Shown: positions 1 through 56,405, counted from the first letter of the stretch. The stretch is DNA of 56,405 bases from a virus (IMGVR_UViG_3300030333_005663:1-56405); one strand, 5' to 3'. Numbers and translations are program-made. The notes: generated from the sequence alone by a model not told the origin.

Positions 1-98
1 GCTGTCTTCACTAGTAAATGACCCATCTTCCATCAGAGGTCCGTGAAGTTCTGGTTCATCATCAGGCAACACTCGATTTTGGTCATATGTAGGGTTTT
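1..98. repeat. Terminal direct repeat / circular assembly overlap (copy 1)
   Basis: 1-98 is identical to 56307-56404, and the minus-strand reading frame continues across the join. Confidence 0.95.
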
Positions 99-2301
99 CA
101 TCGGCAGGGCCTAAGTCATCAGGTGCATTGCCTGTCATAACATCATTTAATAAATCTTGAACTGGATGTATCCCTTTATCAGCGGTAGGGGCTTCTGTTG
201 CTAATTTAAAATTACTATCAGCTCCCCATAAGTCTTTAAATTCCTTTTTATATAGTTTGTTCTTTTTAAACTCTTCCCAGCTTAAGTCTCCACCTCTCTT
301 TTTAAAATTAGCAAATTTTTGATATCGCTTTCTATTAGCGCCTTTAGGTAGGTAATAAGTATCCCCAGTATTTACGTCAACAATCTTTCTTCTGCTAGTT
401 GCTTCTCTTGCAATTTTACGGGCATCTTTCTCTTGTTTTTTAAATTCTTCCCAACTAGTATAACTATCTATAGTATCATCTTTTCTAGCTTGGATATATC
501 TAGCATACCTATCCTTATTAGCAAATGCTGGTATTTTAATTACTGTACCATCTGGCATTTGAACATTTCTAGTCGCACCATCTATACCCACTCGCTCTTT
601 AAAAGCTTTAAAGCCAGGAGTTTCTTTGCCTGAAGTTGTTATAATACCATCTTTCCCATGATAATCATAGCCTTTCTTATAATAGGCTCTTTTAGCTTTT
701 TTATCAGCAAAATGAGCTTCTGCTTGAGCTATATTTTTATCACTTCTCTCATCTTCTGCAGTAGCTCTTTTCTTTTCTCTGTTCGCACGATACGTATCTA
801 TCATATCTCTAATAGGTCTTTTCTTTGAAGGCACAAGTTTAGTAAAAGTCTTTCCGTCATATGTCACAGTTTCTGGATCGTCAGAGCCTTTTCCAGGCCA
901 TCTAGATAAAGCATTCTTTTTAGCCATTTGCCTTTTATACCAAGTATTAGTAGTGACGTTATCTATATTCTCTTTAGCCTTAGCTACTGCTTCTTTAGAA
1001 AGCTTTCTATATTCTTCTTTATCAATTACGCCTTCTTGAAGTAAAAAATAAAGATCCTTGTTTTTTTGTATTAAGGTTTGTCTTGCTTCTTCATTAGCTG
1101 CGTTTATCTTAGGAGTACCAAATATATTCTGAAGAAGAGTGGTGTTTTCATCGCTTTTAGGGAATATAGTTTTTCGAATATCTTTCTTAGTTTGCTCTAT
1201 ATCTTTGCCAAACTGTTCAAATCCACCTTCTCCAAAAAACTTTAAACTTTTATCTAATAATCCTGCACCTGCCATCAGTTCAACTGTTCTTTGAGCTCCT
1301 GTAAGACCTTTCCTTCCAATAGGATTGAAATATCCAGCAGCTCCTAAAGTTGCAGCCCCAATTGCTTGTTGAGCAGGTTTTCTCCACCAAGGAACCTTAT
1401 GCCCTGGAGCCGAATCATTCATAGCATCCCATCCAGTTCTAAATCCCTGAACCCTACTCATTAATCCACCTGGATTAACTTGGAAATCACCATCTTCACC
1501 AATAGTCCAGTCTAAATCATCAAGCTTTGGATATGTTCCAGTGGTTTCAACCTTTGTATTACCGTCCCATCCTTCTATATATTTATTGAATTTTTTACGC
1601 TGAGTGTCTTTATCCATGTCTTGCCAGCCAGGATTTACCTCTTTCCACAGTGCTTCTAGTTTTTCGAAGTCTTGAAGGTCCTCGTTACGTCCAACATATT
1701 TGCCTTGTCTAGCTCCAGCAATTCCACTCTGCCAGAACTCTTTATCAAATAATGGCATAAGCTTTCCTGAATATTTATCTGTCGGAGCCCCAAGCCATCC
1801 TCTCATTACTGTAGGAGATGTAGCTTCGTCATATCTTTTATATTCATCGTAGAATTTTTTATGTAGTTCAGGGTCTTCTAGCCTATTCCATATTCCCTCT
1901 TGAGCGGCGGTAATTTTCGCTTCTTCAGTAGTACCTAACCAATCTGTAAGCCTATCTATCATTCCATCACGACCAGTTCTAGACCTAAACTGAACCTTCC
2001 CTTTGTTATCTACTTCAAATTGAGGCTTCATTGTTGTGTAGAAATCCTCATAATCATCAAACATTGCCATTGAAGGATGGTCTTGAAGTTCAGTCTCCCA
2101 CATATCCTTAATTATCTTATCACTCCAAGCTCTTTTAGAGCCTTCAAATTCAGGCTTGAAAGTCTTACCCAATAAACCTGTAAGACCTCCCTCTACAGCC
2201 TTGCCAAGCATTGCTCCTTGAGTATAGCCTAAGTCCTTCCATGTCTCAGCCATCTGAGCATTGGAGTAAGCTATTGGTGAAAAATCTACATTAAATGCCA
2301 T
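1..2301 (-). CDS. 5' part of an origin-spanning ~952-aa internal virion/ejection protein (continues at 56306..55749)
   Basis: ATG at 2301 after GGAGAATAA. I translated 767 stop-free codons (MAFNVDFSPIAYSNAQMAETWKDLG...) that run in frame into the 55749..56378 ORF. Absent from the ORF track because it crosses the window edge. Confidence 0.85.
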   Translation of the reverse strand, partial: MAFNVDFSPIAYSNAQMAETWKDLGYTQGAMLGKAVEGGLTGLLGKTFKPEFEGSKRAWSDKIIKDMWETELQDHPSMAMFDDYEDFYTTMKPQFEVDNKGKVQFRSRTGRDGMIDRLTDWLGTTEEAKITAAQEGIWNRLEDPELHKKFYDEYKRYDEATSPTVMRGWLGAPTDKYSGKLMPLFDKEFWQSGIAGARQGKYVGRNEDLQDFEKLEALWKEVNPGWQDMDKDTQRKKFNKYIEGWDGNTKVETTGTYPKLDDLDWTIGEDGDFQVNPGGLMSRVQGFRTGWDAMNDSAPGHKVPWWRKPAQQAIGAATLGAAGYFNPIGRKGLTGAQRTVELMAGAGLLDKSLKFFGEGGFEQFGKDIEQTKKDIRKTIFPKSDENTTLLQNIFGTPKINAANEEARQTLIQKNKDLYFLLQEGVIDKEEYRKLSKEAVAKAKENIDNVTTNTWYKRQMAKKNALSRWPGKGSDDPETVTYDGKTFTKLVPSKKRPIRDMIDTYRANREKKRATAEDERSDKNIAQAEAHFADKKAKRAYYKKGYDYHGKDGIITTSGKETPGFKAFKERVGIDGATRNVQMPDGTVIKIPAFANKDRYARYIQARKDDTIDSYTSWEEFKKQEKDARKIAREATSRRKIVDVNTGDTYYLPKGANRKRYQKFANFKKRGGDLSWEEFKKNKLYKKEFKDLWGADSNFKLATEAPTADKGIHPVQDLLNDVMTGNAPDDLGPADENPTYDQNRVLPDDEPELHGPLMEDGSFTSEDS

Positions 2302-2312
2302 TTATTCTCCTA

Positions 2313-3029
2313 TCACGATCCATCAGGTAAAGTTTCTGTTGCAGACCAGTCCCAAGCATTAATAAAATCTCCACTAGCTCCTGCTAGTCCCTGGGCGAAT
2401 CCACCCCACACATTAGCGTTGTGCATATTCTCGCCAGTTATTTTATTTATATAAGCATTAGCCATTGTTGAACCATATGACTGTTCTGATTGTAATTGCG
2501 TATTAAACATTGTAGCACCCATTCCATACAAGCTGTTAGCTTGTTTTTGAGTATCCATTAAATAATTTCTCCAATTATTCGCTAAAGCAGTATCTGCATT
2601 TCTATTTAAATTTTGGTTTTGAGCTATAACTTGCGAGGCATTTATACTTCCATCAGCAGAAGTCAGATTTCTGTTTTGATTTCTTAATATCATAGCCATA
2701 TTATTAGCTGAGTCTTCTTGAAAATAGTTTCTTTGTGTCTGGTTATATTGGCTAGCAGGGTTCCATAAGTCTTGAGCTTTGCCCCACAATTCTGCACCTC
2801 TAACTCCAAATTGATTGCCCAGTTCCCTTGCGTTATCAAGATATCCAGTACCAGCATCATTACTTAATTGAGTTAAGTCTAAACTTTGATATGAATCTGA
2901 AGCATGTTGAGCAGCTAAATAAGACCCAATCAAACTAACCCCACCCATTATAAGCGGGAGATATTGTTTATCATTACCCATAGGGCCATTCTGAACCCAA
3001 CCTTCAATATTATTTAATAATTTATTCAT
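2313..3029 (-). CDS. Putative internal virion/ejection (pilot) protein
   Basis: Gly/Ala hydrophobic N-terminal helix (LPLIMGGVSLIGSYLAA), Q/N-rich helical body, Gly-rich C-terminus; lies after the tail genes. Confidence 0.55.
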   Translation of the reverse strand: MNKLLNNIEGWVQNGPMGNDKQYLPLIMGGVSLIGSYLAAQHASDSYQSLDLTQLSNDAGTGYLDNARELGNQFGVRGAELWGKAQDLWNPASQYNQTQRNYFQEDSANNMAMILRNQNRNLTSADGSINASQVIAQNQNLNRNADTALANNWRNYLMDTQKQANSLYGMGATMFNTQLQSEQSYGSTMANAYINKITGENMHNANVWGGFAQGLAGASGDFINAWDWSATETLPDGS

Positions 3030-3071
3030 AATATGCCTTTATTCTTAAAATTCGCCAATATAATATATGAA

Positions 3072-3680
3072 TTATCCAATAGTTTTTCCAACATTAATAT
3101 CCATATCTACCTCTTTTTCAATATCTTTCAAATTGAATAGTTCTTTATTGCTTAGATTTCTAAGTAATAAGTTTAAATTATTAGTCATTTGTTCTAATTG
3201 ATTTTCAAGACTAGCAATCCTATCAAATTGTGCATTAAAGTGAGTTAATTGCCCAGCAGTCAATTCTCCAGTTTCTAACCCTTCTGAAGGAGGGTCAGAC
3301 TTCCATGTCGAAGGAACCTCATAGCTACGTAATTCCTCGGGCATTTTAGCGGAAAAAGTTTTCCAATTATCAGCTCCCATTATCTCGATAGCATTAGTTC
3401 CAAATCCATCTCCTGTTTCCTTAATGCGCATAGTTCCTGTTTCACTAGTAAGTCTTCCCATTTGGGGGTTTCTAGCTTCTCTAACTACTCTTCTTTTAGC
3501 AGGTTGAACCATTCTATTTTGAAGATTCCCTAAAACTTCCCATATTTGATCTAAAGAAGATGTAACTTCATAATCGTCAATATCCCCAACTCTTTGCTCT
3601 ACGTGTACAGGATTCCTGGAAGCTGAACTTCTTCTAGCTATAGGTTTTCTTGTACTTCTTTTTAAGGTTGAATTAGACAT
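3072..3680 (-). CDS. Hypothetical virion-associated protein
   Basis: 202-aa ORF coupled to the nozzle gene by a TAATG overlap; coiled-coil C-terminus. Confidence 0.6.
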   Translation of the reverse strand: MSNSTLKRSTRKPIARRSSASRNPVHVEQRVGDIDDYEVTSSLDQIWEVLGNLQNRMVQPAKRRVVREARNPQMGRLTSETGTMRIKETGDGFGTNAIEIMGADNWKTFSAKMPEELRSYEVPSTWKSDPPSEGLETGELTAGQLTHFNAQFDRIASLENQLEQMTNNLNLLLRNLSNKELFNLKDIEKEVDMDINVGKTIG

Positions 3681-6600
3681 TATTTTACAGGTTTCCTTCT
3701 ATATATAATTTCAAAAGATTCAAGTTTTAATTCCCCATGCATATCAGTATGGTTAGACTCTATAGGATATCCTCCAGCTTGGTCAGTAGCTTTTGGTCCA
3801 TGAAAAGCAGCTTCAGCTGTTGTCTCTTCATTAGGGTCTCCAAAATATACAGCTATTGCATTTCCTTTAGCATCAGAATTAAGATGAAACTCTACAACAC
3901 AAACATCGTATATATCATTCTTACTAGTCTCCCATTGTTCTTGAGTGAACTTTTTGGGTAACATTCTAATTCCATCAACATATATCCCAATAGCTCCTCT
4001 ACATTGCTCTATAGGATTTGTCTGAAGGTTGGCAACTGCCTCTTGATTGATTTCAGTTTCTTTCATCTCTCCAGTGCTTGCATCTCTAGAATGCTTAATA
4101 TATTTCCATGCATATTTATTCCAAGCATAATTAGCATCACCTTCTCCTGGCTCATGTTTCAATGCGCTTGTGCCTGAATAATTATAATTATGTATCCATA
4201 CATTCGATAAATCTTCACTAGGCTCTACCTTTGGAACCAGTAATTTAACTTTAACTTTTTTAAATACTTTAGTTTGAGTAGAAGATCCTAAATTCATTTC
4301 ATGAGATTTCCATCTCCATTTTTTGTTATACCAATCTTCTTCATAGCTTTCAGGAAGCGCGTCACCACCACCTACAGTTACAACCCTAGAATAATTTTCC
4401 CCAGTTATAGTAAGAGTTTCATTCTTCATGCCAGTAGTAGTGGTATTCATATTATATAAAATATCATTTATTCCATCTTGCTGCATGTCCCATCTTTGGA
4501 AAGTCGTATTATAAGACCATCTATGCTCTTTAGATAAAACAAAGGTAAAAGCTTGATTTTTTGGATCATAATATACAAAAGGCTGGAAATCAGAGTGTTT
4601 TTTTAATAAGTCGAATATCCCTGTATGATGAACATTATCTTTCCTAATTGGCATACCTATGGGCTCTACACGACCTCCTTGCATCATATATATGTTATCT
4701 GGACCAAGCCATGCCATAATATTTGCAGTTGAAGTTACGCAATTCTTATTTTTACACCCAATATAGTTATACTCTTCTTCAATAGATAAAGATTGAGGAT
4801 TAATTCTAAACATTTGATTAGAAGTGAACACAAAAAGCCTGCCATTAAAATTGTGCATAGCTGTAGGTTTTGCTTTTAGTGTAATGAAATCTTGAGCCCA
4901 GTTAAACTGAGACCAAGCTCCCCCAAGAGCAGATTCTCTATTAGATACAAATATTGTTCTAGGCCATTCACTGTCTTCGATTCCAAAAACAGCGGCTTCC
5001 CTAGGAACATCTACATCTCCAACAAACAATGTACTTCCCACATTAGCAGCTAATCCATAATTTACATATGAAGTGCCAAGAGTTTCTGGCATTCCATTTA
5101 ATATACTATAAGTTGCAGCAGGATTGTTTTCACTTAATACTGTAACCCTATAATATTGAACCTGATAACTCGATTGAGCTCCTTCAGGCCAAGAAATCAT
5201 CTCGCCTTCAGTTGTTTTAGCATCAATTTCCTTTAAAAGTCTATATTCTCCCCATTCATGATTATTTATAGGGTCAGTTGAAGAAACATATATGTTTACA
5301 TGAGTTACCCTTGGATTTAAATTATCTGCAAAACCTCTATATAATAATACATTAAGTTGAATAGCATCATGAGCAGTAGTAGCCTTAAAGCTATCTCCAT
5401 TGATATCTTGTTTAACATCCATTTCGTAGTAAAATTCAGTTAAAGGACTTTCCTGATGTCCATCATATGTTAACGATGTTTTAAACCTGTATTTCCTATC
5501 AACCTTCCATAAATGGCTTAATAGCGCTACATCCGTATTTCCATAAATTAAACTATTTTGCAAATCAATGTCTTCATAAGCTTGGTCATGCCATTCAGTA
5601 GTATCTGCATAAGTTCTGCCATCTGTCATGCCAGTTGCTGGATGAGCATGGGAAGACATTCCAGTTGCTGTGACGATTATATTCGGTTGTTTTTCATTTT
5701 CACTTTCAATAGAGGTTGGATCTTCTTGATGCACTTCAACAGTTTTGTTCGAGGCATTCGCCGTAAAAGGAATTGTATGCCAAGTAAGAGGATTGCTAGT
5801 TTGATTAGATGAGCCCATAGCTCTAAAGGGACTAGACCAAGATATAGCATCTGCGAATGGACCACTATACTCAGTAGTATAATCTGTATCATCATCTAAA
5901 TTAGCAACACCTAAATTTGAAGGTGACATCCCCACCTTCAAGTTACTTAAAGAAAAGTCCCCTGAAGATTCTACCATTTTATAGGTATTGGTATCCAAAG
6001 ACATCGATGCTGATGCAAATATTGGCTTTACGACACCCATTTGATTCCATTCAGTAGAATTTCCTCCTTCTGCACTCAAGTCAACAGTATCTTGATTAAC
6101 AGTAATGGAATTGCTTGTATTTGTATGCCCTCCCATAGGTGGATCAACTGTAATTTTCTTCCCACTTATCATAGGTGCTATTCCCCAAGGAATAGATTCT
6201 CCACCCGTGTAAGTTCCACCTTGCTTCCCAGACTTATGATTACTATTAGCTAGGTCTCCAGTAAAATCTCCTAACCAGAAAGAATTTAATTTAACTCCAC
6301 CATTTGCTGCTTGAAGCATTAGGGTTAATCTTCCTCCTTGAGTATTTGTAGAGCTTCCAGACCCCAATGTTCTATTGCTAGTAATTAAAGATGAGATTGT
6401 TTCTGGATTAAAAATACTATCTTCTGGGTCTAATACATCGCATTGATTAGTAACCCAACCTCCCATTATATATTTAGTACCAGCTTTATTAACAGTTTCT
6501 CTGCCTATAACACCCATAGTACTAGACGTAGACATCCAACTCAAACCACCAGAACCACTAAGGCTATGCAAGTGATTTCTCCAGTCATCTTCCCAATCAG

Positions 6601-9600
6601 CAGCACCTGTTCCATTATCTATATCTCTAACAAGCCCAGCATTCCAAGTAGGGCCTTGTAAGTTATTCCACGTTCCACCAGGATTCGTACTAGATGATGC
6701 ATATCCCGTGACATCACTCCAGACCACTGAATGTGGGCTGCCAATATAGTATTTCACGCTATCTGGAGTTAATTTTAATGTATCAAATTGCGCTTGACTT
6801 TTCCATTGTCCTTTTAAACTAGCAGTATTAGTATCTCTTGTCCAGAAGCCCTTACCATCTTGCTCTCCAGTTGCTTCTATTGGAGTCATACCCCATTTAC
6901 CACCTGCACCACCTGTTAAACTTATAGCTGTATTTGTCAGAAGAAACATTCTTTTTTTCGTATTATTATAGCATACATTCTCTGGTCTAGCTACATGATT
7001 CTCTTCTCCGTTATATCTTGTTGAAACTCCTCCAGTCTTTTTAACTAAATGATGATATAATCCATCTAGTGGAGCTGCATTGATTGTCCATTCTTCTGTA
7101 GCATCAATTCCAATCTCAGGAGTTAACCTTTCTTGAGGCATATTTAAACACTTCAGAGAAATAGTACCATCTCCATACCAATTTTCATAGCCAGCCTCCG
7201 CTGAACTATTAGTAGATATCCCAGAACTTCTAGGAATAGGCCATCGTCTTTTATGGGGAAATTTAGTTCCATCGTTAGGCGTAGTTTCGAAATTAGCAGC
7301 ACCTTGGTTTGGAAACTCGTAACTAGGGTCGTCATCAGCATATTCGCAGCCATTACAATCATATCTATTTATAAATATTACTGTGCCTTGTGGAGATGCA
7401 TCCACTGCATCTCTAGTTGTTTTTTGCGGAAAGTACCAGCTATTCTCATTAGGATGTGCTTCTTCTGTATTTACATTATGAGGTGTTGTATTATGAGCTA
7501 TCCATTCTGGCCCGTCAGTTCCAAAAAAGGTATCATATGCCCAGCTAAATGTAAATAATTCATAACCAGCAATCCAATTTGCTCTCCAGTTCTGTGAGCT
7601 TTTACCTATTGCAAATGGGAAAAACACCATATTCCATCCAAATGCATTATCTGGATGCCAAAAATCTCCATTGGGAGGTTGCTCAGAAGAACTATTTATA
7701 TCACCGCCAGCCCATAAAGTTCCATCTCCATTTCTAAGATAGTCAGTATAATTAGAACCACTAGTCCAATCTCTTTCTATATAAAGATTACTTACAGGTT
7801 CAAAGTACTTTAAGCAAAAGCCATAATGAGTAGCATAAACATGCTCGCCTCCACTACCACTTGTATCTCCCCACCATCTAGGGTTACTTGGAACTCCAAA
7901 AGAAACTTTACCCACCTCTGTCATTAAATTATCATCATCATTCAGACCATTAGCTAATGGATAAAAAACTCCATCTGTTATTTGAGCTCCACCTGGTTGC
8001 CCATCTGCATCGTATGTATGTGTTGTTTCATATAATGAGCCTTTAACCATATCTCCTTGACCATTACCAGCCCACTCTCCAGGGTAGGCTCTACTGTAAG
8101 GATTAGCAGCATTTGTATGTTTGTTTTCTTGCCAATTATCACTTTTATATGTTTTTAACCCGCCACCAAATAAACTAGTAAAAGCTCCTTCAAAACTCAT
8201 AACTAACCCTACATAATTCTCATGTTCAGGGATTCTTACTAGTGGAAATCTAGGATATGCTATTTTGGGAGATTCCATTTGAGTTATAGCCCATCCATCA
8301 TGAGCAGGACTATCATGTCCATTTCTTTTATCTGGATCTAAATTAGTAAAACAATTAAACATCTTTGGAAATTCTCTTGGCCCTAATGCATTCATCATTC
8401 GAACTCTATTAACAATACCCACTCCAGCATTAGATGCTCTTGATTGAACCAAATTATCTCCCACATTATACATTTCTGGAGCTTTTGAGCCATATGCAAC
8501 TGAATGTCCTGCAGTTAATTCAAAACCTTCATCATAAAAAGGTTCATCATCAGTATGTGGAGGCCAATTGTCTGCAGAAGTACTGTCTGAGGCCTCTATC
8601 GTATTTAATTCTTTTTTACTATACCAATTTCTCCAATTCATTAAACCAGTCCAGCCTATTCCATGCCCCATAGTAACTCCTTCATACGGAGTATTATAAG
8701 CATCATATCTATTTCCTTGAGTTAAATCAGACAGCCCGTCTCTATATACACCTGAAGGGTTGGTAGTTTCATTGTATTCTCCCATAAACTGATGAATGTC
8801 AAATCTCACCCTAGTTCCATCATGAGGTCCTAAAGAATATGTAGGGAAAAAGCCAGGGTTCAAATCTATAACAGCATGTTGTTCGTTCCCTATATAGCTA
8901 TCTAACCATTCTGAATATCTTCCAGGCCAAGCTCTCATAGACAAATGCCCACCTTTATCATGTCTATGAAACCATCCTGATGTTATTCCAAACATACCTA
9001 CTCCACCTGCAGTTGGCCATTCATCTGCTCGAAAAGGATGTCTCCTCATTTCATACCAAGGACTAGATGAGCCTTCAGTGTAATTAGCAAGCCAATGAAT
9101 CTTATTAGCTCCTAACCCATTGTCAACATATCCCCATGGTCTATGAGTATAAGAAGTATAACCATATGTAGAAACAGCGTCACCTACACTATTTCCTCTA
9201 GGGATTAATACTGTTCCAGTGTTGTCCATAACTGTACCTTTGTTAGTCCAGTTTTGAGCAGCAGGAGAAAACTTTGTCCAGCGATATAACCACATCATAT
9301 CGTAAAAAATCCATTGAGATAATCCATTTTTAACTGGAGTGTCATAATACCACTTATGACCTCCAGAATTATTACCAGGCCAATTGTTCCATAAATAAGA
9401 ATCTCCATAAGTAGGTAAAGCAGCTTGACCTCCACGCATCCATCTAAAATCAGGATTCGTCGTCCCAGCTAATTGATATCCTATTTTAGGATAATGCCAA
9501 TAGCTAGATCTATCTCTAAACCTCACACTTTTTAGGTCCGAAGTTATAACTGTTTTTATTTGGCTGGACAATGTTTGAGAGTCATCGTTTAAATCTGCGT

Positions 9601-10891
9601 TAGTACAATTCCATAAATTTCTAGCACTGTGATTCGGCTTATGCCAAATATTATTCTTAAAAACATCTCCTCTATAGCTATCTTCAGCGTGTCCAGTATT
9701 TACTCCAAATAAATATTTATGAGGATTGAATGTAGGATGATTATTCCAACTTCCTCCAATATTACAAAAATGAGTCATAGCATCTGGAGTTTCAAGTAAT
9801 CTGGATTGCTCTTCAGTTATCCAGCCTGTCATGCTTGGGGCTACTGGCATATGGTCTGCAGGATTTCCTGGCAACTGAGTGTTTACAGTACAAACCCATA
9901 TAATCTCTTCATCAGCAGATTTTTTAGTGGTTAGTATATCTCTTCCACCTTTCATTATATAATTATCGTAAAATCCAACTAAAGAATCATTTATTGCAAC
10001 TACTATATTATTATTTACATAGTCCATGTTAGTTTCGTTTCTAAGGTCATCCGTTCCGTCTGCACTAGTAAATCCTAGGAGGCATTCTCTAGTGTAAAGC
10101 TCCATTGAAGAATCGAAATTATTTAAATCTATTTTATATTTTGTAATAACATTGCGTCCTTCTACTTCTTTTAATACCCAGATTATATCAGTTTCAACTA
10201 AACTGTCTGTAATTGATATTATCTTACCTCCTAAAGAAGGAGAAAAACTTCCTTCTACATCATCTGCAGATTGTTTCCATAAAAACAACCTGTCAGGCAT
10301 TGTAGCTGAGTACCCTATATTAGAAGCTGGATCACTGAAAGTAGTAGTATTTGTCACTACTTTATCAATATCTGATAAAAATGAAGATGCACTTAGCTCA
10401 CCTAAGCAAAGCTTATAACCTTGGTTATTAACTCCAAATTGCTTCGTATCAAAATATTTAACAAAATAAGAAGGAGCGTTAGGTCCTAATCCTATAAATA
10501 GAGAATTAGCTTTTTTCTCAAAGCATATATTAGTATGTCCAGCAGTGGCTAATTTAGATATATTTTCTACAGTTGAGTAACTATTGTAAAAGTTCTTTAT
10601 TACTTTCAACCAGCCATCGCTTTTATCATAATAGATAATATCTTTTGAATCTACAGTATCTCCAGCGACAGTTTTGTGAGTGTCTAACACATCCATAAGC
10701 CAAGCAGATGTGAAGGAACTAGCAGGATGTATTAAGTCGGAATCAATTCCCTTTAATAATCCTTTTTCTGAAACTGGCTCTATATTTTTAGCATATACGC
10801 TAGCTTCTCCAAGTCCCTCCATATCTTCTCTTGAAGTTACTGTATAGGTACCTTGAGTAAACTTTTGTACTTTGTACGATTGTTTAGGCAT
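3680..10891 (-). CDS. Giant tail nozzle/stabilisation protein (P22 gp10 / T7 gp12-like termini) with a very large insertion
   Basis: 2403 aa. N-terminus MPKQSYKVQKFTQG; C-terminal beta-propeller-like segments (GRLFVFTSNQMFRI, WLGPDNIYMMQGGRVEPIG) and a WRWKSHEMNLG..KVFKKVK motif typical of podovirus tail tubular protein B. Confidence 0.6.
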   Translation of the reverse strand: MPKQSYKVQKFTQGTYTVTSREDMEGLGEASVYAKNIEPVSEKGLLKGIDSDLIHPASSFTSAWLMDVLDTHKTVAGDTVDSKDIIYYDKSDGWLKVIKNFYNSYSTVENISKLATAGHTNICFEKKANSLFIGLGPNAPSYFVKYFDTKQFGVNNQGYKLCLGELSASSFLSDIDKVVTNTTTFSDPASNIGYSATMPDRLFLWKQSADDVEGSFSPSLGGKIISITDSLVETDIIWVLKEVEGRNVITKYKIDLNNFDSSMELYTRECLLGFTSADGTDDLRNETNMDYVNNNIVVAINDSLVGFYDNYIMKGGRDILTTKKSADEEIIWVCTVNTQLPGNPADHMPVAPSMTGWITEEQSRLLETPDAMTHFCNIGGSWNNHPTFNPHKYLFGVNTGHAEDSYRGDVFKNNIWHKPNHSARNLWNCTNADLNDDSQTLSSQIKTVITSDLKSVRFRDRSSYWHYPKIGYQLAGTTNPDFRWMRGGQAALPTYGDSYLWNNWPGNNSGGHKWYYDTPVKNGLSQWIFYDMMWLYRWTKFSPAAQNWTNKGTVMDNTGTVLIPRGNSVGDAVSTYGYTSYTHRPWGYVDNGLGANKIHWLANYTEGSSSPWYEMRRHPFRADEWPTAGGVGMFGITSGWFHRHDKGGHLSMRAWPGRYSEWLDSYIGNEQHAVIDLNPGFFPTYSLGPHDGTRVRFDIHQFMGEYNETTNPSGVYRDGLSDLTQGNRYDAYNTPYEGVTMGHGIGWTGLMNWRNWYSKKELNTIEASDSTSADNWPPHTDDEPFYDEGFELTAGHSVAYGSKAPEMYNVGDNLVQSRASNAGVGIVNRVRMMNALGPREFPKMFNCFTNLDPDKRNGHDSPAHDGWAITQMESPKIAYPRFPLVRIPEHENYVGLVMSFEGAFTSLFGGGLKTYKSDNWQENKHTNAANPYSRAYPGEWAGNGQGDMVKGSLYETTHTYDADGQPGGAQITDGVFYPLANGLNDDDNLMTEVGKVSFGVPSNPRWWGDTSGSGGEHVYATHYGFCLKYFEPVSNLYIERDWTSGSNYTDYLRNGDGTLWAGGDINSSSEQPPNGDFWHPDNAFGWNMVFFPFAIGKSSQNWRANWIAGYELFTFSWAYDTFFGTDGPEWIAHNTTPHNVNTEEAHPNENSWYFPQKTTRDAVDASPQGTVIFINRYDCNGCEYADDDPSYEFPNQGAANFETTPNDGTKFPHKRRWPIPRSSGISTNSSAEAGYENWYGDGTISLKCLNMPQERLTPEIGIDATEEWTINAAPLDGLYHHLVKKTGGVSTRYNGEENHVARPENVCYNNTKKRMFLLTNTAISLTGGAGGKWGMTPIEATGEQDGKGFWTRDTNTASLKGQWKSQAQFDTLKLTPDSVKYYIGSPHSVVWSDVTGYASSSTNPGGTWNNLQGPTWNAGLVRDIDNGTGAADWEDDWRNHLHSLSGSGGLSWMSTSSTMGVIGRETVNKAGTKYIMGGWVTNQCDVLDPEDSIFNPETISSLITSNRTLGSGSSTNTQGGRLTLMLQAANGGVKLNSFWLGDFTGDLANSNHKSGKQGGTYTGGESIPWGIAPMISGKKITVDPPMGGHTNTSNSITVNQDTVDLSAEGGNSTEWNQMGVVKPIFASASMSLDTNTYKMVESSGDFSLSNLKVGMSPSNLGVANLDDDTDYTTEYSGPFADAISWSSPFRAMGSSNQTSNPLTWHTIPFTANASNKTVEVHQEDPTSIESENEKQPNIIVTATGMSSHAHPATGMTDGRTYADTTEWHDQAYEDIDLQNSLIYGNTDVALLSHLWKVDRKYRFKTSLTYDGHQESPLTEFYYEMDVKQDINGDSFKATTAHDAIQLNVLLYRGFADNLNPRVTHVNIYVSSTDPINNHEWGEYRLLKEIDAKTTEGEMISWPEGAQSSYQVQYYRVTVLSENNPAATYSILNGMPETLGTSYVNYGLAANVGSTLFVGDVDVPREAAVFGIEDSEWPRTIFVSNRESALGGAWSQFNWAQDFITLKAKPTAMHNFNGRLFVFTSNQMFRINPQSLSIEEEYNYIGCKNKNCVTSTANIMAWLGPDNIYMMQGGRVEPIGMPIRKDNVHHTGIFDLLKKHSDFQPFVYYDPKNQAFTFVLSKEHRWSYNTTFQRWDMQQDGINDILYNMNTTTTGMKNETLTITGENYSRVVTVGGGDALPESYEEDWYNKKWRWKSHEMNLGSSTQTKVFKKVKVKLLVPKVEPSEDLSNVWIHNYNYSGTSALKHEPGEGDANYAWNKYAWKYIKHSRDASTGEMKETEINQEAVANLQTNPIEQCRGAIGIYVDGIRMLPKKFTQEQWETSKNDIYDVCVVEFHLNSDAKGNAIAVYFGDPNEETTAEAAFHGPKATDQAGGYPIESNHTDMHGELKLESFEIIYRRKPVK

Positions 10892-11065
10892 CTACTTCTT
10901 TTTACTTAATACAGCTTCTAATACTTCCATAACAGCATCAAATAAAGAATCAAATATTTCTTCTTCTTTAGCTTCTGATACTAATGGAATATTAACTTTC
11001 TTATTTATACCGTCTACTATTTCATCTTTATTAGACTTTAAATAAGTAATAATCATATCAACCAT
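10892..11065 (-). CDS. Small acidic helical protein (57 aa) in the lysis-like cluster
   Basis: MVDMIITYLKSNKDEIVDGINKKVNIPLVSEAKEEEIFDSLFDAVMEVLEAVLSKKK; AGGAG RBS; below the ORF-track cutoff. Confidence 0.7.
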   Translation of the reverse strand: MVDMIITYLKSNKDEIVDGINKKVNIPLVSEAKEEEIFDSLFDAVMEVLEAVLSKKK

Positions 11066-11082
11066 TGTTTTCTCCTAATTTA

Positions 11083-11150
11083 TGGTAAGCCCAAGGCGGG
11101 AGTATTTCATAGCAACTTAGAGCGGCAAATGAGCTACCCTGAGCTTACCA
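11083..11150 (-). promoter_or_regulatory. 14-bp closing stem with 40-nt interior, directly 5' of an RBS
   Basis: On the minus strand UGGUAAGCUCAGGG pairs with CCUUGGGCUUACCA (two G-U pairs); AGGAG follows 6 nt later. Confidence 0.5.
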
Positions 11151-11441
11151 ATTTCTTTCTTTACGTTTAACGAACTTCTCTTTTAGGCCATTACCGCTTA
11201 AACTGGCCATAATTTCAATAATTGCTGCTATCTTAGACTTAATCTCAGCTTGATTGATTTGCATCCCTTTTTGGGCATCTATAAGCTTAATAAGAATAGC
11301 TTCTAACCTTCCAAAAGACTCTCTTAGTTCTTTTTGCAATTCATCTTGTATGAATTTGTTTTGCTTCCAGATAAAAAATCCAAAAGCGATACTCATCGCA
11401 ACTGGAACACCAAAAGTCTCTATTACACTAAGAATATCCAT
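11145..11441 (-). CDS. Holin-like membrane protein
   Basis: One N-terminal TM helix (FGVPVAMSIAFGFFIW), a coiled coil and a basic tail; BhlA/UviB-like architecture. Confidence 0.55.
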   Translation of the reverse strand: MDILSVIETFGVPVAMSIAFGFFIWKQNKFIQDELQKELRESFGRLEAILIKLIDAQKGMQINQAEIKSKIAAIIEIMASLSGNGLKEKFVKRKERNW

Positions 11442-11575
11442 TATTTATTGTATTTATCCATTTGACGTTTTCTCTTAGCTTCTTTTGCTTTCTTATCTTT
11501 AAAATAAGTATAAGCAGAAGCAGCGTAAACTCCAACTATAAATGTTATTACTATTCCTATCATTACTGACATCAT
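11441..11575 (-). CDS. Small single-TM protein (44 aa)
   Basis: MMSVMIGIVITFIVGVYAASAYTYFKDKKAKEAKRKRQMDKYNK; overlaps both neighbours (ATGA and TAATG). Confidence 0.6.
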   Translation of the reverse strand: MMSVMIGIVITFIVGVYAASAYTYFKDKKAKEAKRKRQMDKYNK

Positions 11576-12351
11576 CCCTTAATTAATTCTCCCCATAAAG
11601 ATGCTTCTCCATTAATAATTTGTATTATATGCACAGTAAAGTGCCCTTTACCAAAAAAATCTACTATTGCAAACGCATGAGACCAATTATGATTCCTATA
11701 GTCTAACCATTCATTTGCCTCAGTACTCATATCCTTTAAACAGCCTATACTCCATGCTGACTTAGGGCCATCCATATGAGTTACTGAGTGCTGTTGTAAA
11801 TCATGCCAATGTCCGTACATTACATTACAACACATTTTCCGCAAATGATTAGCAGCGTGATATTGACCTCCATACTGATGTCCATGATAGAAATATAATT
11901 TTCCTATCTTTAAATGTTTTCCAAATGGATGATACTTATAACCTCTTTCATCCAATTTAACTGAATCTTTAAATAAATAATGCTTTAAATAAGGATACTT
12001 TTGAACAGCCATATTACACCAATTATCATGATTACCTTCTGTAATATGCTTTTCTTTGCATCCTGCTTTATCTAAGGACTCATCTATCATATCCATACCT
12101 GCATTTACATCTTTGACATCTTTGTCAAAATCAGGTATTAGATACTCTAAAGGAGGAGCTATCCTTCTTTTATACTTCCAATGTGAAAAAGCTGCCCATT
12201 CACCTACATCACCTAAATCGACATAAGCATCTGGCTTTACTATCTCTATCGTCTTTTTTAATACATTTATTGCATCTTGTGCATGAAACGGAAAATGCTT
12301 GTCTGGCGTGACAATCACTCGTTTTACTACTCCACCATCTTGTTTTGGCAT
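11572..12351 (-). CDS. Calcineurin-like metallophosphoesterase
   Basis: All five motifs present: PDKH, LGD, EGNHD, YHGH, GHWH. Confidence 0.9.
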   Translation of the reverse strand: MPKQDGGVVKRVIVTPDKHFPFHAQDAINVLKKTIEIVKPDAYVDLGDVGEWAAFSHWKYKRRIAPPLEYLIPDFDKDVKDVNAGMDMIDESLDKAGCKEKHITEGNHDNWCNMAVQKYPYLKHYLFKDSVKLDERGYKYHPFGKHLKIGKLYFYHGHQYGGQYHAANHLRKMCCNVMYGHWHDLQQHSVTHMDGPKSAWSIGCLKDMSTEANEWLDYRNHNWSHAFAIVDFFGKGHFTVHIIQIINGEASLWGELIKG

Positions 12352-12363
12352 ATATATCTCCCA

Positions 12364-12684
12364 TTAATTATACTCACTTTTTGGGGTTGCTCCCCAATCG
12401 CTAGGATTAGTCCATAATCCAGAAACTTCTTTTAATAAAGTTTCCATTCTGTCTAAATCATATTTAGCAAATCTAGATTCACATCTACGACATTCCCATA
12501 TAATAGGTTCTGGCACAGATCCTAATACCTCATAAGAACGAAATCTAACAGAATGACAAGTTGGGCACTTCTTAGGTTTCTCTTGAAAGATAAATTTTTT
12601 ACTCAGCCCTACTCCTTCACAAAGCGTAGAAGCTTCATCTTCTACTATTAGGTCAACCGCTATAGCCATTGCATCTTTATTCAT
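12364..12684 (-). CDS. Zinc-ribbon protein
   Basis: CPTC...CRRC. Confidence 0.65.
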   Translation of the reverse strand: MNKDAMAIAVDLIVEDEASTLCEGVGLSKKFIFQEKPKKCPTCHSVRFRSYEVLGSVPEPIIWECRRCESRFAKYDLDRMETLLKEVSGLWTNPSDWGATPKSEYN

Positions 12685-12877
12685 ACTTAAACCATCCTAA
12701 CACAGCTGTTATTATAGCTATTGTTAAAGTGCCAAACCCTTTTATAAAAGCAATTGAAGACTCATTCTTCCTTACTCTTCCATTAATTCTATCTAATTTA
12801 GCAGCATTATCATCTACTCTTTCTTTAATATACATTAAATGCTGTTCCACTAATTTTCTATGGTCTTCAGTTTTCAA
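12677..12877 (-). CDS. Small coiled-coil protein with a C-terminal TM helix (holin/XhlA-like)
   Basis: LDRINGRVRKNE coiled coil followed by GFGTLTIAIITAVLGW. Confidence 0.55.
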   Translation of the reverse strand: MKTEDHRKLVEQHLMYIKERVDDNAAKLDRINGRVRKNESSIAFIKGFGTLTIAIITAVLGWFKYE

Positions 12878-13052
12878 GACTATTCACCTTATCTACCAAC
12901 TCGTTAATTTTATTTATAAGCAAATCCCACATATCTTGTTCTTTTTTTCTAGTTACACTCATATCTACTTCTGTAATTACTTCTGATGGAACTTCCTTTT
13001 TAGCTATTTGCTTATAAGTATCTGAGGTTTTCCCAATTTTATTAATAGCCAT
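12867..13052 (-). CDS. Hypothetical protein (start revised to MAINKIGK)
   Basis: ATG at 13052 overlaps the upstream stop (TAATG); LINKINELVDKVN segment. Confidence 0.6.
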   Translation of the reverse strand: MAINKIGKTSDTYKQIAKKEVPSEVITEVDMSVTRKKEQDMWDLLINKINELVDKVNSLEN

Positions 13053-14785
13053 TATCCTGCACCTCCTATAATAGAAGCAGAGCAATATACTTGAGATATT
13101 GCAGGAGTAGTTACATGGTCAATATCACTATCATCTCCTAACCATCTCCATATTATCACAACTGGATTCCCTGCATATTGCATTGTCTTGTCAATTGGTA
13201 TAGTAAAATTAAAAGCTCTTTCATTTCCATCAAGCCATGAACTATCTTCATATATCTCTTGACTACTTCCTAATTTTTGTAAGGCAATTAAAGAAGCTGA
13301 TTGAAGTTGACCTGTATCAAAAGCTGAAGTACTGGTTATTGTTTTATTAGCTTCATCTACAATATCTGGTATAGATGAGCCAGAAGTGAATTTGCAAGTA
13401 CCACCATAAGCATCAAGCCTAAATGGAATATCTTGCTGGTCACTATTAATACTAGTATCAGTTACTATCCTAACCAATATTTCTTGTATATGTGTATTAT
13501 CAGTTGCTGTTATATAAGGCAACTTATATATATTTGTTTCATTTCCTAGGTACAAATATTCATCAGTATCAAACTCAGAAACCCCTGGAGTAAAAGCTTC
13601 GTCATAATTTCCCGACGATAAATACGATGTACCATCATATATAATCTTTGAATTTTGCTCGTCAACTTTATGAGAATCTAATTGATCAGTTAAAGTTATT
13701 TGAGCATAAGTTCCACTACTAACATCATTAGCAACAGAGATATCAGAGCCAAAAGCATTAGCATGTTCCATAGCTGCTTTTAAATTATCTCCAAAATCAG
13801 AAGCTCTAGAGAAAGCAGTTCCACCAGTTTCTATTCTAACCGCTATAGCAGCCCCACCATCAAGAGAATCTCCATTAGAACCTGAGGTTGTACCCCTGAA
13901 AGCAAATTCTTTCGTAAGAGCTGAATTTGTGTAAGGTATCCTTACTACTATATGATCGTTCTCAGACATAGAATCAGTCATTCTAATAGATGCTGTTGAT
14001 TTGGTATTAGGAGATGAAGTGCCTAATGCTTTAGCGCTATTTTTATAAAATTGAGACAAAAGAAGCCCAGGGGCATCAGACCAATCTCCTCCAACCGCAA
14101 ATATAGAGCCTAATCTAATTCTATCGCTTCCACTAGTAAACCACCCTGATTGTATCTTAAAATCTTTCTGCATTTGCCATAAAACATCCTTCTCCCTGCA
14201 AAACTCTGAAGCTTCTGCTAATCTGCTTACCATTTCATTGTCAGCTCTATTTTTAACACTTGTACCCGTATGCGTTGTATCTAAGAGCCTTCCTCCAGAG
14301 AAAGAAGCAGGAGGGTTAACACTACAAGAATCATTAAAATTGGAAGCCACTGTAATATCTGTATTCCCATTGTCACCTCCTATTAATTCTTTATTCCAAA
14401 TATCTACTATACCAACACCCCTCACATTTGCTTGACAATGCCAATGAGAAGGCAAGGCATCTTTGAAATTTTGAGCAAAGCTAAAAGCATCAACTCCAGA
14501 ATCTACGGACAAATTAGTATTTCCTCCGCCTATAGCAGCTCCATTATTACTTGAAGTAGTTTGTACCTCTAAAGTAACAGCCGTAAGTCCAGTAGACAAT
14601 TGTATAGTACCTCCATTGGTTCCTGCTCCACTGGCAGTAAAAGAAGCATGTGGAAGGTATCCATCCTTATTCTCTGTTTGTTTAACAATATAACCTTCTA
14701 TATCAGTATCATTAGGAATAAGAGCAAAGTTGGATCCAATCCCTTTAACTGATGCTATTATATTCTTATTTAATAACTTTCCCAT
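13052..14785 (-). CDS. Tail fibre/spike-like structural protein
   Basis: 577 aa, G/S/T/N-rich beta-type composition; in the tail cluster. Confidence 0.5.
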   Translation of the reverse strand: MGKLLNKNIIASVKGIGSNFALIPNDTDIEGYIVKQTENKDGYLPHASFTASGAGTNGGTIQLSTGLTAVTLEVQTTSSNNGAAIGGGNTNLSVDSGVDAFSFAQNFKDALPSHWHCQANVRGVGIVDIWNKELIGGDNGNTDITVASNFNDSCSVNPPASFSGGRLLDTTHTGTSVKNRADNEMVSRLAEASEFCREKDVLWQMQKDFKIQSGWFTSGSDRIRLGSIFAVGGDWSDAPGLLLSQFYKNSAKALGTSSPNTKSTASIRMTDSMSENDHIVVRIPYTNSALTKEFAFRGTTSGSNGDSLDGGAAIAVRIETGGTAFSRASDFGDNLKAAMEHANAFGSDISVANDVSSGTYAQITLTDQLDSHKVDEQNSKIIYDGTSYLSSGNYDEAFTPGVSEFDTDEYLYLGNETNIYKLPYITATDNTHIQEILVRIVTDTSINSDQQDIPFRLDAYGGTCKFTSGSSIPDIVDEANKTITSTSAFDTGQLQSASLIALQKLGSSQEIYEDSSWLDGNERAFNFTIPIDKTMQYAGNPVVIIWRWLGDDSDIDHVTTPAISQVYCSASIIGGAG

Positions 14786-14793
14786 ATTCTCCC

Positions 14794-15660
14794 TTAAGCT
14801 GGTCTAATAGTTATTTGCAATTTAATCTGACAGTTTCCAATAAAATATTGATTATTTGATGAATCATTATTGCCAACACTTAATGTCCATCTTTTAAATA
14901 TCTGAGGGATTACTATAGTATTACTATTAAAAGATGGCATACTACTTGTATGAAAATTATTTGCATTCCCGCTTATCAAAACACCTTCTCCAGCTGGATT
15001 TCCAGATATATATCCTGAAGTAATAGTATTTCCACCCTCTGTAGTTGCTGTATTTACCAATGCATTATCATGACTATGAATCTTTATAGCGTTAGTTTCA
15101 TTATAAGTTTCAACATTAGTACCAGCTATATTGGATTGCTGTAGTAAATGCTCCATAGATATATCATCTGCATCATTTGTATAATAATCACCCATTTCTT
15201 CCTGCATTTGCACATCTTGTTCTACATATAAAGAAGAGCCAAGATCTGCATAAATAAAGTCTAAATACCAACTCTGCTTTATAAATGGGTAAGTCATTGT
15301 AACACTTGTGCTTATTCCTGGAATCCACATCTTCCAATTAACACTACTAATTTTCCAATTAGAATCTTTATATGGATTTAACATTCCCTTCTCAAGCATC
15401 GCAGTACAAAATCTTGGCTTCCAATGAGTCAAAGTATTGTTCTTTTTAGTAGGGGTAACATTTTGCCATCCATCAGTTGTAGGGAAGTAAGATGCTACGC
15501 AATAATTTCCCGCATCTGTAGTTAAGTTGTTATTACAATTATATACACCTAAAAATGGATATACCACTGGAGGAGATATACTTACGACTGTAATGCTTTG
15601 TTCTCCTACATAATTATAAATATCATCTGTAGTGATTAATTGTTTCCAACCCACGCTCAC
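14794..15660 (-). CDS. Tail fibre-associated protein
   Basis: 288 aa, GTG start, N-terminal GWKQL motif shared with neighbours. Confidence 0.5.
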   Translation of the reverse strand: MSVGWKQLITTDDIYNYVGEQSITVVSISPPVVYPFLGVYNCNNNLTTDAGNYCVASYFPTTDGWQNVTPTKKNNTLTHWKPRFCTAMLEKGMLNPYKDSNWKISSVNWKMWIPGISTSVTMTYPFIKQSWYLDFIYADLGSSLYVEQDVQMQEEMGDYYTNDADDISMEHLLQQSNIAGTNVETYNETNAIKIHSHDNALVNTATTEGGNTITSGYISGNPAGEGVLISGNANNFHTSSMPSFNSNTIVIPQIFKRWTLSVGNNDSSNNQYFIGNCQIKLQITIRPA

Positions 15661-15809
15661 TTATCGCCTTCTTCTTTTTTTATTAACGTAGAGATGTGCT
15701 TATCTAACTTGCATAACATATCATAAACCATCTTTGAATCTTTCCCTAAAAATGTACTTTTCTCTAGCATGAGAAATAGCATTTGACCTTCTTCTTTAGT
15801 TATTTGCAT
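15657..15809 (-). CDS. Small helical protein (50 aa), possible fibre assembly chaperone
   Basis: MQITKEEGQMLFLMLEKSTFLGKDSKMVYDMLCKLDKHISTLIKKEEGDK; AAGGAG RBS; not in the ORF track. Confidence 0.65.
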   Translation of the reverse strand: MQITKEEGQMLFLMLEKSTFLGKDSKMVYDMLCKLDKHISTLIKKEEGDK

Positions 15810-15945
15810 GTTTTAACTCCTTTAACATTTTTTGTAACTTATCAAACGTTCTGACTGCTTTTTCTAAATCCACTCCATGAATATTCTTGCTCTCCACTAT
15901 TGTTTTGAGCAAGAATATTAACTCATCTTCAGTTAGCTTATCCAA
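15796..15945 (-). CDS. Small helical protein (49 aa), likely paralogue of 15657..15809
   Basis: TTG start; MDKLTEDELIFLLKTIVESKNIHGVDLEKAVRTFDKLQKMLKELKHANN; fills the intergenic gap. Confidence 0.55.
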   Translation of the reverse strand: MDKLTEDELIFLLKTIVESKNIHGVDLEKAVRTFDKLQKMLKELKHANN

Positions 15946-15950
15946 TATTA

Positions 15951-18476
15951 CTAGTTACCTGGTGGCATATAAACAAATATTCTATCTTTACCTGCTCCCA
16001 TAACTTCTCCATTAGCTTCACCATTTTCATAATATCCTTTATCAGCTATATGCCCAGCTACGGCTATAACGTGTCCGCCTCCCTCAGGTACCATGTCGAA
16101 CCAAGCATTTAATATACTAGTACTTAACGCCATTGTGCCTTCATCCGCAGCATCACCAGATATGTCCTTTCTTAAAAAAGCATCAGATTGCGCCCATAAA
16201 GAAACCCAATTATTAAATGTGAACCCACCAGTCGTTGTTGGAAAGCTCATTCCTTGCCACAACGCCGAGCCACTAATGCCCCACGCATCACCATCGTTAT
16301 GCCAACCAAGGTACTCAAATTGAGAAACACAACCTTCCATTGTTTTATCAGCTTCAACTCCACCTGTTACTTGAAAAACAAATTCATCGTCTATAGCTAC
16401 TTCATCAGCCATCGTAGAACCAACTTGACCTGTCTCAAGAAACATTTTAGCATTAGGCTGACTACTTGCGTTTTGAATTGCAATCATATAATCAGTTGGA
16501 CCAGCAGAATCAATATCTATCATCATTTGACCATCAGTATCTCCTATAGCTGTTAAGCCGTTTACATAATCTATATGTTGCTCTACAGCTGTCAAATCAG
16601 TATCAGCCCCGTAAGCAGATGATGAGAGATTGAACGTTACAGTCTGAGCATTTGAATTGTCAACTACAAACTTAGAATTAGTTGGATTATCTACTGTTGG
16701 ATTAGCTAAAGGATTCCCAGAGAATCCAGTTCCCGTATCATGCAACTGACATCTTCTTAGGTTTTTAAATCTAAATTGCAATCTATTGTTAGAAGTGTTC
16801 ATAGTACTCGGGTTTATCGTACCTCCACAAGTAGTTCCACCACCAGCATTAGCTACTTTTATTATAAAAAATCTACCTAGAACCTGCCAATCTAATGTAG
16901 TTGAGTTTATATCTACAACACCCCCTTCGTTACCAAAAGGAAGGTTCCCAGGGTCATCGAAGCATCTATTGTTCCCCTCATCTGCATCTGGATTACTCCA
17001 CATTTTAAGTGTAGTACCTGTTCCACCTCCTTCAGCCTGTGGAAACCATGCAGAGTTCTGATTAGCATAGAAAAATGGATAACAATATTTAGTATAAACT
17101 TGTACCTCTGACCCTGAAGGTGCAGTTTCATCTACAGTTAGCCAAAAAGTACCAGCAGGGCCTCTGTGGCCTGATAAATTATCAGTATCAAGCTCAGTTC
17201 CAGAAGAAGTAGTATGCGAATATGCTAATCCTACTACTTTTTGCTTGTCAGCAATAGAACCAGAATACATATCTTGGTAAGTCTTTCTTATAAGAGATAA
17301 TTTATCGGAACTCCATATAGCTCTTCTTGCTCCACCTGGGTATGGATGAGTCATCCTATTATTTGAATTTGTTGAACTGTAGAACTCTCCTTTAGTCCAA
17401 TGAACCAGAGAATCGTAATTCTGGTCACTCGTATTACTACCTATAGTTGTTCCACCACCAGGAGAGCCTCCTAGTTGATAATACCAATCACCAGAATCAA
17501 CTAAAGATGTACCGTCATTAGTCTGAGGCTGAGTACTATTTTGATATGCCCTAAAGAAAGAGTATACATACCAAGTATCACCAGCACTAGATGTAAAAGA
17601 TTGCATAAATTGTTCTGGTCCTAAATAAACAATTCCATCTATATCATCATTTGCATATGTTTGAGTTTCATCTATTCTTGTTACTTGTGGACCTTTTTCG
17701 CCTATTTCTATATATCTTTCATCGTGATGATGATTTGGTTTACCTGCATCCTCTCCAGTTTGTATTAAACAAGGTCCATATATACTAGACATGGAGCCAG
17801 ATGCATATCCTATGCATGGTCCATGATCCAGTAAGCCTGTAGCAGTCCTAGCGCTATCAGGCATAATTCCACTCTCTATATAAAGAACTTTATTTCTAGG
17901 GTATATAGTTATTTGATTATTCCCTTCCGAGTTAGGGCCACTATCATGTATATCCCAAGCCATCGTACCACTTCCATAACTAGAAGGTGCTCCAAAATTA
18001 TCCGAATTATCTCCGTCACACGAATCTTTAAATCTTTGAGTTTGACCAGATCCTACCCAGGCATGAGCATGGGCACCAGCATTGCCAGCATGGCAATTTC
18101 GAGTTATTGGGAAACTCCACTTTCCTGTAACACTATAAGTGTTTGAAGGATGATCTGAGGTGAAATTTCCACCAGTTAATAAAGCATCCGTACCATTTGT
18201 AGTTAATCCCATATTTAAAACACCGTAATTAAAGCCGCCAGCATTTTTTATTCTCGCTCCATGAGTTCCCCAGTCAGACTCACTTATCCATGGAGTGTGC
18301 TGCCACATCATTGTGCCTCGTTCCCAATTTGTGGTTATTTGATGACCTTGAACCGTACCAGTAATTCCTCCATCCATTAAGGTATGATTTGCAACAGTTT
18401 TTGATACACCCGCCCAATCATCAAAAGTGGATGTCCCACTTACACCAACATTACTTACTAATTGCTTCCAACCCAT
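15951..18476 (-). CDS. Tail fibre / receptor-binding protein
   Basis: 841 aa, G/S/T/D/N-rich, N-terminal MGWKQL. Confidence 0.55.
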   Translation of the reverse strand: MGWKQLVSNVGVSGTSTFDDWAGVSKTVANHTLMDGGITGTVQGHQITTNWERGTMMWQHTPWISESDWGTHGARIKNAGGFNYGVLNMGLTTNGTDALLTGGNFTSDHPSNTYSVTGKWSFPITRNCHAGNAGAHAHAWVGSGQTQRFKDSCDGDNSDNFGAPSSYGSGTMAWDIHDSGPNSEGNNQITIYPRNKVLYIESGIMPDSARTATGLLDHGPCIGYASGSMSSIYGPCLIQTGEDAGKPNHHHDERYIEIGEKGPQVTRIDETQTYANDDIDGIVYLGPEQFMQSFTSSAGDTWYVYSFFRAYQNSTQPQTNDGTSLVDSGDWYYQLGGSPGGGTTIGSNTSDQNYDSLVHWTKGEFYSSTNSNNRMTHPYPGGARRAIWSSDKLSLIRKTYQDMYSGSIADKQKVVGLAYSHTTSSGTELDTDNLSGHRGPAGTFWLTVDETAPSGSEVQVYTKYCYPFFYANQNSAWFPQAEGGGTGTTLKMWSNPDADEGNNRCFDDPGNLPFGNEGGVVDINSTTLDWQVLGRFFIIKVANAGGGTTCGGTINPSTMNTSNNRLQFRFKNLRRCQLHDTGTGFSGNPLANPTVDNPTNSKFVVDNSNAQTVTFNLSSSAYGADTDLTAVEQHIDYVNGLTAIGDTDGQMMIDIDSAGPTDYMIAIQNASSQPNAKMFLETGQVGSTMADEVAIDDEFVFQVTGGVEADKTMEGCVSQFEYLGWHNDGDAWGISGSALWQGMSFPTTTGGFTFNNWVSLWAQSDAFLRKDISGDAADEGTMALSTSILNAWFDMVPEGGGHVIAVAGHIADKGYYENGEANGEVMGAGKDRIFVYMPPGN

Positions 18477-18485
18477 TATTTCCCC

Positions 18486-19211
18486 CTAACTAGTCTTTAC
18501 AGACATATATAAATTGCCAGAAGAGTCTTGCGCCCATACGCCTGCATGTTCAACACCAGCCGCTGTCGGATTGTCCGATGGGGTAATAGTTGTTTGGCAA
18601 TATGTTTGTATTACTCTTTGAGTTTGTTCATATTTCCCTACAGTCCAGCCTGCGCCTCCTCCATAAATGGAATTACTCCATAAGACACATGGGTCACCTG
18701 CTTCTGGCGAACCATTGTTATCGCCATCTGCATCAATTATCCAGCCACAATTATGGCCATTATTAGAAGCTCCATTTCCCAGAACTCCATTATTTACTGC
18801 TGTAGCAGTTATTTCTCCCACGTTTGCGAAAGCTACACTACCAGTAACCTCTAATGCCCCATCTACATGAAAACTACCTACCATAGTTTGAGTATCTTCC
18901 GATGTTATATTTAAATAGTCTTCATCATGATTATGAGACTCTGATATTCGCAGCCACTGCCAACCCCCAGTTCCATCACTTACAATCATTTTCCCAGCTT
19001 CATTTCCTGGGGAAGGAGACCATTCTGCTCCCTGATTCCCCATCATTAATATACTACCCATTGAACCACCTGACAAATCGGCTCCTGTACCGCCATCTGC
19101 AAGTTCTACGTTCCCTTCAATACCACCATAAGCAATACCTGTTATAGAACCTTCTATTCTATTTGGTTCTGCTGCGCTATATGTGGCTAGCTTTTTCCAT
19201 GTTGTTGCCAT
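18486..19211 (-). CDS. Tail fibre-like protein
   Basis: LADGGTGA and GKMIVSDGTGGWQW fibre motifs, HNHDEDY knot-like motif, N-terminal WKKL. Confidence 0.6.
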   Translation of the reverse strand: MATTWKKLATYSAAEPNRIEGSITGIAYGGIEGNVELADGGTGADLSGGSMGSILMMGNQGAEWSPSPGNEAGKMIVSDGTGGWQWLRISESHNHDEDYLNITSEDTQTMVGSFHVDGALEVTGSVAFANVGEITATAVNNGVLGNGASNNGHNCGWIIDADGDNNGSPEAGDPCVLWSNSIYGGGAGWTVGKYEQTQRVIQTYCQTTITPSDNPTAAGVEHAGVWAQDSSGNLYMSVKTS

Positions 19212-19219
19212 ACTTCCTC

Positions 19220-19714
19220 CTAGTTTGCAGCCTTAATAGCTGTTAATTTAGTTGTTACATTATCTAGATTTACATTGTACCTACCTGCCCTTATTCTATT
19301 CAAACGATTATTCGCACCTTCTTTCTCTCTTACTATGCCAATTTTATAAGCACAATATTCTTCTAAAGTTTCCTTAACATCAGCAGCTAGTGTACCGCCA
19401 GATAAGTTCCATACATATCCATTATATACTATAAATGGAATTGCCTTCGTGAAAAACATAGCAAAAGAACCAGGTTTCTCCATCCATCTTCTTAATTGAG
19501 GATGAAGCTGACTTAGCTCTGCATTACTCTCAGCAATTGTTTTTTGCATTGTATCGTGCAAAGTTTTGTCACTTGTAAGAAGATCGTTTATAACGTGATT
19601 GACAGACTCTTTTAAAAAAACCATTTTGTCCGAACCACTAATCTTCTTAAGTTCCAATGGGGAAACTTTCGCCTTCCTTGCACCTGCTCTTAATATATTC
19701 CCTTTTAATGACAT
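19220..19714 (-). CDS. Hypothetical protein
   Basis: 164-aa ORF in the structural operon with a GGAGG RBS. Confidence 0.6.
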   Translation of the reverse strand: MSLKGNILRAGARKAKVSPLELKKISGSDKMVFLKESVNHVINDLLTSDKTLHDTMQKTIAESNAELSQLHPQLRRWMEKPGSFAMFFTKAIPFIVYNGYVWNLSGGTLAADVKETLEEYCAYKIGIVREKEGANNRLNRIRAGRYNVNLDNVTTKLTAIKAAN

Positions 19715-19722
19715 AAAGCCTC

Positions 19723-20085
19723 CTAATTTCTAATATACATCCCTCTTGCAGTTAAAGCAACATTACCCATAAAATTATGCATCTCATTATAATCTGCCTC
19801 ACCAATATAGAGAGTTTTATCTTTTTTTAATTCTAATAAACTATGATTTGTTAAGTTGTTTTTAAATTCCAATGATTGTTGATCATTACTAATCCCTATA
19901 GAGAAGTCAGTATGATATCCAAAGTAAATATCTCTTTCATCTCCAATAAATACATTTAAATCTAAATCTGTTATAGAAGATATCATACTTCCTGCGATAT
20001 TCACTGTTTCTTCAGTTAAGCCTGGTATCGTAACGCCATGGTCTCCTGCCATTGGATTATTAACCGATTGTGGTAAAATAGGCAT
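19723..20085 (-). CDS. Hypothetical structural protein
   Basis: 120-aa ORF with an AGGAGG RBS. Confidence 0.6.
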   Translation of the reverse strand: MPILPQSVNNPMAGDHGVTIPGLTEETVNIAGSMISSITDLDLNVFIGDERDIYFGYHTDFSIGISNDQQSLEFKNNLTNHSLLELKKDKTLYIGEADYNEMHNFMGNVALTARGMYIRN

Positions 20086-20093
20086 ATATCCTC

Positions 20094-20480
20094 CTAAAAA
20101 TCTACTGGCGTAATAATACCGCCAGATGTGTGTTGCCTTCTTGCATATTTCTTTCCTTCCTTAATCATCCTAGCAAACATATTATCAAATTGTTGTGCTA
20201 GTTGAGGGTTTAAGTTTTGGGGAGACAAATAACCCATTGCTATAACCCTATAAGCAAGAGCCTCGTGAAATTGTGGAGGTATCTCGCTCTGCTCTGTTAA
20301 ATCAGTTGTAAAATCATTAGCTCTTCTAGTTACAAGAAATCCAGCCTTTAAACCAGCGCTTGCGCCAGAAGGAGGAACTAAACAGCTTAAATCCTCACCT
20401 TTGGCATATTCCATAATGCCTACACGCTCACGTTCTACCCACCATACATAGTTTGCTGGTAATTTACTTTGAAAACTCAT
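20094..20480 (-). CDS. Head-tail adaptor/ring protein, C-terminal-like half
   Basis: SEIPPQFHEALAYRVIAMGY motif typical of podovirus adaptor C-termini. Confidence 0.55.
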   Translation of the reverse strand: MSFQSKLPANYVWWVERERVGIMEYAKGEDLSCLVPPSGASAGLKAGFLVTRRANDFTTDLTEQSEIPPQFHEALAYRVIAMGYLSPQNLNPQLAQQFDNMFARMIKEGKKYARRQHTSGGIITPVDF

Positions 20481-20788
20481 GTGGCTAATATATCCTTATC
20501 TAATAAAGGTGGATCTCCCTTTAACCTAGGAATCACCTCTTCATTAATATCTACTCTTTTAATAGTTATAATAGGATGGTCTCCCTGTATGGGAGAGTTC
20601 CCTAACCTATAAAAAGATTGCCCACTAATTAAAGTATCTACAAATAAAGATTCTACAATGCCTGTAACAGAGCAAAATTCAGACTGAGCCCTATTTAGAG
20701 CTCTTCTAACTTCTTCTTCCAACATATGAGGGTGATGCCCTCTAATAAGTTCGATTAATTCTTGTTGTTTTAATGCTCCGTACGCCAT
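20477..20788 (-). CDS. Head-tail adaptor/ring protein, N-terminal-like half
   Basis: ELIELIR...EVRRALNRAQSEFC..TG...GQSFYRL pattern typical of adaptor N-termini. Confidence 0.5.
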   Translation of the reverse strand: MAYGALKQQELIELIRGHHPHMLEEEVRRALNRAQSEFCSVTGIVESLFVDTLISGQSFYRLGNSPIQGDHPIITIKRVDINEEVIPRLKGDPPLLDKDILAT

Positions 20789-21936
20789 TATACTTGCCCT
20801 GTTTCACGTTTTTGCTCTAAATTCTCACTCATAAATATATCACTATATAAACTTTCTACCAATCCTTTTTGTTGCTGATACCATTGATATCTTAAAACAA
20901 ATGATTGCTGCTCGGCATTCAACGAGCCAATTAAAGCTTGAGTCAACTCACTATCTTCCTCTTCTTCTACATAAAATCTAACACGTTCCCATCCATGAGA
21001 AGTATCAGCTGCTATAGAAGAACTGCTCAATGAAGCATAATCTACATTTTTAGGAAGGTCTTTTTGCATTGACATCATTCTGTGATTTAATAGCAAAGAT
21101 GCAACCTTTAATGCTACAGCCCTAATCAATAGGACTTCCATTACATATCTTCCTTCTGCTTTCATTGATTCAAAAGTAGTTTGATACCACATGTAATTTT
21201 CAGTAGTATTATTCTCATATTGCACATCTGGTATAAAAGTATGTGCAAAAGCTGCAATTTTTCTATGACCTATAGGAGCTCTAGCTCCATTAACACTATC
21301 ATCGCCTTTCTCTACTTCATTGTATACATCAACTATTTCTGTAAATTCGCCGCCTTCCACAGTATTTCTAACGACTGTAATTGAATTTGCTGGTTTTGCT
21401 AAATATGACAACTTAAAAAAGTGGTCACCCGCTGGAAAAGCGTGGAACTCCCCATCGTTAATAACCCAAATAGGAGTACTTTTTCTAACTTGAAATATAC
21501 TATTTGTATCAGAATATTCACCTATCTTATGCCAATCTCCTTTTACAGCAGCTCTACTATATGCAGGAGAAGATGTATAAAGAGTTACATTCTCTATTGA
21601 ATCGTAATTATTTTGATGAATATCTAAAGTTAATGGCATACTATTAGCTGATATAGATTGCTTATGACTAAGCATTCTTACCCTATTGCTTTCGCTGGAA
21701 AGAGCCCAAGCCTTAGTAAAAGTATCACTTACAGCTAATTGAGTCCATTGGTCCATTTGTTTACTTAATGAACCAGCACTATCCCATCCAACAAATGTAG
21801 GGAAATTGCCTTCTCCTTCGTAATCCTTTAAATAATACTCACCAGTACCAACTGTTAAGTCAAGGTCAGTATAATCTGCAACTCTCCCTGCTATCGAATC
21901 ATGTGATGTTCTGATATCTCCTAAGCCAAAAGGCAT
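20788..21936 (-). CDS. Neck/ring-like structural protein
   Basis: 382 aa; helix-beta-helix layout (TPIWVINDGEFHAFP, LLIRAVALK); lies between head and tail genes. Confidence 0.45.
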   Translation of the reverse strand: MPFGLGDIRTSHDSIAGRVADYTDLDLTVGTGEYYLKDYEGEGNFPTFVGWDSAGSLSKQMDQWTQLAVSDTFTKAWALSSESNRVRMLSHKQSISANSMPLTLDIHQNNYDSIENVTLYTSSPAYSRAAVKGDWHKIGEYSDTNSIFQVRKSTPIWVINDGEFHAFPAGDHFFKLSYLAKPANSITVVRNTVEGGEFTEIVDVYNEVEKGDDSVNGARAPIGHRKIAAFAHTFIPDVQYENNTTENYMWYQTTFESMKAEGRYVMEVLLIRAVALKVASLLLNHRMMSMQKDLPKNVDYASLSSSSIAADTSHGWERVRFYVEEEEDSELTQALIGSLNAEQQSFVLRYQWYQQQKGLVESLYSDIFMSENLEQKRETGQV

Positions 21937-21939
21937 TTA

Positions 21940-22041
21940 TTATCTTCTCCTACTTGCTCTTTTTTTAGTTCTTGTTTTGCCGTAAGACCTACGTCTACTT
22001 TTAGCTTTTAAACCCTTACGTTTTTTTCTTCTTTTAGCCAT
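21940..22041 (-). CDS. Protamine-like basic peptide (33 aa)
   Basis: MAKRRKKRKGLKAKSRRRSYGKTRTKKRASRRR (20 of 33 residues K/R); AGGAGG RBS; fills the gap between two structural genes. Confidence 0.7.
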   Translation of the reverse strand: MAKRRKKRKGLKAKSRRRSYGKTRTKKRASRRR

Positions 22042-22058
22042 TTTACCCTCCTAAGGTA

Positions 22059-22535
22059 TTACATTGGCACAATTGCCAATTTTATTTTTTTATTTAAATT
22101 CCAGGTTTCCCCAGTATTCATGTCCCATCCAAATTTAAACCTAAATCTCATTATATTTGCAGAACTAACTGCTCCTGAAGCCAAATCTATATCGGGTACT
22201 ATAGTGAAAACATGGTCTGGCAGTAGTGAAGTAAACATTTGATTAGCACTATAATCAGTTTCTGTCTCCACAACACCTGAAACAATAGCGGTGTTTTGTG
22301 CTTCTCCCGAAGGATCCCACTGCAAATCTATTGATACTCCTAAACTATCATTTGAGAGTCCCGTTCCCGATAAATCAACATCCAAATAATTAAATACAAA
22401 AGTAAATTCTCTGAAACTCTCTCCGAAATCAGAATAGTTAAACCAATCACTATATGAAGTAGCGCCTGTATCCGTCACTGGCGGAATAGTATGAGTGTCA
22501 TGATAAAACCCTTTAGTATCTTTTTCCCAGGCCAT
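22059..22535 (-). CDS. Putative head decoration / beta-sandwich protein 3
   Basis: 158 aa, all-beta pattern, IMRFRF strand. Confidence 0.5.
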   Translation of the reverse strand: MAWEKDTKGFYHDTHTIPPVTDTGATSYSDWFNYSDFGESFREFTFVFNYLDVDLSGTGLSNDSLGVSIDLQWDPSGEAQNTAIVSGVVETETDYSANQMFTSLLPDHVFTIVPDIDLASGAVSSANIMRFRFKFGWDMNTGETWNLNKKIKLAIVPM

Positions 22536-22963
22536 TATACCATATGGTGAGGTACTACAGTTAAATAAATATCTTCTTGTGCACTCGCACCTAAATTGCC
22601 ATCTGGATCTAGAGTGATTCTCATATGTGGAAATACTCCTTTGGTATCATAATCATAAACATGTACGCCTGTCTGAGCCCCTGAAGCCAATACATTAGCC
22701 TCCTCGTAAATCTCAAACCAAGTATCACCATCAACAGAAGCTTCAAATTTTACATCTACATTATTATCTGAATTATTTAGTGCGCCTGAACTAGTTAATC
22801 TATTTTCTAAAATAAGAGTAAAGTCTCCTTGCACAGCCCAATAAAATGGCTCTGTAGTAGTATCCGTAGATGCATTACTATACTCCATCTTACATTGATG
22901 CTTTACTCCCGTTCCTCCTAAGTCAGCTTTAGTCTTTAGCCATTTCCCTGCTGTTGCTGCCAT
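22535..22963 (-). CDS. Putative head decoration / beta-sandwich protein 2
   Basis: 142 aa; VKFEASVDGDTW and FPHMRITL jelly-roll-type motifs. Confidence 0.55.
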   Translation of the reverse strand: MAATAGKWLKTKADLGGTGVKHQCKMEYSNASTDTTTEPFYWAVQGDFTLILENRLTSSGALNNSDNNVDVKFEASVDGDTWFEIYEEANVLASGAQTGVHVYDYDTKGVFPHMRITLDPDGNLGASAQEDIYLTVVPHHMV

Positions 22964-22980
22964 TATTCTCTCCTTGTTAT

Positions 22981-23004
22981 ACTAGCCCTCCGAAGAGGGC
23001 TAGT
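22981..23004 (-). terminator. Perfect 10-bp hairpin with a cUUCGg tetraloop (terminator or mRNA-stabilising stem)
   Basis: Minus strand ACTAGCCCTC-TTCG-GAGGGCTAGT, right after the capsid-plus-one gene; no U-tract in the sense direction. Confidence 0.65.
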
Positions 23005-23013
23005 TATTATTTA

Positions 23014-23487
23014 CTATGATGGGTCTGCGCCTACTCCACCAATCGTCATTTTCGATTGAGAGAAGTTGTCAGATTTGTAAATCACATCCATAGCTGTAGT
23101 ATTTGCTGCAGTTCCACTAGCTCTAGAGAGACGAAGTCTCAAATAGGGCATAACAGTGTGGTTCGCATTAACATTATCTCCATATCCATAAAGATAGTTA
23201 GTTGATGCTGCTGCATCTGTATCAAGAGAAACTGAATAAGCACTTGTAAAAGTACTTTCGTCATCTTGATGCACATCTACAGTCACGTTGCCAATTGTGC
23301 CAGCTCCAAGTTGTAAACCAACCTTTACAGCTCCACCCTTAGCTAAATGATTTTTAACATCTGCTGGGAAGTCAGGAGTAGTAATTGTATCTGCTGCAGT
23401 TGTAGACCAAGTCTTACTGCAAGACCATTTTCTCCATCCATCACCCAATTCGGTTGCAGTCCATGCTGTTGTTGATAAATCAGCCAT
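23014..23487 (-). CDS. Putative capsid decoration / auxiliary capsid protein 1
   Basis: 157 aa, immediately after the MCP, AAGGAGG RBS; MPYLRLRL strand. Confidence 0.55.
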   Translation of the reverse strand: MADLSTTAWTATELGDGWRKWSCSKTWSTTAADTITTPDFPADVKNHLAKGGAVKVGLQLGAGTIGNVTVDVHQDDESTFTSAYSVSLDTDAAASTNYLYGYGDNVNANHTVMPYLRLRLSRASGTAANTTAMDVIYKSDNFSQSKMTIGGVGADPS

Positions 23488-23498
23488 TTTCTACCTCC

Positions 23499-24962
23499 TT
23501 AAGACCATTTCATGACAGCGTGTGTTTCTGGAAGTTGAATCTCAAGACCTGCCTCTGTTATGATTTGGTCTTTTCTTCCATCAACATCGTTATCCTGAAT
23601 GTTGGTTTCAATAAAAGTATCTCTGTTAATACCATTGCCAGCTAGTGGTCGATACGCTACATTTTTCATATCTACACCAACGCAATAGTTTTCCCAAGGA
23701 CCTCTAAGTAATGGGTCTGCAATAAAATGCAAATTACCATAAATAGTATTAACCTTAGTAACCATATGTCCAAAGCTACCTTTGATATTTTGAACATCTA
23801 GTCTATACTGGTCTGAGCCAACTGAATTGTTCAAGAAAGAACCTTGACCTAATTTATTTAGGTAAGTAATTACTTTTCTTGAAGCAAGTACTAGTTTGTT
23901 CCCAGAATTACCGCCTTCAGGTGCAAAGAAATCTTCCATTGCATCTAAGAAAGCATCGTATCCAGAAGAAGCATAGCTAAAGCTATAAACTTTACCGTTG
24001 TTCTCTGTGTAAGGAAGAATCCCATGAGTAGTTCTAAGTGGAGCTCCTGTACCATCAGTAGCAGCACCTGCAGCTGCACCATTTGGATGTCCTACACCAA
24101 ATAAAAATGCATGCTCTAGGTCCATTTTATGTTCCATAAGCTTCTCTGTCCATACTCTTTGATACTCATTAGCTATACCTCTATACTTAGTAGCCATAGC
24201 TGTACCAGAGAATAAGTTAATTGCAGTCTTAAATATCTGCGTATAACCTTCTCTGTCAAATAGAGAATCTTCCCAACCAACTGGAGCTTTAGTTCCTTCA
24301 GCAAATGCACTACCAATCACTTGACCTTTATCACCTGGGGCGACAACAGAGTCTTGAGCTAGTGTATCTACTACTTGTAAAGCTTCAGATGATATAGTTG
24401 TAATTCCTGCATCAGTCTCGTGATAAACTACTAACGCTGTATCAGTCACTACTGTATTATCACTATCAGCTACTGCTGTTGCGTAGTCTTCAGTTGCATG
24501 TCTTACTACCACTGCACTTGGGTTAATTCGAAGTTTTGCAACTCCTTGATCTGTTTTAACAGCTATCACTTGGCCAGGTAGTATAAAATCACATGTTTTA
24601 GCTGTATCTGAAATTCTACCATCATTTGTATAAAAACATGATATATGTAGGTTTTCATTAGCTGCTAATGTGTTAACGCTTCCACCTGCTATTTCTCCTG
24701 CATCAGCCAGTGTATCTCCTAGAGCTGCCGCTATTTGGAAATTTCTTCGCTGCCATTGATGTCGCTGTTCTAGAAATTTAAATACTGGGTCGTCTGTAGG
24801 CTTTTTAGCTACCTTGCTTAAGTACACAAAAAATGGACTTTGCTGAGGAGCTAATTCGGCGATTCTTTCCCCGAAGTTAAACATCCTTCGGTTATCATTA
24901 ATCCCGATACCTTGTGGCGCCGCACCAGTACTATTACTGTATGGTCCTGTATAATCTGCCAT
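23499..24962 (-). CDS. Major capsid protein (HK97 fold)
   Basis: 487 aa, follows the scaffold gene; motifs SPFFVYL, FKFLEQ, YTQIFKT, MDLEHAFLFG, DGRKDQIITEAGLE. Confidence 0.85.
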   Translation of the reverse strand: MADYTGPYSNSTGAAPQGIGINDNRRMFNFGERIAELAPQQSPFFVYLSKVAKKPTDDPVFKFLEQRHQWQRRNFQIAAALGDTLADAGEIAGGSVNTLAANENLHISCFYTNDGRISDTAKTCDFILPGQVIAVKTDQGVAKLRINPSAVVVRHATEDYATAVADSDNTVVTDTALVVYHETDAGITTISSEALQVVDTLAQDSVVAPGDKGQVIGSAFAEGTKAPVGWEDSLFDREGYTQIFKTAINLFSGTAMATKYRGIANEYQRVWTEKLMEHKMDLEHAFLFGVGHPNGAAAGAATDGTGAPLRTTHGILPYTENNGKVYSFSYASSGYDAFLDAMEDFFAPEGGNSGNKLVLASRKVITYLNKLGQGSFLNNSVGSDQYRLDVQNIKGSFGHMVTKVNTIYGNLHFIADPLLRGPWENYCVGVDMKNVAYRPLAGNGINRDTFIETNIQDNDVDGRKDQIITEAGLEIQLPETHAVMKWS

Positions 24963-24987
24963 CGGTTTTTACCTCTTACCTTTCCCT

Positions 24988-25896
24988 TTACCAGGGGTTA
25001 TTTTTTTTATAATTGTTTAACATACTGTCCATAATCTGGTCTTCATCTGATTTGTTTGTTTCTCCACCAGATGAAGGCATGACACCCATAGGAGAGGGAA
25101 CTTGCTGAGCATTAGCTGTTTGCTGAAATGCTGGGCTAGGTTCCTGAGAAACTGGATTCTGCGTACTTCCTGCAGAATTTTTCATTCTCCATAACTGAAC
25201 CAAATTATCCATAGACAATGATTTTGGGTCAGACATCTCTTGCATGAATTGTTGAGACTCTTCAGCTGTTAAACCATAATGTCCTTGAACATATTGGTCT
25301 ATTTCTTGAGCTTGTCGTTGCTGTTGCATCATAGCTTCTCGCTGTTTTATTTCTTTTTGGCGATTTGCCTCAATAGCATCTACGCGTTCTTGAACTATAG
25401 CTGCTTGATATTCGTTCTTCAATGAATTATATTCATCCATCTCAGCCCTCCAATCATCTTGAGCATCTAAATATCTTGCACTTTCGCTGTCTGGATCATT
25501 ATACGCCTCGCTTCTACTAAAGTTACGTGGCCTTGCGGGTCTTTCAGGTGGTGGAGGAAACGATTCCATGCTTGGAGCAGGCTCTTCAGCTACAGGTTGT
25601 TGAACCTGTTGTGGCGGAGGTGCCTGATTCTGCATTTGATTTAATTGATTTTGCAACTTATCAGCTCTAGATTGCCAATATTGATATCTTTTCTCATCAT
25701 TGCTTGGGTCAACCTGCTGAGGTTGTTCAACTGTTTCTTCCGTCGAGGGTTGTCCTTCTACTGGAGCCTCTTCCTGAGTTCCAAAAAATGCATCCTCTAC
25801 AGACAAATTCTCTGAAGAGCCCTCTCCGAATGGTTCAACTTGTTGAAAGCCTTCCTGCTCTTGAGGGGTATCTTGTGTGTTTTGCTGTTCTGTCAT
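24988..25896 (-). CDS. Capsid scaffolding protein
   Basis: Acidic, Q/P-rich coiled coil (YQYWQSRADK) between portal and MCP. Confidence 0.75.
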   Translation of the reverse strand: MTEQQNTQDTPQEQEGFQQVEPFGEGSSENLSVEDAFFGTQEEAPVEGQPSTEETVEQPQQVDPSNDEKRYQYWQSRADKLQNQLNQMQNQAPPPQQVQQPVAEEPAPSMESFPPPPERPARPRNFSRSEAYNDPDSESARYLDAQDDWRAEMDEYNSLKNEYQAAIVQERVDAIEANRQKEIKQREAMMQQQRQAQEIDQYVQGHYGLTAEESQQFMQEMSDPKSLSMDNLVQLWRMKNSAGSTQNPVSQEPSPAFQQTANAQQVPSPMGVMPSSGGETNKSDEDQIMDSMLNNYKKNNPW

Positions 25897-28103
25897 TTTT
25901 TCTTTCCTTTACTTTTGCTTGCCTTGTCATCGGGTGAAGCGGTGTCTTTGATAGCATTAGCTACCTCGTTTTTTATATTAGAGAAAGTGTCGTCCAATCG
26001 CTTTTCAAATACGGTGCCTGCGGCTTTTGCTTTGTTGGCGACTTGGTCAAGTTTCCCTTTTGTTTTCTCAACTTCAACCTTCTTACGTAGATTGACAGAT
26101 TCTCTGTCTCTAGTTTGAAGGTCTCCTCTGAGTTTCTTGTTCTCTTCAGTAGCTTGTTTTAATTGGTTTTGAAGTTGTTGTACTAAATCAGTTCTTTGCA
26201 TAACACCTTCAATGTCATAGACTTCAGTCTTCTTAAGAACCTCTTGTCTATCAATGATACCCTTAGAGAAAGCATCCATATGGAACTCTAACTCAGCATA
26301 TCTATTAGAAGGTAATGTGCTACCAGCTACTACGATAACATCGTATAAGCCAGTGCCGACATCATTTAGCACTTCGATTTCGCCACTTTTATCATTTACA
26401 AGCCTCTTGTTGATAACATACTCATTTATTGAGTTATTAGGGTTGACGATCCTAAAAATCTTTTCCTGTGTATATAATTGCTGTATCAAAGGTATGGCTA
26501 CTTGGCCTACTCTGGTTAGTCCAGCCTCAATATCAGCTAATTTTGACTTCATTTTTCTTTGCCCAAACTCATCTATAGATATAGTTGCTTTATAAGTTTG
26601 AGGCGCTGCTTGAGCATTTCCCATCATCATTTCATATAAGCCTAATTGATGATCAATATCATTCTTAGCAGTCATTTCGTTTTGATATAATTCGTTTGGC
26701 AACGGAGATGGTTGCACAGGTACAGGAGGCCCATCAGTCGGGTCATACGGTATTGCTACTCCTGGCTGCGCCCATTTCTGTTCAAATTCCTTCATATCAA
26801 CACTTCCATCAGGAACTAGTATCTTCGTATTAGTACTAGTAGTCGCATGAGCTATTATTAAAGAACGAGTTTTATTAATATACTCTTGCGTTCCTTTTAC
26901 CATCCTTACATCGCTAGTAGGGAATGGTGTCCTTGTATGAATATTCATAAAGGGAACAATAGGATACCTATCAATTGGTAAAATCCTGCTAAATAAATAT
27001 TTATCGCCTACGATAACGCACATCTTAATACGACAAACATTTACTTGCACTACCTGGATTTGCCCTTGTTCTACCAGATCCTTATATGTGATCTGCTGTA
27101 TCTGAGGTTCAGGAGGGTCTGGTGGGAGGGCGTCGGGGCCGTATCCCAATTGAGCCATCTCCTGTCTCTGCTGTTGCATCTGCATCATGGCTTGTTGCTG
27201 TAGCTGCTGTATAACAGCCTCAACCTTTGCTCGGTCAGTAAAGATTTGACCCTCAACTACCCAAGCTGGTTTTTGTATATACAATTGATAGGCATCCTCT
27301 TCAAGCATTTCCTCTTTTCCAGAGAATTTTTCAAATACTCGATATCTATCTACTTGTACTTTTTCATATCTTTCATATCCACGTATATACTCTTGATTAG
27401 GCATAGTCCCCACATCTTCAGGGAATATGACAGAATTACTCTCATCTGAACGCCCAGTACTTGGCATATCGTGACTTTGACTAAAGTTACCTACTCCAGC
27501 ATTCTTAATTGCCTTTTCGTACATAGGCCAAAGTTTTTTAGCCTGTTCTCTAGTATATAGCTTTGAAATAATTATGTTTTCAGCATCATCCAAAAATCTA
27601 TGACGACTATTAGGGTCGACATATACGTCTAATGGGTCAACATCTTGTATGCAGACTTCGCCTTTTCCGTTATCTTTCATAGGGTCTTGGAAACATTGTA
27701 TATATCCTACCCCGCAAGTATAATAATCATCAACACATTGTCTAATAACCTGTCTACCATCTGACTGGTCGTATATAAACGACAAAAGCGCACTCATAAC
27801 CTGAGCTACTTTGTTATCAGAGTCTTCTCTAGCTGCGCACCTAAATGAAGGACGGTTAGCAGTTAGCATAGCTTTTGCTGCTTCTACCGCAGGATGTATT
27901 CGATTAACAACGATAGGAGCTTGACCCCTAGCCTTTAAAATGTCAGCCTGTTCTTGGGTCCACTGCCTACCTAATCTAAACTCTTTATCTTCTTTAACAT
28001 TCCTTGCCCACATGTCTCTTTCGGAACTATAAGTCCTAAAAAGCTCGTGAGTTTCTTCAACTAGTTTTTTGTAGCTTTTTGTGTCTTTTTTGCTGTACGC
28101 CAT
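25893..28103 (-). CDS. Portal protein (P22-like)
   Basis: 736 aa; GRQWT...RGQAPIVVNRIHP, VYVDP, YPIVPF and QEYINK motifs. Confidence 0.9.
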   Translation of the reverse strand: MAYSKKDTKSYKKLVEETHELFRTYSSERDMWARNVKEDKEFRLGRQWTQEQADILKARGQAPIVVNRIHPAVEAAKAMLTANRPSFRCAAREDSDNKVAQVMSALLSFIYDQSDGRQVIRQCVDDYYTCGVGYIQCFQDPMKDNGKGEVCIQDVDPLDVYVDPNSRHRFLDDAENIIISKLYTREQAKKLWPMYEKAIKNAGVGNFSQSHDMPSTGRSDESNSVIFPEDVGTMPNQEYIRGYERYEKVQVDRYRVFEKFSGKEEMLEEDAYQLYIQKPAWVVEGQIFTDRAKVEAVIQQLQQQAMMQMQQQRQEMAQLGYGPDALPPDPPEPQIQQITYKDLVEQGQIQVVQVNVCRIKMCVIVGDKYLFSRILPIDRYPIVPFMNIHTRTPFPTSDVRMVKGTQEYINKTRSLIIAHATTSTNTKILVPDGSVDMKEFEQKWAQPGVAIPYDPTDGPPVPVQPSPLPNELYQNEMTAKNDIDHQLGLYEMMMGNAQAAPQTYKATISIDEFGQRKMKSKLADIEAGLTRVGQVAIPLIQQLYTQEKIFRIVNPNNSINEYVINKRLVNDKSGEIEVLNDVGTGLYDVIVVAGSTLPSNRYAELEFHMDAFSKGIIDRQEVLKKTEVYDIEGVMQRTDLVQQLQNQLKQATEENKKLRGDLQTRDRESVNLRKKVEVEKTKGKLDQVANKAKAAGTVFEKRLDDTFSNIKNEVANAIKDTASPDDKASKSKGKKK

Positions 28104-28119
28104 CAGCCTAATATAACTC

Positions 28120-29622
28120 CTACATTGTCATCCAATCAAGGATTTTCTTTATTTTGTTGTCTTTTACTATATTTGGGTCAAAATCTTCTTCAGAAAGACG
28201 GCAAGGTTTAGCTCCTTCTAAAGCTGTCCACACCGCATCCATAACATCATCATGCTGGCCTTTAGGATATGATAAAAACTCCTGCTGAGCTGCTATATCT
28301 TCAGGTCTAAAATGGAATTGCTGTCTTGCAAACATGGGTACTAATGAGAGGAGTCTTTCTGATTTTTTTGTTCTAGGCTTAACACCAGCCTCTAACCCTG
28401 GAATATATAGGTCCTCTTCTCTCATTAGTTCCCTTGTACCAGTTCTTAACGCTTCTTGATACCCTGTTGTTTCAACTTTAACTCTTCGTGGTCTATATTT
28501 TTTGTAATAATCAATAATCTTCTTAGGTTGCAAAGACGGATTAATTCTTTCTCTAAATATATCGACAACGTATTTATTGTTTTCATTGTCCACTCCTATG
28601 ATTGCAATAACAAAAAAGTCAGCTCTAATAGATAAACTACTAGCTGGATCTACTCCTGCATATATTTCAATAGGAATAATCTTCTTTTCATCCCCTAAGT
28701 CTTGAACTAAGCAATTCTGACCATTGATTCGCTCGTAGTCATAATGATGCATTTTTACCCATTCAGGTTTAAACGGAGCAGAATCGGGGGATTGTGCAAT
28801 ATTCATGTATTCTTGATAGAATCCGTTGATATTACCTATACTTGCGAACTCATCTTTTATCTGAAGTATCCTCTTTTTAGGGAATCTTTCAGGCCAAAGG
28901 CTCTTTTCGTTCTCATCCCATATAGCATACCAAAGTACATGCCAAGCTTTTGACTCTTTTATCCAATAAAGAAAGCAATCTTCTGATATAACAGTCCCAA
29001 TCATCGCGATTTTGCCGTCATCAGACAATGACGGAATAACCGCTTCGGTCATCCACTTCTTGTTTTTAGCTCTAGCTTCTGGTGTATTAGCATTAAGCTC
29101 TGATTCAAAGTCATCCACTATAATAAGATTGGGACGAGTATCTCCTTGTAGGAATCCTCTAACTCGCTGACCTGTTCCAACAGCTACAATACGAGTGTTA
29201 TTGGCTAAGATTATATCTGTGTGGGTCCATCTACTAGCAGTTTCACTACCTAAATTGCCAAAAAGCTCATGAAACATCTTTGAATTATCTAAGTGATATT
29301 TAATACGACTAAGGAAGTTTATGGACTGAGCTTGCGATTCTGAGATAATTACTATAAAAAGGTCTTCATTGCTCTTTTTAAATGCTGCTCTCCACAAAGG
29401 ATATACGAGTGTGGTTGTGGTGCTTTTCGCAGTTCCACGAGGAGCGGCTATTGCTACTCTACGTTTTTGACCTGCTAAGGATGAATATACTTCCGAATGG
29501 AAGGGAGGTATCTCTTTATGGAGAGCTGTTGGAAAGCAAGTACGCCCAAAAAGGGCCATATTGTGATATAATTTACTTAATACTTGTTTCTGCGCATATT
29601 GTTGTTCATAGTCACTCATCAC
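28120..29622 (-). CDS. terL: Terminase large subunit
   Basis: Walker A PRGTAKST, Walker B IIVDDFE, nuclease motifs GVDPA and HDDVMDA. Confidence 0.93.
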   Translation of the reverse strand: MMSDYEQQYAQKQVLSKLYHNMALFGRTCFPTALHKEIPPFHSEVYSSLAGQKRRVAIAAPRGTAKSTTTTLVYPLWRAAFKKSNEDLFIVIISESQAQSINFLSRIKYHLDNSKMFHELFGNLGSETASRWTHTDIILANNTRIVAVGTGQRVRGFLQGDTRPNLIIVDDFESELNANTPEARAKNKKWMTEAVIPSLSDDGKIAMIGTVISEDCFLYWIKESKAWHVLWYAIWDENEKSLWPERFPKKRILQIKDEFASIGNINGFYQEYMNIAQSPDSAPFKPEWVKMHHYDYERINGQNCLVQDLGDEKKIIPIEIYAGVDPASSLSIRADFFVIAIIGVDNENNKYVVDIFRERINPSLQPKKIIDYYKKYRPRRVKVETTGYQEALRTGTRELMREEDLYIPGLEAGVKPRTKKSERLLSLVPMFARQQFHFRPEDIAAQQEFLSYPKGQHDDVMDAVWTALEGAKPCRLSEEDFDPNIVKDNKIKKILDWMTM

Positions 29623-30409
29623 TACTTTCAGTTATTCTTTCTATACCTATTGCCTTTTCTTCCTCTATAATCTCATCTAAAAGCTTAGTACTAGAAGTTG
29701 CCTCTAATTTCTCTGTAGTTTTGACTAAATGCTTATCTTTCATACCATGCATATCCTGTAAGTTTTCTACAGCTCTCATTAGACTCGGGACGTCTTTCTT
29801 GTCCTTAGCCATAGATATAGCTGTTTCCAATAGGTCTAAGGTATAATCCTCAGTCATATTATGGTCTTGAAGACGTTTAGCTAATTCTTCTCTTTTCATG
29901 CTTTGAAATACCTCCGATTTCATTGTTCTTTTCCATTTTCTACGCTCCCAGTCCTTGATGTTCTTCCCTAGTACCTCATCAATTACTTTATCGGGATGCG
30001 CAAAATGTGCTGCCGCCATAGCTAAATCTCGCATGATTTGGCTATTTTTATGTGCTTCTATATAACTTTTACCACTTAAGGTCGTATTAGTCTTTCTACC
30101 AGCTGCATTAAGAGGCTTACCGCTGTACTTAGGATTAAAAAAGGTATAACCCCAAGCAAAGCGAATATAGTCCATAGGTTTACCTTTTGGCTTGTAAGTT
30201 TTCCTTTTGATAACCCGTGACACATACCCATCATCGCTAGCCCCATACTCGCCTTCCTGGGCTTCTTTCCAATGTTTATAGGGGATTTTTTGCTCATTTG
30301 CCTCCTCAAGTGAAAAGACGTCGTATACTTTCGCACCGACGTCTTTATGTTTAATTGTTATAGTATACAAACTCTTATCTGTTAGGATCGTACATGGTCG
30401 TAGGTTCAC
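29612..30409 (-). CDS. Putative terminase small subunit
   Basis: Directly upstream of and overlapping terL; C-terminal helical segment (LDLLETAISMAK...AVENLQDMHGM). Confidence 0.5.
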   Translation of the reverse strand: MNLRPCTILTDKSLYTITIKHKDVGAKVYDVFSLEEANEQKIPYKHWKEAQEGEYGASDDGYVSRVIKRKTYKPKGKPMDYIRFAWGYTFFNPKYSGKPLNAAGRKTNTTLSGKSYIEAHKNSQIMRDLAMAAAHFAHPDKVIDEVLGKNIKDWERRKWKRTMKSEVFQSMKREELAKRLQDHNMTEDYTLDLLETAISMAKDKKDVPSLMRAVENLQDMHGMKDKHLVKTTEKLEATSSTKLLDEIIEEEKAIGIERITESSDE

Positions 30410-31061
30410 CTATTTCTTTTATCGGAGAACGCATCCCTAAATCCATCATTAAAGCTCTTTCAAGCCAATTATAGTTAGGTGGCCCTGTTTCTTGCCAGTC
30501 ATCCCATGTTATGGGTTTAGCTGTAAATGGATTTTGAAAACCCACTTGCTGTCGTTGGTACATATGGCCACCCTCTGGCCCTCTTACAGGCTGGTCGCCT
30601 TGATAAGCATATCTGTTACGATATATAGCAGGGGTGTTTTTTTGTATGTAATTTTTAACACCTGCTCGCATATCATTGATTTTCTGTCCTCCAGCCTGAC
30701 CTATTCTTTGTAATCCATATAGTAACTTCTCAGCTAAACTATAGTCTATCTCTGGTGGGGCAGTTATTTGAGGAAAAGTACTAGGGTCTATAAAGTTAGG
30801 CGTTTGCACTGGCCATGTTCGTGACTCTACCATCTCTCTTTGAGGAGGTGCTGATGGATCATAACCCTCAGGTCCTTGTGGAGTAGCTGGCATTGGAGAC
30901 ATATTAGGGTTAACGGGGTCTATTGGCTTTGGGGGTACATACTCTATTTCAGGAGGATTTAAACTATCCCACTCTCTTCCTCTCTCTAAAGGGCCTTGAA
31001 ACTCCCCTGGCATAGCGCCATCTAACATTCTTTCAGCCATTTCTTCATCATATTCTGCCAT
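30375..31061 (-). CDS. Proline-rich hypothetical protein
   Basis: 228 aa, AAGGAG RBS, low-complexity P/E-rich N-terminal half. Confidence 0.6.
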   Translation of the reverse strand: MAEYDEEMAERMLDGAMPGEFQGPLERGREWDSLNPPEIEYVPPKPIDPVNPNMSPMPATPQGPEGYDPSAPPQREMVESRTWPVQTPNFIDPSTFPQITAPPEIDYSLAEKLLYGLQRIGQAGGQKINDMRAGVKNYIQKNTPAIYRNRYAYQGDQPVRGPEGGHMYQRQQVGFQNPFTAKPITWDDWQETGPPNYNWLERALMMDLGMRSPIKEIGEPTTMYDPNR

Positions 31062-31063
31062 TA

Positions 31064-31456
31064 CTACTCCTTTATCTCAAAATGTGGAAAATCATCAAAT
31101 CTATTGTCCATTACTTGAAAATCCATATCCCAGTCACCACCCCAGCGCAACTTAATGCCCATAGACTGAGCAATACCGAGAACAAAACCAGCAAAAAGAG
31201 TTTGCCTTTCCCTATCTTTCCAATCAACGGGGTAAGGAGTGACGTCCACAGCATTCGAGGGAGCCATGTTATGACGCCCATTAGGAAACTTAAGCTTTGT
31301 TTTACCTTCTTCATATAATTTATCTTGCCTTTCTTGACCTCTATGCCCTTCTAGGACACTACAGTCAACGTATTTGATTACTTCATTAAACACCTTTTGC
31401 AACCGCTCATCGCAAGTTGCCAATCTTTGTTTAGATCTAGTGCCAAATCTAGGCAT
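31064..31456 (-). CDS. Endolysin, L-Ala-D-Glu peptidase (M15 family)
   Basis: EGHRGQERQ, RHN..SNAVD, WGGDW and DFPHFE zinc-peptidase motifs. Confidence 0.9.
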   Translation of the reverse strand: MPRFGTRSKQRLATCDERLQKVFNEVIKYVDCSVLEGHRGQERQDKLYEEGKTKLKFPNGRHNMAPSNAVDVTPYPVDWKDRERQTLFAGFVLGIAQSMGIKLRWGGDWDMDFQVMDNRFDDFPHFEIKE

Positions 31457-31556
31457 TTTTAACCTTTTTAGCAGGTTTAGGGCGTCTAGTATTGGGTTTT
31501 ATCCCACTAAAAGGCTTCCCCGTGCTTATACTGTATACCGTTGGATAATCAGCCAT
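31449..31556 (-). CDS. Small basic protein (35 aa)
   Basis: MADYPTVYSISTGKPFSGIKPNTRRPKPAKKVKNA; AGGAG RBS; overlaps both neighbours. Confidence 0.55.
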   Translation of the reverse strand: MADYPTVYSISTGKPFSGIKPNTRRPKPAKKVKNA

Positions 31557-31735
31557 TATTCTTCTCCTACAGGTTTCTTGGCGTCCACTACTATCCAGGC
31601 TTTTTGAAGAAATACCTCCCCATAGAGGTCTTTATACTTCTTTTGTAAGCTCGAATGGAGCTTATTATACTCTTCTTCCGTCAAAAGAGACAATCCCTGG
31701 TTTTCGTAGGGCCCTTTATTTTCTAAAACAGACAT
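31556..31735 (-). CDS. First gene of the late arm, hypothetical (59 aa)
   Basis: MSVLENKGPYENQGLSLLTEEEYNKLHSSLQKKYKDLYGEVFLQKAWIVVDAKKPVGEE; TAATG coupling to the next gene; no SD. Confidence 0.5.
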   Translation of the reverse strand: MSVLENKGPYENQGLSLLTEEEYNKLHSSLQKKYKDLYGEVFLQKAWIVVDAKKPVGEE

Positions 31736-32045
31736 AATATAACTTACTAATACTACTAGGTAATAAGCAAGTACTTATAAAAAAGCTTATATTTAGGTCA
31801 CTTTAACCTAGTACTACTAGTATAGTACTACTAAAATAAACACATTGGGGAATTTTGCAAGAAAAAAATAAAAAATTTTCAAAAAATGTAACTAGAATGC
31901 GTGCACCTGATACACATCAACCCCCACCGCTCGAAAAAACGTGCGTTGGGGTCCACTTCGTGTTGAAATTCCCACTCTAGTGTTGCGAGCAACACGTGCT
32001 CAATTAAATCAATTAATTAACAATAAACATAAGGAACTATTTATT
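31736..32045. promoter_or_regulatory. Divergent control region (candidate promoters, origin or genome end)
   Basis: Only divergent intergenic region; TAGTACTACTA repeats, A-tracts, palindrome GTGTTGCGAGCAACAC. Confidence 0.55.
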
Positions 32046-32249
32046 ATGAATGAATTAATTCAATTACTCAGAACATTTGGCTCTCTTACTATCACACCTA
32101 AAGGTCTGACAGTATTCAATCCAACCAATGTGGACTTGCAAGCTGTAACTGCGCTTGCTACACCACTTGGGTTCACAGTTCGTCATCAACAGCCAAAGGC
32201 TGGTGAACAGTATTACGATAAAGCTAGTAATACTATGAAGAACAGTTAA
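32046..32249 (+). CDS. First early gene, hypothetical (67 aa; start revised to MNELIQ)
   Basis: AAGGA RBS before ATG 32046; the frame stays open for 23 more codons after the TAA. Confidence 0.65.
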   Translation: MNELIQLLRTFGSLTITPKGLTVFNPTNVDLQAVTALATPLGFTVRHQQPKAGEQYYDKASNTMKNS

Positions 32250-32340
32250 CATTTACTACAAGTAGGTAAAGCCACTGAAGTAACCGATGATAAAGCTATC
32301 GCTCATCTTCAGTCCTTGTAGGAAATAGTTCTTCCTTGTT

Positions 32341-32380
32341 GCCTTGCGTCCACATATGTGGGCGTGAGGCTTTATATTTT
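32341..32380 (+). terminator. Intrinsic terminator
   Basis: GCCTTGCGTCCAC-ATAT-GTGGGCGTGAGGC followed by TTTATATTTT. Confidence 0.7.
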
Positions 32381-32436
32381 ACTACACATATAATGTGTTG
32401 TGTATTTTTTATTTAATTAACTAATTGGAGGCATTT

Positions 32437-32559
32437 GTGGCTAAATATAAGGTAGTTAGTAAAGGCTTAGTGACCATAATAATAGCACGTTCTTGGATTG
32501 ATTGTGTTAAGAAAGCTAGGTCTTATTTTGGACATAATTTCTTTTATGTAATGAATTAA
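32437..32559 (+). CDS. Small early protein (40 aa)
   Basis: GGAGG RBS, GTG start; MAKYKVVSKGLVTIIIARSWIDCVKKARSYFGHNFFYVMN. Confidence 0.55.
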   Translation: MAKYKVVSKGLVTIIIARSWIDCVKKARSYFGHNFFYVMN

Positions 32560-32646
32560 TATAGGAGATCATTATGAAAAAGTAATGGCATATAATAGGT
32601 AATGCCTAGGCTTTGGTCTGGGCATTATCACAACTAAGGAGAAAGT

Positions 32647-32769
32647 ATGATAGATTCACTGTATGATATACTTTGGTTAATAGAAAGCAGTCTTGATATT
32701 ATGTTGAAAGGCTGTCTTTTAATGTTTATTTTAACGTGGTTTAGTAAACCGTCTGGAGGTAATAAATGA
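32647..32769 (+). CDS. Small hydrophobic early protein (40 aa)
   Basis: AAGGAG RBS; MIDSLYDILWLIESSLDIMLKGCLLMFILTWFSKPSGGNK; ATGA overlap with the next gene. Confidence 0.55.
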   Translation: MIDSLYDILWLIESSLDIMLKGCLLMFILTWFSKPSGGNK

Positions 32770-33035
32770 TAATATTCACATTGTTTGGAATGTTAGTAAC
32801 AGCTAGTATAGCTGGGTTATTATGGTATAAAATATCTGAAGAACAGAAAGATATTAATACTATTGAAGAATTAAATGGTACTGTTCAAAGTTGGCAAGAT
32901 TATAAGGCACAATACATTGAGCCTGATTATGATGATAGCTTGCCAATGTTATGTGCTCATTGTGAAAGTATACATAGTGATGATAGAGATTACGTTATTT
33001 GCGCTGACTCTTACAATAAAGGAGCACAAGCATGA
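32766..33035 (+). CDS. Membrane-anchored early protein with a Cys cluster
   Basis: N-terminal TM helix; CAHC...H...C; GGAGG RBS. Confidence 0.6.
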   Translation: MIIFTLFGMLVTASIAGLLWYKISEEQKDINTIEELNGTVQSWQDYKAQYIEPDYDDSLPMLCAHCESIHSDDRDYVICADSYNKGAQA

Positions 33036-33232
33036 AGAAATATTTGGTTCAAATAAGTTATAAAACGCTAGTTTACGCTGAGGACGGTAAGCTAGCGATT
33101 AATCAAGCTGTAGGTAGGATAAATGGTCATAGCTTAATAACCAACCTGCAAGCTGAAATTGTACCTCAAAATGATAATATAATTGATATCGATAATCACT
33201 TAAATAAGGAGAATAATAGTGAAAACAGTTAA
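33032..33232 (+). CDS. Hypothetical early protein
   Basis: 66 aa, AAGGAG RBS, ATGA overlap. Confidence 0.6.
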   Translation: MKKYLVQISYKTLVYAEDGKLAINQAVGRINGHSLITNLQAEIVPQNDNIIDIDNHLNKENNSENS

Positions 33233-33488
33233 GCGCTTACTATATAAGTTAAACCCGTTTAAAAGCAGGAGAAATGGTCGTTTTATGAGCAAACTATATC
33301 ATACATTTGTTACTTATGACTCTTTTAATAATGAATCAAGAGAACTAAGGCAAGACATAAGAGAGCTCAAAGGCCTAGTTAATCAGTTAGCTGCAAGGGA
33401 CAAATTAAAACATTTAAATGGTGTTTTAATGACTGAGAAAGAGTATAAAGAGGCTAGTGAAGCCATAGATACATATTATGGCAGATAA
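33219..33488 (+). CDS. Hypothetical early protein (coiled coil)
   Basis: 89 aa, AAGGAG RBS, GTG start. Confidence 0.6.
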   Translation: MKTVKRLLYKLNPFKSRRNGRFMSKLYHTFVTYDSFNNESRELRQDIRELKGLVNQLAARDKLKHLNGVLMTEKEYKEASEAIDTYYGR

Positions 33489-33630
33489 TCAAGTAAGAAT
33501 GAGATATTCGCAATATTGCCCATATAAATACAAGCATGAACTTGTTAAATGGGCTAATTCTCGTTATCCTACCAAAAAACACGATAGTTGGAGTAAGAAG
33601 CGTCTCTACGCATTATACTACAATTCGTGA
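33478..33630 (+). CDS. Small early protein (50 aa)
   Basis: MADNQVRMRYSQYCPYKYKHELVKWANSRYPTKKHDSWSKKRLYALYYNS; start uncertain. Confidence 0.5.
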   Translation: MADNQVRMRYSQYCPYKYKHELVKWANSRYPTKKHDSWSKKRLYALYYNS

Positions 33631-33639
33631 TTTTCTATT

Positions 33640-33806
33640 GTGCTGGCGTGAGAACCTCCACCAATCCCGTCCAGACTGGTGAAAGAATAGCCATCCATGT
33701 CAGCACACCCCTTTTTATAGGTAAAGATGAACCCTTTTGGGATAAAATGTTAATACTTTGCCTACTGGGAGCATAGTCTAGATTAAATACGCGTCGCTAT
33801 GCTCCC
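33640..33806 (+). ncRNA. Three tandem stem-loops forming a structured leader of the Ubl gene
   Basis: Stems 33640-33650/33696-33706 (11 bp, 2 G-U), 33718-33726/33756-33764 (9 bp) and 33767-33776/33797-33806 (10 bp, perfect). Confidence 0.5.
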
Positions 33807-33852
33807 TAATATTTTGTTAACAAACAACCGTTCAACCATAAGGAGAAAAAAA

Positions 33853-34134
33853 ATGGCTAGAACATCAAATAGTAGTACAAGTGATACACCAGCACCAGCA
33901 GAAAGAAGAATACAGGTCTTCGAAGGTGGTGATTGGGTGGATAAAGTAATAACAGGTAATACAATAGGCGATGTGCGTAATGCACTATCTATTCCGCATG
34001 ACAACCAAGTCAGAGTGAATGAAGTGACCTATACAGATAACTCTTCTGAATTACCTGAGCAAAGAGTTGATCAAAATGGTAATATTATACCAGATTTGGT
34101 TGCTTGGCAGTCTAACACCAAGACTGGGGGATAA
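33853..34134 (+). CDS. Ubiquitin-like (beta-grasp, ThiS/MoaD-like) protein ending in Gly-Gly
   Basis: 93 aa from the AAGGAG-preceded ATG 33853; beta-grasp pattern RIQVF..., TIGDVRNALSI, VRVNE, ELP...DLVAW; ends KTGG-stop; adjacent to JAB and E1 genes. Confidence 0.8.
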   Translation: MARTSNSSTSDTPAPAERRIQVFEGGDWVDKVITGNTIGDVRNALSIPHDNQVRVNEVTYTDNSSELPEQRVDQNGNIIPDLVAWQSNTKTGG

Positions 34135-34142
34135 ATAAAACC

Positions 34143-34218
34143 TAAGGAGTCTGTGAAATCCTACGCCAAAGATTAAGGCATGATGGTGATTGCTTTATTA
34201 AAGGACGCAGACTCCTTA
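34143..34218 (+). ncRNA. Structured RNA element between the Ubl and E2-like genes
   Basis: 13-bp stem TAAGGAGTCTGTG / CGCAGACTCCTTA, inner TCCT/AGGA pairing and a GCC..GGC hairpin. Confidence 0.55.
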
Positions 34219-34233
34219 TAACCTGGAGATAAC

Positions 34234-35910
34234 ATGACAAGCTTAAATTTATTTGATTGTGAAGTAAATAAGTTTGACAAGTATACTCAAATACCATTTA
34301 CAGAGGATAAATTAATACAAGCAATTCTATATAGAGATGGACATAGCCGTTACAATGCAGAGCGAAAAGATTATGATATCTTACCCATAGAAGAGTTGTT
34401 TAATTTTATTAATGCAGATGATATTGTTGAGATATTATGTCAAAAACCAGTTACTGATTTAATGGAAGCAGTAGAGATATATAATGATGATATACAATAT
34501 ATTGTTCAGAGTATGAAAATGAAGAAATTGATAGATTATTCTGAATTTAGATTTGCTTTGACTAAAAACTTTAACTGGAAAGCTGGAACATATCCTTTCA
34601 TTCATAAATTGTTAGATTATTTTGAAGGAAGATATATGAGAGCATCAGGTATAGATAGTTTATTTAAAAGAAGACTAAATAATGAAGGTTATTTAGATAG
34701 TCATCGTGTAAGATTAAATAGATTAGATAAACTAAGAGCTACAGCTAAAAGAATGGTTGGTTCTAAAGAGTCTGATGCATCAGAGTATAAAGAAAGAATG
34801 CTCGAGGTGCTAGAAACTATTAATGAAAATACATTAAAAGGCAACAAGGTTAGTGATAAAATAAAGTTTACTCATTATTTTACTACTAATGGCTATAGTG
34901 ATAGTAATCAATACACATTTCTTGATTTGTGGTTAATTACAAAAATAGATATCGCTCCTATGGATATGTATTACACTAAAAATAATGATGTTGTATTTCA
35001 TTTGACTCAACCAGCAATGACAACATTCCTTCCAAGACCATTGTATAAAGTATTAAATAATGATGTAAGAGGAGCTCGCGCTTCTTATTTATACGGATAC
35101 TCACAAAATAAGCATGCATACTTGCAAGATTATTCTATGTGGGAAAGAGGTGGTAATGGTACTATGCATAGACAACCTTGGAGTAGTGTTTGTTTATCAG
35201 AACATGGTGATGGTGTAATTAGAACCATGGGACGTCATAATTATGCAGCAGCAGCGCATAATTTAACTTTGTGGGGTAGTTCTTATAGTTTAGAGCATAC
35301 AAATCCTTATAATGGGCCTAATCAAATAGCCTATGAACAAGGAATACCAGAAATACTCCATGATAGTCCAGATGATATCAAGACATTTAACGCTCTTATA
35401 GGATTTAGTCCTGAAGATTGTTACAATCAAAGGATAGCAAAACATAGACATGTATTCTTTGCCGAAGAGCCATTAGCAGGAAGAATAATAAATGATATAG
35501 ATTATAGTCTTTATTCTAATCTTGAGTTATATGGCGATGAAATGATAGATGAATGTGTTAATTGTCCTATTAAAGAGGATTGCTATAGAATGTCAGAAAG
35601 AGCAATGTATTATGCAACAAAACAAGAGTGGGGTCCTATAGTTGAAGCACTTATTGCAGAAATGTGGGATGCTGGAGAATTTTCTAATCGTTATGGTCAG
35701 CTTTATTGGTATATCCATTATCTACATAAGCTTTCATTGAAAGATTATGATGAAGGATGGGGATACATTATATGGGCCTTAGATGATAAGACTGATTTCT
35801 TTAAAGAACCCTTAACCGCAGAAGAGCAAGCTTTAGAAGATGCTCGGATTGCACAACTTAACGCCCGAAGAGAAATGGAACAATGGGCTATTGGAGGTAC
35901 TAATGGCTAA
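34234..35910 (+). CDS. Putative E2-like Ubl-conjugating protein with a coiled coil and a C-terminal Cys cluster
   Basis: 558 aa; H294 (KHAYL), then VCL (C320), then W..Y....NPY, resembling the prokaryotic E2 core HPx..CLG..YN..PY; ECVNCPIKEDC; lies between Ubl and JAB. Confidence 0.5.
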   Translation: MTSLNLFDCEVNKFDKYTQIPFTEDKLIQAILYRDGHSRYNAERKDYDILPIEELFNFINADDIVEILCQKPVTDLMEAVEIYNDDIQYIVQSMKMKKLIDYSEFRFALTKNFNWKAGTYPFIHKLLDYFEGRYMRASGIDSLFKRRLNNEGYLDSHRVRLNRLDKLRATAKRMVGSKESDASEYKERMLEVLETINENTLKGNKVSDKIKFTHYFTTNGYSDSNQYTFLDLWLITKIDIAPMDMYYTKNNDVVFHLTQPAMTTFLPRPLYKVLNNDVRGARASYLYGYSQNKHAYLQDYSMWERGGNGTMHRQPWSSVCLSEHGDGVIRTMGRHNYAAAAHNLTLWGSSYSLEHTNPYNGPNQIAYEQGIPEILHDSPDDIKTFNALIGFSPEDCYNQRIAKHRHVFFAEEPLAGRIINDIDYSLYSNLELYGDEMIDECVNCPIKEDCYRMSERAMYYATKQEWGPIVEALIAEMWDAGEFSNRYGQLYWYIHYLHKLSLKDYDEGWGYIIWALDDKTDFFKEPLTAEEQALEDARIAQLNARREMEQWAIGGTNG

Positions 35911-36883
35911 TAAAAGTCAAAAAGCTAAATTTATCATAAGTGAAGATGCATGGAATACAATGCAACAATATGCCAAGCTTGCTTATGATAAAGATGGAAA
36001 TGAAATATCAGGTATATGCTTAGTTAAAAAGACTAAGCATCCTATAGATGATACAGATGTATGGGAGTTATTTGAGCCTTGTATTCTCAAGCAAGAGAAC
36101 TCAACTACAAATACTATACTTGACAAAGATGTATTACCACCATATTATATTGACATGGCTGTGAAGCATGGTACTGATATTAGGTATTGTTGGTGGCATT
36201 CACATCACACAATGGATGCATTCTGGAGTGGAACTGATCAAAATGAGATAGAAGCATGGAAGAATAGCTCTTGGTCATTAGCCCTAGTTATTAATTTAAG
36301 ACAAGAATATTGTCTGAATGTTAGTACATGGGATCCTGTTGAACACAGTGAAGATGTTCCTCTTGAGATAATACGTCCAATACCTGAACCATCAGCTAAA
36401 ATGATAAAAGAGTATAAAGATAAATGCTCTAATATTGTTACTGCAGTGTCAACTTATAACCATAAGAAATATGGATATGGTTATGGATATAATCAAAAGA
36501 ATGGTCAGCTCAGCATGATTCGGTCTGAAGGTATACCTGAAGATTTAGTCTTAAAATGGGGAGCTGGTGATTTATTAGATGATTATGCTAAAGTTTACAG
36601 TCAGGCTGTAGATGGTTTAGATGATTTGAATAGCGAGTTCTTAATTGATAGAATAAAATACGCTCAGTACAAAAAGAAAGTACAAGCATGCAATAAGCAA
36701 TTAAAGAAAGTTAATGCTAGATTTCAAATCAAAATCTACCCTAAAGCTAAGTTAATAGAAAAATGCTCTACTGATTGCCCTGATGAGTTCTTCGAGTATG
36801 ATAACGATGAAACAGAAATGGCATATATGAGTGTTAAGGCTCATCAAGAATCTCTAGAATATGGAGGTTATGGATGGGTATAA
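35903..36883 (+). CDS. JAB/MPN+ (JAMM) metallo-isopeptidase
   Basis: 326 aa from the GGAGG-preceded ATG 35903; catalytic E (NEISG) and complete HSH-x7-S-x2-D motif (WWHSHHTMDAFWSGTD). Confidence 0.9.
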   Translation: MANKSQKAKFIISEDAWNTMQQYAKLAYDKDGNEISGICLVKKTKHPIDDTDVWELFEPCILKQENSTTNTILDKDVLPPYYIDMAVKHGTDIRYCWWHSHHTMDAFWSGTDQNEIEAWKNSSWSLALVINLRQEYCLNVSTWDPVEHSEDVPLEIIRPIPEPSAKMIKEYKDKCSNIVTAVSTYNHKKYGYGYGYNQKNGQLSMIRSEGIPEDLVLKWGAGDLLDDYAKVYSQAVDGLDDLNSEFLIDRIKYAQYKKKVQACNKQLKKVNARFQIKIYPKAKLIEKCSTDCPDEFFEYDNDETEMAYMSVKAHQESLEYGGYGWV

Positions 36884-37545
36884 ATATGCGTAGTGAAGGG
36901 TTAGTAAACAGTTTGCATGAATATACATATCATATATTAGGTTGCGGGGCTATTGGTAGCTCTGCAGCCACTCAATTAGTACGCTCTGGTGCTACTAAAT
37001 TTGTATTATATGACATGGATACAGTGGGAACTGAAAACATTGGTGTATCTCAATATTTTGATGAGCATATTGGAATGCAGAAAGTAGAAGCATTGAATGA
37101 ACATATGCTCGGTATTAACTATAATGCAGATATTATGATGGTAGATGAATACTTTAAATTATTCAGGTATCAAAATAATAATGATATAGTTATACTTGGC
37201 TTTGATAGTATGAAGTCAAGGAAAGAAGCAGTAGAAGAGATATGTAGAAGAAAGAATGAGAAACCCTTTCTTTTAATAGATGGTCGTATGGGTGGAGAGC
37301 ATTATCAACAGTATGTATTTACTGATGTTAAGCTTAAATCTTATATGGATACTTGGTATTCAGATGAAGATGGAGACCCTGAACCATGTAATGTAAAAGC
37401 AACTAGTTACTGTTCTAATATGGCAGGTAGTTTAATAGTAAATGCTATCAGGAAAATAGTGTGTAAACACCCCTATGAAGAGTTCCTGACATTTAACTTC
37501 CCTACTATGTCAATAGAAAAGAAAACAGTTGTTCCTCGATCATAA
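36874..37545 (+). CDS. ThiF/MoeB/E1-family Ubl-activating enzyme
   Basis: GCGAIGS nucleotide loop, YDMDTVGTEN, KVEAL, GFDSMKSR, IDGRMG; candidate catalytic C172 (EPCNVKAT). Confidence 0.92.
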   Translation: MGINMRSEGLVNSLHEYTYHILGCGAIGSSAATQLVRSGATKFVLYDMDTVGTENIGVSQYFDEHIGMQKVEALNEHMLGINYNADIMMVDEYFKLFRYQNNNDIVILGFDSMKSRKEAVEEICRRKNEKPFLLIDGRMGGEHYQQYVFTDVKLKSYMDTWYSDEDGDPEPCNVKATSYCSNMAGSLIVNAIRKIVCKHPYEEFLTFNFPTMSIEKKTVVPRS

Positions 37546-37599
37546 TAGTTGTAAATTATAGCCCTGGTCATTAAGGTCAGGGCTTAAACGGGAGAAATC

Positions 37600-38289
37600 A
37601 TGGCGATTAAAAAACAAAAGCGTAAAGCTGTGTCTACTAATCCTCAATTACTCTTATTATATGGTGCCCCTAAAGTAGGTAAAACTACCATGTTATCACA
37701 ATTAGATGATTGTTTAATTGTTGATACTGAAAGAGGTGCAAATATGCTAGAAGGGTATATTGAAAGTGTTACTAGTAGAGATGAGCTATTAGATCTGCTT
37801 ATTCAGTTAAAAGATAGTAAAGATGTTAAGTATAAGTATATAGCATTAGATACTATTGATAAAATAGCTGATTGGGCAGAACAGAGAACGTGTGAAGAAG
37901 AAGGAGTCAGGTCATTAGCAGATTTAGCCTTTGGTAAAGGTTATGGCATAATGAGAGAAAAGGTATCTAAAACGATAGAAGCCTTTCTTGACGTTACAGA
38001 GCATCTTATAATAGTAGGGCATAGAAAGCCAGCATTTGCAGTTACAGATGGTAGTCCAATAGTTGTACCTGAGTCACTAGATATGACAGGTAAATTAAAG
38101 AATATCATAATGTCTCGTTGCGATGCAATAGGGTATGTGTTCAGAGAAGAAGATAGCTTAAAAGTATCATTTCAAGCAAATGAAGCTGTTGAAGCTGGAA
38201 GCAGATGTGAACACTTAAAAGGCAAAATAATCGATTTCAAATGGAATCACATTTATAAGGAGAGTAAAAATGGCAATAGTAAGACCTAA
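37600..38289 (+). CDS. Sak4/AAA_24-like P-loop ATPase (single-strand annealing)
   Basis: YGAPKVGKTT, DTERG, IALDTID, VGH and CDAIGY motifs. Confidence 0.8.
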   Translation: MAIKKQKRKAVSTNPQLLLLYGAPKVGKTTMLSQLDDCLIVDTERGANMLEGYIESVTSRDELLDLLIQLKDSKDVKYKYIALDTIDKIADWAEQRTCEEEGVRSLADLAFGKGYGIMREKVSKTIEAFLDVTEHLIIVGHRKPAFAVTDGSPIVVPESLDMTGKLKNIIMSRCDAIGYVFREEDSLKVSFQANEAVEAGSRCEHLKGKIIDFKWNHIYKESKNGNSKT

Positions 38290-38866
38290 ATCCTCTAGTG
38301 GAGGTGGAAATAAATACTATGGTATTTGTGAAGCAAATATTATAGGATATACTGATAAGAGTGCAAACTTTCATTGGGCTGATATCTTTATTGAAGTTGA
38401 GATAAAGCAAAAAGACAGTGATTACACTAAAAAGATGCAAATCGCTGGAAGCCTTGAAAGGGATTCAGATAATAAAGTATCTGGTGGTTCAGTATTGAAT
38501 AGAATGTATAAGTTCTTTGATGTTATTGGATGCAAAGCTGGTGTTAATATAGATGGTCACTTTGAATTAGAAGATGGCACACCTATACTAGATATAGCTG
38601 AGTATCTTAATGAGAACTTTGTTCATGAAAGTGAGCAATGTCCATTCTTGGTATATGTTTACAAGTCTATTCCAAAACCAAATGAAACTCAATCATACAC
38701 TAGAGTAGTGCCTAAGATTCACTTGAATACTCAAAAAGGCATGGAGCAAATGGAGAATGATATAGCTTATATGAAGAAGCAAGGTATCATTAAAGAAATT
38801 GATCCTAATGTTAAGCCTAATGACCAACAAGTAAACTTAAGTAATGGGGCTTTAGATAATCTGTAA
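38270..38866 (+). CDS. Putative ssDNA-binding protein (Sak4 partner)
   Basis: Lies between the ATPase and the primase; OB-like beta pattern; acidic-hydrophobic C-terminal tip (LDNL). Confidence 0.45.
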   Translation: MAIVRPKSSSGGGNKYYGICEANIIGYTDKSANFHWADIFIEVEIKQKDSDYTKKMQIAGSLERDSDNKVSGGSVLNRMYKFFDVIGCKAGVNIDGHFELEDGTPILDIAEYLNENFVHESEQCPFLVYVYKSIPKPNETQSYTRVVPKIHLNTQKGMEQMENDIAYMKKQGIIKEIDPNVKPNDQQVNLSNGALDNL

Positions 38867-40623
38867 TGATTATAGAGATTGCTAAAAACTCTCCAAGTGC
38901 AAGAGGTATGTTCATCCAAAAGGATGAGCTGCCTCAGCACATTGATACTGAGGAACCTTTATTTCGTTCAACCTATTTATATCCTGATGACGTACAAGAA
39001 CATCTTGATAAGCATGGTTCTATAAAGGATTATTTTGGAGTTAGAAGTATCGATAATATTATTATAGATATTGACAGAAAAGATAATTCTGATGAATATA
39101 CATTAGAGCAATTAAAAGAAGTTGTAGATATATTATATAGCTTTGATGTAGACGATGAATCTATGCAGCCATTCTATAGTGGAACAGGATATCATTTAAT
39201 AGTATCAAATGAAGTATTTGGATTTGAAGCATCAGAACAGCTTCCAATGATAGTAAGAGCTACTATGAGTAAGTTATTCCCTGATATAGATAATAGTATT
39301 TATATGAGAAGCGGGATATACAGAGTGCCTCATACTATTAATAAGAAGTCAAAACTCTACAAGATACCAATTCATATGGATGAGGTATTTAAAGAGAAAG
39401 CAGAATATATAAAGCTATTAGCACAAAGTCCTAGATTAGACTATAAGTACCGACCTTTGGTTGGTTCTGGTCAATGTAAGGATGAAATAGTAATAGCTGA
39501 TAGTAAAATATATTCTATGCAATCTGTTGCAGAGCCCAATAAAGTAGTTCCATGTGTGCAAACTATGCTTATGCAAGGACCACAAAGTGGAGAAAGGCAT
39601 AATACTGTATTACGAATATGTAGTCATTTTAAGCGTAATGGTATTCCTAGCGAATACGCTAAAGCATCATTAATGCATTGGAATAAAGGCCAATTGCATG
39701 AAGATGAAATAAATAGGCTTATAAAGAATGCATATGATGGTAATTACAGATATTCATGTAACGACCCGTTGCTTAAAAAGCATTGCAAGACTAATTGCAT
39801 ACATTTCAAAAGAAAAGACTATCTAGTAGATGTTAAAACAGCAGAAGAATTGCAAGAAGATTATGCTAAAAGACTTACAACTAACTTTAAAGGTAGAACT
39901 ATTCCTTTATCAGCAATGTTAGGCGTAGATGTAGACGTAGATATATTTCCTGGCGAATTAGTTACTATATTTGGGCCAACAGGCTCAAATAAAACTACAT
40001 TAGCTCAGAATCTAGCTCTAGGAGTTGATTTTGTTAATGATAGGATAAACACTGATTGGCAAATACCTACATTATTTCTATCGCTTGAATTGTCAGGTTG
40101 GTATGTACATCGTAGACATCTTCAAATCGTATCAGGCTTATCTAAAGATGAAGTCAATAATGATTATGAGGAAGTATATGAAGGTCATAAGGATAAACTT
40201 AGCAATATAGTAATACAAACTGTAGCACCAACTGTACAGCAGATACAAGAAAAAATAAGAGACTTACAGCCAGCTATGGTAGTTGTAGATTATATTGATT
40301 TAGTAGATGTGCCTTTTAATAAAGGTGGAGAACATCAAGCTATCAAATATATATCGCATACACTATCTAACATGGCAGTCAATATGGATATAATCATAAT
40401 ACAAGTATCGCAAGTAAGTAGGGAATACAGTAGAAACGAGGTTCTAGACCTGTATGCAGGGAAAGGATCTGGTGCAATTGAAAACGCTTCTAGGAAGGTT
40501 ATAGGGCTTAATGGACAAGCTAATTCACATCGAAAGAACGTGCATATGTTTAAGAATACTGATGGAGAATTGCTTGACTGTGAGCTTGAATGGCGTCCTA
40601 GTTTTAGATTAAGGAGAATATAA
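38866..40623 (+). CDS. AEP primase-polymerase / SF4 (DnaB-like) helicase fusion
   Basis: IDID, SGTGYH and RVPHTINKKSKLYK AEP motifs; GERHN PriCT-like segment with a Cys cluster; GPTGSNKT, SLEL, VVVDYID, VSQVSR and GSGAIEN helicase motifs. Confidence 0.88.
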   Translation: MIIEIAKNSPSARGMFIQKDELPQHIDTEEPLFRSTYLYPDDVQEHLDKHGSIKDYFGVRSIDNIIIDIDRKDNSDEYTLEQLKEVVDILYSFDVDDESMQPFYSGTGYHLIVSNEVFGFEASEQLPMIVRATMSKLFPDIDNSIYMRSGIYRVPHTINKKSKLYKIPIHMDEVFKEKAEYIKLLAQSPRLDYKYRPLVGSGQCKDEIVIADSKIYSMQSVAEPNKVVPCVQTMLMQGPQSGERHNTVLRICSHFKRNGIPSEYAKASLMHWNKGQLHEDEINRLIKNAYDGNYRYSCNDPLLKKHCKTNCIHFKRKDYLVDVKTAEELQEDYAKRLTTNFKGRTIPLSAMLGVDVDVDIFPGELVTIFGPTGSNKTTLAQNLALGVDFVNDRINTDWQIPTLFLSLELSGWYVHRRHLQIVSGLSKDEVNNDYEEVYEGHKDKLSNIVIQTVAPTVQQIQEKIRDLQPAMVVVDYIDLVDVPFNKGGEHQAIKYISHTLSNMAVNMDIIIIQVSQVSREYSRNEVLDLYAGKGSGAIENASRKVIGLNGQANSHRKNVHMFKNTDGELLDCELEWRPSFRLRRI

Positions 40624-40829
40624 TGTTTGCATTCATGTTAATGGACAGTGGCATAAGTATAAAGCTCTTTTGGATATTTCGACTTACTATCTGCTCTACA
40701 GAGTGGGAGTATGGGAAATGTACAAATCTAACAGTAGGTATATGGAAACCAGAGATAACCTTATCTTTAGGATGGAGAACTAAAGAACCTTCATTAGGAG
40801 ATATAGATACAAATGGTGCAGAAGCGTAG
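40623..40829 (+). CDS. Hypothetical protein
   Basis: 68 aa, AAGGAG RBS, TAATG coupling. Confidence 0.55.
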   Translation: MFAFMLMDSGISIKLFWIFRLTICSTEWEYGKCTNLTVGIWKPEITLSLGWRTKEPSLGDIDTNGAEA

Positions 40830-41310
40830 AAAACAAGTAAGTTCTCGACTACTTCCTTGGAGTGAAAAGTTTATGCCGATTCTCAGCAAGATACATGGGA
40901 ATCATGCTAAAAACATATTTCACAGAACAATGAAGAAAACTAGTACGTTGAGATCTTCTTTAAAGCGAAGGAGTAAAGAATATGAAGTGGAGTTCAATGT
41001 CACCCTTAGTGAAATACGTCACCTTACGTTATCACAATATGGTAAACCATGTAGGTATTGTAGGTGTAAAATGGATGTTAGGAATATGGTTTGTGACCAT
41101 ATTTATCCTCTTTCTATGGGCGGCAAGTCAATTATTAACAATCTTCAGATGATATGTGCCTCTTGCAATACAAAGAAAGGCCCATTAACTCATAAGATGT
41201 ATAATGATTTGCTTATATTCTTAAAAGAACAACCGCAAGAGATGCAAGAATATATCTTGCGAAAACTGGCGAAAGGAGACGTATTCTCTAATGTATTACA
41301 ATACAAATAA
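40813..41310 (+). CDS. HNH endonuclease
   Basis: CRYC...DHIYPLSMGG...NNLQMICASCNTKK. Confidence 0.9.
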   Translation: MVQKRRKQVSSRLLPWSEKFMPILSKIHGNHAKNIFHRTMKKTSTLRSSLKRRSKEYEVEFNVTLSEIRHLTLSQYGKPCRYCRCKMDVRNMVCDHIYPLSMGGKSIINNLQMICASCNTKKGPLTHKMYNDLLIFLKEQPQEMQEYILRKLAKGDVFSNVLQYK

Positions 41311-41587
41311 GGAGACAGGGAAAACTTTAAAAAGGAGTCAAAGAAAAGCTAACAGTCAAGAAAATATGATACTAGCTATTTTCAAGGAAAACCCTAGAGC
41401 AAAGTTTACCCCTGAAACTGTCTTAAAGAAACTACAAGCAGTTCATTTGAACTATCCTATTACAAGCATTAGGAGAGCGATGTCAAATCTTAAGGATGAT
41501 GGCTACCTCGAAAAAACTAATGAAAAAGCTAATGGGGATTGGGGTAAAAAGGTACACTTGTGGAAAATAGGTAAGCGTCCAGGGTAA
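41291..41587 (+). CDS. Winged-helix DNA-binding protein
   Basis: FTPETV...ITSIRRAMSNLKDDGYLEKT...W wHTH pattern. Confidence 0.65.
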   Translation: MYYNTNKETGKTLKRSQRKANSQENMILAIFKENPRAKFTPETVLKKLQAVHLNYPITSIRRAMSNLKDDGYLEKTNEKANGDWGKKVHLWKIGKRPG

Positions 41588-41689
41588 CTCATGGATGTTT
41601 GCTCGTCGAAAAGAGAAGCGGGAGTTGTAAAACCTAAAAGAATTTGAGATTTCTATAGGTATACTCCCCTTCTTAAACTAGGAGAAACA

Positions 41690-41824
41690 ATGAATAAGAA
41701 ACTAACTTGGTATGATAAACTATCAATACAATTCAGAAGGAATGTACTTGGATGGAAAATAAACAGAATCGCAAAAAAGTATGGTGTGACTACAAGGACG
41801 ATTTACCGTGTGTTAGAAGATTAA
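41690..41824 (+). CDS. Small HTH protein (44 aa)
   Basis: MNKKLTWYDKLSIQFRRNVLGWKINRIAKKYGVTTRTIYRVLED; AGGAG RBS; not in the ORF track. Confidence 0.7.
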   Translation: MNKKLTWYDKLSIQFRRNVLGWKINRIAKKYGVTTRTIYRVLED

Positions 41825-41887
41825 TAAAATATCAAGAAAAACTATTTAACGTAACCTATCGAAATGGTAGATGGGTAAGGAGGTATA

Positions 41888-42040
41888 ATGCCAAAAAGAG
41901 TGTATAAAGAATCTATGCCCTCACATGAAAGACGCGTAAAAGCAATAAAAAAAGCTGCAAATGGTTGTTGGTGGATTGAAATGTATTTAATGGATAGCTT
42001 TGGTGTGTCTACAGGATGGAGGAAGCATGACAAAAGATGA
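41888..42040 (+). CDS. Small hypothetical protein (50 aa)
   Basis: AAGGAGG RBS; MPKRVYKESMPSHERRVKAIKKAANGCWWIEMYLMDSFGVSTGWRKHDKR. Confidence 0.6.
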   Translation: MPKRVYKESMPSHERRVKAIKKAANGCWWIEMYLMDSFGVSTGWRKHDKR

Positions 42041-42785
42041 ATATAGTAAAATAAAAGTAGAAAGAAAAGATAGTGGATTTAGATGGTATAGGATTCCAGG
42101 CGAGAAATGGATACCATCAGTTACTACAATATTAAATGTAATAGCCAAGGGCGTAGGATACGAACAATGGCTAGGTAATCAACCAAGTTATAAAGCAGCT
42201 TGTGAAGTGCGTGATGAAGCAGCAGAAAGAGGAACTATTGTTCATGACTCTATTGAGAAACTACTCAAAGGAGAGTCTATAGAAGCAGTCAATGATGAAA
42301 TAGCGAAGCATTTGATGTGTTTTACGAAGTTTTATGCTGAGAACGACATAGAGGTCATTGACCAAGAATTGTTCCTAATAGACCCGAATTATGATTTTGC
42401 AGGAACTCCAGATTTAATTTGCAAAGCCTCTGGTAAGACTTGGCTAATTGATTTTAAGACTGGTAATTTCTACAAAACTCATCCATTGCAATGTAGAATG
42501 TATGCATTGTTATATGAGAGTATATTCGGAATAAAGATAGATTGTATAGGTGGTCTATACACTAAATCAACTTGGATTAAGGAGCCTAACTACACATTAA
42601 AGCGATTCCCTTATACTGATAAGGCTATTGCTAAATATGATACATGTATATTAGGAGCTGTTAGTTTGTGGAATTATATGAATGGTACTACAAAATTGGC
42701 AGACCCTTATCCTAAAGATCCAGTAAAAATCGATAGCGTATTTAAATTAGGAGGAGTAACTAATGACAGCTATGAAGAACTTTGA
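42027..42785 (+). CDS. PD-(D/E)XK exonuclease (Cas4/RecB-like)
   Basis: PSVTTIL, RGTIVH, AGTPD, IDFKT and Q..MY motifs; start revised to ATG 42027 after GGAGG. Confidence 0.85.
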   Translation: MTKDEYSKIKVERKDSGFRWYRIPGEKWIPSVTTILNVIAKGVGYEQWLGNQPSYKAACEVRDEAAERGTIVHDSIEKLLKGESIEAVNDEIAKHLMCFTKFYAENDIEVIDQELFLIDPNYDFAGTPDLICKASGKTWLIDFKTGNFYKTHPLQCRMYALLYESIFGIKIDCIGGLYTKSTWIKEPNYTLKRFPYTDKAIAKYDTCILGAVSLWNYMNGTTKLADPYPKDPVKIDSVFKLGGVTNDSYEEL

Positions 42786-43020
42786 AATCAATGAAAAGCT
42801 ACTAAGCCTTGAATCTGAAATAGCAAGATTGAAAGAGGTGATTAGTAATTATGAAGAAAAGTGTAAAGATATGGAACTAAATGACATGATAGAAGAAATT
42901 CCATATGCAGAAGATAAGATGGCACACGATTTGCATGATTATTTAGCAGCGACACATAGAATGAATAAGTATTTTGAAAATAAAATAGAATCAATAAACA
43001 AGGAGAAAACTAATGGCTAA
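42763..43020 (+). CDS. Coiled-coil hypothetical protein
   Basis: 85 aa, AGGAGG RBS. Confidence 0.6.
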   Translation: MTAMKNFEINEKLLSLESEIARLKEVISNYEEKCKDMELNDMIEEIPYAEDKMAHDLHDYLAATHRMNKYFENKIESINKEKTNG

Positions 43021-43315
43021 AAATAAACCAAAAAAGCCTACTATGAAAGAAGTAACCAGCACTATTGATCAAATGATGAGCAATATGAATTGGTTAAAGA
43101 ATAACATAGAAATGATAGGTAACCTTTTTGACTTATATGTCCTCTTTAAGAAAGATGATGAGAAGTTTAAGGTTTTCCTAGAAGAAAGAAAAGCTAAATG
43201 GGAAAAAGACCAAGCAGCATTAAAAGATGTAAAGGAGGAAGCTACAAATGAACAAGCAGAAGATGGACAAAGTGATGACCAAGATTCTGAAAATAGTTCA
43301 ACAGACCAGGAATGA
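43013..43315 (+). CDS. Hypothetical protein
   Basis: 100 aa, AAGGAG RBS. Confidence 0.6.
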   Translation: MAKNKPKKPTMKEVTSTIDQMMSNMNWLKNNIEMIGNLFDLYVLFKKDDEKFKVFLEERKAKWEKDQAALKDVKEEATNEQAEDGQSDDQDSENSSTDQE

Positions 43316-43589
43316 GGGTCAACTAGAGTACGCTTCTGAAAAAGATGTCTTTGCAGACTTCAAGGATACAGCAGAGCTGGTAGGTATTCCAAAGGAATCA
43401 GTTCTGCTGACCTTTTTAAATAAGCATATACGAGGTATAGCTGCTTATGTTAAAGGTCACGAGAGCCAAAGAGAGGATGTTAGAGGTAGAATAACAGATG
43501 CGATAGTATACCTTTGTTTATTATGGGGTATGGTTGAAGAGAATTTAGACGAACGTGTTCCCGAATGGGAGTCTGACTCTTCGATATAG
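43248..43589 (+). CDS. All-alpha NTP-pyrophosphatase-like / nucleotide-modification-associated protein
   Basis: GQLEYA..VFADF, LNKH and E...GRITDAIVYL motifs. Confidence 0.5.
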   Translation: MNKQKMDKVMTKILKIVQQTRNEGQLEYASEKDVFADFKDTAELVGIPKESVLLTFLNKHIRGIAAYVKGHESQREDVRGRITDAIVYLCLLWGMVEENLDERVPEWESDSSI

Positions 43590-43596
43590 TTCCTTA

Positions 43597-43622
43597 GAGG
43601 GGGTAGTTTGTACTGCCCCCTT
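43597..43622. terminator. Hairpin at the convergence of the two transcription arms
   Basis: GAGGGGGTAGT-TTGT-ACTGCCCCCTT between convergent stops at 43589 and 43651; weak U-tracts. Confidence 0.6.
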
Positions 43623-43650
43623 CACTATCTGGGTCAATACAAAGTGCAGG

Positions 43651-45204
43651 CTATGCGCGACGAGTAATTATAAGTTTCGCAAGTTTAAGTAAATGTCTAT
43701 TGAACCAATGCTTAGAACCAAATTCTGATATAATTCTTCTAGAAGTATTCTTACCTAATCGTTTCATAGCTTTTAAAGCTTGAAATCCATCCTTATTCTT
43801 GATTGCATCTTTTAGAATCTGACTATTTGCCACATAAGCATCGGGCTTCTTGAATAAATTGTCAGCTTTGCTAGATGCATGAGAATGGATAGTTATATGT
43901 CTACGCCTTTGAATACCACCTTCCCCTACAACTTCTTCAGGTCCTTTTAGATCATATTTGTCCGTAGTAAGCATTGACCATCCAACTTGTCCATTTTTCT
44001 TTTTCCAAAAAATACCATCAGTATTAACCCCACCAAGCAGATAGCTAGGCTTAAAATCAGGACTAAAATTAATATGAAGCCTTCCATTCTTAACATAATA
44101 ACTTTTCATGAATCGTTCTACTGCCCTTATATAATCATCTTGAGGATGTATTCTACTTGAAGCGTCTAATAAATGTCTACTAGTTCCAAATGAAGCTGCC
44201 CTATGCTTTGCCCATTCAAACACTTCTTTAGGATTATTTAAGTCTTTAGCATTCCTAGTAACATATTCTGCTAATTTAAACATAGAGTCTTTTTTATTAG
44301 CTAAAGAAATAGGAGCTTTATCTACTCCTCCCATAGAACCTATAGCACTATCTGTAAATCTAGATATAGTAATTCTATCATGAGGGAGTAATTGCCATTT
44401 AGCAGCTACCCCTGCATGAGGTCCTTTAAATACATTTTTTGTAATTTGTTTTTCAGGGACAGAGTATCCTGCAGCTTTTAATTTTTTCTCATCAAAGGGC
44501 TGGTCAGTAACGGCCTTATTCAATTCAGTCTTTATGATTTCATGTCTAGTTTGTCGCTTCTGAGCTCCTATACCACCTACTACTTTATCAGGCTGGAGAT
44601 TTTGCCTTTCATACATATAATCTAGCTTGATTGTTTGTAATAGTTCTCCAGGGCTACCATAAGGTATCTTTCCTTTCTTGATAAGGTTTAATATCTTATT
44701 AACATCTCTCTCCGAAACATTTCCATTCTTGACAATAGTCCTAGGGTCTATTTTTTCCCCAGCAGGCAAAATCTCGTTTATTGCAGTTAGTTCCCTTAAA
44801 GCCATTCCGCCCATATGGCGAACAGTTCCTTTTAAAGGTCTTCCTCTTCCATGAAGAAATAATTCTTGAGTAGCATCAGCGTGTGCTTGCTTTAAAAATT
44901 TAGCAGTATCTCTTAATTCACTTCTATTAGAACCAAAAAAGTGATCTTTTTGTAGCATTAATTTCTGCCAATTAGTGACACCAGCAGCATAATAACCTTT
45001 TAATATATTATTAGCAGTAGAAGCTCTAGATGCTATAGCTTTTTGTACAAAAGGAGTTCTCCTAGCAGCCCACTTAGCTACAGGAACGCCTCCATATGCA
45101 ACACCTAAAATACCTAGCCCTGTCCCTACTCCAGACCCAGAGCTTTCATTATCAATGCCATCTACCTCATCTTTATAATGTTCTAATAATGTAGGTTCTT
45201 TCAT
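43651..45204 (-). CDS. Basic hypothetical protein, probably virion-ejected
   Basis: 517 aa; Gly-rich hydrophobic segment GVGTGLGILGVAYGG; coupled to the vRNAP gene. Confidence 0.55.
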   Translation of the reverse strand: MKEPTLLEHYKDEVDGIDNESSGSGVGTGLGILGVAYGGVPVAKWAARRTPFVQKAIASRASTANNILKGYYAAGVTNWQKLMLQKDHFFGSNRSELRDTAKFLKQAHADATQELFLHGRGRPLKGTVRHMGGMALRELTAINEILPAGEKIDPRTIVKNGNVSERDVNKILNLIKKGKIPYGSPGELLQTIKLDYMYERQNLQPDKVVGGIGAQKRQTRHEIIKTELNKAVTDQPFDEKKLKAAGYSVPEKQITKNVFKGPHAGVAAKWQLLPHDRITISRFTDSAIGSMGGVDKAPISLANKKDSMFKLAEYVTRNAKDLNNPKEVFEWAKHRAASFGTSRHLLDASSRIHPQDDYIRAVERFMKSYYVKNGRLHINFSPDFKPSYLLGGVNTDGIFWKKKNGQVGWSMLTTDKYDLKGPEEVVGEGGIQRRRHITIHSHASSKADNLFKKPDAYVANSQILKDAIKNKDGFQALKAMKRLGKNTSRRIISEFGSKHWFNRHLLKLAKLIITRRA

Positions 45205-48200
45205 TACAATAATCCTTTAGGATAAGGCTTTTCTTTGGGTTCTTTTTTATTTTTAGAAACTGCTTTTTGCAATTGTAATAAAGGCATGCCAGTCCATCTC
45301 ATAATAGCATTTAATGGATTTTCTATAACATTACCTTCATTTAAAGGGGAGAAGTCTCTCAGGAGCCTTCCAAATGGAAACATAGTATAAACATAATATT
45401 GGCTCAATCTAGTATAATCATCATCTACTATACTTCTTATAACAGAATTAGGTATTCTAGCAATAGGTGGAGTTATCGCCTGTAATGGTGCTAATGGCCC
45501 TTTGTAGGTGCCAAAGAAAGCTTTATCTCTTTCATCCTCATCTCCAAACAACCACTGTGCGGTATCTTCAAACCAGTTATATGGAGCTGGCATAGCAGTA
45601 TCAAATAATGAATAAGCAAAGATATTCCCTAGTGCAAATACAAACATATCTATTTGAGTTTGTCTTGCAAACCTATTAAACTCATCAGTACCAGGTCTAT
45701 AACCATAAATCCTCGCTTGTCTTCTAACATCATTCCTAAAACTAACAGCATTCCATGACCATGTTTGAAAACGTGTCATCACCTTACCAAGCGCTGTCCT
45801 AGAGAAAGCTGGCCTATAAGGAGCAGAATATAAGAATTGAGTAGCTTTAACTCCTTTCCTAGCTAATTCTAGCAACATAGGGTCATCGTATCTCTTTATT
45901 CCACCGCCAAACTTATTCCACCAATGAACATAATGAGCCATAAAAGCATCACGCCTAATTTTTCTCTCAGGAATTGACATCCATTTAGCAGCCCAATTTT
46001 GAACTTTCTGAGTTACTCCATATTTTTTACTAATAGATAATAGAGTATCTTCTTTCATCTCAGGATCTCTAGTCATTTTTTTAGCGACATCAGCAATAAA
46101 TTGCTTATTCCTTTCAATTGCACCTGCTTTTGTTAGTCCAAATTCATATAACATTCTTTCGGGGTATATTCCAGAGGATACCACAAACCTATCCACTGCT
46201 TCAGCATTAGTCCATTCAGGGTTAATTTGAGATAAATACTCATAATTAAAGGAGTTTCTCCAATTTCTCCATCCTACTGATTGTATAGTATGGGTAGTAC
46301 CACCAAATATATTACCTGTAACACTTTTAGGGTGCACCAATAAAGAAGCCATTTCAAACTGTGCTTCTAGATTACTCCAATGGCGCAATTGATTCAGGTC
46401 AAATTGTCTTAACTCTTTCGGTAGATGCTTACCCTTTTTAAGTAATCCTAACTTAGAAGCTATCTTATTTACTCTATTTAAGACTCTATCGTCAGCCCAC
46501 CTTGCATATAATGTTCCTTGAAGCTTCATATCTCTATTTTTTAATACATCAGTAGGGATAATATCGGGAGAGCCCATTGCGCCTTGAACGTAAAGCTTCA
46601 TGAAATTACTCCAAGCTTGAGTTTGTCTTTCTCCGTATTTGGGAAGCATATTTTTCCCCATTTGATTGATAATCTCCCTGCTAAATATTTGTGACAATTG
46701 CCTGTAATAAGTATTTGTCAAGCTTCTTATGTATGATTCAGGGACAGAAGCATCTACAGAATGTCCTGCTACATGAGTATTTCTACTAAACATAGCTCCA
46801 GCTCTTTCATCTGCATTAAAATGTTTGATTTTATCGGGCTTAACTTTCTTCTTCTTTCCGATATCAGCCATAATTCTATCAAATGACTGCCATTCCATAA
46901 TATCTCCAAATTCCCAGTCACCTGTTAAAGATTTATTTTTATACATTAATTTTGTGACTTGTTCAATCTTATCTTCTTTTGTTAATGTTGGGTCATTTAA
47001 AAGATTTTTAGCTGTTTTTTCTAAGTATTCTGATGCTTTTTTCTTGTTAAAATGCATATGAGGCCAATAGTACTCAAAAGGTATTTTACCAGTAGATTCA
47101 AGCATTGACAGTCTAAATCCTTTAACTATATCAGGATCACCTACCATTTCACCCATCATTTCCCTAGCTATCATTCTCAAATTATCTATACCATATTTAG
47201 AAGATACATCTTCTCCTCTTTTCCAAGCATCTTGTAAATCAACAATAAACTTTTTATAGTCTAGCTTAGGATAAAGCTTTTGTTTATCATAATAACCCTT
47301 AATATAAGGTTTCATAACGCCTTCTTCACCACGAATCATTTCATGCATTTCTTTGGCGGTTTGAGTATATTCAGCGTTAATTTTTTTAACCAATTCTTGC
47401 CCTGTTACTTTAACTCTTCCTTCTCCAAAGTCAACAGTATATTCTTTTTTCTTTAATTCTTCCCAATTATACTTCTTGGTAGCATTGTTGTATTCGGTAA
47501 TATAGTCAGAGATTTGAGCATGTTTTCGAGCAGGGTCTATTTTATCATTATTAGCCAATACGTTCTCAGCATATCCTTTCTCTCTTTGCCTTACTGCTAT
47601 TTCTCTTAAAGCTTCTCCGTCTTCAATAGAATTAACAAATAATAACCTTTTCTGCAAATCTTGTATTTTTTGATCCCCCTCATGTACAGCAGAGTTGTTC
47701 ATTCTACCTATCCAAGATTGAACAATATCTATATACGAAGAAGGTCTTGCTATATCTCCTTGAACCAACTTGCCATCTACGGTAGAAAACCAGCCTTTTT
47801 CATATAAAAGCTGCATATCTTCCTTCATCTGTTCTCTACTTATAGTTCTAGGGAATAAATACCAATGTCTCTTACTTAATCTTAATTTGCCTTTTTTGTC
47901 GAATAAACGCTGCCATATAGTCCCTGTTTGAGTATCCCTTAGCCAATCTCTAAAAATCCTAAAATCTTCCTTATTCATGGCATTTAGCTCTTTTCCAAAT
48001 AATCCTCTAGTTAACTCGCTTATACTATTTCTAACTTTAGGGTCATATACTTTGAGCATATCAGCTGTCTCTAATATAACCTTTTTCATCTCAGCGTCAA
48101 CAGGACCTTTCTTTAATCCTTCGTATCCTGTTCCTTCATAAGCCTTTTCAACTAAAGTTTGGACTTCCCTATTTCCATCAAACTCTAAAGTAGGGTCTTT

Positions 48201-51200
48201 ATCTATATTCTCACTTATTTCCTTAACTTCTTTTTCAGTAATATTAGTACGAACAGTTGAATCAAACTTTTCTGCAATATCCCCTAAAAATGAACGAATA
48301 CTTTTATCTGAAATTTCTAAACTTTGAAATCCTAATCTACTCATACCTGTTCTAGAAGCTTCTCTTCTTAAAGTCATTAGATAATCTCTTATAACAGGAG
48401 TCTTCATATCCTTCTTATAAACCCTTTTAATCAATCTATCGATTTTATCTAAATTACCTCTATTTAAAGAGCCTAGCATGAGAACATCAAAAGCCTCTTT
48501 TTCTAATTCAGTTAAATTTTCTTTAAATTCTCTGATTTGTTTGTCAATCTCGATTTGATCTATTTCTGTTGATGTCTTTTGGCCTAATTTCTTAGACTTA
48601 GGTTCAAATCCCCTAACCCATCCTAACTCTTTGACGGCAGCTTCATGTAGCTTTCTAATTTCAGCATCCGCAGCTAATTGTTGCAAACTTTCTGCAACAG
48701 GCAAGTCAGCCATATTCTTCCTAGCTTTAGCCATTAAAGCACTATTCTTCTTTAAATACTCTATCTTTTTGTGAATATTAGTTAGATTTGCTAATTGTTG
48801 CTCATTCATTCTCTCAGCTATATTAATAATTCTTTGTGCAGTAACTGCATCTGTAATATCATTAATAAAGAAATTATTAGACTCGTTATGAAGCCTCTTT
48901 ATTATATTCGCTCTATATTCTTTACCAGTGATATTATCTGCTCCTTTTTTATAAGCATCAGGTATGTCAAACATAGTTCCTTTGATAGCTTTTACGAATA
49001 CCTTATAGTCTTCAATTGCTAAATCTCTACCATCTTGAGTATTTAATTTATATTTTAAAACATTATCTATATGATTGTTTAATGGTACTCTAAATGTATT
49101 ACGACCTAATATTTTTTGAAGCCATTCATAGCCTTTAACAGAAACTTCAATATCATCATACATTTCTTTTAATTTATCTCTATCGGCTCTATTTATAAGG
49201 TTATCTTCCATGTATTTAGTAGCTGTGTTTAATAATCTACCCACTTTAGTTAATAAAGTATTATTTTGGCTAGCATCTAAATCCCAAACCCCTTTTGACT
49301 TTTCATGTATATCTGAAATAGACCATTTTCTCTGAGAGGTATGATCTCTTCCATAAAAAGCACTATTCATTTCTGCTAATTTACCATATGTTCCCCCTTT
49401 TAATTCCCACATAGAAAGTTTTTTCTCTTTAGCATCAGTAACTTTCTTCCATATATCGACACCTTTTACATTTCCTGCGTATTTCTGGACACTAACAGGC
49501 TTAAAATGAAGATGCCATAAAGCTTTAAACCAAGTCTCCCCACTCTTTAATCCATTTTCATCCATAGGGTCTGAACCTAATGCTACTTGTGCTCTCCCCA
49601 TTTCTCTTGCAGCTTGCTGGGCTTTGGGGTCTTTGCGAATACCTATAGTAACTTTGTACCTTTCCCACTTATCAGGTCCTGTTTTTCTTTGGAACTCATA
49701 TGTTTCCTTCCCATTATTAGCTGCTAAAGCTGAATAGAGAGAGGACATAATTTGTTTTTGTGTAACAGCTATACCTAGCATATTTCTGCCTTCTACTGTT
49801 CTTCTAGAAACCTCTACTCTATGTAGAGGATTATATTTGTATAATATGCTGCTTTCTAATTTATCTTGCTCGGGGGTTAATTGCTCTGCTAACACCTCAT
49901 TATACCTTTTACCTTTATTTACACCCCATTCTACTTTTTCAGTCTTATTATCCCCAACTATCCCTCTAAAATTCTTTTTTGCCTTAGCAGATAACGCATC
50001 ATACTCTTTCGGAGTAATCGTCTTCTTCCCATCGGTATATTTATAGAACTCCCTTTTATTATTGCCAAACGCCTCTTTCCACTCAGGTTTAAATCCTCCT
50101 TTACCACCCATAAAGAACCAAGCCTCATCTCCATCTAAATCAGCTCCACCTAAAGCTCTCATAGCCCTTGAATGCATTAATATTCCATGACCTTTTCTAC
50201 CTGTAAAACCAGCAAATTCTAGCTTATGAGCTCCAGATATAGAGTCCATAGGAACTCTCATTACAACTGAATTGAAGATTTCTTCTATTTGCTTTTTAAC
50301 AGCAGGGTCTTGCTTTTTGTGCATTTGAGTATAAGTATCATATAAAGTTTGCAAATCTACCCTACCTATACCCTTAATCCCTGTATTTATCATAACTTTT
50401 TTATAAGCATCATCTAAGAAGAATATCTTATCATTAGTGTTAAGTTCTTTTAACCTAGGGTTCACATTATCAGCATCTACCTGTAAGAACTTATCATAAG
50501 GTCTAATCCTTGCTACTCCTGAATTGACTATTTTAGGTTTAGCTGTTTGATCTACAACATAATTACGAATAGCTTGCATTCTATAATGAGTAACAAATTT
50601 ATGTAAAAATGCTGATATAGCACTCACATCTTTTCCTCTGCTTCTTTGAGCAGCTGTCCATTCTCTACTTCTTTGCAACATTCTATCAGCTATAGATGTA
50701 AATTCATTTATCTCTTGCTTAGCTGCATGATATTCTGAATCTTTTATTTCGCCTGATGCTAGTTGCTCTTGCAATCCCTTAGCATTAAGTTTTAAGATTT
50801 GCTCCCAAGCTATCTCTGTAAAATGATGATTATTAGGCATTCTCATAGCTTTTAATAATTGAACTATCCCAATATCATCCATATTTTTTCTTAATTCTTC
50901 TAAGCTTTTACTCGCTTCTTGCTTACTATAATCTTTCGAAGATATTAAATCAATATGTGATTGAAGCATTTTATTAGCTGCATCTGTCCCTAAAAACCTT
51001 CTTTCTATAACATTATCAAAAAAGTCATTAATAGTATCTTGTTTTATGTTCCACATTGCATGATTAACTAGCGAGCCCATTAATTGCTTAGGGATACGTT
51101 GAGGCTCTAACATATGATTATTTTGCTTAGTAGACATATTATACTTAATATGTTCAGGGCTTAAATCATTATAAATAACATCATAATCTCTTTCACCTCG

Positions 51201-54200
51201 CTGCTTAGCTGCAGAATCATATATTTTAAAATGTAAATTATCTTGCTGCATCATCTTTGTTTGCTTAGAACCAGCAGCATGCATCATATATTTTCCTAGC
51301 ATAGCTCCATGTTTAGCATTTGGGCTAACTATGAAAGATTTGTTTTGACCAGAATCTGGCATCCCAGCATCCGCATTAATAGCATCAATCACATCATCTC
51401 TAACGATAATAATACCATCAACATGTTCAGGTAGCTCTTTGTTTTTCAAGTCAGTAAATCTATTGTCTTTTTTACTTAAATAACGGTCATCTACCAGTCT
51501 ATACCTAAAGTTGCCATTATCTAGGTCACTTACCCCACCTTTCATTTCTTTTAGATACTTAGTGATAAAAACACCATCACCTGGATATGAATTATTCCAC
51601 CATATTTGTGCTCTTTTATTAAAACCTAAAGCATTGGGAATATATCCCTCTTGGTTTACCTTATTTTTTAATTCTTTGAAGCTTTTATTGACATTACTTC
51701 TATCAATTTTAAAACCATTCATTTCTATGTCATAAAGAATATTAGAAGTCACACCTTTTTTTAGCGTTTTAATATCTACTCCAAACTCCTTCGCTGATTT
51801 ATCATAATCACCTTTAAACAAATCAGCTGTATTTACTTTATCTGTTAAGGGATGGTATCGAACAAAGAAAACTTGGTCTTTATCTGCTTTACCTCCAAAC
51901 GCATGATATCCTTCTCTGTGCATTTGACTTATAACTTTACCCATCCATTTTTTATATTCAGCTACAGCTTGTTTTGGATTAGAACCACTAGCCATCTCTC
52001 TTCTTATGTCAGATAAGCTTTTATCTTGATATCCTCTGCCTTTTACAAATTCAGTAACAACATCTAATACAGCGTAAGCTTCGCCTTTGCCTCCTGCATC
52101 CCTAAATACAGTTTCTAATATCTTTTCTGGTTCTCTTCTTTGCCTAGAATTTCCAGCCTTTGTAATAGGATTATCTATGTCTAGGAAAGATATTTTTCCA
52201 AATGGATCTACGGAAACAGCTCTAACTGGTTTGTCGAGGTTTCGTCTAGTCATCCATTGGCGCATTTCTAATCTAGCTTCTTTACCTAAAGTTATCTTAG
52301 AACCATATTTCTCTTGTAACCAGCCTTCTAATTTATTCGCCCATTCTGCCGACCTATTTTCAGTCGAGCCAGGATTAAGATAATCTTTCAATAAACTTTC
52401 TATTTTTTGGGAAATTTTATACTTTTCAACTGTTTGAGCAGGAACATCTGGAGCATTTTTCCATACTTTAGATAAGTGAGTGTCTGTAAAGTAATAAGAG
52501 GTCTTACCTATAGTAACATCGTCAACCATACCAATATCAGTATCAGAATCTTTCTGCTCGTTTAATTCTGTAGAATCGGTTTCCTTGCTATCAGTAGCTT
52601 GTCTGATTGACAACTCTTCATCCTCTAACCTTTGTCGTTCTTCTTCTAGACGCTCCCTTTTCCTCGCTGATGTATTAGGTCTCTCCAGCTCTTCAGCGAT
52701 TTCAATTTGTCGTTCTAAAATTTGATTTACTCTATGCTCATCTTCTGGAGTAAGGTTTTTATCTACTTCTGATTTAGCTTTTTTTACATTCTTAAAATGT
52801 GTTTCAAAAAAGGAAGAAGCCTCTTTGAGTCCTGGCTTAGTAATAGTATCCCATTCACCAATCATCGCCAATCTTCTAGGAGGTTTAGGGGGTTTTTTGA
52901 CATTTACAAACTTATTTACAGTCGGCTCATATGAATACCATTTACTTCTTTTTAAATCGAAGACATGCACAGGCTTTTTATTGTTAATAGCCATTTGAGC
53001 CGCCCATCCTGGCCCTTTATTAACTCTAGTATTATCTCCCTTTAAAGTACCAAAGATATATACTGAATCTGAACCTTTAACTTGATGCCAATTCCTTCTT
53101 GCTTGATTCACTTCAAAGTTAGAAAGGTCTCCTACTTTAGCATCTAATTTACTTTCAGCTTTAGCAAGCTCTCTATTAGATTCTTGTAATTGTTTTTCAG
53201 TTAATGGAATTTCTGCACCATGCATATCTGAAGGCTTGGAGCCTTTCTTTGTAACATAGTGAAAAAGAGGAATATTATACTGGTTCGCTAAAGCTGCAAT
53301 AGCTTTTTCCATGCCTCTACTTCCACCAGAAACAATATAATGTTTATATTTCTGAAGAGTATCTTTGCTTATCTTGAGCTGACGTTCACCTTCTACATAC
53401 TTCTGGGTTATCTCTACTCCTTCATCGGTGATAATAGGCTTTTCTTTTATCCTATGCCCTTGACCTGCTTGAACAGCAAACAATTCTGCTATAGCTAATC
53501 TTTCAGCAGGGTCTCCCCACAGCCTCTTGGCCTCTTTCTTAACTAAAGGCTTTACCTCAGGGGGTAAACTCTTCCATTCAGGCAACATTTCTGGATCCAT
53601 AGCTACAGATAGCTTAGGATTTTTTGCTGCCTCTTTGCGCATTTTTACTATATATTTTTGCTGCTTAGCTATTGTCCATGGGGTCTCTTTTGCTCCAAAG
53701 TAAGCCCCAAGTAAATATTCATATATTTGCTCAGGAGTAGTCGCTCCTCTCATTGTAGCAGGTAATCCTTGGAATAAAGATCCTGCCATACTTCCTATCA
53801 CCTTCTGACCTGCGCTTGGATTAGCGCTTTTTAAATTTCCTATAACTCTAAAAATACCACCAGCTTGAGCTCCACCCATAAAAGCATGCATCATCTGGTC
53901 TACTCCACCTTGCCAAGATGATACTGAAGAAGCAACACCTAAATGAAAAGCTCCTTCCATAATATGCCTAGCTCTATCTCCTGCTATAAAATTAGATACA
54001 GTCCCAGCAGCACCTGCTCTACCAGCTAGTGCCTTACCGAAAATAGGTTTAGCTATATCTTTAGCTTTTTTAGTTGCTATTTTAGCTATAGCCATAGGAA
54101 CTGATTTGTCATTCAAGGACTGAAACATTTTAGCAGCACCTTTTAAACCTAAAATCTTACTTGGCCCAGCTAATATACCAGGAGCAAATCCAGCTAAATG

Positions 54201-54500
54201 CCCCATATTACGTATAATAGCCTCGTATTCATTGTCAGGCTGGTCTGCTATATTTAAGGTCGTAAAACCCTCTACAAAACCCCCTATAGCTTGCCAAATA
54301 GCCTCGTCTACATTAAACTCTCCATCGTAATATGGTATTTGATAATAATGAGCATGCTGCTCAAGGTTTGCTTTTTGTTCTTCAGTGAATTGAAAAGGGT
54401 TCTTTTTGAGGTAGTCTAAAGCAGACCTAGTTTGATGTTGGTCCATTTTGGGTTGAAAATCAGGAACAGATTCTCCCTGTTGTTCCATAGGATATGCCAC
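45204..54500 (-). CDS. Giant virion-associated two-barrel RNA polymerase (single chain)
   Basis: 3098 aa; catalytic GGADLDGD (D1454-D1458, nt 50127-50141) preceded by MRVP; upstream HVDGIII and QNKSFI..LGKY motifs; SLOG-like insert; sits among ejection proteins. Confidence 0.8.
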   Translation of the reverse strand: MAYPMEQQGESVPDFQPKMDQHQTRSALDYLKKNPFQFTEEQKANLEQHAHYYQIPYYDGEFNVDEAIWQAIGGFVEGFTTLNIADQPDNEYEAIIRNMGHLAGFAPGILAGPSKILGLKGAAKMFQSLNDKSVPMAIAKIATKKAKDIAKPIFGKALAGRAGAAGTVSNFIAGDRARHIMEGAFHLGVASSVSSWQGGVDQMMHAFMGGAQAGGIFRVIGNLKSANPSAGQKVIGSMAGSLFQGLPATMRGATTPEQIYEYLLGAYFGAKETPWTIAKQQKYIVKMRKEAAKNPKLSVAMDPEMLPEWKSLPPEVKPLVKKEAKRLWGDPAERLAIAELFAVQAGQGHRIKEKPIITDEGVEITQKYVEGERQLKISKDTLQKYKHYIVSGGSRGMEKAIAALANQYNIPLFHYVTKKGSKPSDMHGAEIPLTEKQLQESNRELAKAESKLDAKVGDLSNFEVNQARRNWHQVKGSDSVYIFGTLKGDNTRVNKGPGWAAQMAINNKKPVHVFDLKRSKWYSYEPTVNKFVNVKKPPKPPRRLAMIGEWDTITKPGLKEASSFFETHFKNVKKAKSEVDKNLTPEDEHRVNQILERQIEIAEELERPNTSARKRERLEEERQRLEDEELSIRQATDSKETDSTELNEQKDSDTDIGMVDDVTIGKTSYYFTDTHLSKVWKNAPDVPAQTVEKYKISQKIESLLKDYLNPGSTENRSAEWANKLEGWLQEKYGSKITLGKEARLEMRQWMTRRNLDKPVRAVSVDPFGKISFLDIDNPITKAGNSRQRREPEKILETVFRDAGGKGEAYAVLDVVTEFVKGRGYQDKSLSDIRREMASGSNPKQAVAEYKKWMGKVISQMHREGYHAFGGKADKDQVFFVRYHPLTDKVNTADLFKGDYDKSAKEFGVDIKTLKKGVTSNILYDIEMNGFKIDRSNVNKSFKELKNKVNQEGYIPNALGFNKRAQIWWNNSYPGDGVFITKYLKEMKGGVSDLDNGNFRYRLVDDRYLSKKDNRFTDLKNKELPEHVDGIIIVRDDVIDAINADAGMPDSGQNKSFIVSPNAKHGAMLGKYMMHAAGSKQTKMMQQDNLHFKIYDSAAKQRGERDYDVIYNDLSPEHIKYNMSTKQNNHMLEPQRIPKQLMGSLVNHAMWNIKQDTINDFFDNVIERRFLGTDAANKMLQSHIDLISSKDYSKQEASKSLEELRKNMDDIGIVQLLKAMRMPNNHHFTEIAWEQILKLNAKGLQEQLASGEIKDSEYHAAKQEINEFTSIADRMLQRSREWTAAQRSRGKDVSAISAFLHKFVTHYRMQAIRNYVVDQTAKPKIVNSGVARIRPYDKFLQVDADNVNPRLKELNTNDKIFFLDDAYKKVMINTGIKGIGRVDLQTLYDTYTQMHKKQDPAVKKQIEEIFNSVVMRVPMDSISGAHKLEFAGFTGRKGHGILMHSRAMRALGGADLDGDEAWFFMGGKGGFKPEWKEAFGNNKREFYKYTDGKKTITPKEYDALSAKAKKNFRGIVGDNKTEKVEWGVNKGKRYNEVLAEQLTPEQDKLESSILYKYNPLHRVEVSRRTVEGRNMLGIAVTQKQIMSSLYSALAANNGKETYEFQRKTGPDKWERYKVTIGIRKDPKAQQAAREMGRAQVALGSDPMDENGLKSGETWFKALWHLHFKPVSVQKYAGNVKGVDIWKKVTDAKEKKLSMWELKGGTYGKLAEMNSAFYGRDHTSQRKWSISDIHEKSKGVWDLDASQNNTLLTKVGRLLNTATKYMEDNLINRADRDKLKEMYDDIEVSVKGYEWLQKILGRNTFRVPLNNHIDNVLKYKLNTQDGRDLAIEDYKVFVKAIKGTMFDIPDAYKKGADNITGKEYRANIIKRLHNESNNFFINDITDAVTAQRIINIAERMNEQQLANLTNIHKKIEYLKKNSALMAKARKNMADLPVAESLQQLAADAEIRKLHEAAVKELGWVRGFEPKSKKLGQKTSTEIDQIEIDKQIREFKENLTELEKEAFDVLMLGSLNRGNLDKIDRLIKRVYKKDMKTPVIRDYLMTLRREASRTGMSRLGFQSLEISDKSIRSFLGDIAEKFDSTVRTNITEKEVKEISENIDKDPTLEFDGNREVQTLVEKAYEGTGYEGLKKGPVDAEMKKVILETADMLKVYDPKVRNSISELTRGLFGKELNAMNKEDFRIFRDWLRDTQTGTIWQRLFDKKGKLRLSKRHWYLFPRTISREQMKEDMQLLYEKGWFSTVDGKLVQGDIARPSSYIDIVQSWIGRMNNSAVHEGDQKIQDLQKRLLFVNSIEDGEALREIAVRQREKGYAENVLANNDKIDPARKHAQISDYITEYNNATKKYNWEELKKKEYTVDFGEGRVKVTGQELVKKINAEYTQTAKEMHEMIRGEEGVMKPYIKGYYDKQKLYPKLDYKKFIVDLQDAWKRGEDVSSKYGIDNLRMIAREMMGEMVGDPDIVKGFRLSMLESTGKIPFEYYWPHMHFNKKKASEYLEKTAKNLLNDPTLTKEDKIEQVTKLMYKNKSLTGDWEFGDIMEWQSFDRIMADIGKKKKVKPDKIKHFNADERAGAMFSRNTHVAGHSVDASVPESYIRSLTNTYYRQLSQIFSREIINQMGKNMLPKYGERQTQAWSNFMKLYVQGAMGSPDIIPTDVLKNRDMKLQGTLYARWADDRVLNRVNKIASKLGLLKKGKHLPKELRQFDLNQLRHWSNLEAQFEMASLLVHPKSVTGNIFGGTTHTIQSVGWRNWRNSFNYEYLSQINPEWTNAEAVDRFVVSSGIYPERMLYEFGLTKAGAIERNKQFIADVAKKMTRDPEMKEDTLLSISKKYGVTQKVQNWAAKWMSIPERKIRRDAFMAHYVHWWNKFGGGIKRYDDPMLLELARKGVKATQFLYSAPYRPAFSRTALGKVMTRFQTWSWNAVSFRNDVRRQARIYGYRPGTDEFNRFARQTQIDMFVFALGNIFAYSLFDTAMPAPYNWFEDTAQWLFGDEDERDKAFFGTYKGPLAPLQAITPPIARIPNSVIRSIVDDDYTRLSQYYVYTMFPFGRLLRDFSPLNEGNVIENPLNAIMRWTGMPLLQLQKAVSKNKKEPKEKPYPKGLL

Positions 54501-54501
54501 T

Positions 54502-55749
54502 TTACTCCTCTTCGGATAGAATTTGCATTATATCATATAAATCTTTAACTGTCCAAGCCGCCATTAGTCCTGTAAGTAGACCGCCAGAAAGAGCAGTTGC
54601 TCCACCACCAATTACAAGCTTTCCTAATAGCCTTAGAGCTTTGCTATAACCTACCTTTTTTACTGTTTTTTTCCAAAGGAATTTTTTGCCTTTTTTCTTT
54701 AAAGCTTTACTAAAAGCATCTGCTGTTAATTTAGCTCCTATTGCAGCAGAGGCTGATTTTTGTGCTACTTCTCCAACAGTCTCATCATCAGAAATAGCTC
54801 CAGCAGCCTGTCCTATCATCATTGGACCTACCATATAAGCTCCTACTCGAGTTCCAACACCTAATTTACCTTTCATCCACTTAGAGTCCTTGAAAGATTG
54901 ATAACGTGTTTTCTGCGCAGCTCTATGAGTTTGACCTGCAGAGCCTATTTTCTTAACATGTTTTGCAAGTTCTTCTTGAGATTTTTTCAATTGACTCTGA
55001 GCAGTAGCCATTTTCTTTTTCCATACTTTGTTTTGAGCAGGTATTCCTTTTCTAATCTTTTCATTTTGCAAAGCAGCTATTTTAGCCTTTGATTCAGCTA
55101 CTAGCTCTCTAGAAGCTCTAATATCTCCTCTAACTCCTTTGATGGTACTTTTATAAGCTGCTCTTGCCGCATCCTTTGTTTCTTGAGGAACCGAACCTAA
55201 ATAATTAGCACCAGCTCCAAGAGCCACACCAGTTCCAACTGTAGCAGCTGAATAGTATCCAGGTGAAGCAGCTATCTTTTCGCTTAATGTAGGCCCTGGC
55301 AAAAATTGATGTAATTGTGCTGCTAATTCTGGATTAGTTGCAGACATATTAATAAGTTTACTATGAAAGCCTTTATTTTTTCTAGCTAAATTCTGTATAT
55401 CTTTAGCAGTTGCTCCAGCATTTGTAGCATAAGATAAGTCTTGTAATGTTTGCTGGTCCCTTAATTGCTGTACTTGCTTGTAACCTTCTTGAAAGGCCAT
55501 ATAATCTGGCTTAATGAATTGCTGTTGAGCTTGAGTTCTATATACATTCCAAGCTTCATCTAAACTAGGGAATCTGTCCGATACTGGGTCAAAACTAAGG
55601 TCTCCACCTACTGTTGAATGAAATCCTGATGATTCTGCCCTCTCAATCAACGAGGCGAAAAAAGATCTATTGAATTTCTGAGCTCTCATTTGAGAGATAT
55701 CATGCATTTCACTGCCTGGTCTATAAAGCTCTTCCATTGATAATGCCAT
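54502..55749 (-). CDS. Putative ejection / membrane-channel internal virion protein
   Basis: 415 aa; several Gly/Ala hydrophobic helices (ATVGTGVALGAGA, LVIGGGATALSGGLLTGLMAAW) separated by basic coiled coils. Confidence 0.55.
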   Translation of the reverse strand: MALSMEELYRPGSEMHDISQMRAQKFNRSFFASLIERAESSGFHSTVGGDLSFDPVSDRFPSLDEAWNVYRTQAQQQFIKPDYMAFQEGYKQVQQLRDQQTLQDLSYATNAGATAKDIQNLARKNKGFHSKLINMSATNPELAAQLHQFLPGPTLSEKIAASPGYYSAATVGTGVALGAGANYLGSVPQETKDAARAAYKSTIKGVRGDIRASRELVAESKAKIAALQNEKIRKGIPAQNKVWKKKMATAQSQLKKSQEELAKHVKKIGSAGQTHRAAQKTRYQSFKDSKWMKGKLGVGTRVGAYMVGPMMIGQAAGAISDDETVGEVAQKSASAAIGAKLTADAFSKALKKKGKKFLWKKTVKKVGYSKALRLLGKLVIGGGATALSGGLLTGLMAAWTVKDLYDIMQILSEEE

Positions 55750-56306
55750 TATATTTTCCTCCTTGGTGTTGAAACTTCCCTAACGTCATACGGAGTATAA
55801 TCCACCTTTCCCTTTGTTGGCTTCGATTTGTCTTTTGCCTTTTCTAATATTTCATCACTTTTTTTAACTTTTTTCTTAGTGTTATCGCTTTTATCCTTAA
55901 CTTTCTGCGTAGGATTTAAAGACTCTAAAGAAGGAGCAAATTCATTGTGAGATATAGTTCCTTCCATAATACCTATAGCCGTTACAAGTGCTTGTTGGTT
56001 TAATTCACTGATAGGTGTATCAGCAGGAACTCCAAGCCTACTTGTTATAAGCTGGATATATTCATCTTGATTGTCTTCGCTATATCCACCAGTACCATCT
56101 TCACCTTTTATGAATGTTTCTATTGTGTCACCCCTGTCAGCGTCTAAAGATACCTGTCTATATAAAGCTCTCCATCCATCTTCCATTGTAGGAAATTTAG
56201 CAAACCCATTACTATTAATAGCTCCGTTTTGACCAGCAAATTTTAAATTACCAGGGTTGTTATTTTTATTGCCTAGAGTATCTTGCTCCGCCACTGTATG
56301 TAATAA
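55749..56306 (-). CDS. 3' part of the origin-spanning virion protein, with a lysozyme-like NNPGNL domain
   Basis: NNNPGNLKF...FAKFPTMEDGWRAL...TIETFI...Y...AIGIMEG motif of phage virion lysozyme-like domains. Confidence 0.7.
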   Translation of the reverse strand, partial: LLHTVAEQDTLGNKNNNPGNLKFAGQNGAINSNGFAKFPTMEDGWRALYRQVSLDADRGDTIETFIKGEDGTGGYSEDNQDEYIQLITSRLGVPADTPISELNQQALVTAIGIMEGTISHNEFAPSLESLNPTQKVKDKSDNTKKKVKKSDEILEKAKDKSKPTKGKVDYTPYDVREVSTPRRKI

Positions 56307-56404
56307 GCTGTCTTCACTAGTAAATGACCCATCTTCCATCAGAGGTCCGTGAAGTTCTGGTTCATCATCAGGCAACACTCGATTTTGGTCATATGTAGGG
56401 TTTT
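56307..56404. repeat. Terminal direct repeat / circular assembly overlap (copy 2)
   Basis: Identical to 1-98; the final base 56405 (T) mismatches base 99 (C). Confidence 0.95.
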
Positions 56405-56405
56405 T

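Follow-up and report, generated by a model that had tools for sequence, protein, structure and literature searches.

Machinery for tagging proteins with ubiquitin-like (Ubl) modifiers has so far been known in bacteria mainly as anti-phage defence, while the cassette reported here is carried by a phage. The available texts of Chambers et al. (preprint) and Hör et al. describe Bil (BilABCD) as host-encoded anti-phage ubiquitination-like operons, and in that of Chambers et al. the Bil E2 has an extended loop ahead of its cysteine. As outlined in the accessible accounts, type II CBASS has an E1-E2 fusion, and it is the CD-NTase, not a Ubl, whose C-terminus becomes conjugated. Bub (6E/DUF6527) is described in the available part of Ye et al. 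(preprint) as having E1 and E2 without catalytic cysteines, Tyr/Ser oxyesters and a DUF6527 serine protease. The E1/E2/JAB/Ubl operons listed in the accessible part of Iyer, Burroughs and Aravind 2006 are those of bacteria only; for the tail-assembly protein I of lambda/T1 and its JAB-NlpC protein K, the same part predicts that K cuts after the conserved Gly of the Ubl, and the pair, which sits in the tail-assembly module without E1 or E2, is thought to be processed and not conjugated. As far as that account goes, the lambda/T1 pair resembles the present cassette in placing a phage Ubl with a C-terminal Gly beside a JAB, but here E1 and E2-like genes are present and the cassette lies beside replication genes. 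We found no description of such a phage cassette in the literature.

Gene content and organization of the locus

The window, that is the whole stretch analysed (IMGVR_UViG_3300030333_005663:1-56405, viral DNA of 56,405 nt), holds the cassette at 33853-37545 on the + strand. The virus record is rated 100% complete and encodes terminase, portal, SU10-type capsid and endolysin genes, and no integrase was detected in Pfam scans of its 53 predicted proteins. The genome is that of an uncultured phage without recognisable integrase which can be read as lytic, as the initial annotation had it. The four co-oriented genes proposed there were all recovered on the + strand: a candidate Ubl tag (33853..34134, 93 aa, ending NTKTGG-stop), an E2-like protein (34234..35910, 558 aa), a JAB (JAMM/MPN+) metallopeptidase (35903..36883, 326 aa from the likely start) and a single-domain ThiF-type E1 (36874..37545, 223 aa). 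The proposed overlap of the last three genes held with a correction in extent. The longest JAB ORF (35840-36883, +, 347 aa) overlaps the E2-like gene by 71 nt; since relatives begin at the equivalent of Met22, the JAB start is most likely 35903, and therefore this overlap is 8 nt and not 71 nt. JAB and E1 overlap by 10 nt.

Outside the cassette, directly downstream and in agreement with the early location just before the replication module that had been suggested, lie a Sak4-like AAA_24 ATPase (37600-38289, +, family match), a conserved 198-aa protein outside all known families (38270-38866, +) and a primase-helicase (38866-40623, +, family match). In related loci this replication module (37600..40623, +) always follows the cassette with the same gene order. 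We think it reasonably probable that the four genes form a self-contained phage-encoded Ubl conjugation cascade, expressed together with the replication genes.

Comparison with bacterial systems

The E2 of Bil is a small stand-alone UBC, whereas the E2-like core here is embedded in a 558-aa protein. In the accessible descriptions, Bil likewise encodes its Ubl, its E1, a JAB-type deubiquitinase and an E2 with a catalytic Cys in four separate genes, and an extended loop precedes the E2 cysteine both there and in the 558-aa protein. By the same descriptions Bil is a host-encoded defence while the present cassette is phage-encoded, and BilD combines tandem inactive and active adenylation domains and a Cys domain that is mobile, where only one 223-aa domain is found here. 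Type II CBASS (Cap2 E1-E2 fusion, Cap3 JAB) shares the prokaryotic E1, E2 and JAB chemistry, but here the genes are separate and a dedicated GG tag is present; no nucleotidyltransferase was recognised by Pfam scans of the genome. Bub, to the extent of its available description, is likewise a diverged bacterial operon with Ubl, E1, E2 and peptidase, whereas Cys320 of the E2-like protein and C172 and C180 of the E1 are invariant here, and DUF6527 was not found among the 53 proteins scanned in Pfam. Membership of Bil, type II CBASS and Bub was rejected on the E1 architecture, the separate genes and the invariant Cys with lack of DUF6527, respectively.

The E1 and the candidate ubiquitin-like tag

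The ThiF/E1 enzyme with GxGxxG and a candidate Cys that had been claimed was borne out by a match to Pfam ThiF (PF00899) of 72.9 bits (E 2.9e-20, cut-off 28.1), a single ThiF domain covering residues 11-216. The protein carries the nucleotide loop GCGAIGS (36940-36957, +; G23-C-G-A-I-G28), C172 (codon 37387-37389, +) and C180 (codon 37411-37413, +); the loop, R6, D47, D49, K70, D111 and both cysteines are invariant in 53-61 homologues, C172 and C180 in 61. The nearest solved relatives by profile were MccB (1.2e-9), then UBA5, TcdA, UBA6, MoeB and ThiF. In the MccB alignment Ser59 takes the place of Arg in the N-x-x-R-Q ATP motif (V58 and S59 are invariant in 53 sequences), and the invariant Arg6 may compensate for this. 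The E1 has neither a separate cysteine domain nor a ubiquitin-fold domain of the kind that recruits E2s in eukaryotic E1s. Its assignment as a ThiF-family adenylating enzyme, resting on these domain and motif matches, is secure.

The tag gene has AAGGAG 8 nt ahead of its ATG, and MA opens 20/20 close homologues, followed by an N-terminal stretch of ~17 aa that is variable and Ser/Thr-rich. The motif SN(N/D/T)K(V/T)GG is kept in all 56 of 56 homologous tag ORFs; GG is the C-terminus in 34/56, and 1-15 variable residues lie beyond it in the other 22/56, as also in 2/20 close database homologues. Such tails are a pattern that marks putative precursors cut to expose GG. Pfam ThiS was matched by 10/57 family members (best E 1.6e-4), DUF348, a ubiquitin-like domain family, by 3/57 and ThiS-like by 1/57; the window's own tag matched no Pfam family, and a PDB profile search returned no Ubl. 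The tag is thus apparently related to the ThiS/MoaD type and a candidate beta-grasp Ubl, so that the Ubl(GG) named by the initial annotation finds a ThiS-related family with an invariant GG and variable tails beyond it.

These affinities could also point to a sulfur carrier, in which the E1 adenylates the ThiS-like protein to give a thiocarboxylate that delivers sulfur for cofactor, tRNA or DNA thio-modification. In NCBIfam the E1 is matched best by ThiF models (E 2.8e-22), GenBank names the homologues in crAss-like and FpV phages 'thiamine biosynthesis protein', and ThiF-ThiS and MoeB-MoaD likewise pair a single-domain E1 of ~220-250 aa with a small GG-ended beta-grasp protein of ThiS-like sequence. 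We nevertheless consider sulfur transfer quite improbable, as the E1 falls below the cut-off of every NCBIfam equivalog, those of ThiF/MoeB by far (79.4 bits against 159 for PRK08644, 62.5 against 152.2 for TIGR02354 and 54.7 against 275.25 for TIGR02356), and as the strictly linked and co-inherited JAB, the tailed tags and the large protein with an E2-like core, by which the cassette differs from ThiF-ThiS and MoeB-MoaD, would be superfluous for it. The lack of a sulfur-transfer enzyme reported for the neighbourhood extends to the whole genome: no sulfurtransferase, ThiG/ThiH, MoaE, rhodanese, cysteine desulfurase, PP-loop enzyme or other thiazole or molybdopterin enzyme was recognised among the 53 proteins by Pfam, though host enzymes could supply these steps. 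ThiF proper of the thiamine pathway was rejected on the same equivalog cut-offs.

The JAB peptidase and the E2-like protein

The JAMM protease with intact motif that had been described was upheld, as the motif E55, H120-S-H122-x7-S130-x2-D133 (longest-ORF numbering) is complete, none of its five residues varies across 65 homologues, and Rpn11 is matched by the family profile (E 4e-5) in an alignment spanning the motif. The window protein alone reached 18.3-18.5 bits in Pfam (curated cut-off 25), and across its family Prok-JAB was matched by 49/49 members at E<=0.01 (best 1.4e-5) and JAB by 29/49. On motif and profile the JAB identification is secure. Beyond the catalytic domain, the C-terminal ~170 aa are poorly conserved.

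The 558-aa protein falls into three parts, a helical aa 1-180, a candidate UBC-like core at about aa 184-371 (34783..35346, +) and a helical C-terminal region bearing a Cys cluster (C396, C441, C444, C450). It has 8 close homologues, and a profile search gathered 77 representatives. Its H...VCL core, noted from the outset, is present as H294 (codon 35113-35115, +) and WSSVC320LS (C320 codon 35191-35193, +); all 8 close homologues keep H294, and C320, M1 and P358 are the only three invariant columns among 63 family members, whose identity to the window protein is 15-57%. The canonical E2 pattern is HPN...ICLD...PNxxxP. The wider family reads (H/F)PYI...VCLD, with the consensus HPYI...VCLD...NPYNxP, which we take to resemble the E2 pattern, and the window's own clade has HAYL where the consensus is HPYI. 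Cys320 is thereby a candidate catalytic Cys downstream of an HPN-type motif.

An AlphaFold2 model built with 63 sequences (pLDDT 88.9) shows the order helix, beta-meander, Cys loop and helices, and its aa 184-371 align with three E2 structures over 126-131 residues, with no other fold aligned; Foldseek of the model against PDB gave nothing at E<=0.001. The window protein matched nothing in Pfam (E<=0.1), PHROGs, NCBIfam or PADLOC, no E2 family stood among the 25 most often matched of the 70 Pfam families hit by the 63 members, no E2 model was among the 7 PADLOC families matched by the family, and UQ_con found nothing in the genome at E<=10. The protein's own C-terminal Gly was tested as a conjugated end and dropped.

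In the manner of archaeal SAMP/UbaA or of TtuB/TtuC in Thermus, the tag, E1 and JAB might act without an E2, the E1 transferring the tag directly and leaving the 558-aa protein as main substrate, adaptor or unrelated cysteine enzyme. This we hold to be unlikely, because the invariant Cys stands in an HPxI...VCLD-type context, because structurally the central domain matches E2s alone, over nearly the whole E2 length, and because in a mere substrate one would not expect the Cys and NPYN to persist while the rest drifts to ~20% identity.

Conservation and synteny of the cassette

The four genes stand in order ahead of Sak4 and the primase-helicase in 50/69 viral loci, and the remaining 19/69 end at the locus border exactly where the missing gene is expected, so that the four-gene order is present wherever the flanking DNA of a related viral locus suffices; synteny, whose lack in relatives the initial annotation had named among the refuting outcomes, is complete. 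Two pattern scans found no relatives in bacterial genomes. The four-gene arrangement is not chance, because the ThiF score, the invariant JAMM motif, C172, C180 and C320 and the recurrent order speak together. An entire phage lineage (uncultured, ~50-56 kb, with dozens of relatives) conserves the cassette as a core module.

The E2-like gene is the fastest-evolving of the module: over 31 loci its mean pairwise identity is 0.27 (0.20 for the C-terminal region), against 0.66 for the E1, 0.74 for Sak4 and 0.69 for the primase-helicase in the same loci, which fits a possible role in target recognition. Conflict genes evolve in this way too, and the same chemistry could serve a different purpose, either Bil-like defence or exclusion by tagging competing phages, or chiefly a decoy or eraser against host defences that conjugate Ubls or CD-NTases. 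Bil and type II CBASS, the bacterial relatives that have been characterised, act in phage-host conflict as far as their available accounts go, and the only defence-model matches of the cassette in PADLOC are of CBASS E1-E2 models to the E1 (best E 6.5e-15), over the Rossmann part alone (residues ~6-90). Genes for accessory defence or anti-defence usually have a patchy distribution, whereas these four genes keep one fixed place at the replication module in all loci of sufficient reach, throughout lineages with E1s only about 57-60% identical to the window's, and an eraser alone would need the JAB only; such a purpose therefore seems rather improbable. From its fixed standing as a core module of the lineage, we infer that the cassette serves the infection programme of the phage itself, by modifying host, phage replication or other phage proteins, and an accessory role seems less likely.

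Proposed conjugation cascade

Gene set, motifs, conservation and synteny were computed directly, and from them we infer every biochemical step of the conjugation cascade that we favour. The tag would be the small ThiS-like protein, and the JAB peptidase would trim the residues after Gly-Gly from tailed tags and could also strip the tag from targets. The E1, probably a homodimer with the invariant Arg6 acting in trans, would adenylate the terminal glycine of the tag and may hold it on Cys172 or Cys180. Next to receive the tag would be the invariant Cys320, within the 558-aa protein's UBC-like core. The fast-evolving helical N- and C-terminal regions of this protein may pick the target, making it E2 and E3 in one, and the tag would finally be joined to an amine of the target.

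Related cassettes of plasmids and phages

The PRTRC (ParB-related, ThiF-related cassette) of plasmids is alike in being a mobile-element cassette around a ThiF-family protein. The E1 matched the PRTRC model TIGR03736 with E 4.6e-7 and 29.4 bits against a cut-off of 144.75, no other PRTRC model was matched, and PRTRC membership was rejected on this score. For the tag, the 558-aa protein and the JAB, no NCBIfam model, PRTRC or other, was matched at E<=0.1, and no ParB was recognised in Pfam scans of the genome.

Among phages, crAss001-like (Kehishuvirus) and Flavobacterium psychrophilum FpV genomes have a cassette adjoining a primase/toprim gene, in the same order as here: a protein whose opening ~90 aa close with K-x-K-S-G-G/A, a 420-444-aa protein of unassigned function, a JAMM peptidase and a ThiF, in which a 'metalloprotease' is annotated alongside the 'thiamine biosynthesis protein'. 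Against the window family profiles their E1 scored E 1.4e-27 and 1.5e-24, and their JAB E 1.6e-6 and 5.6e-9. They are unlike the window in that the tag is fused to a tail of 130-200 aa; its likeness to the window tag is a local motif only (E 0.007 over 16 columns), and the 420-444-aa proteins show no profile similarity to the 558-aa family (hhalign E 0.59). Judged from gene order and profiles, this cassette is the probable counterpart of the window's, and homology of the tag and of the 420-444-aa protein to the window's counterparts is probable.

As a more tentative proposal, which we put forward as possible, lytic phages of Bacteroidota, namely the uncultured lineage and, through the diverged counterpart, crAss-like phages, may run their own Ubl tagging as a core early function, a giant E2/E3-in-one family tagging host or phage replication proteins for takeover or for blunting defences. 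If so, phages and bacteria alike would wield Ubl conjugation as a weapon in their conflict, and its reach would include the crAss-like phages dominant in the human gut virome. Beyond its own family, the E2-like model finds its next structural matches in crAss-like BFVD proteins (E 2.8e-3 to 5e-2), among them one of phage cr128_1, which also bears an E1 homologue.

Genomic setting of the cassette

The virus record of 56,405 bases was assessed by CheckV as 100% complete. Its structural arm, encoding the large terminase, portal, SU10-type major capsid protein and endolysin, lies on the minus strand, and the cassette is located inside a plus-strand block of about 31.9-43.6 kb; GC skew and coding strand both flip at the borders of this early/replication block, at ~31800 and ~43620. 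The initial annotation had described four co-oriented genes for a ubiquitin-like (Ubl) tag, a 558-aa E2-like protein, a JAB peptidase and an E1 enzyme, all of which were recovered on the plus strand at 33853-37545. The 93-aa tag ORF (33853-34134, +) ends in NTKTGG-stop and carries AAGGAG 8 nt before its ATG, and it is followed by the ORFs of the E2-like protein of 558 aa (34234-35910, +), the JAB (35840-36883, +) and the E1 of 223 aa (36874-37545, +). As the relatives of the JAB begin at the equivalent of Met22, its gene probably starts at 35903, so that the overlap with the E2-like gene claimed at the outset is retained but is likely to be shortened to 8 nt across the upstream stop. Directly 3' of the cassette lie the genes for a Sak4-like AAA_24 ATPase, for a conserved protein of 198 aa that belongs to no known family, and for a primase-helicase. 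Neither an integrase nor a DNA polymerase was recognised by Pfam among the 53 predicted proteins of the window, and the absence of an integrase agrees with the apparently lytic phage proposed earlier.

Through three scans of IMG/VR, we identified 68 loci with a member of the E2-like family on 66 distinct contigs, or 69 loci including the window. Iterated local HMM searches recovered the order tag, E2-like protein, JAB, E1, Sak4, 198-aa protein and primase-helicase throughout. The four cassette genes were all present in 50 of the 69 loci; each of the other 19 is cut off where the absent gene would lie, with no more than 444 bases left on the upstream side or 0-21 bases on the downstream side, and no locus had room for a cassette gene without encoding it. 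The synteny in viral metagenomes anticipated by the initial annotation was thus found. With moderate confidence, we consider the cassette to be a self-contained Ubl conjugation cascade. The same chemistry might serve phage-borne exclusion, or divert the conjugation systems of the host (Ubl or CBASS) as a decoy; all four genes hold a fixed place in the core, which argues against such a role, and we regard it as improbable.

Tag and JAB peptidase

The 93-aa tag of the window matched nothing in any family library searched, and the profile of its family retrieved nothing relevant from PDB sequences. Across the tag family, Pfam assigned ThiS to 10 of 57 members (best 1.6e-4), a ubiquitin-like domain family to three and ThiS-like to one, and the ESM Atlas gave sub-threshold leads only, among them one viral cluster with ThiS in 10% of its members (score 0.86). 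The C-terminus bore out the GG end claimed for the tag: KTGG was kept in all 20 close database homologues, two of which carried 7-8 extra residues, and SN(N/D/T)K(V/T)GG in all 56 homologous tag ORFs of related viral loci. The stop followed GG exactly in 34 of these ORFs, and 1-15 variable residues lay beyond it in the remaining 22. Tailed forms in related loci end, for instance, in GGIK, GGKK or GGVINK; Lys90 does not vary, and Val takes the place of Thr before GG in most relatives. As the GG is invariant and is followed by an optional, unconserved tail, this pattern marks the tag as a putative modifier that would be cut to expose its glycine, and the adjacent JAB is the obvious candidate for the trimming.

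The window JAB alone scored 18.3 bits against Pfam (cut-off 25), and among the family members at E<=0.01, Prok-JAB was matched by 49 of 49 and JAB by 29 of 49. The JAMM protease of the initial annotation was upheld by its motif E...HxH-x7-S-x2-D, as E55, H120, H122, S130 and D133 (longest-ORF numbering) were invariant in 65 homologues and the family profile aligned with Rpn11 across the motif (E 4e-5). The C-terminal ~170 residues showed weak conservation.

E1 enzyme

The E1 matched Pfam ThiF with 72.9 bits against a cut-off of 28.1, and all NCBIfam equivalog models scored it far under their own cut-offs (79.4 versus 159 for ThiF PRK08644, for instance). Its best matches in PADLOC were CBASS 'E1-E2' models, whose alignment was confined to residues 6-90, the Rossmann part, and the family profile retrieved the solved structures of MccB (1.2e-9), followed by UBA5, TcdA, UBA6, MoeB and ThiF. 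Owing to the equivalog scores, the partial PADLOC matches and these profile matches, the protein is, on sequence grounds, a diverged single-domain E1-like enzyme and a predicted orthologue of none of these six. The GCGAIGS loop, the N-terminal Arg6, D47, D49, K70, D111, C172 and C180 were invariant in 53-61 homologues, in accordance with the nucleotide loop and candidate cysteine of the initial annotation. The Arg of the ATP motif N-x-x-R-Q in the MccB alignment is replaced by Ser59 in all family members (E1 residues 55-60).

ThiF-type enzymes and their partners may also constitute a sulfur-carrier system. No sulfur-transfer or thiamine/molybdopterin enzyme was detected by Pfam among the 53 predicted proteins of the window, as had been noted for the neighbourhood, and this absence argues against sulfur carriage, as do the strictly linked JAB, the tag tails and the E2-like protein; we give this reading little credence.

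The 558-aa E2-like protein

Profile searches of 1.84 billion representatives placed the E2-like family in 77 clusters (50% identity) at E<=1e-3, and in the searches of this analysis it was found in viruses only. No E2 family was among the matches listed in member-by-member scans of the family against Pfam and PADLOC, and its profile matched nothing relevant in PDB sequences. In an alignment of 63 full-length members with 15-57% identity to the window protein, only M1, C320 and P358 were invariant, and the cysteine of the H...VCL core pointed out previously is therefore fixed across the family. The consensus reads HPYI...(Y/W)G.VCLD..DDI...WAQYYN...SNPYNQP, with HAYL...VCLS in the clade of the window. 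The signature of E2 enzymes is HPN...ICLD...PNxxxP, which the family consensus HPYI...VCLD...NPYNQP apparently parallels.

The AlphaFold2 model built from the 63-member alignment reached pLDDT 88.9 and pTM 0.81, and a first model from the eight close homologues was unusable (pLDDT 61.2). The better model has a helical N-terminal region, a central unit of a long helix, a beta-meander, a loop with H294 and C320 and then helices, and a helical C-terminal region with a cluster of C396, C441, C444 and C450. This cluster, C396...C441-x2-C444-x5-C450 (35419-35583 (+), aa 396-450), is unchanged throughout the close family, and C444 hardly varies across the wide family; together the residues may form a zinc knuckle between helices. 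Foldseek with both models found no PDB match at E<=0.001, and the ESM Atlas gave no usable feature match for the core, its own model being poor (pLDDT 0.29). As three E2 structures were covered near full length by alignment with the UBC-like core (aa 184-371), together with the motif, the invariant cysteine and the company of the other genes, the protein is likely to be an E2, which sustains the earlier assignment. An E2-independent system of the SAMP/TtuB kind, with the 558-aa protein as substrate or adaptor, is a rival that we hold to be unlikely. Complex prediction of E1, tag and 558-aa protein scored 0.01 (mark 0.32), a result that speaks neither for nor against binding.

The C-terminal Gly of the 558-aa protein was considered as a conjugated end in the style of the CBASS CD-NTase. 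G558 is invariant in the eight close homologues, with 0-2 trailing residues; the candidate was rejected as the C-terminus of the wider family retains nothing but an M..WA motif, its Gly not being conserved.

Proposed cascade and divergence of its members

In the conjugation cascade that we favour, E1 would adenylate the terminal Gly of the tag, which the E2-like protein would then take over on Cys320; target choice would lie with the variable helical regions of the E2-like protein. The JAB would trim tailed tag precursors and could also reverse the tagging. In the 31 loci that contain all seven genes in full, pairwise identity averaged 0.27 for the E2-like protein (0.20 in its C-terminal region), 0.49 and 0.48 for the tag and JAB, and 0.66, 0.74 and 0.69 for E1, Sak4 and the primase-helicase, respectively. 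No other member of the module diverges nearly as fast as the E2-like protein, the candidate carrier enzyme, a pattern consistent with an additional role in target selection. When 185,579 species-representative genomes of bacteria and archaea were searched by two pattern scans, nothing related to the E2-like family emerged; sensitivity was limited, as these scans used two distant sub-family alignments and rely on short conserved peptides that can miss distant relatives.

Probable counterpart in cultured phages

Among 50,697 GenBank phage records, the cassette DNA had no match, and neither the E2-like protein nor the JAB had a tblastn match. E1 matched 76 of the records at about 26-44% identity, the best matches aligning along most of E1 at about 30%. 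These records come from FpV phages of Flavobacterium psychrophilum and from crAss-like phages that infect Bacteroides, ΦcrAss001 and DAC15 among them, where the homologues are named "thiamine biosynthesis protein". In the Bacteroides phage PhiCrAssBcn20, a four-gene run (83899-88261 of its record) adjoins the primase and encodes proteins of 225 aa, 444 aa (unknown), 416 aa (a JAMM 'metalloprotease' with HSH-x7-S-x2-D) and 369 aa (ThiF). In the Flavobacterium phage FpV4, the run (63878-67889 of its record) lies near the toprim gene in the order toprim, UDG, 289 aa, 420 aa, 423 aa (JAMM) and 228 aa (ThiF). In both phages the first protein of the run has a Ubl-like N-terminal part that ends KSG(G/A) and continues into a tail: the first ~90 residues of the 225-aa protein end KKIKSGA, and the 289-aa protein has ...KQVKSGG before a long tail.

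The window family HMMs matched the crAss-like and FpV proteins with 1.4e-27 and 1.5e-24 for E1 and with 1.6e-6 and 5.6e-9 for JAB, and the E2-like family had no sequence-profile similarity to the 444/420-aa proteins (hhalign E 0.59). In BFVD, after its own family, the E2-like model next matched uncharacterised crAss-like proteins of 373-435 aa (E 2.8e-3 to 5e-2), one of them from phage cr128_1, which also carries an E1 homologue. Cultured Bacteroidota phages therefore probably hold a diverged counterpart of the whole cassette, with two parts shown and two inferred, and this probable counterpart hints that the phage of the window may have a Bacteroidota host.

Comparison with known conjugation systems

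Current descriptions of Bil, type II CBASS and Bub present prokaryotic Ubl conjugation as host machinery, which is anti-phage wherever its function is known. The cassette resembles Bil in its parts list and predicted cysteine chemistry, whereas the Bil E1 is described as a tandem-domain enzyme that also has a mobile Cys domain. Unlike the cassette, Bub is described with cysteine-less enzymes and a DUF6527 protease, type II CBASS fuses E1 to E2 and acts on a CD-NTase, and the TAPI-TAPK pair of phages lambda and T1 has no E1 or E2; scores against PRTRC were far under the cut-off. The cassette thus fails the defining features of every known family compared (Bil, Bub, CBASS, PRTRC, TAPI-TAPK). In the openly available literature searched, supplements aside, no phage set of Ubl, E2, JAB and E1 is described; the sole phage Ubl/JAB pair found there was the tail-assembly pair without E1 and E2, and a phage protein family resembling UBA5 receives a brief mention in one preprint.

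We consider it rather probable that the cassette represents a prokaryotic Ubl conjugation operon serving as a core module of lytic phages, with a large, unrecognised E2-like family. If so, a complete set fixed in a lytic phage lineage would signify that phages themselves use Ubl conjugation chemistry, and would add a hitherto unrecognised E2-like family of 77 clusters. It would also provide a concrete reading for the "thiamine biosynthesis protein" and "metalloprotease" genes of ΦcrAss001-like and Flavobacterium phages; as these phages are cultured, the hypothesis is directly testable.

Other features of the genome

The 198-aa protein (38270-38866, +), between Sak4 and the primase-helicase, occupies the same place in 57 related loci and, judged by its position, may be a single-strand-binding or annealing partner. 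The replication genes of the window also include an HNH/endonuclease VII-like protein (40813-41310) and a PD-(D/E)XK exonuclease (42000-42785). Two giant ORFs on the minus strand, one of 3098 aa (45204-54500) with nothing in Pfam and one of 2403 aa (3680-10891) with nothing in Pfam or PHROGs, make up 29% of the genome; they may encode a virion-borne polymerase, tail components or proteins injected into the host. The window yielded no tRNA gene, and a scan for sigma-70 promoters, with a model ill-suited to Bacteroidota-type promoters, performed no better than the shuffled expectation. A strong terminator-like hairpin of 13 pairs, eight of them G-C, is located at 32341-32370.
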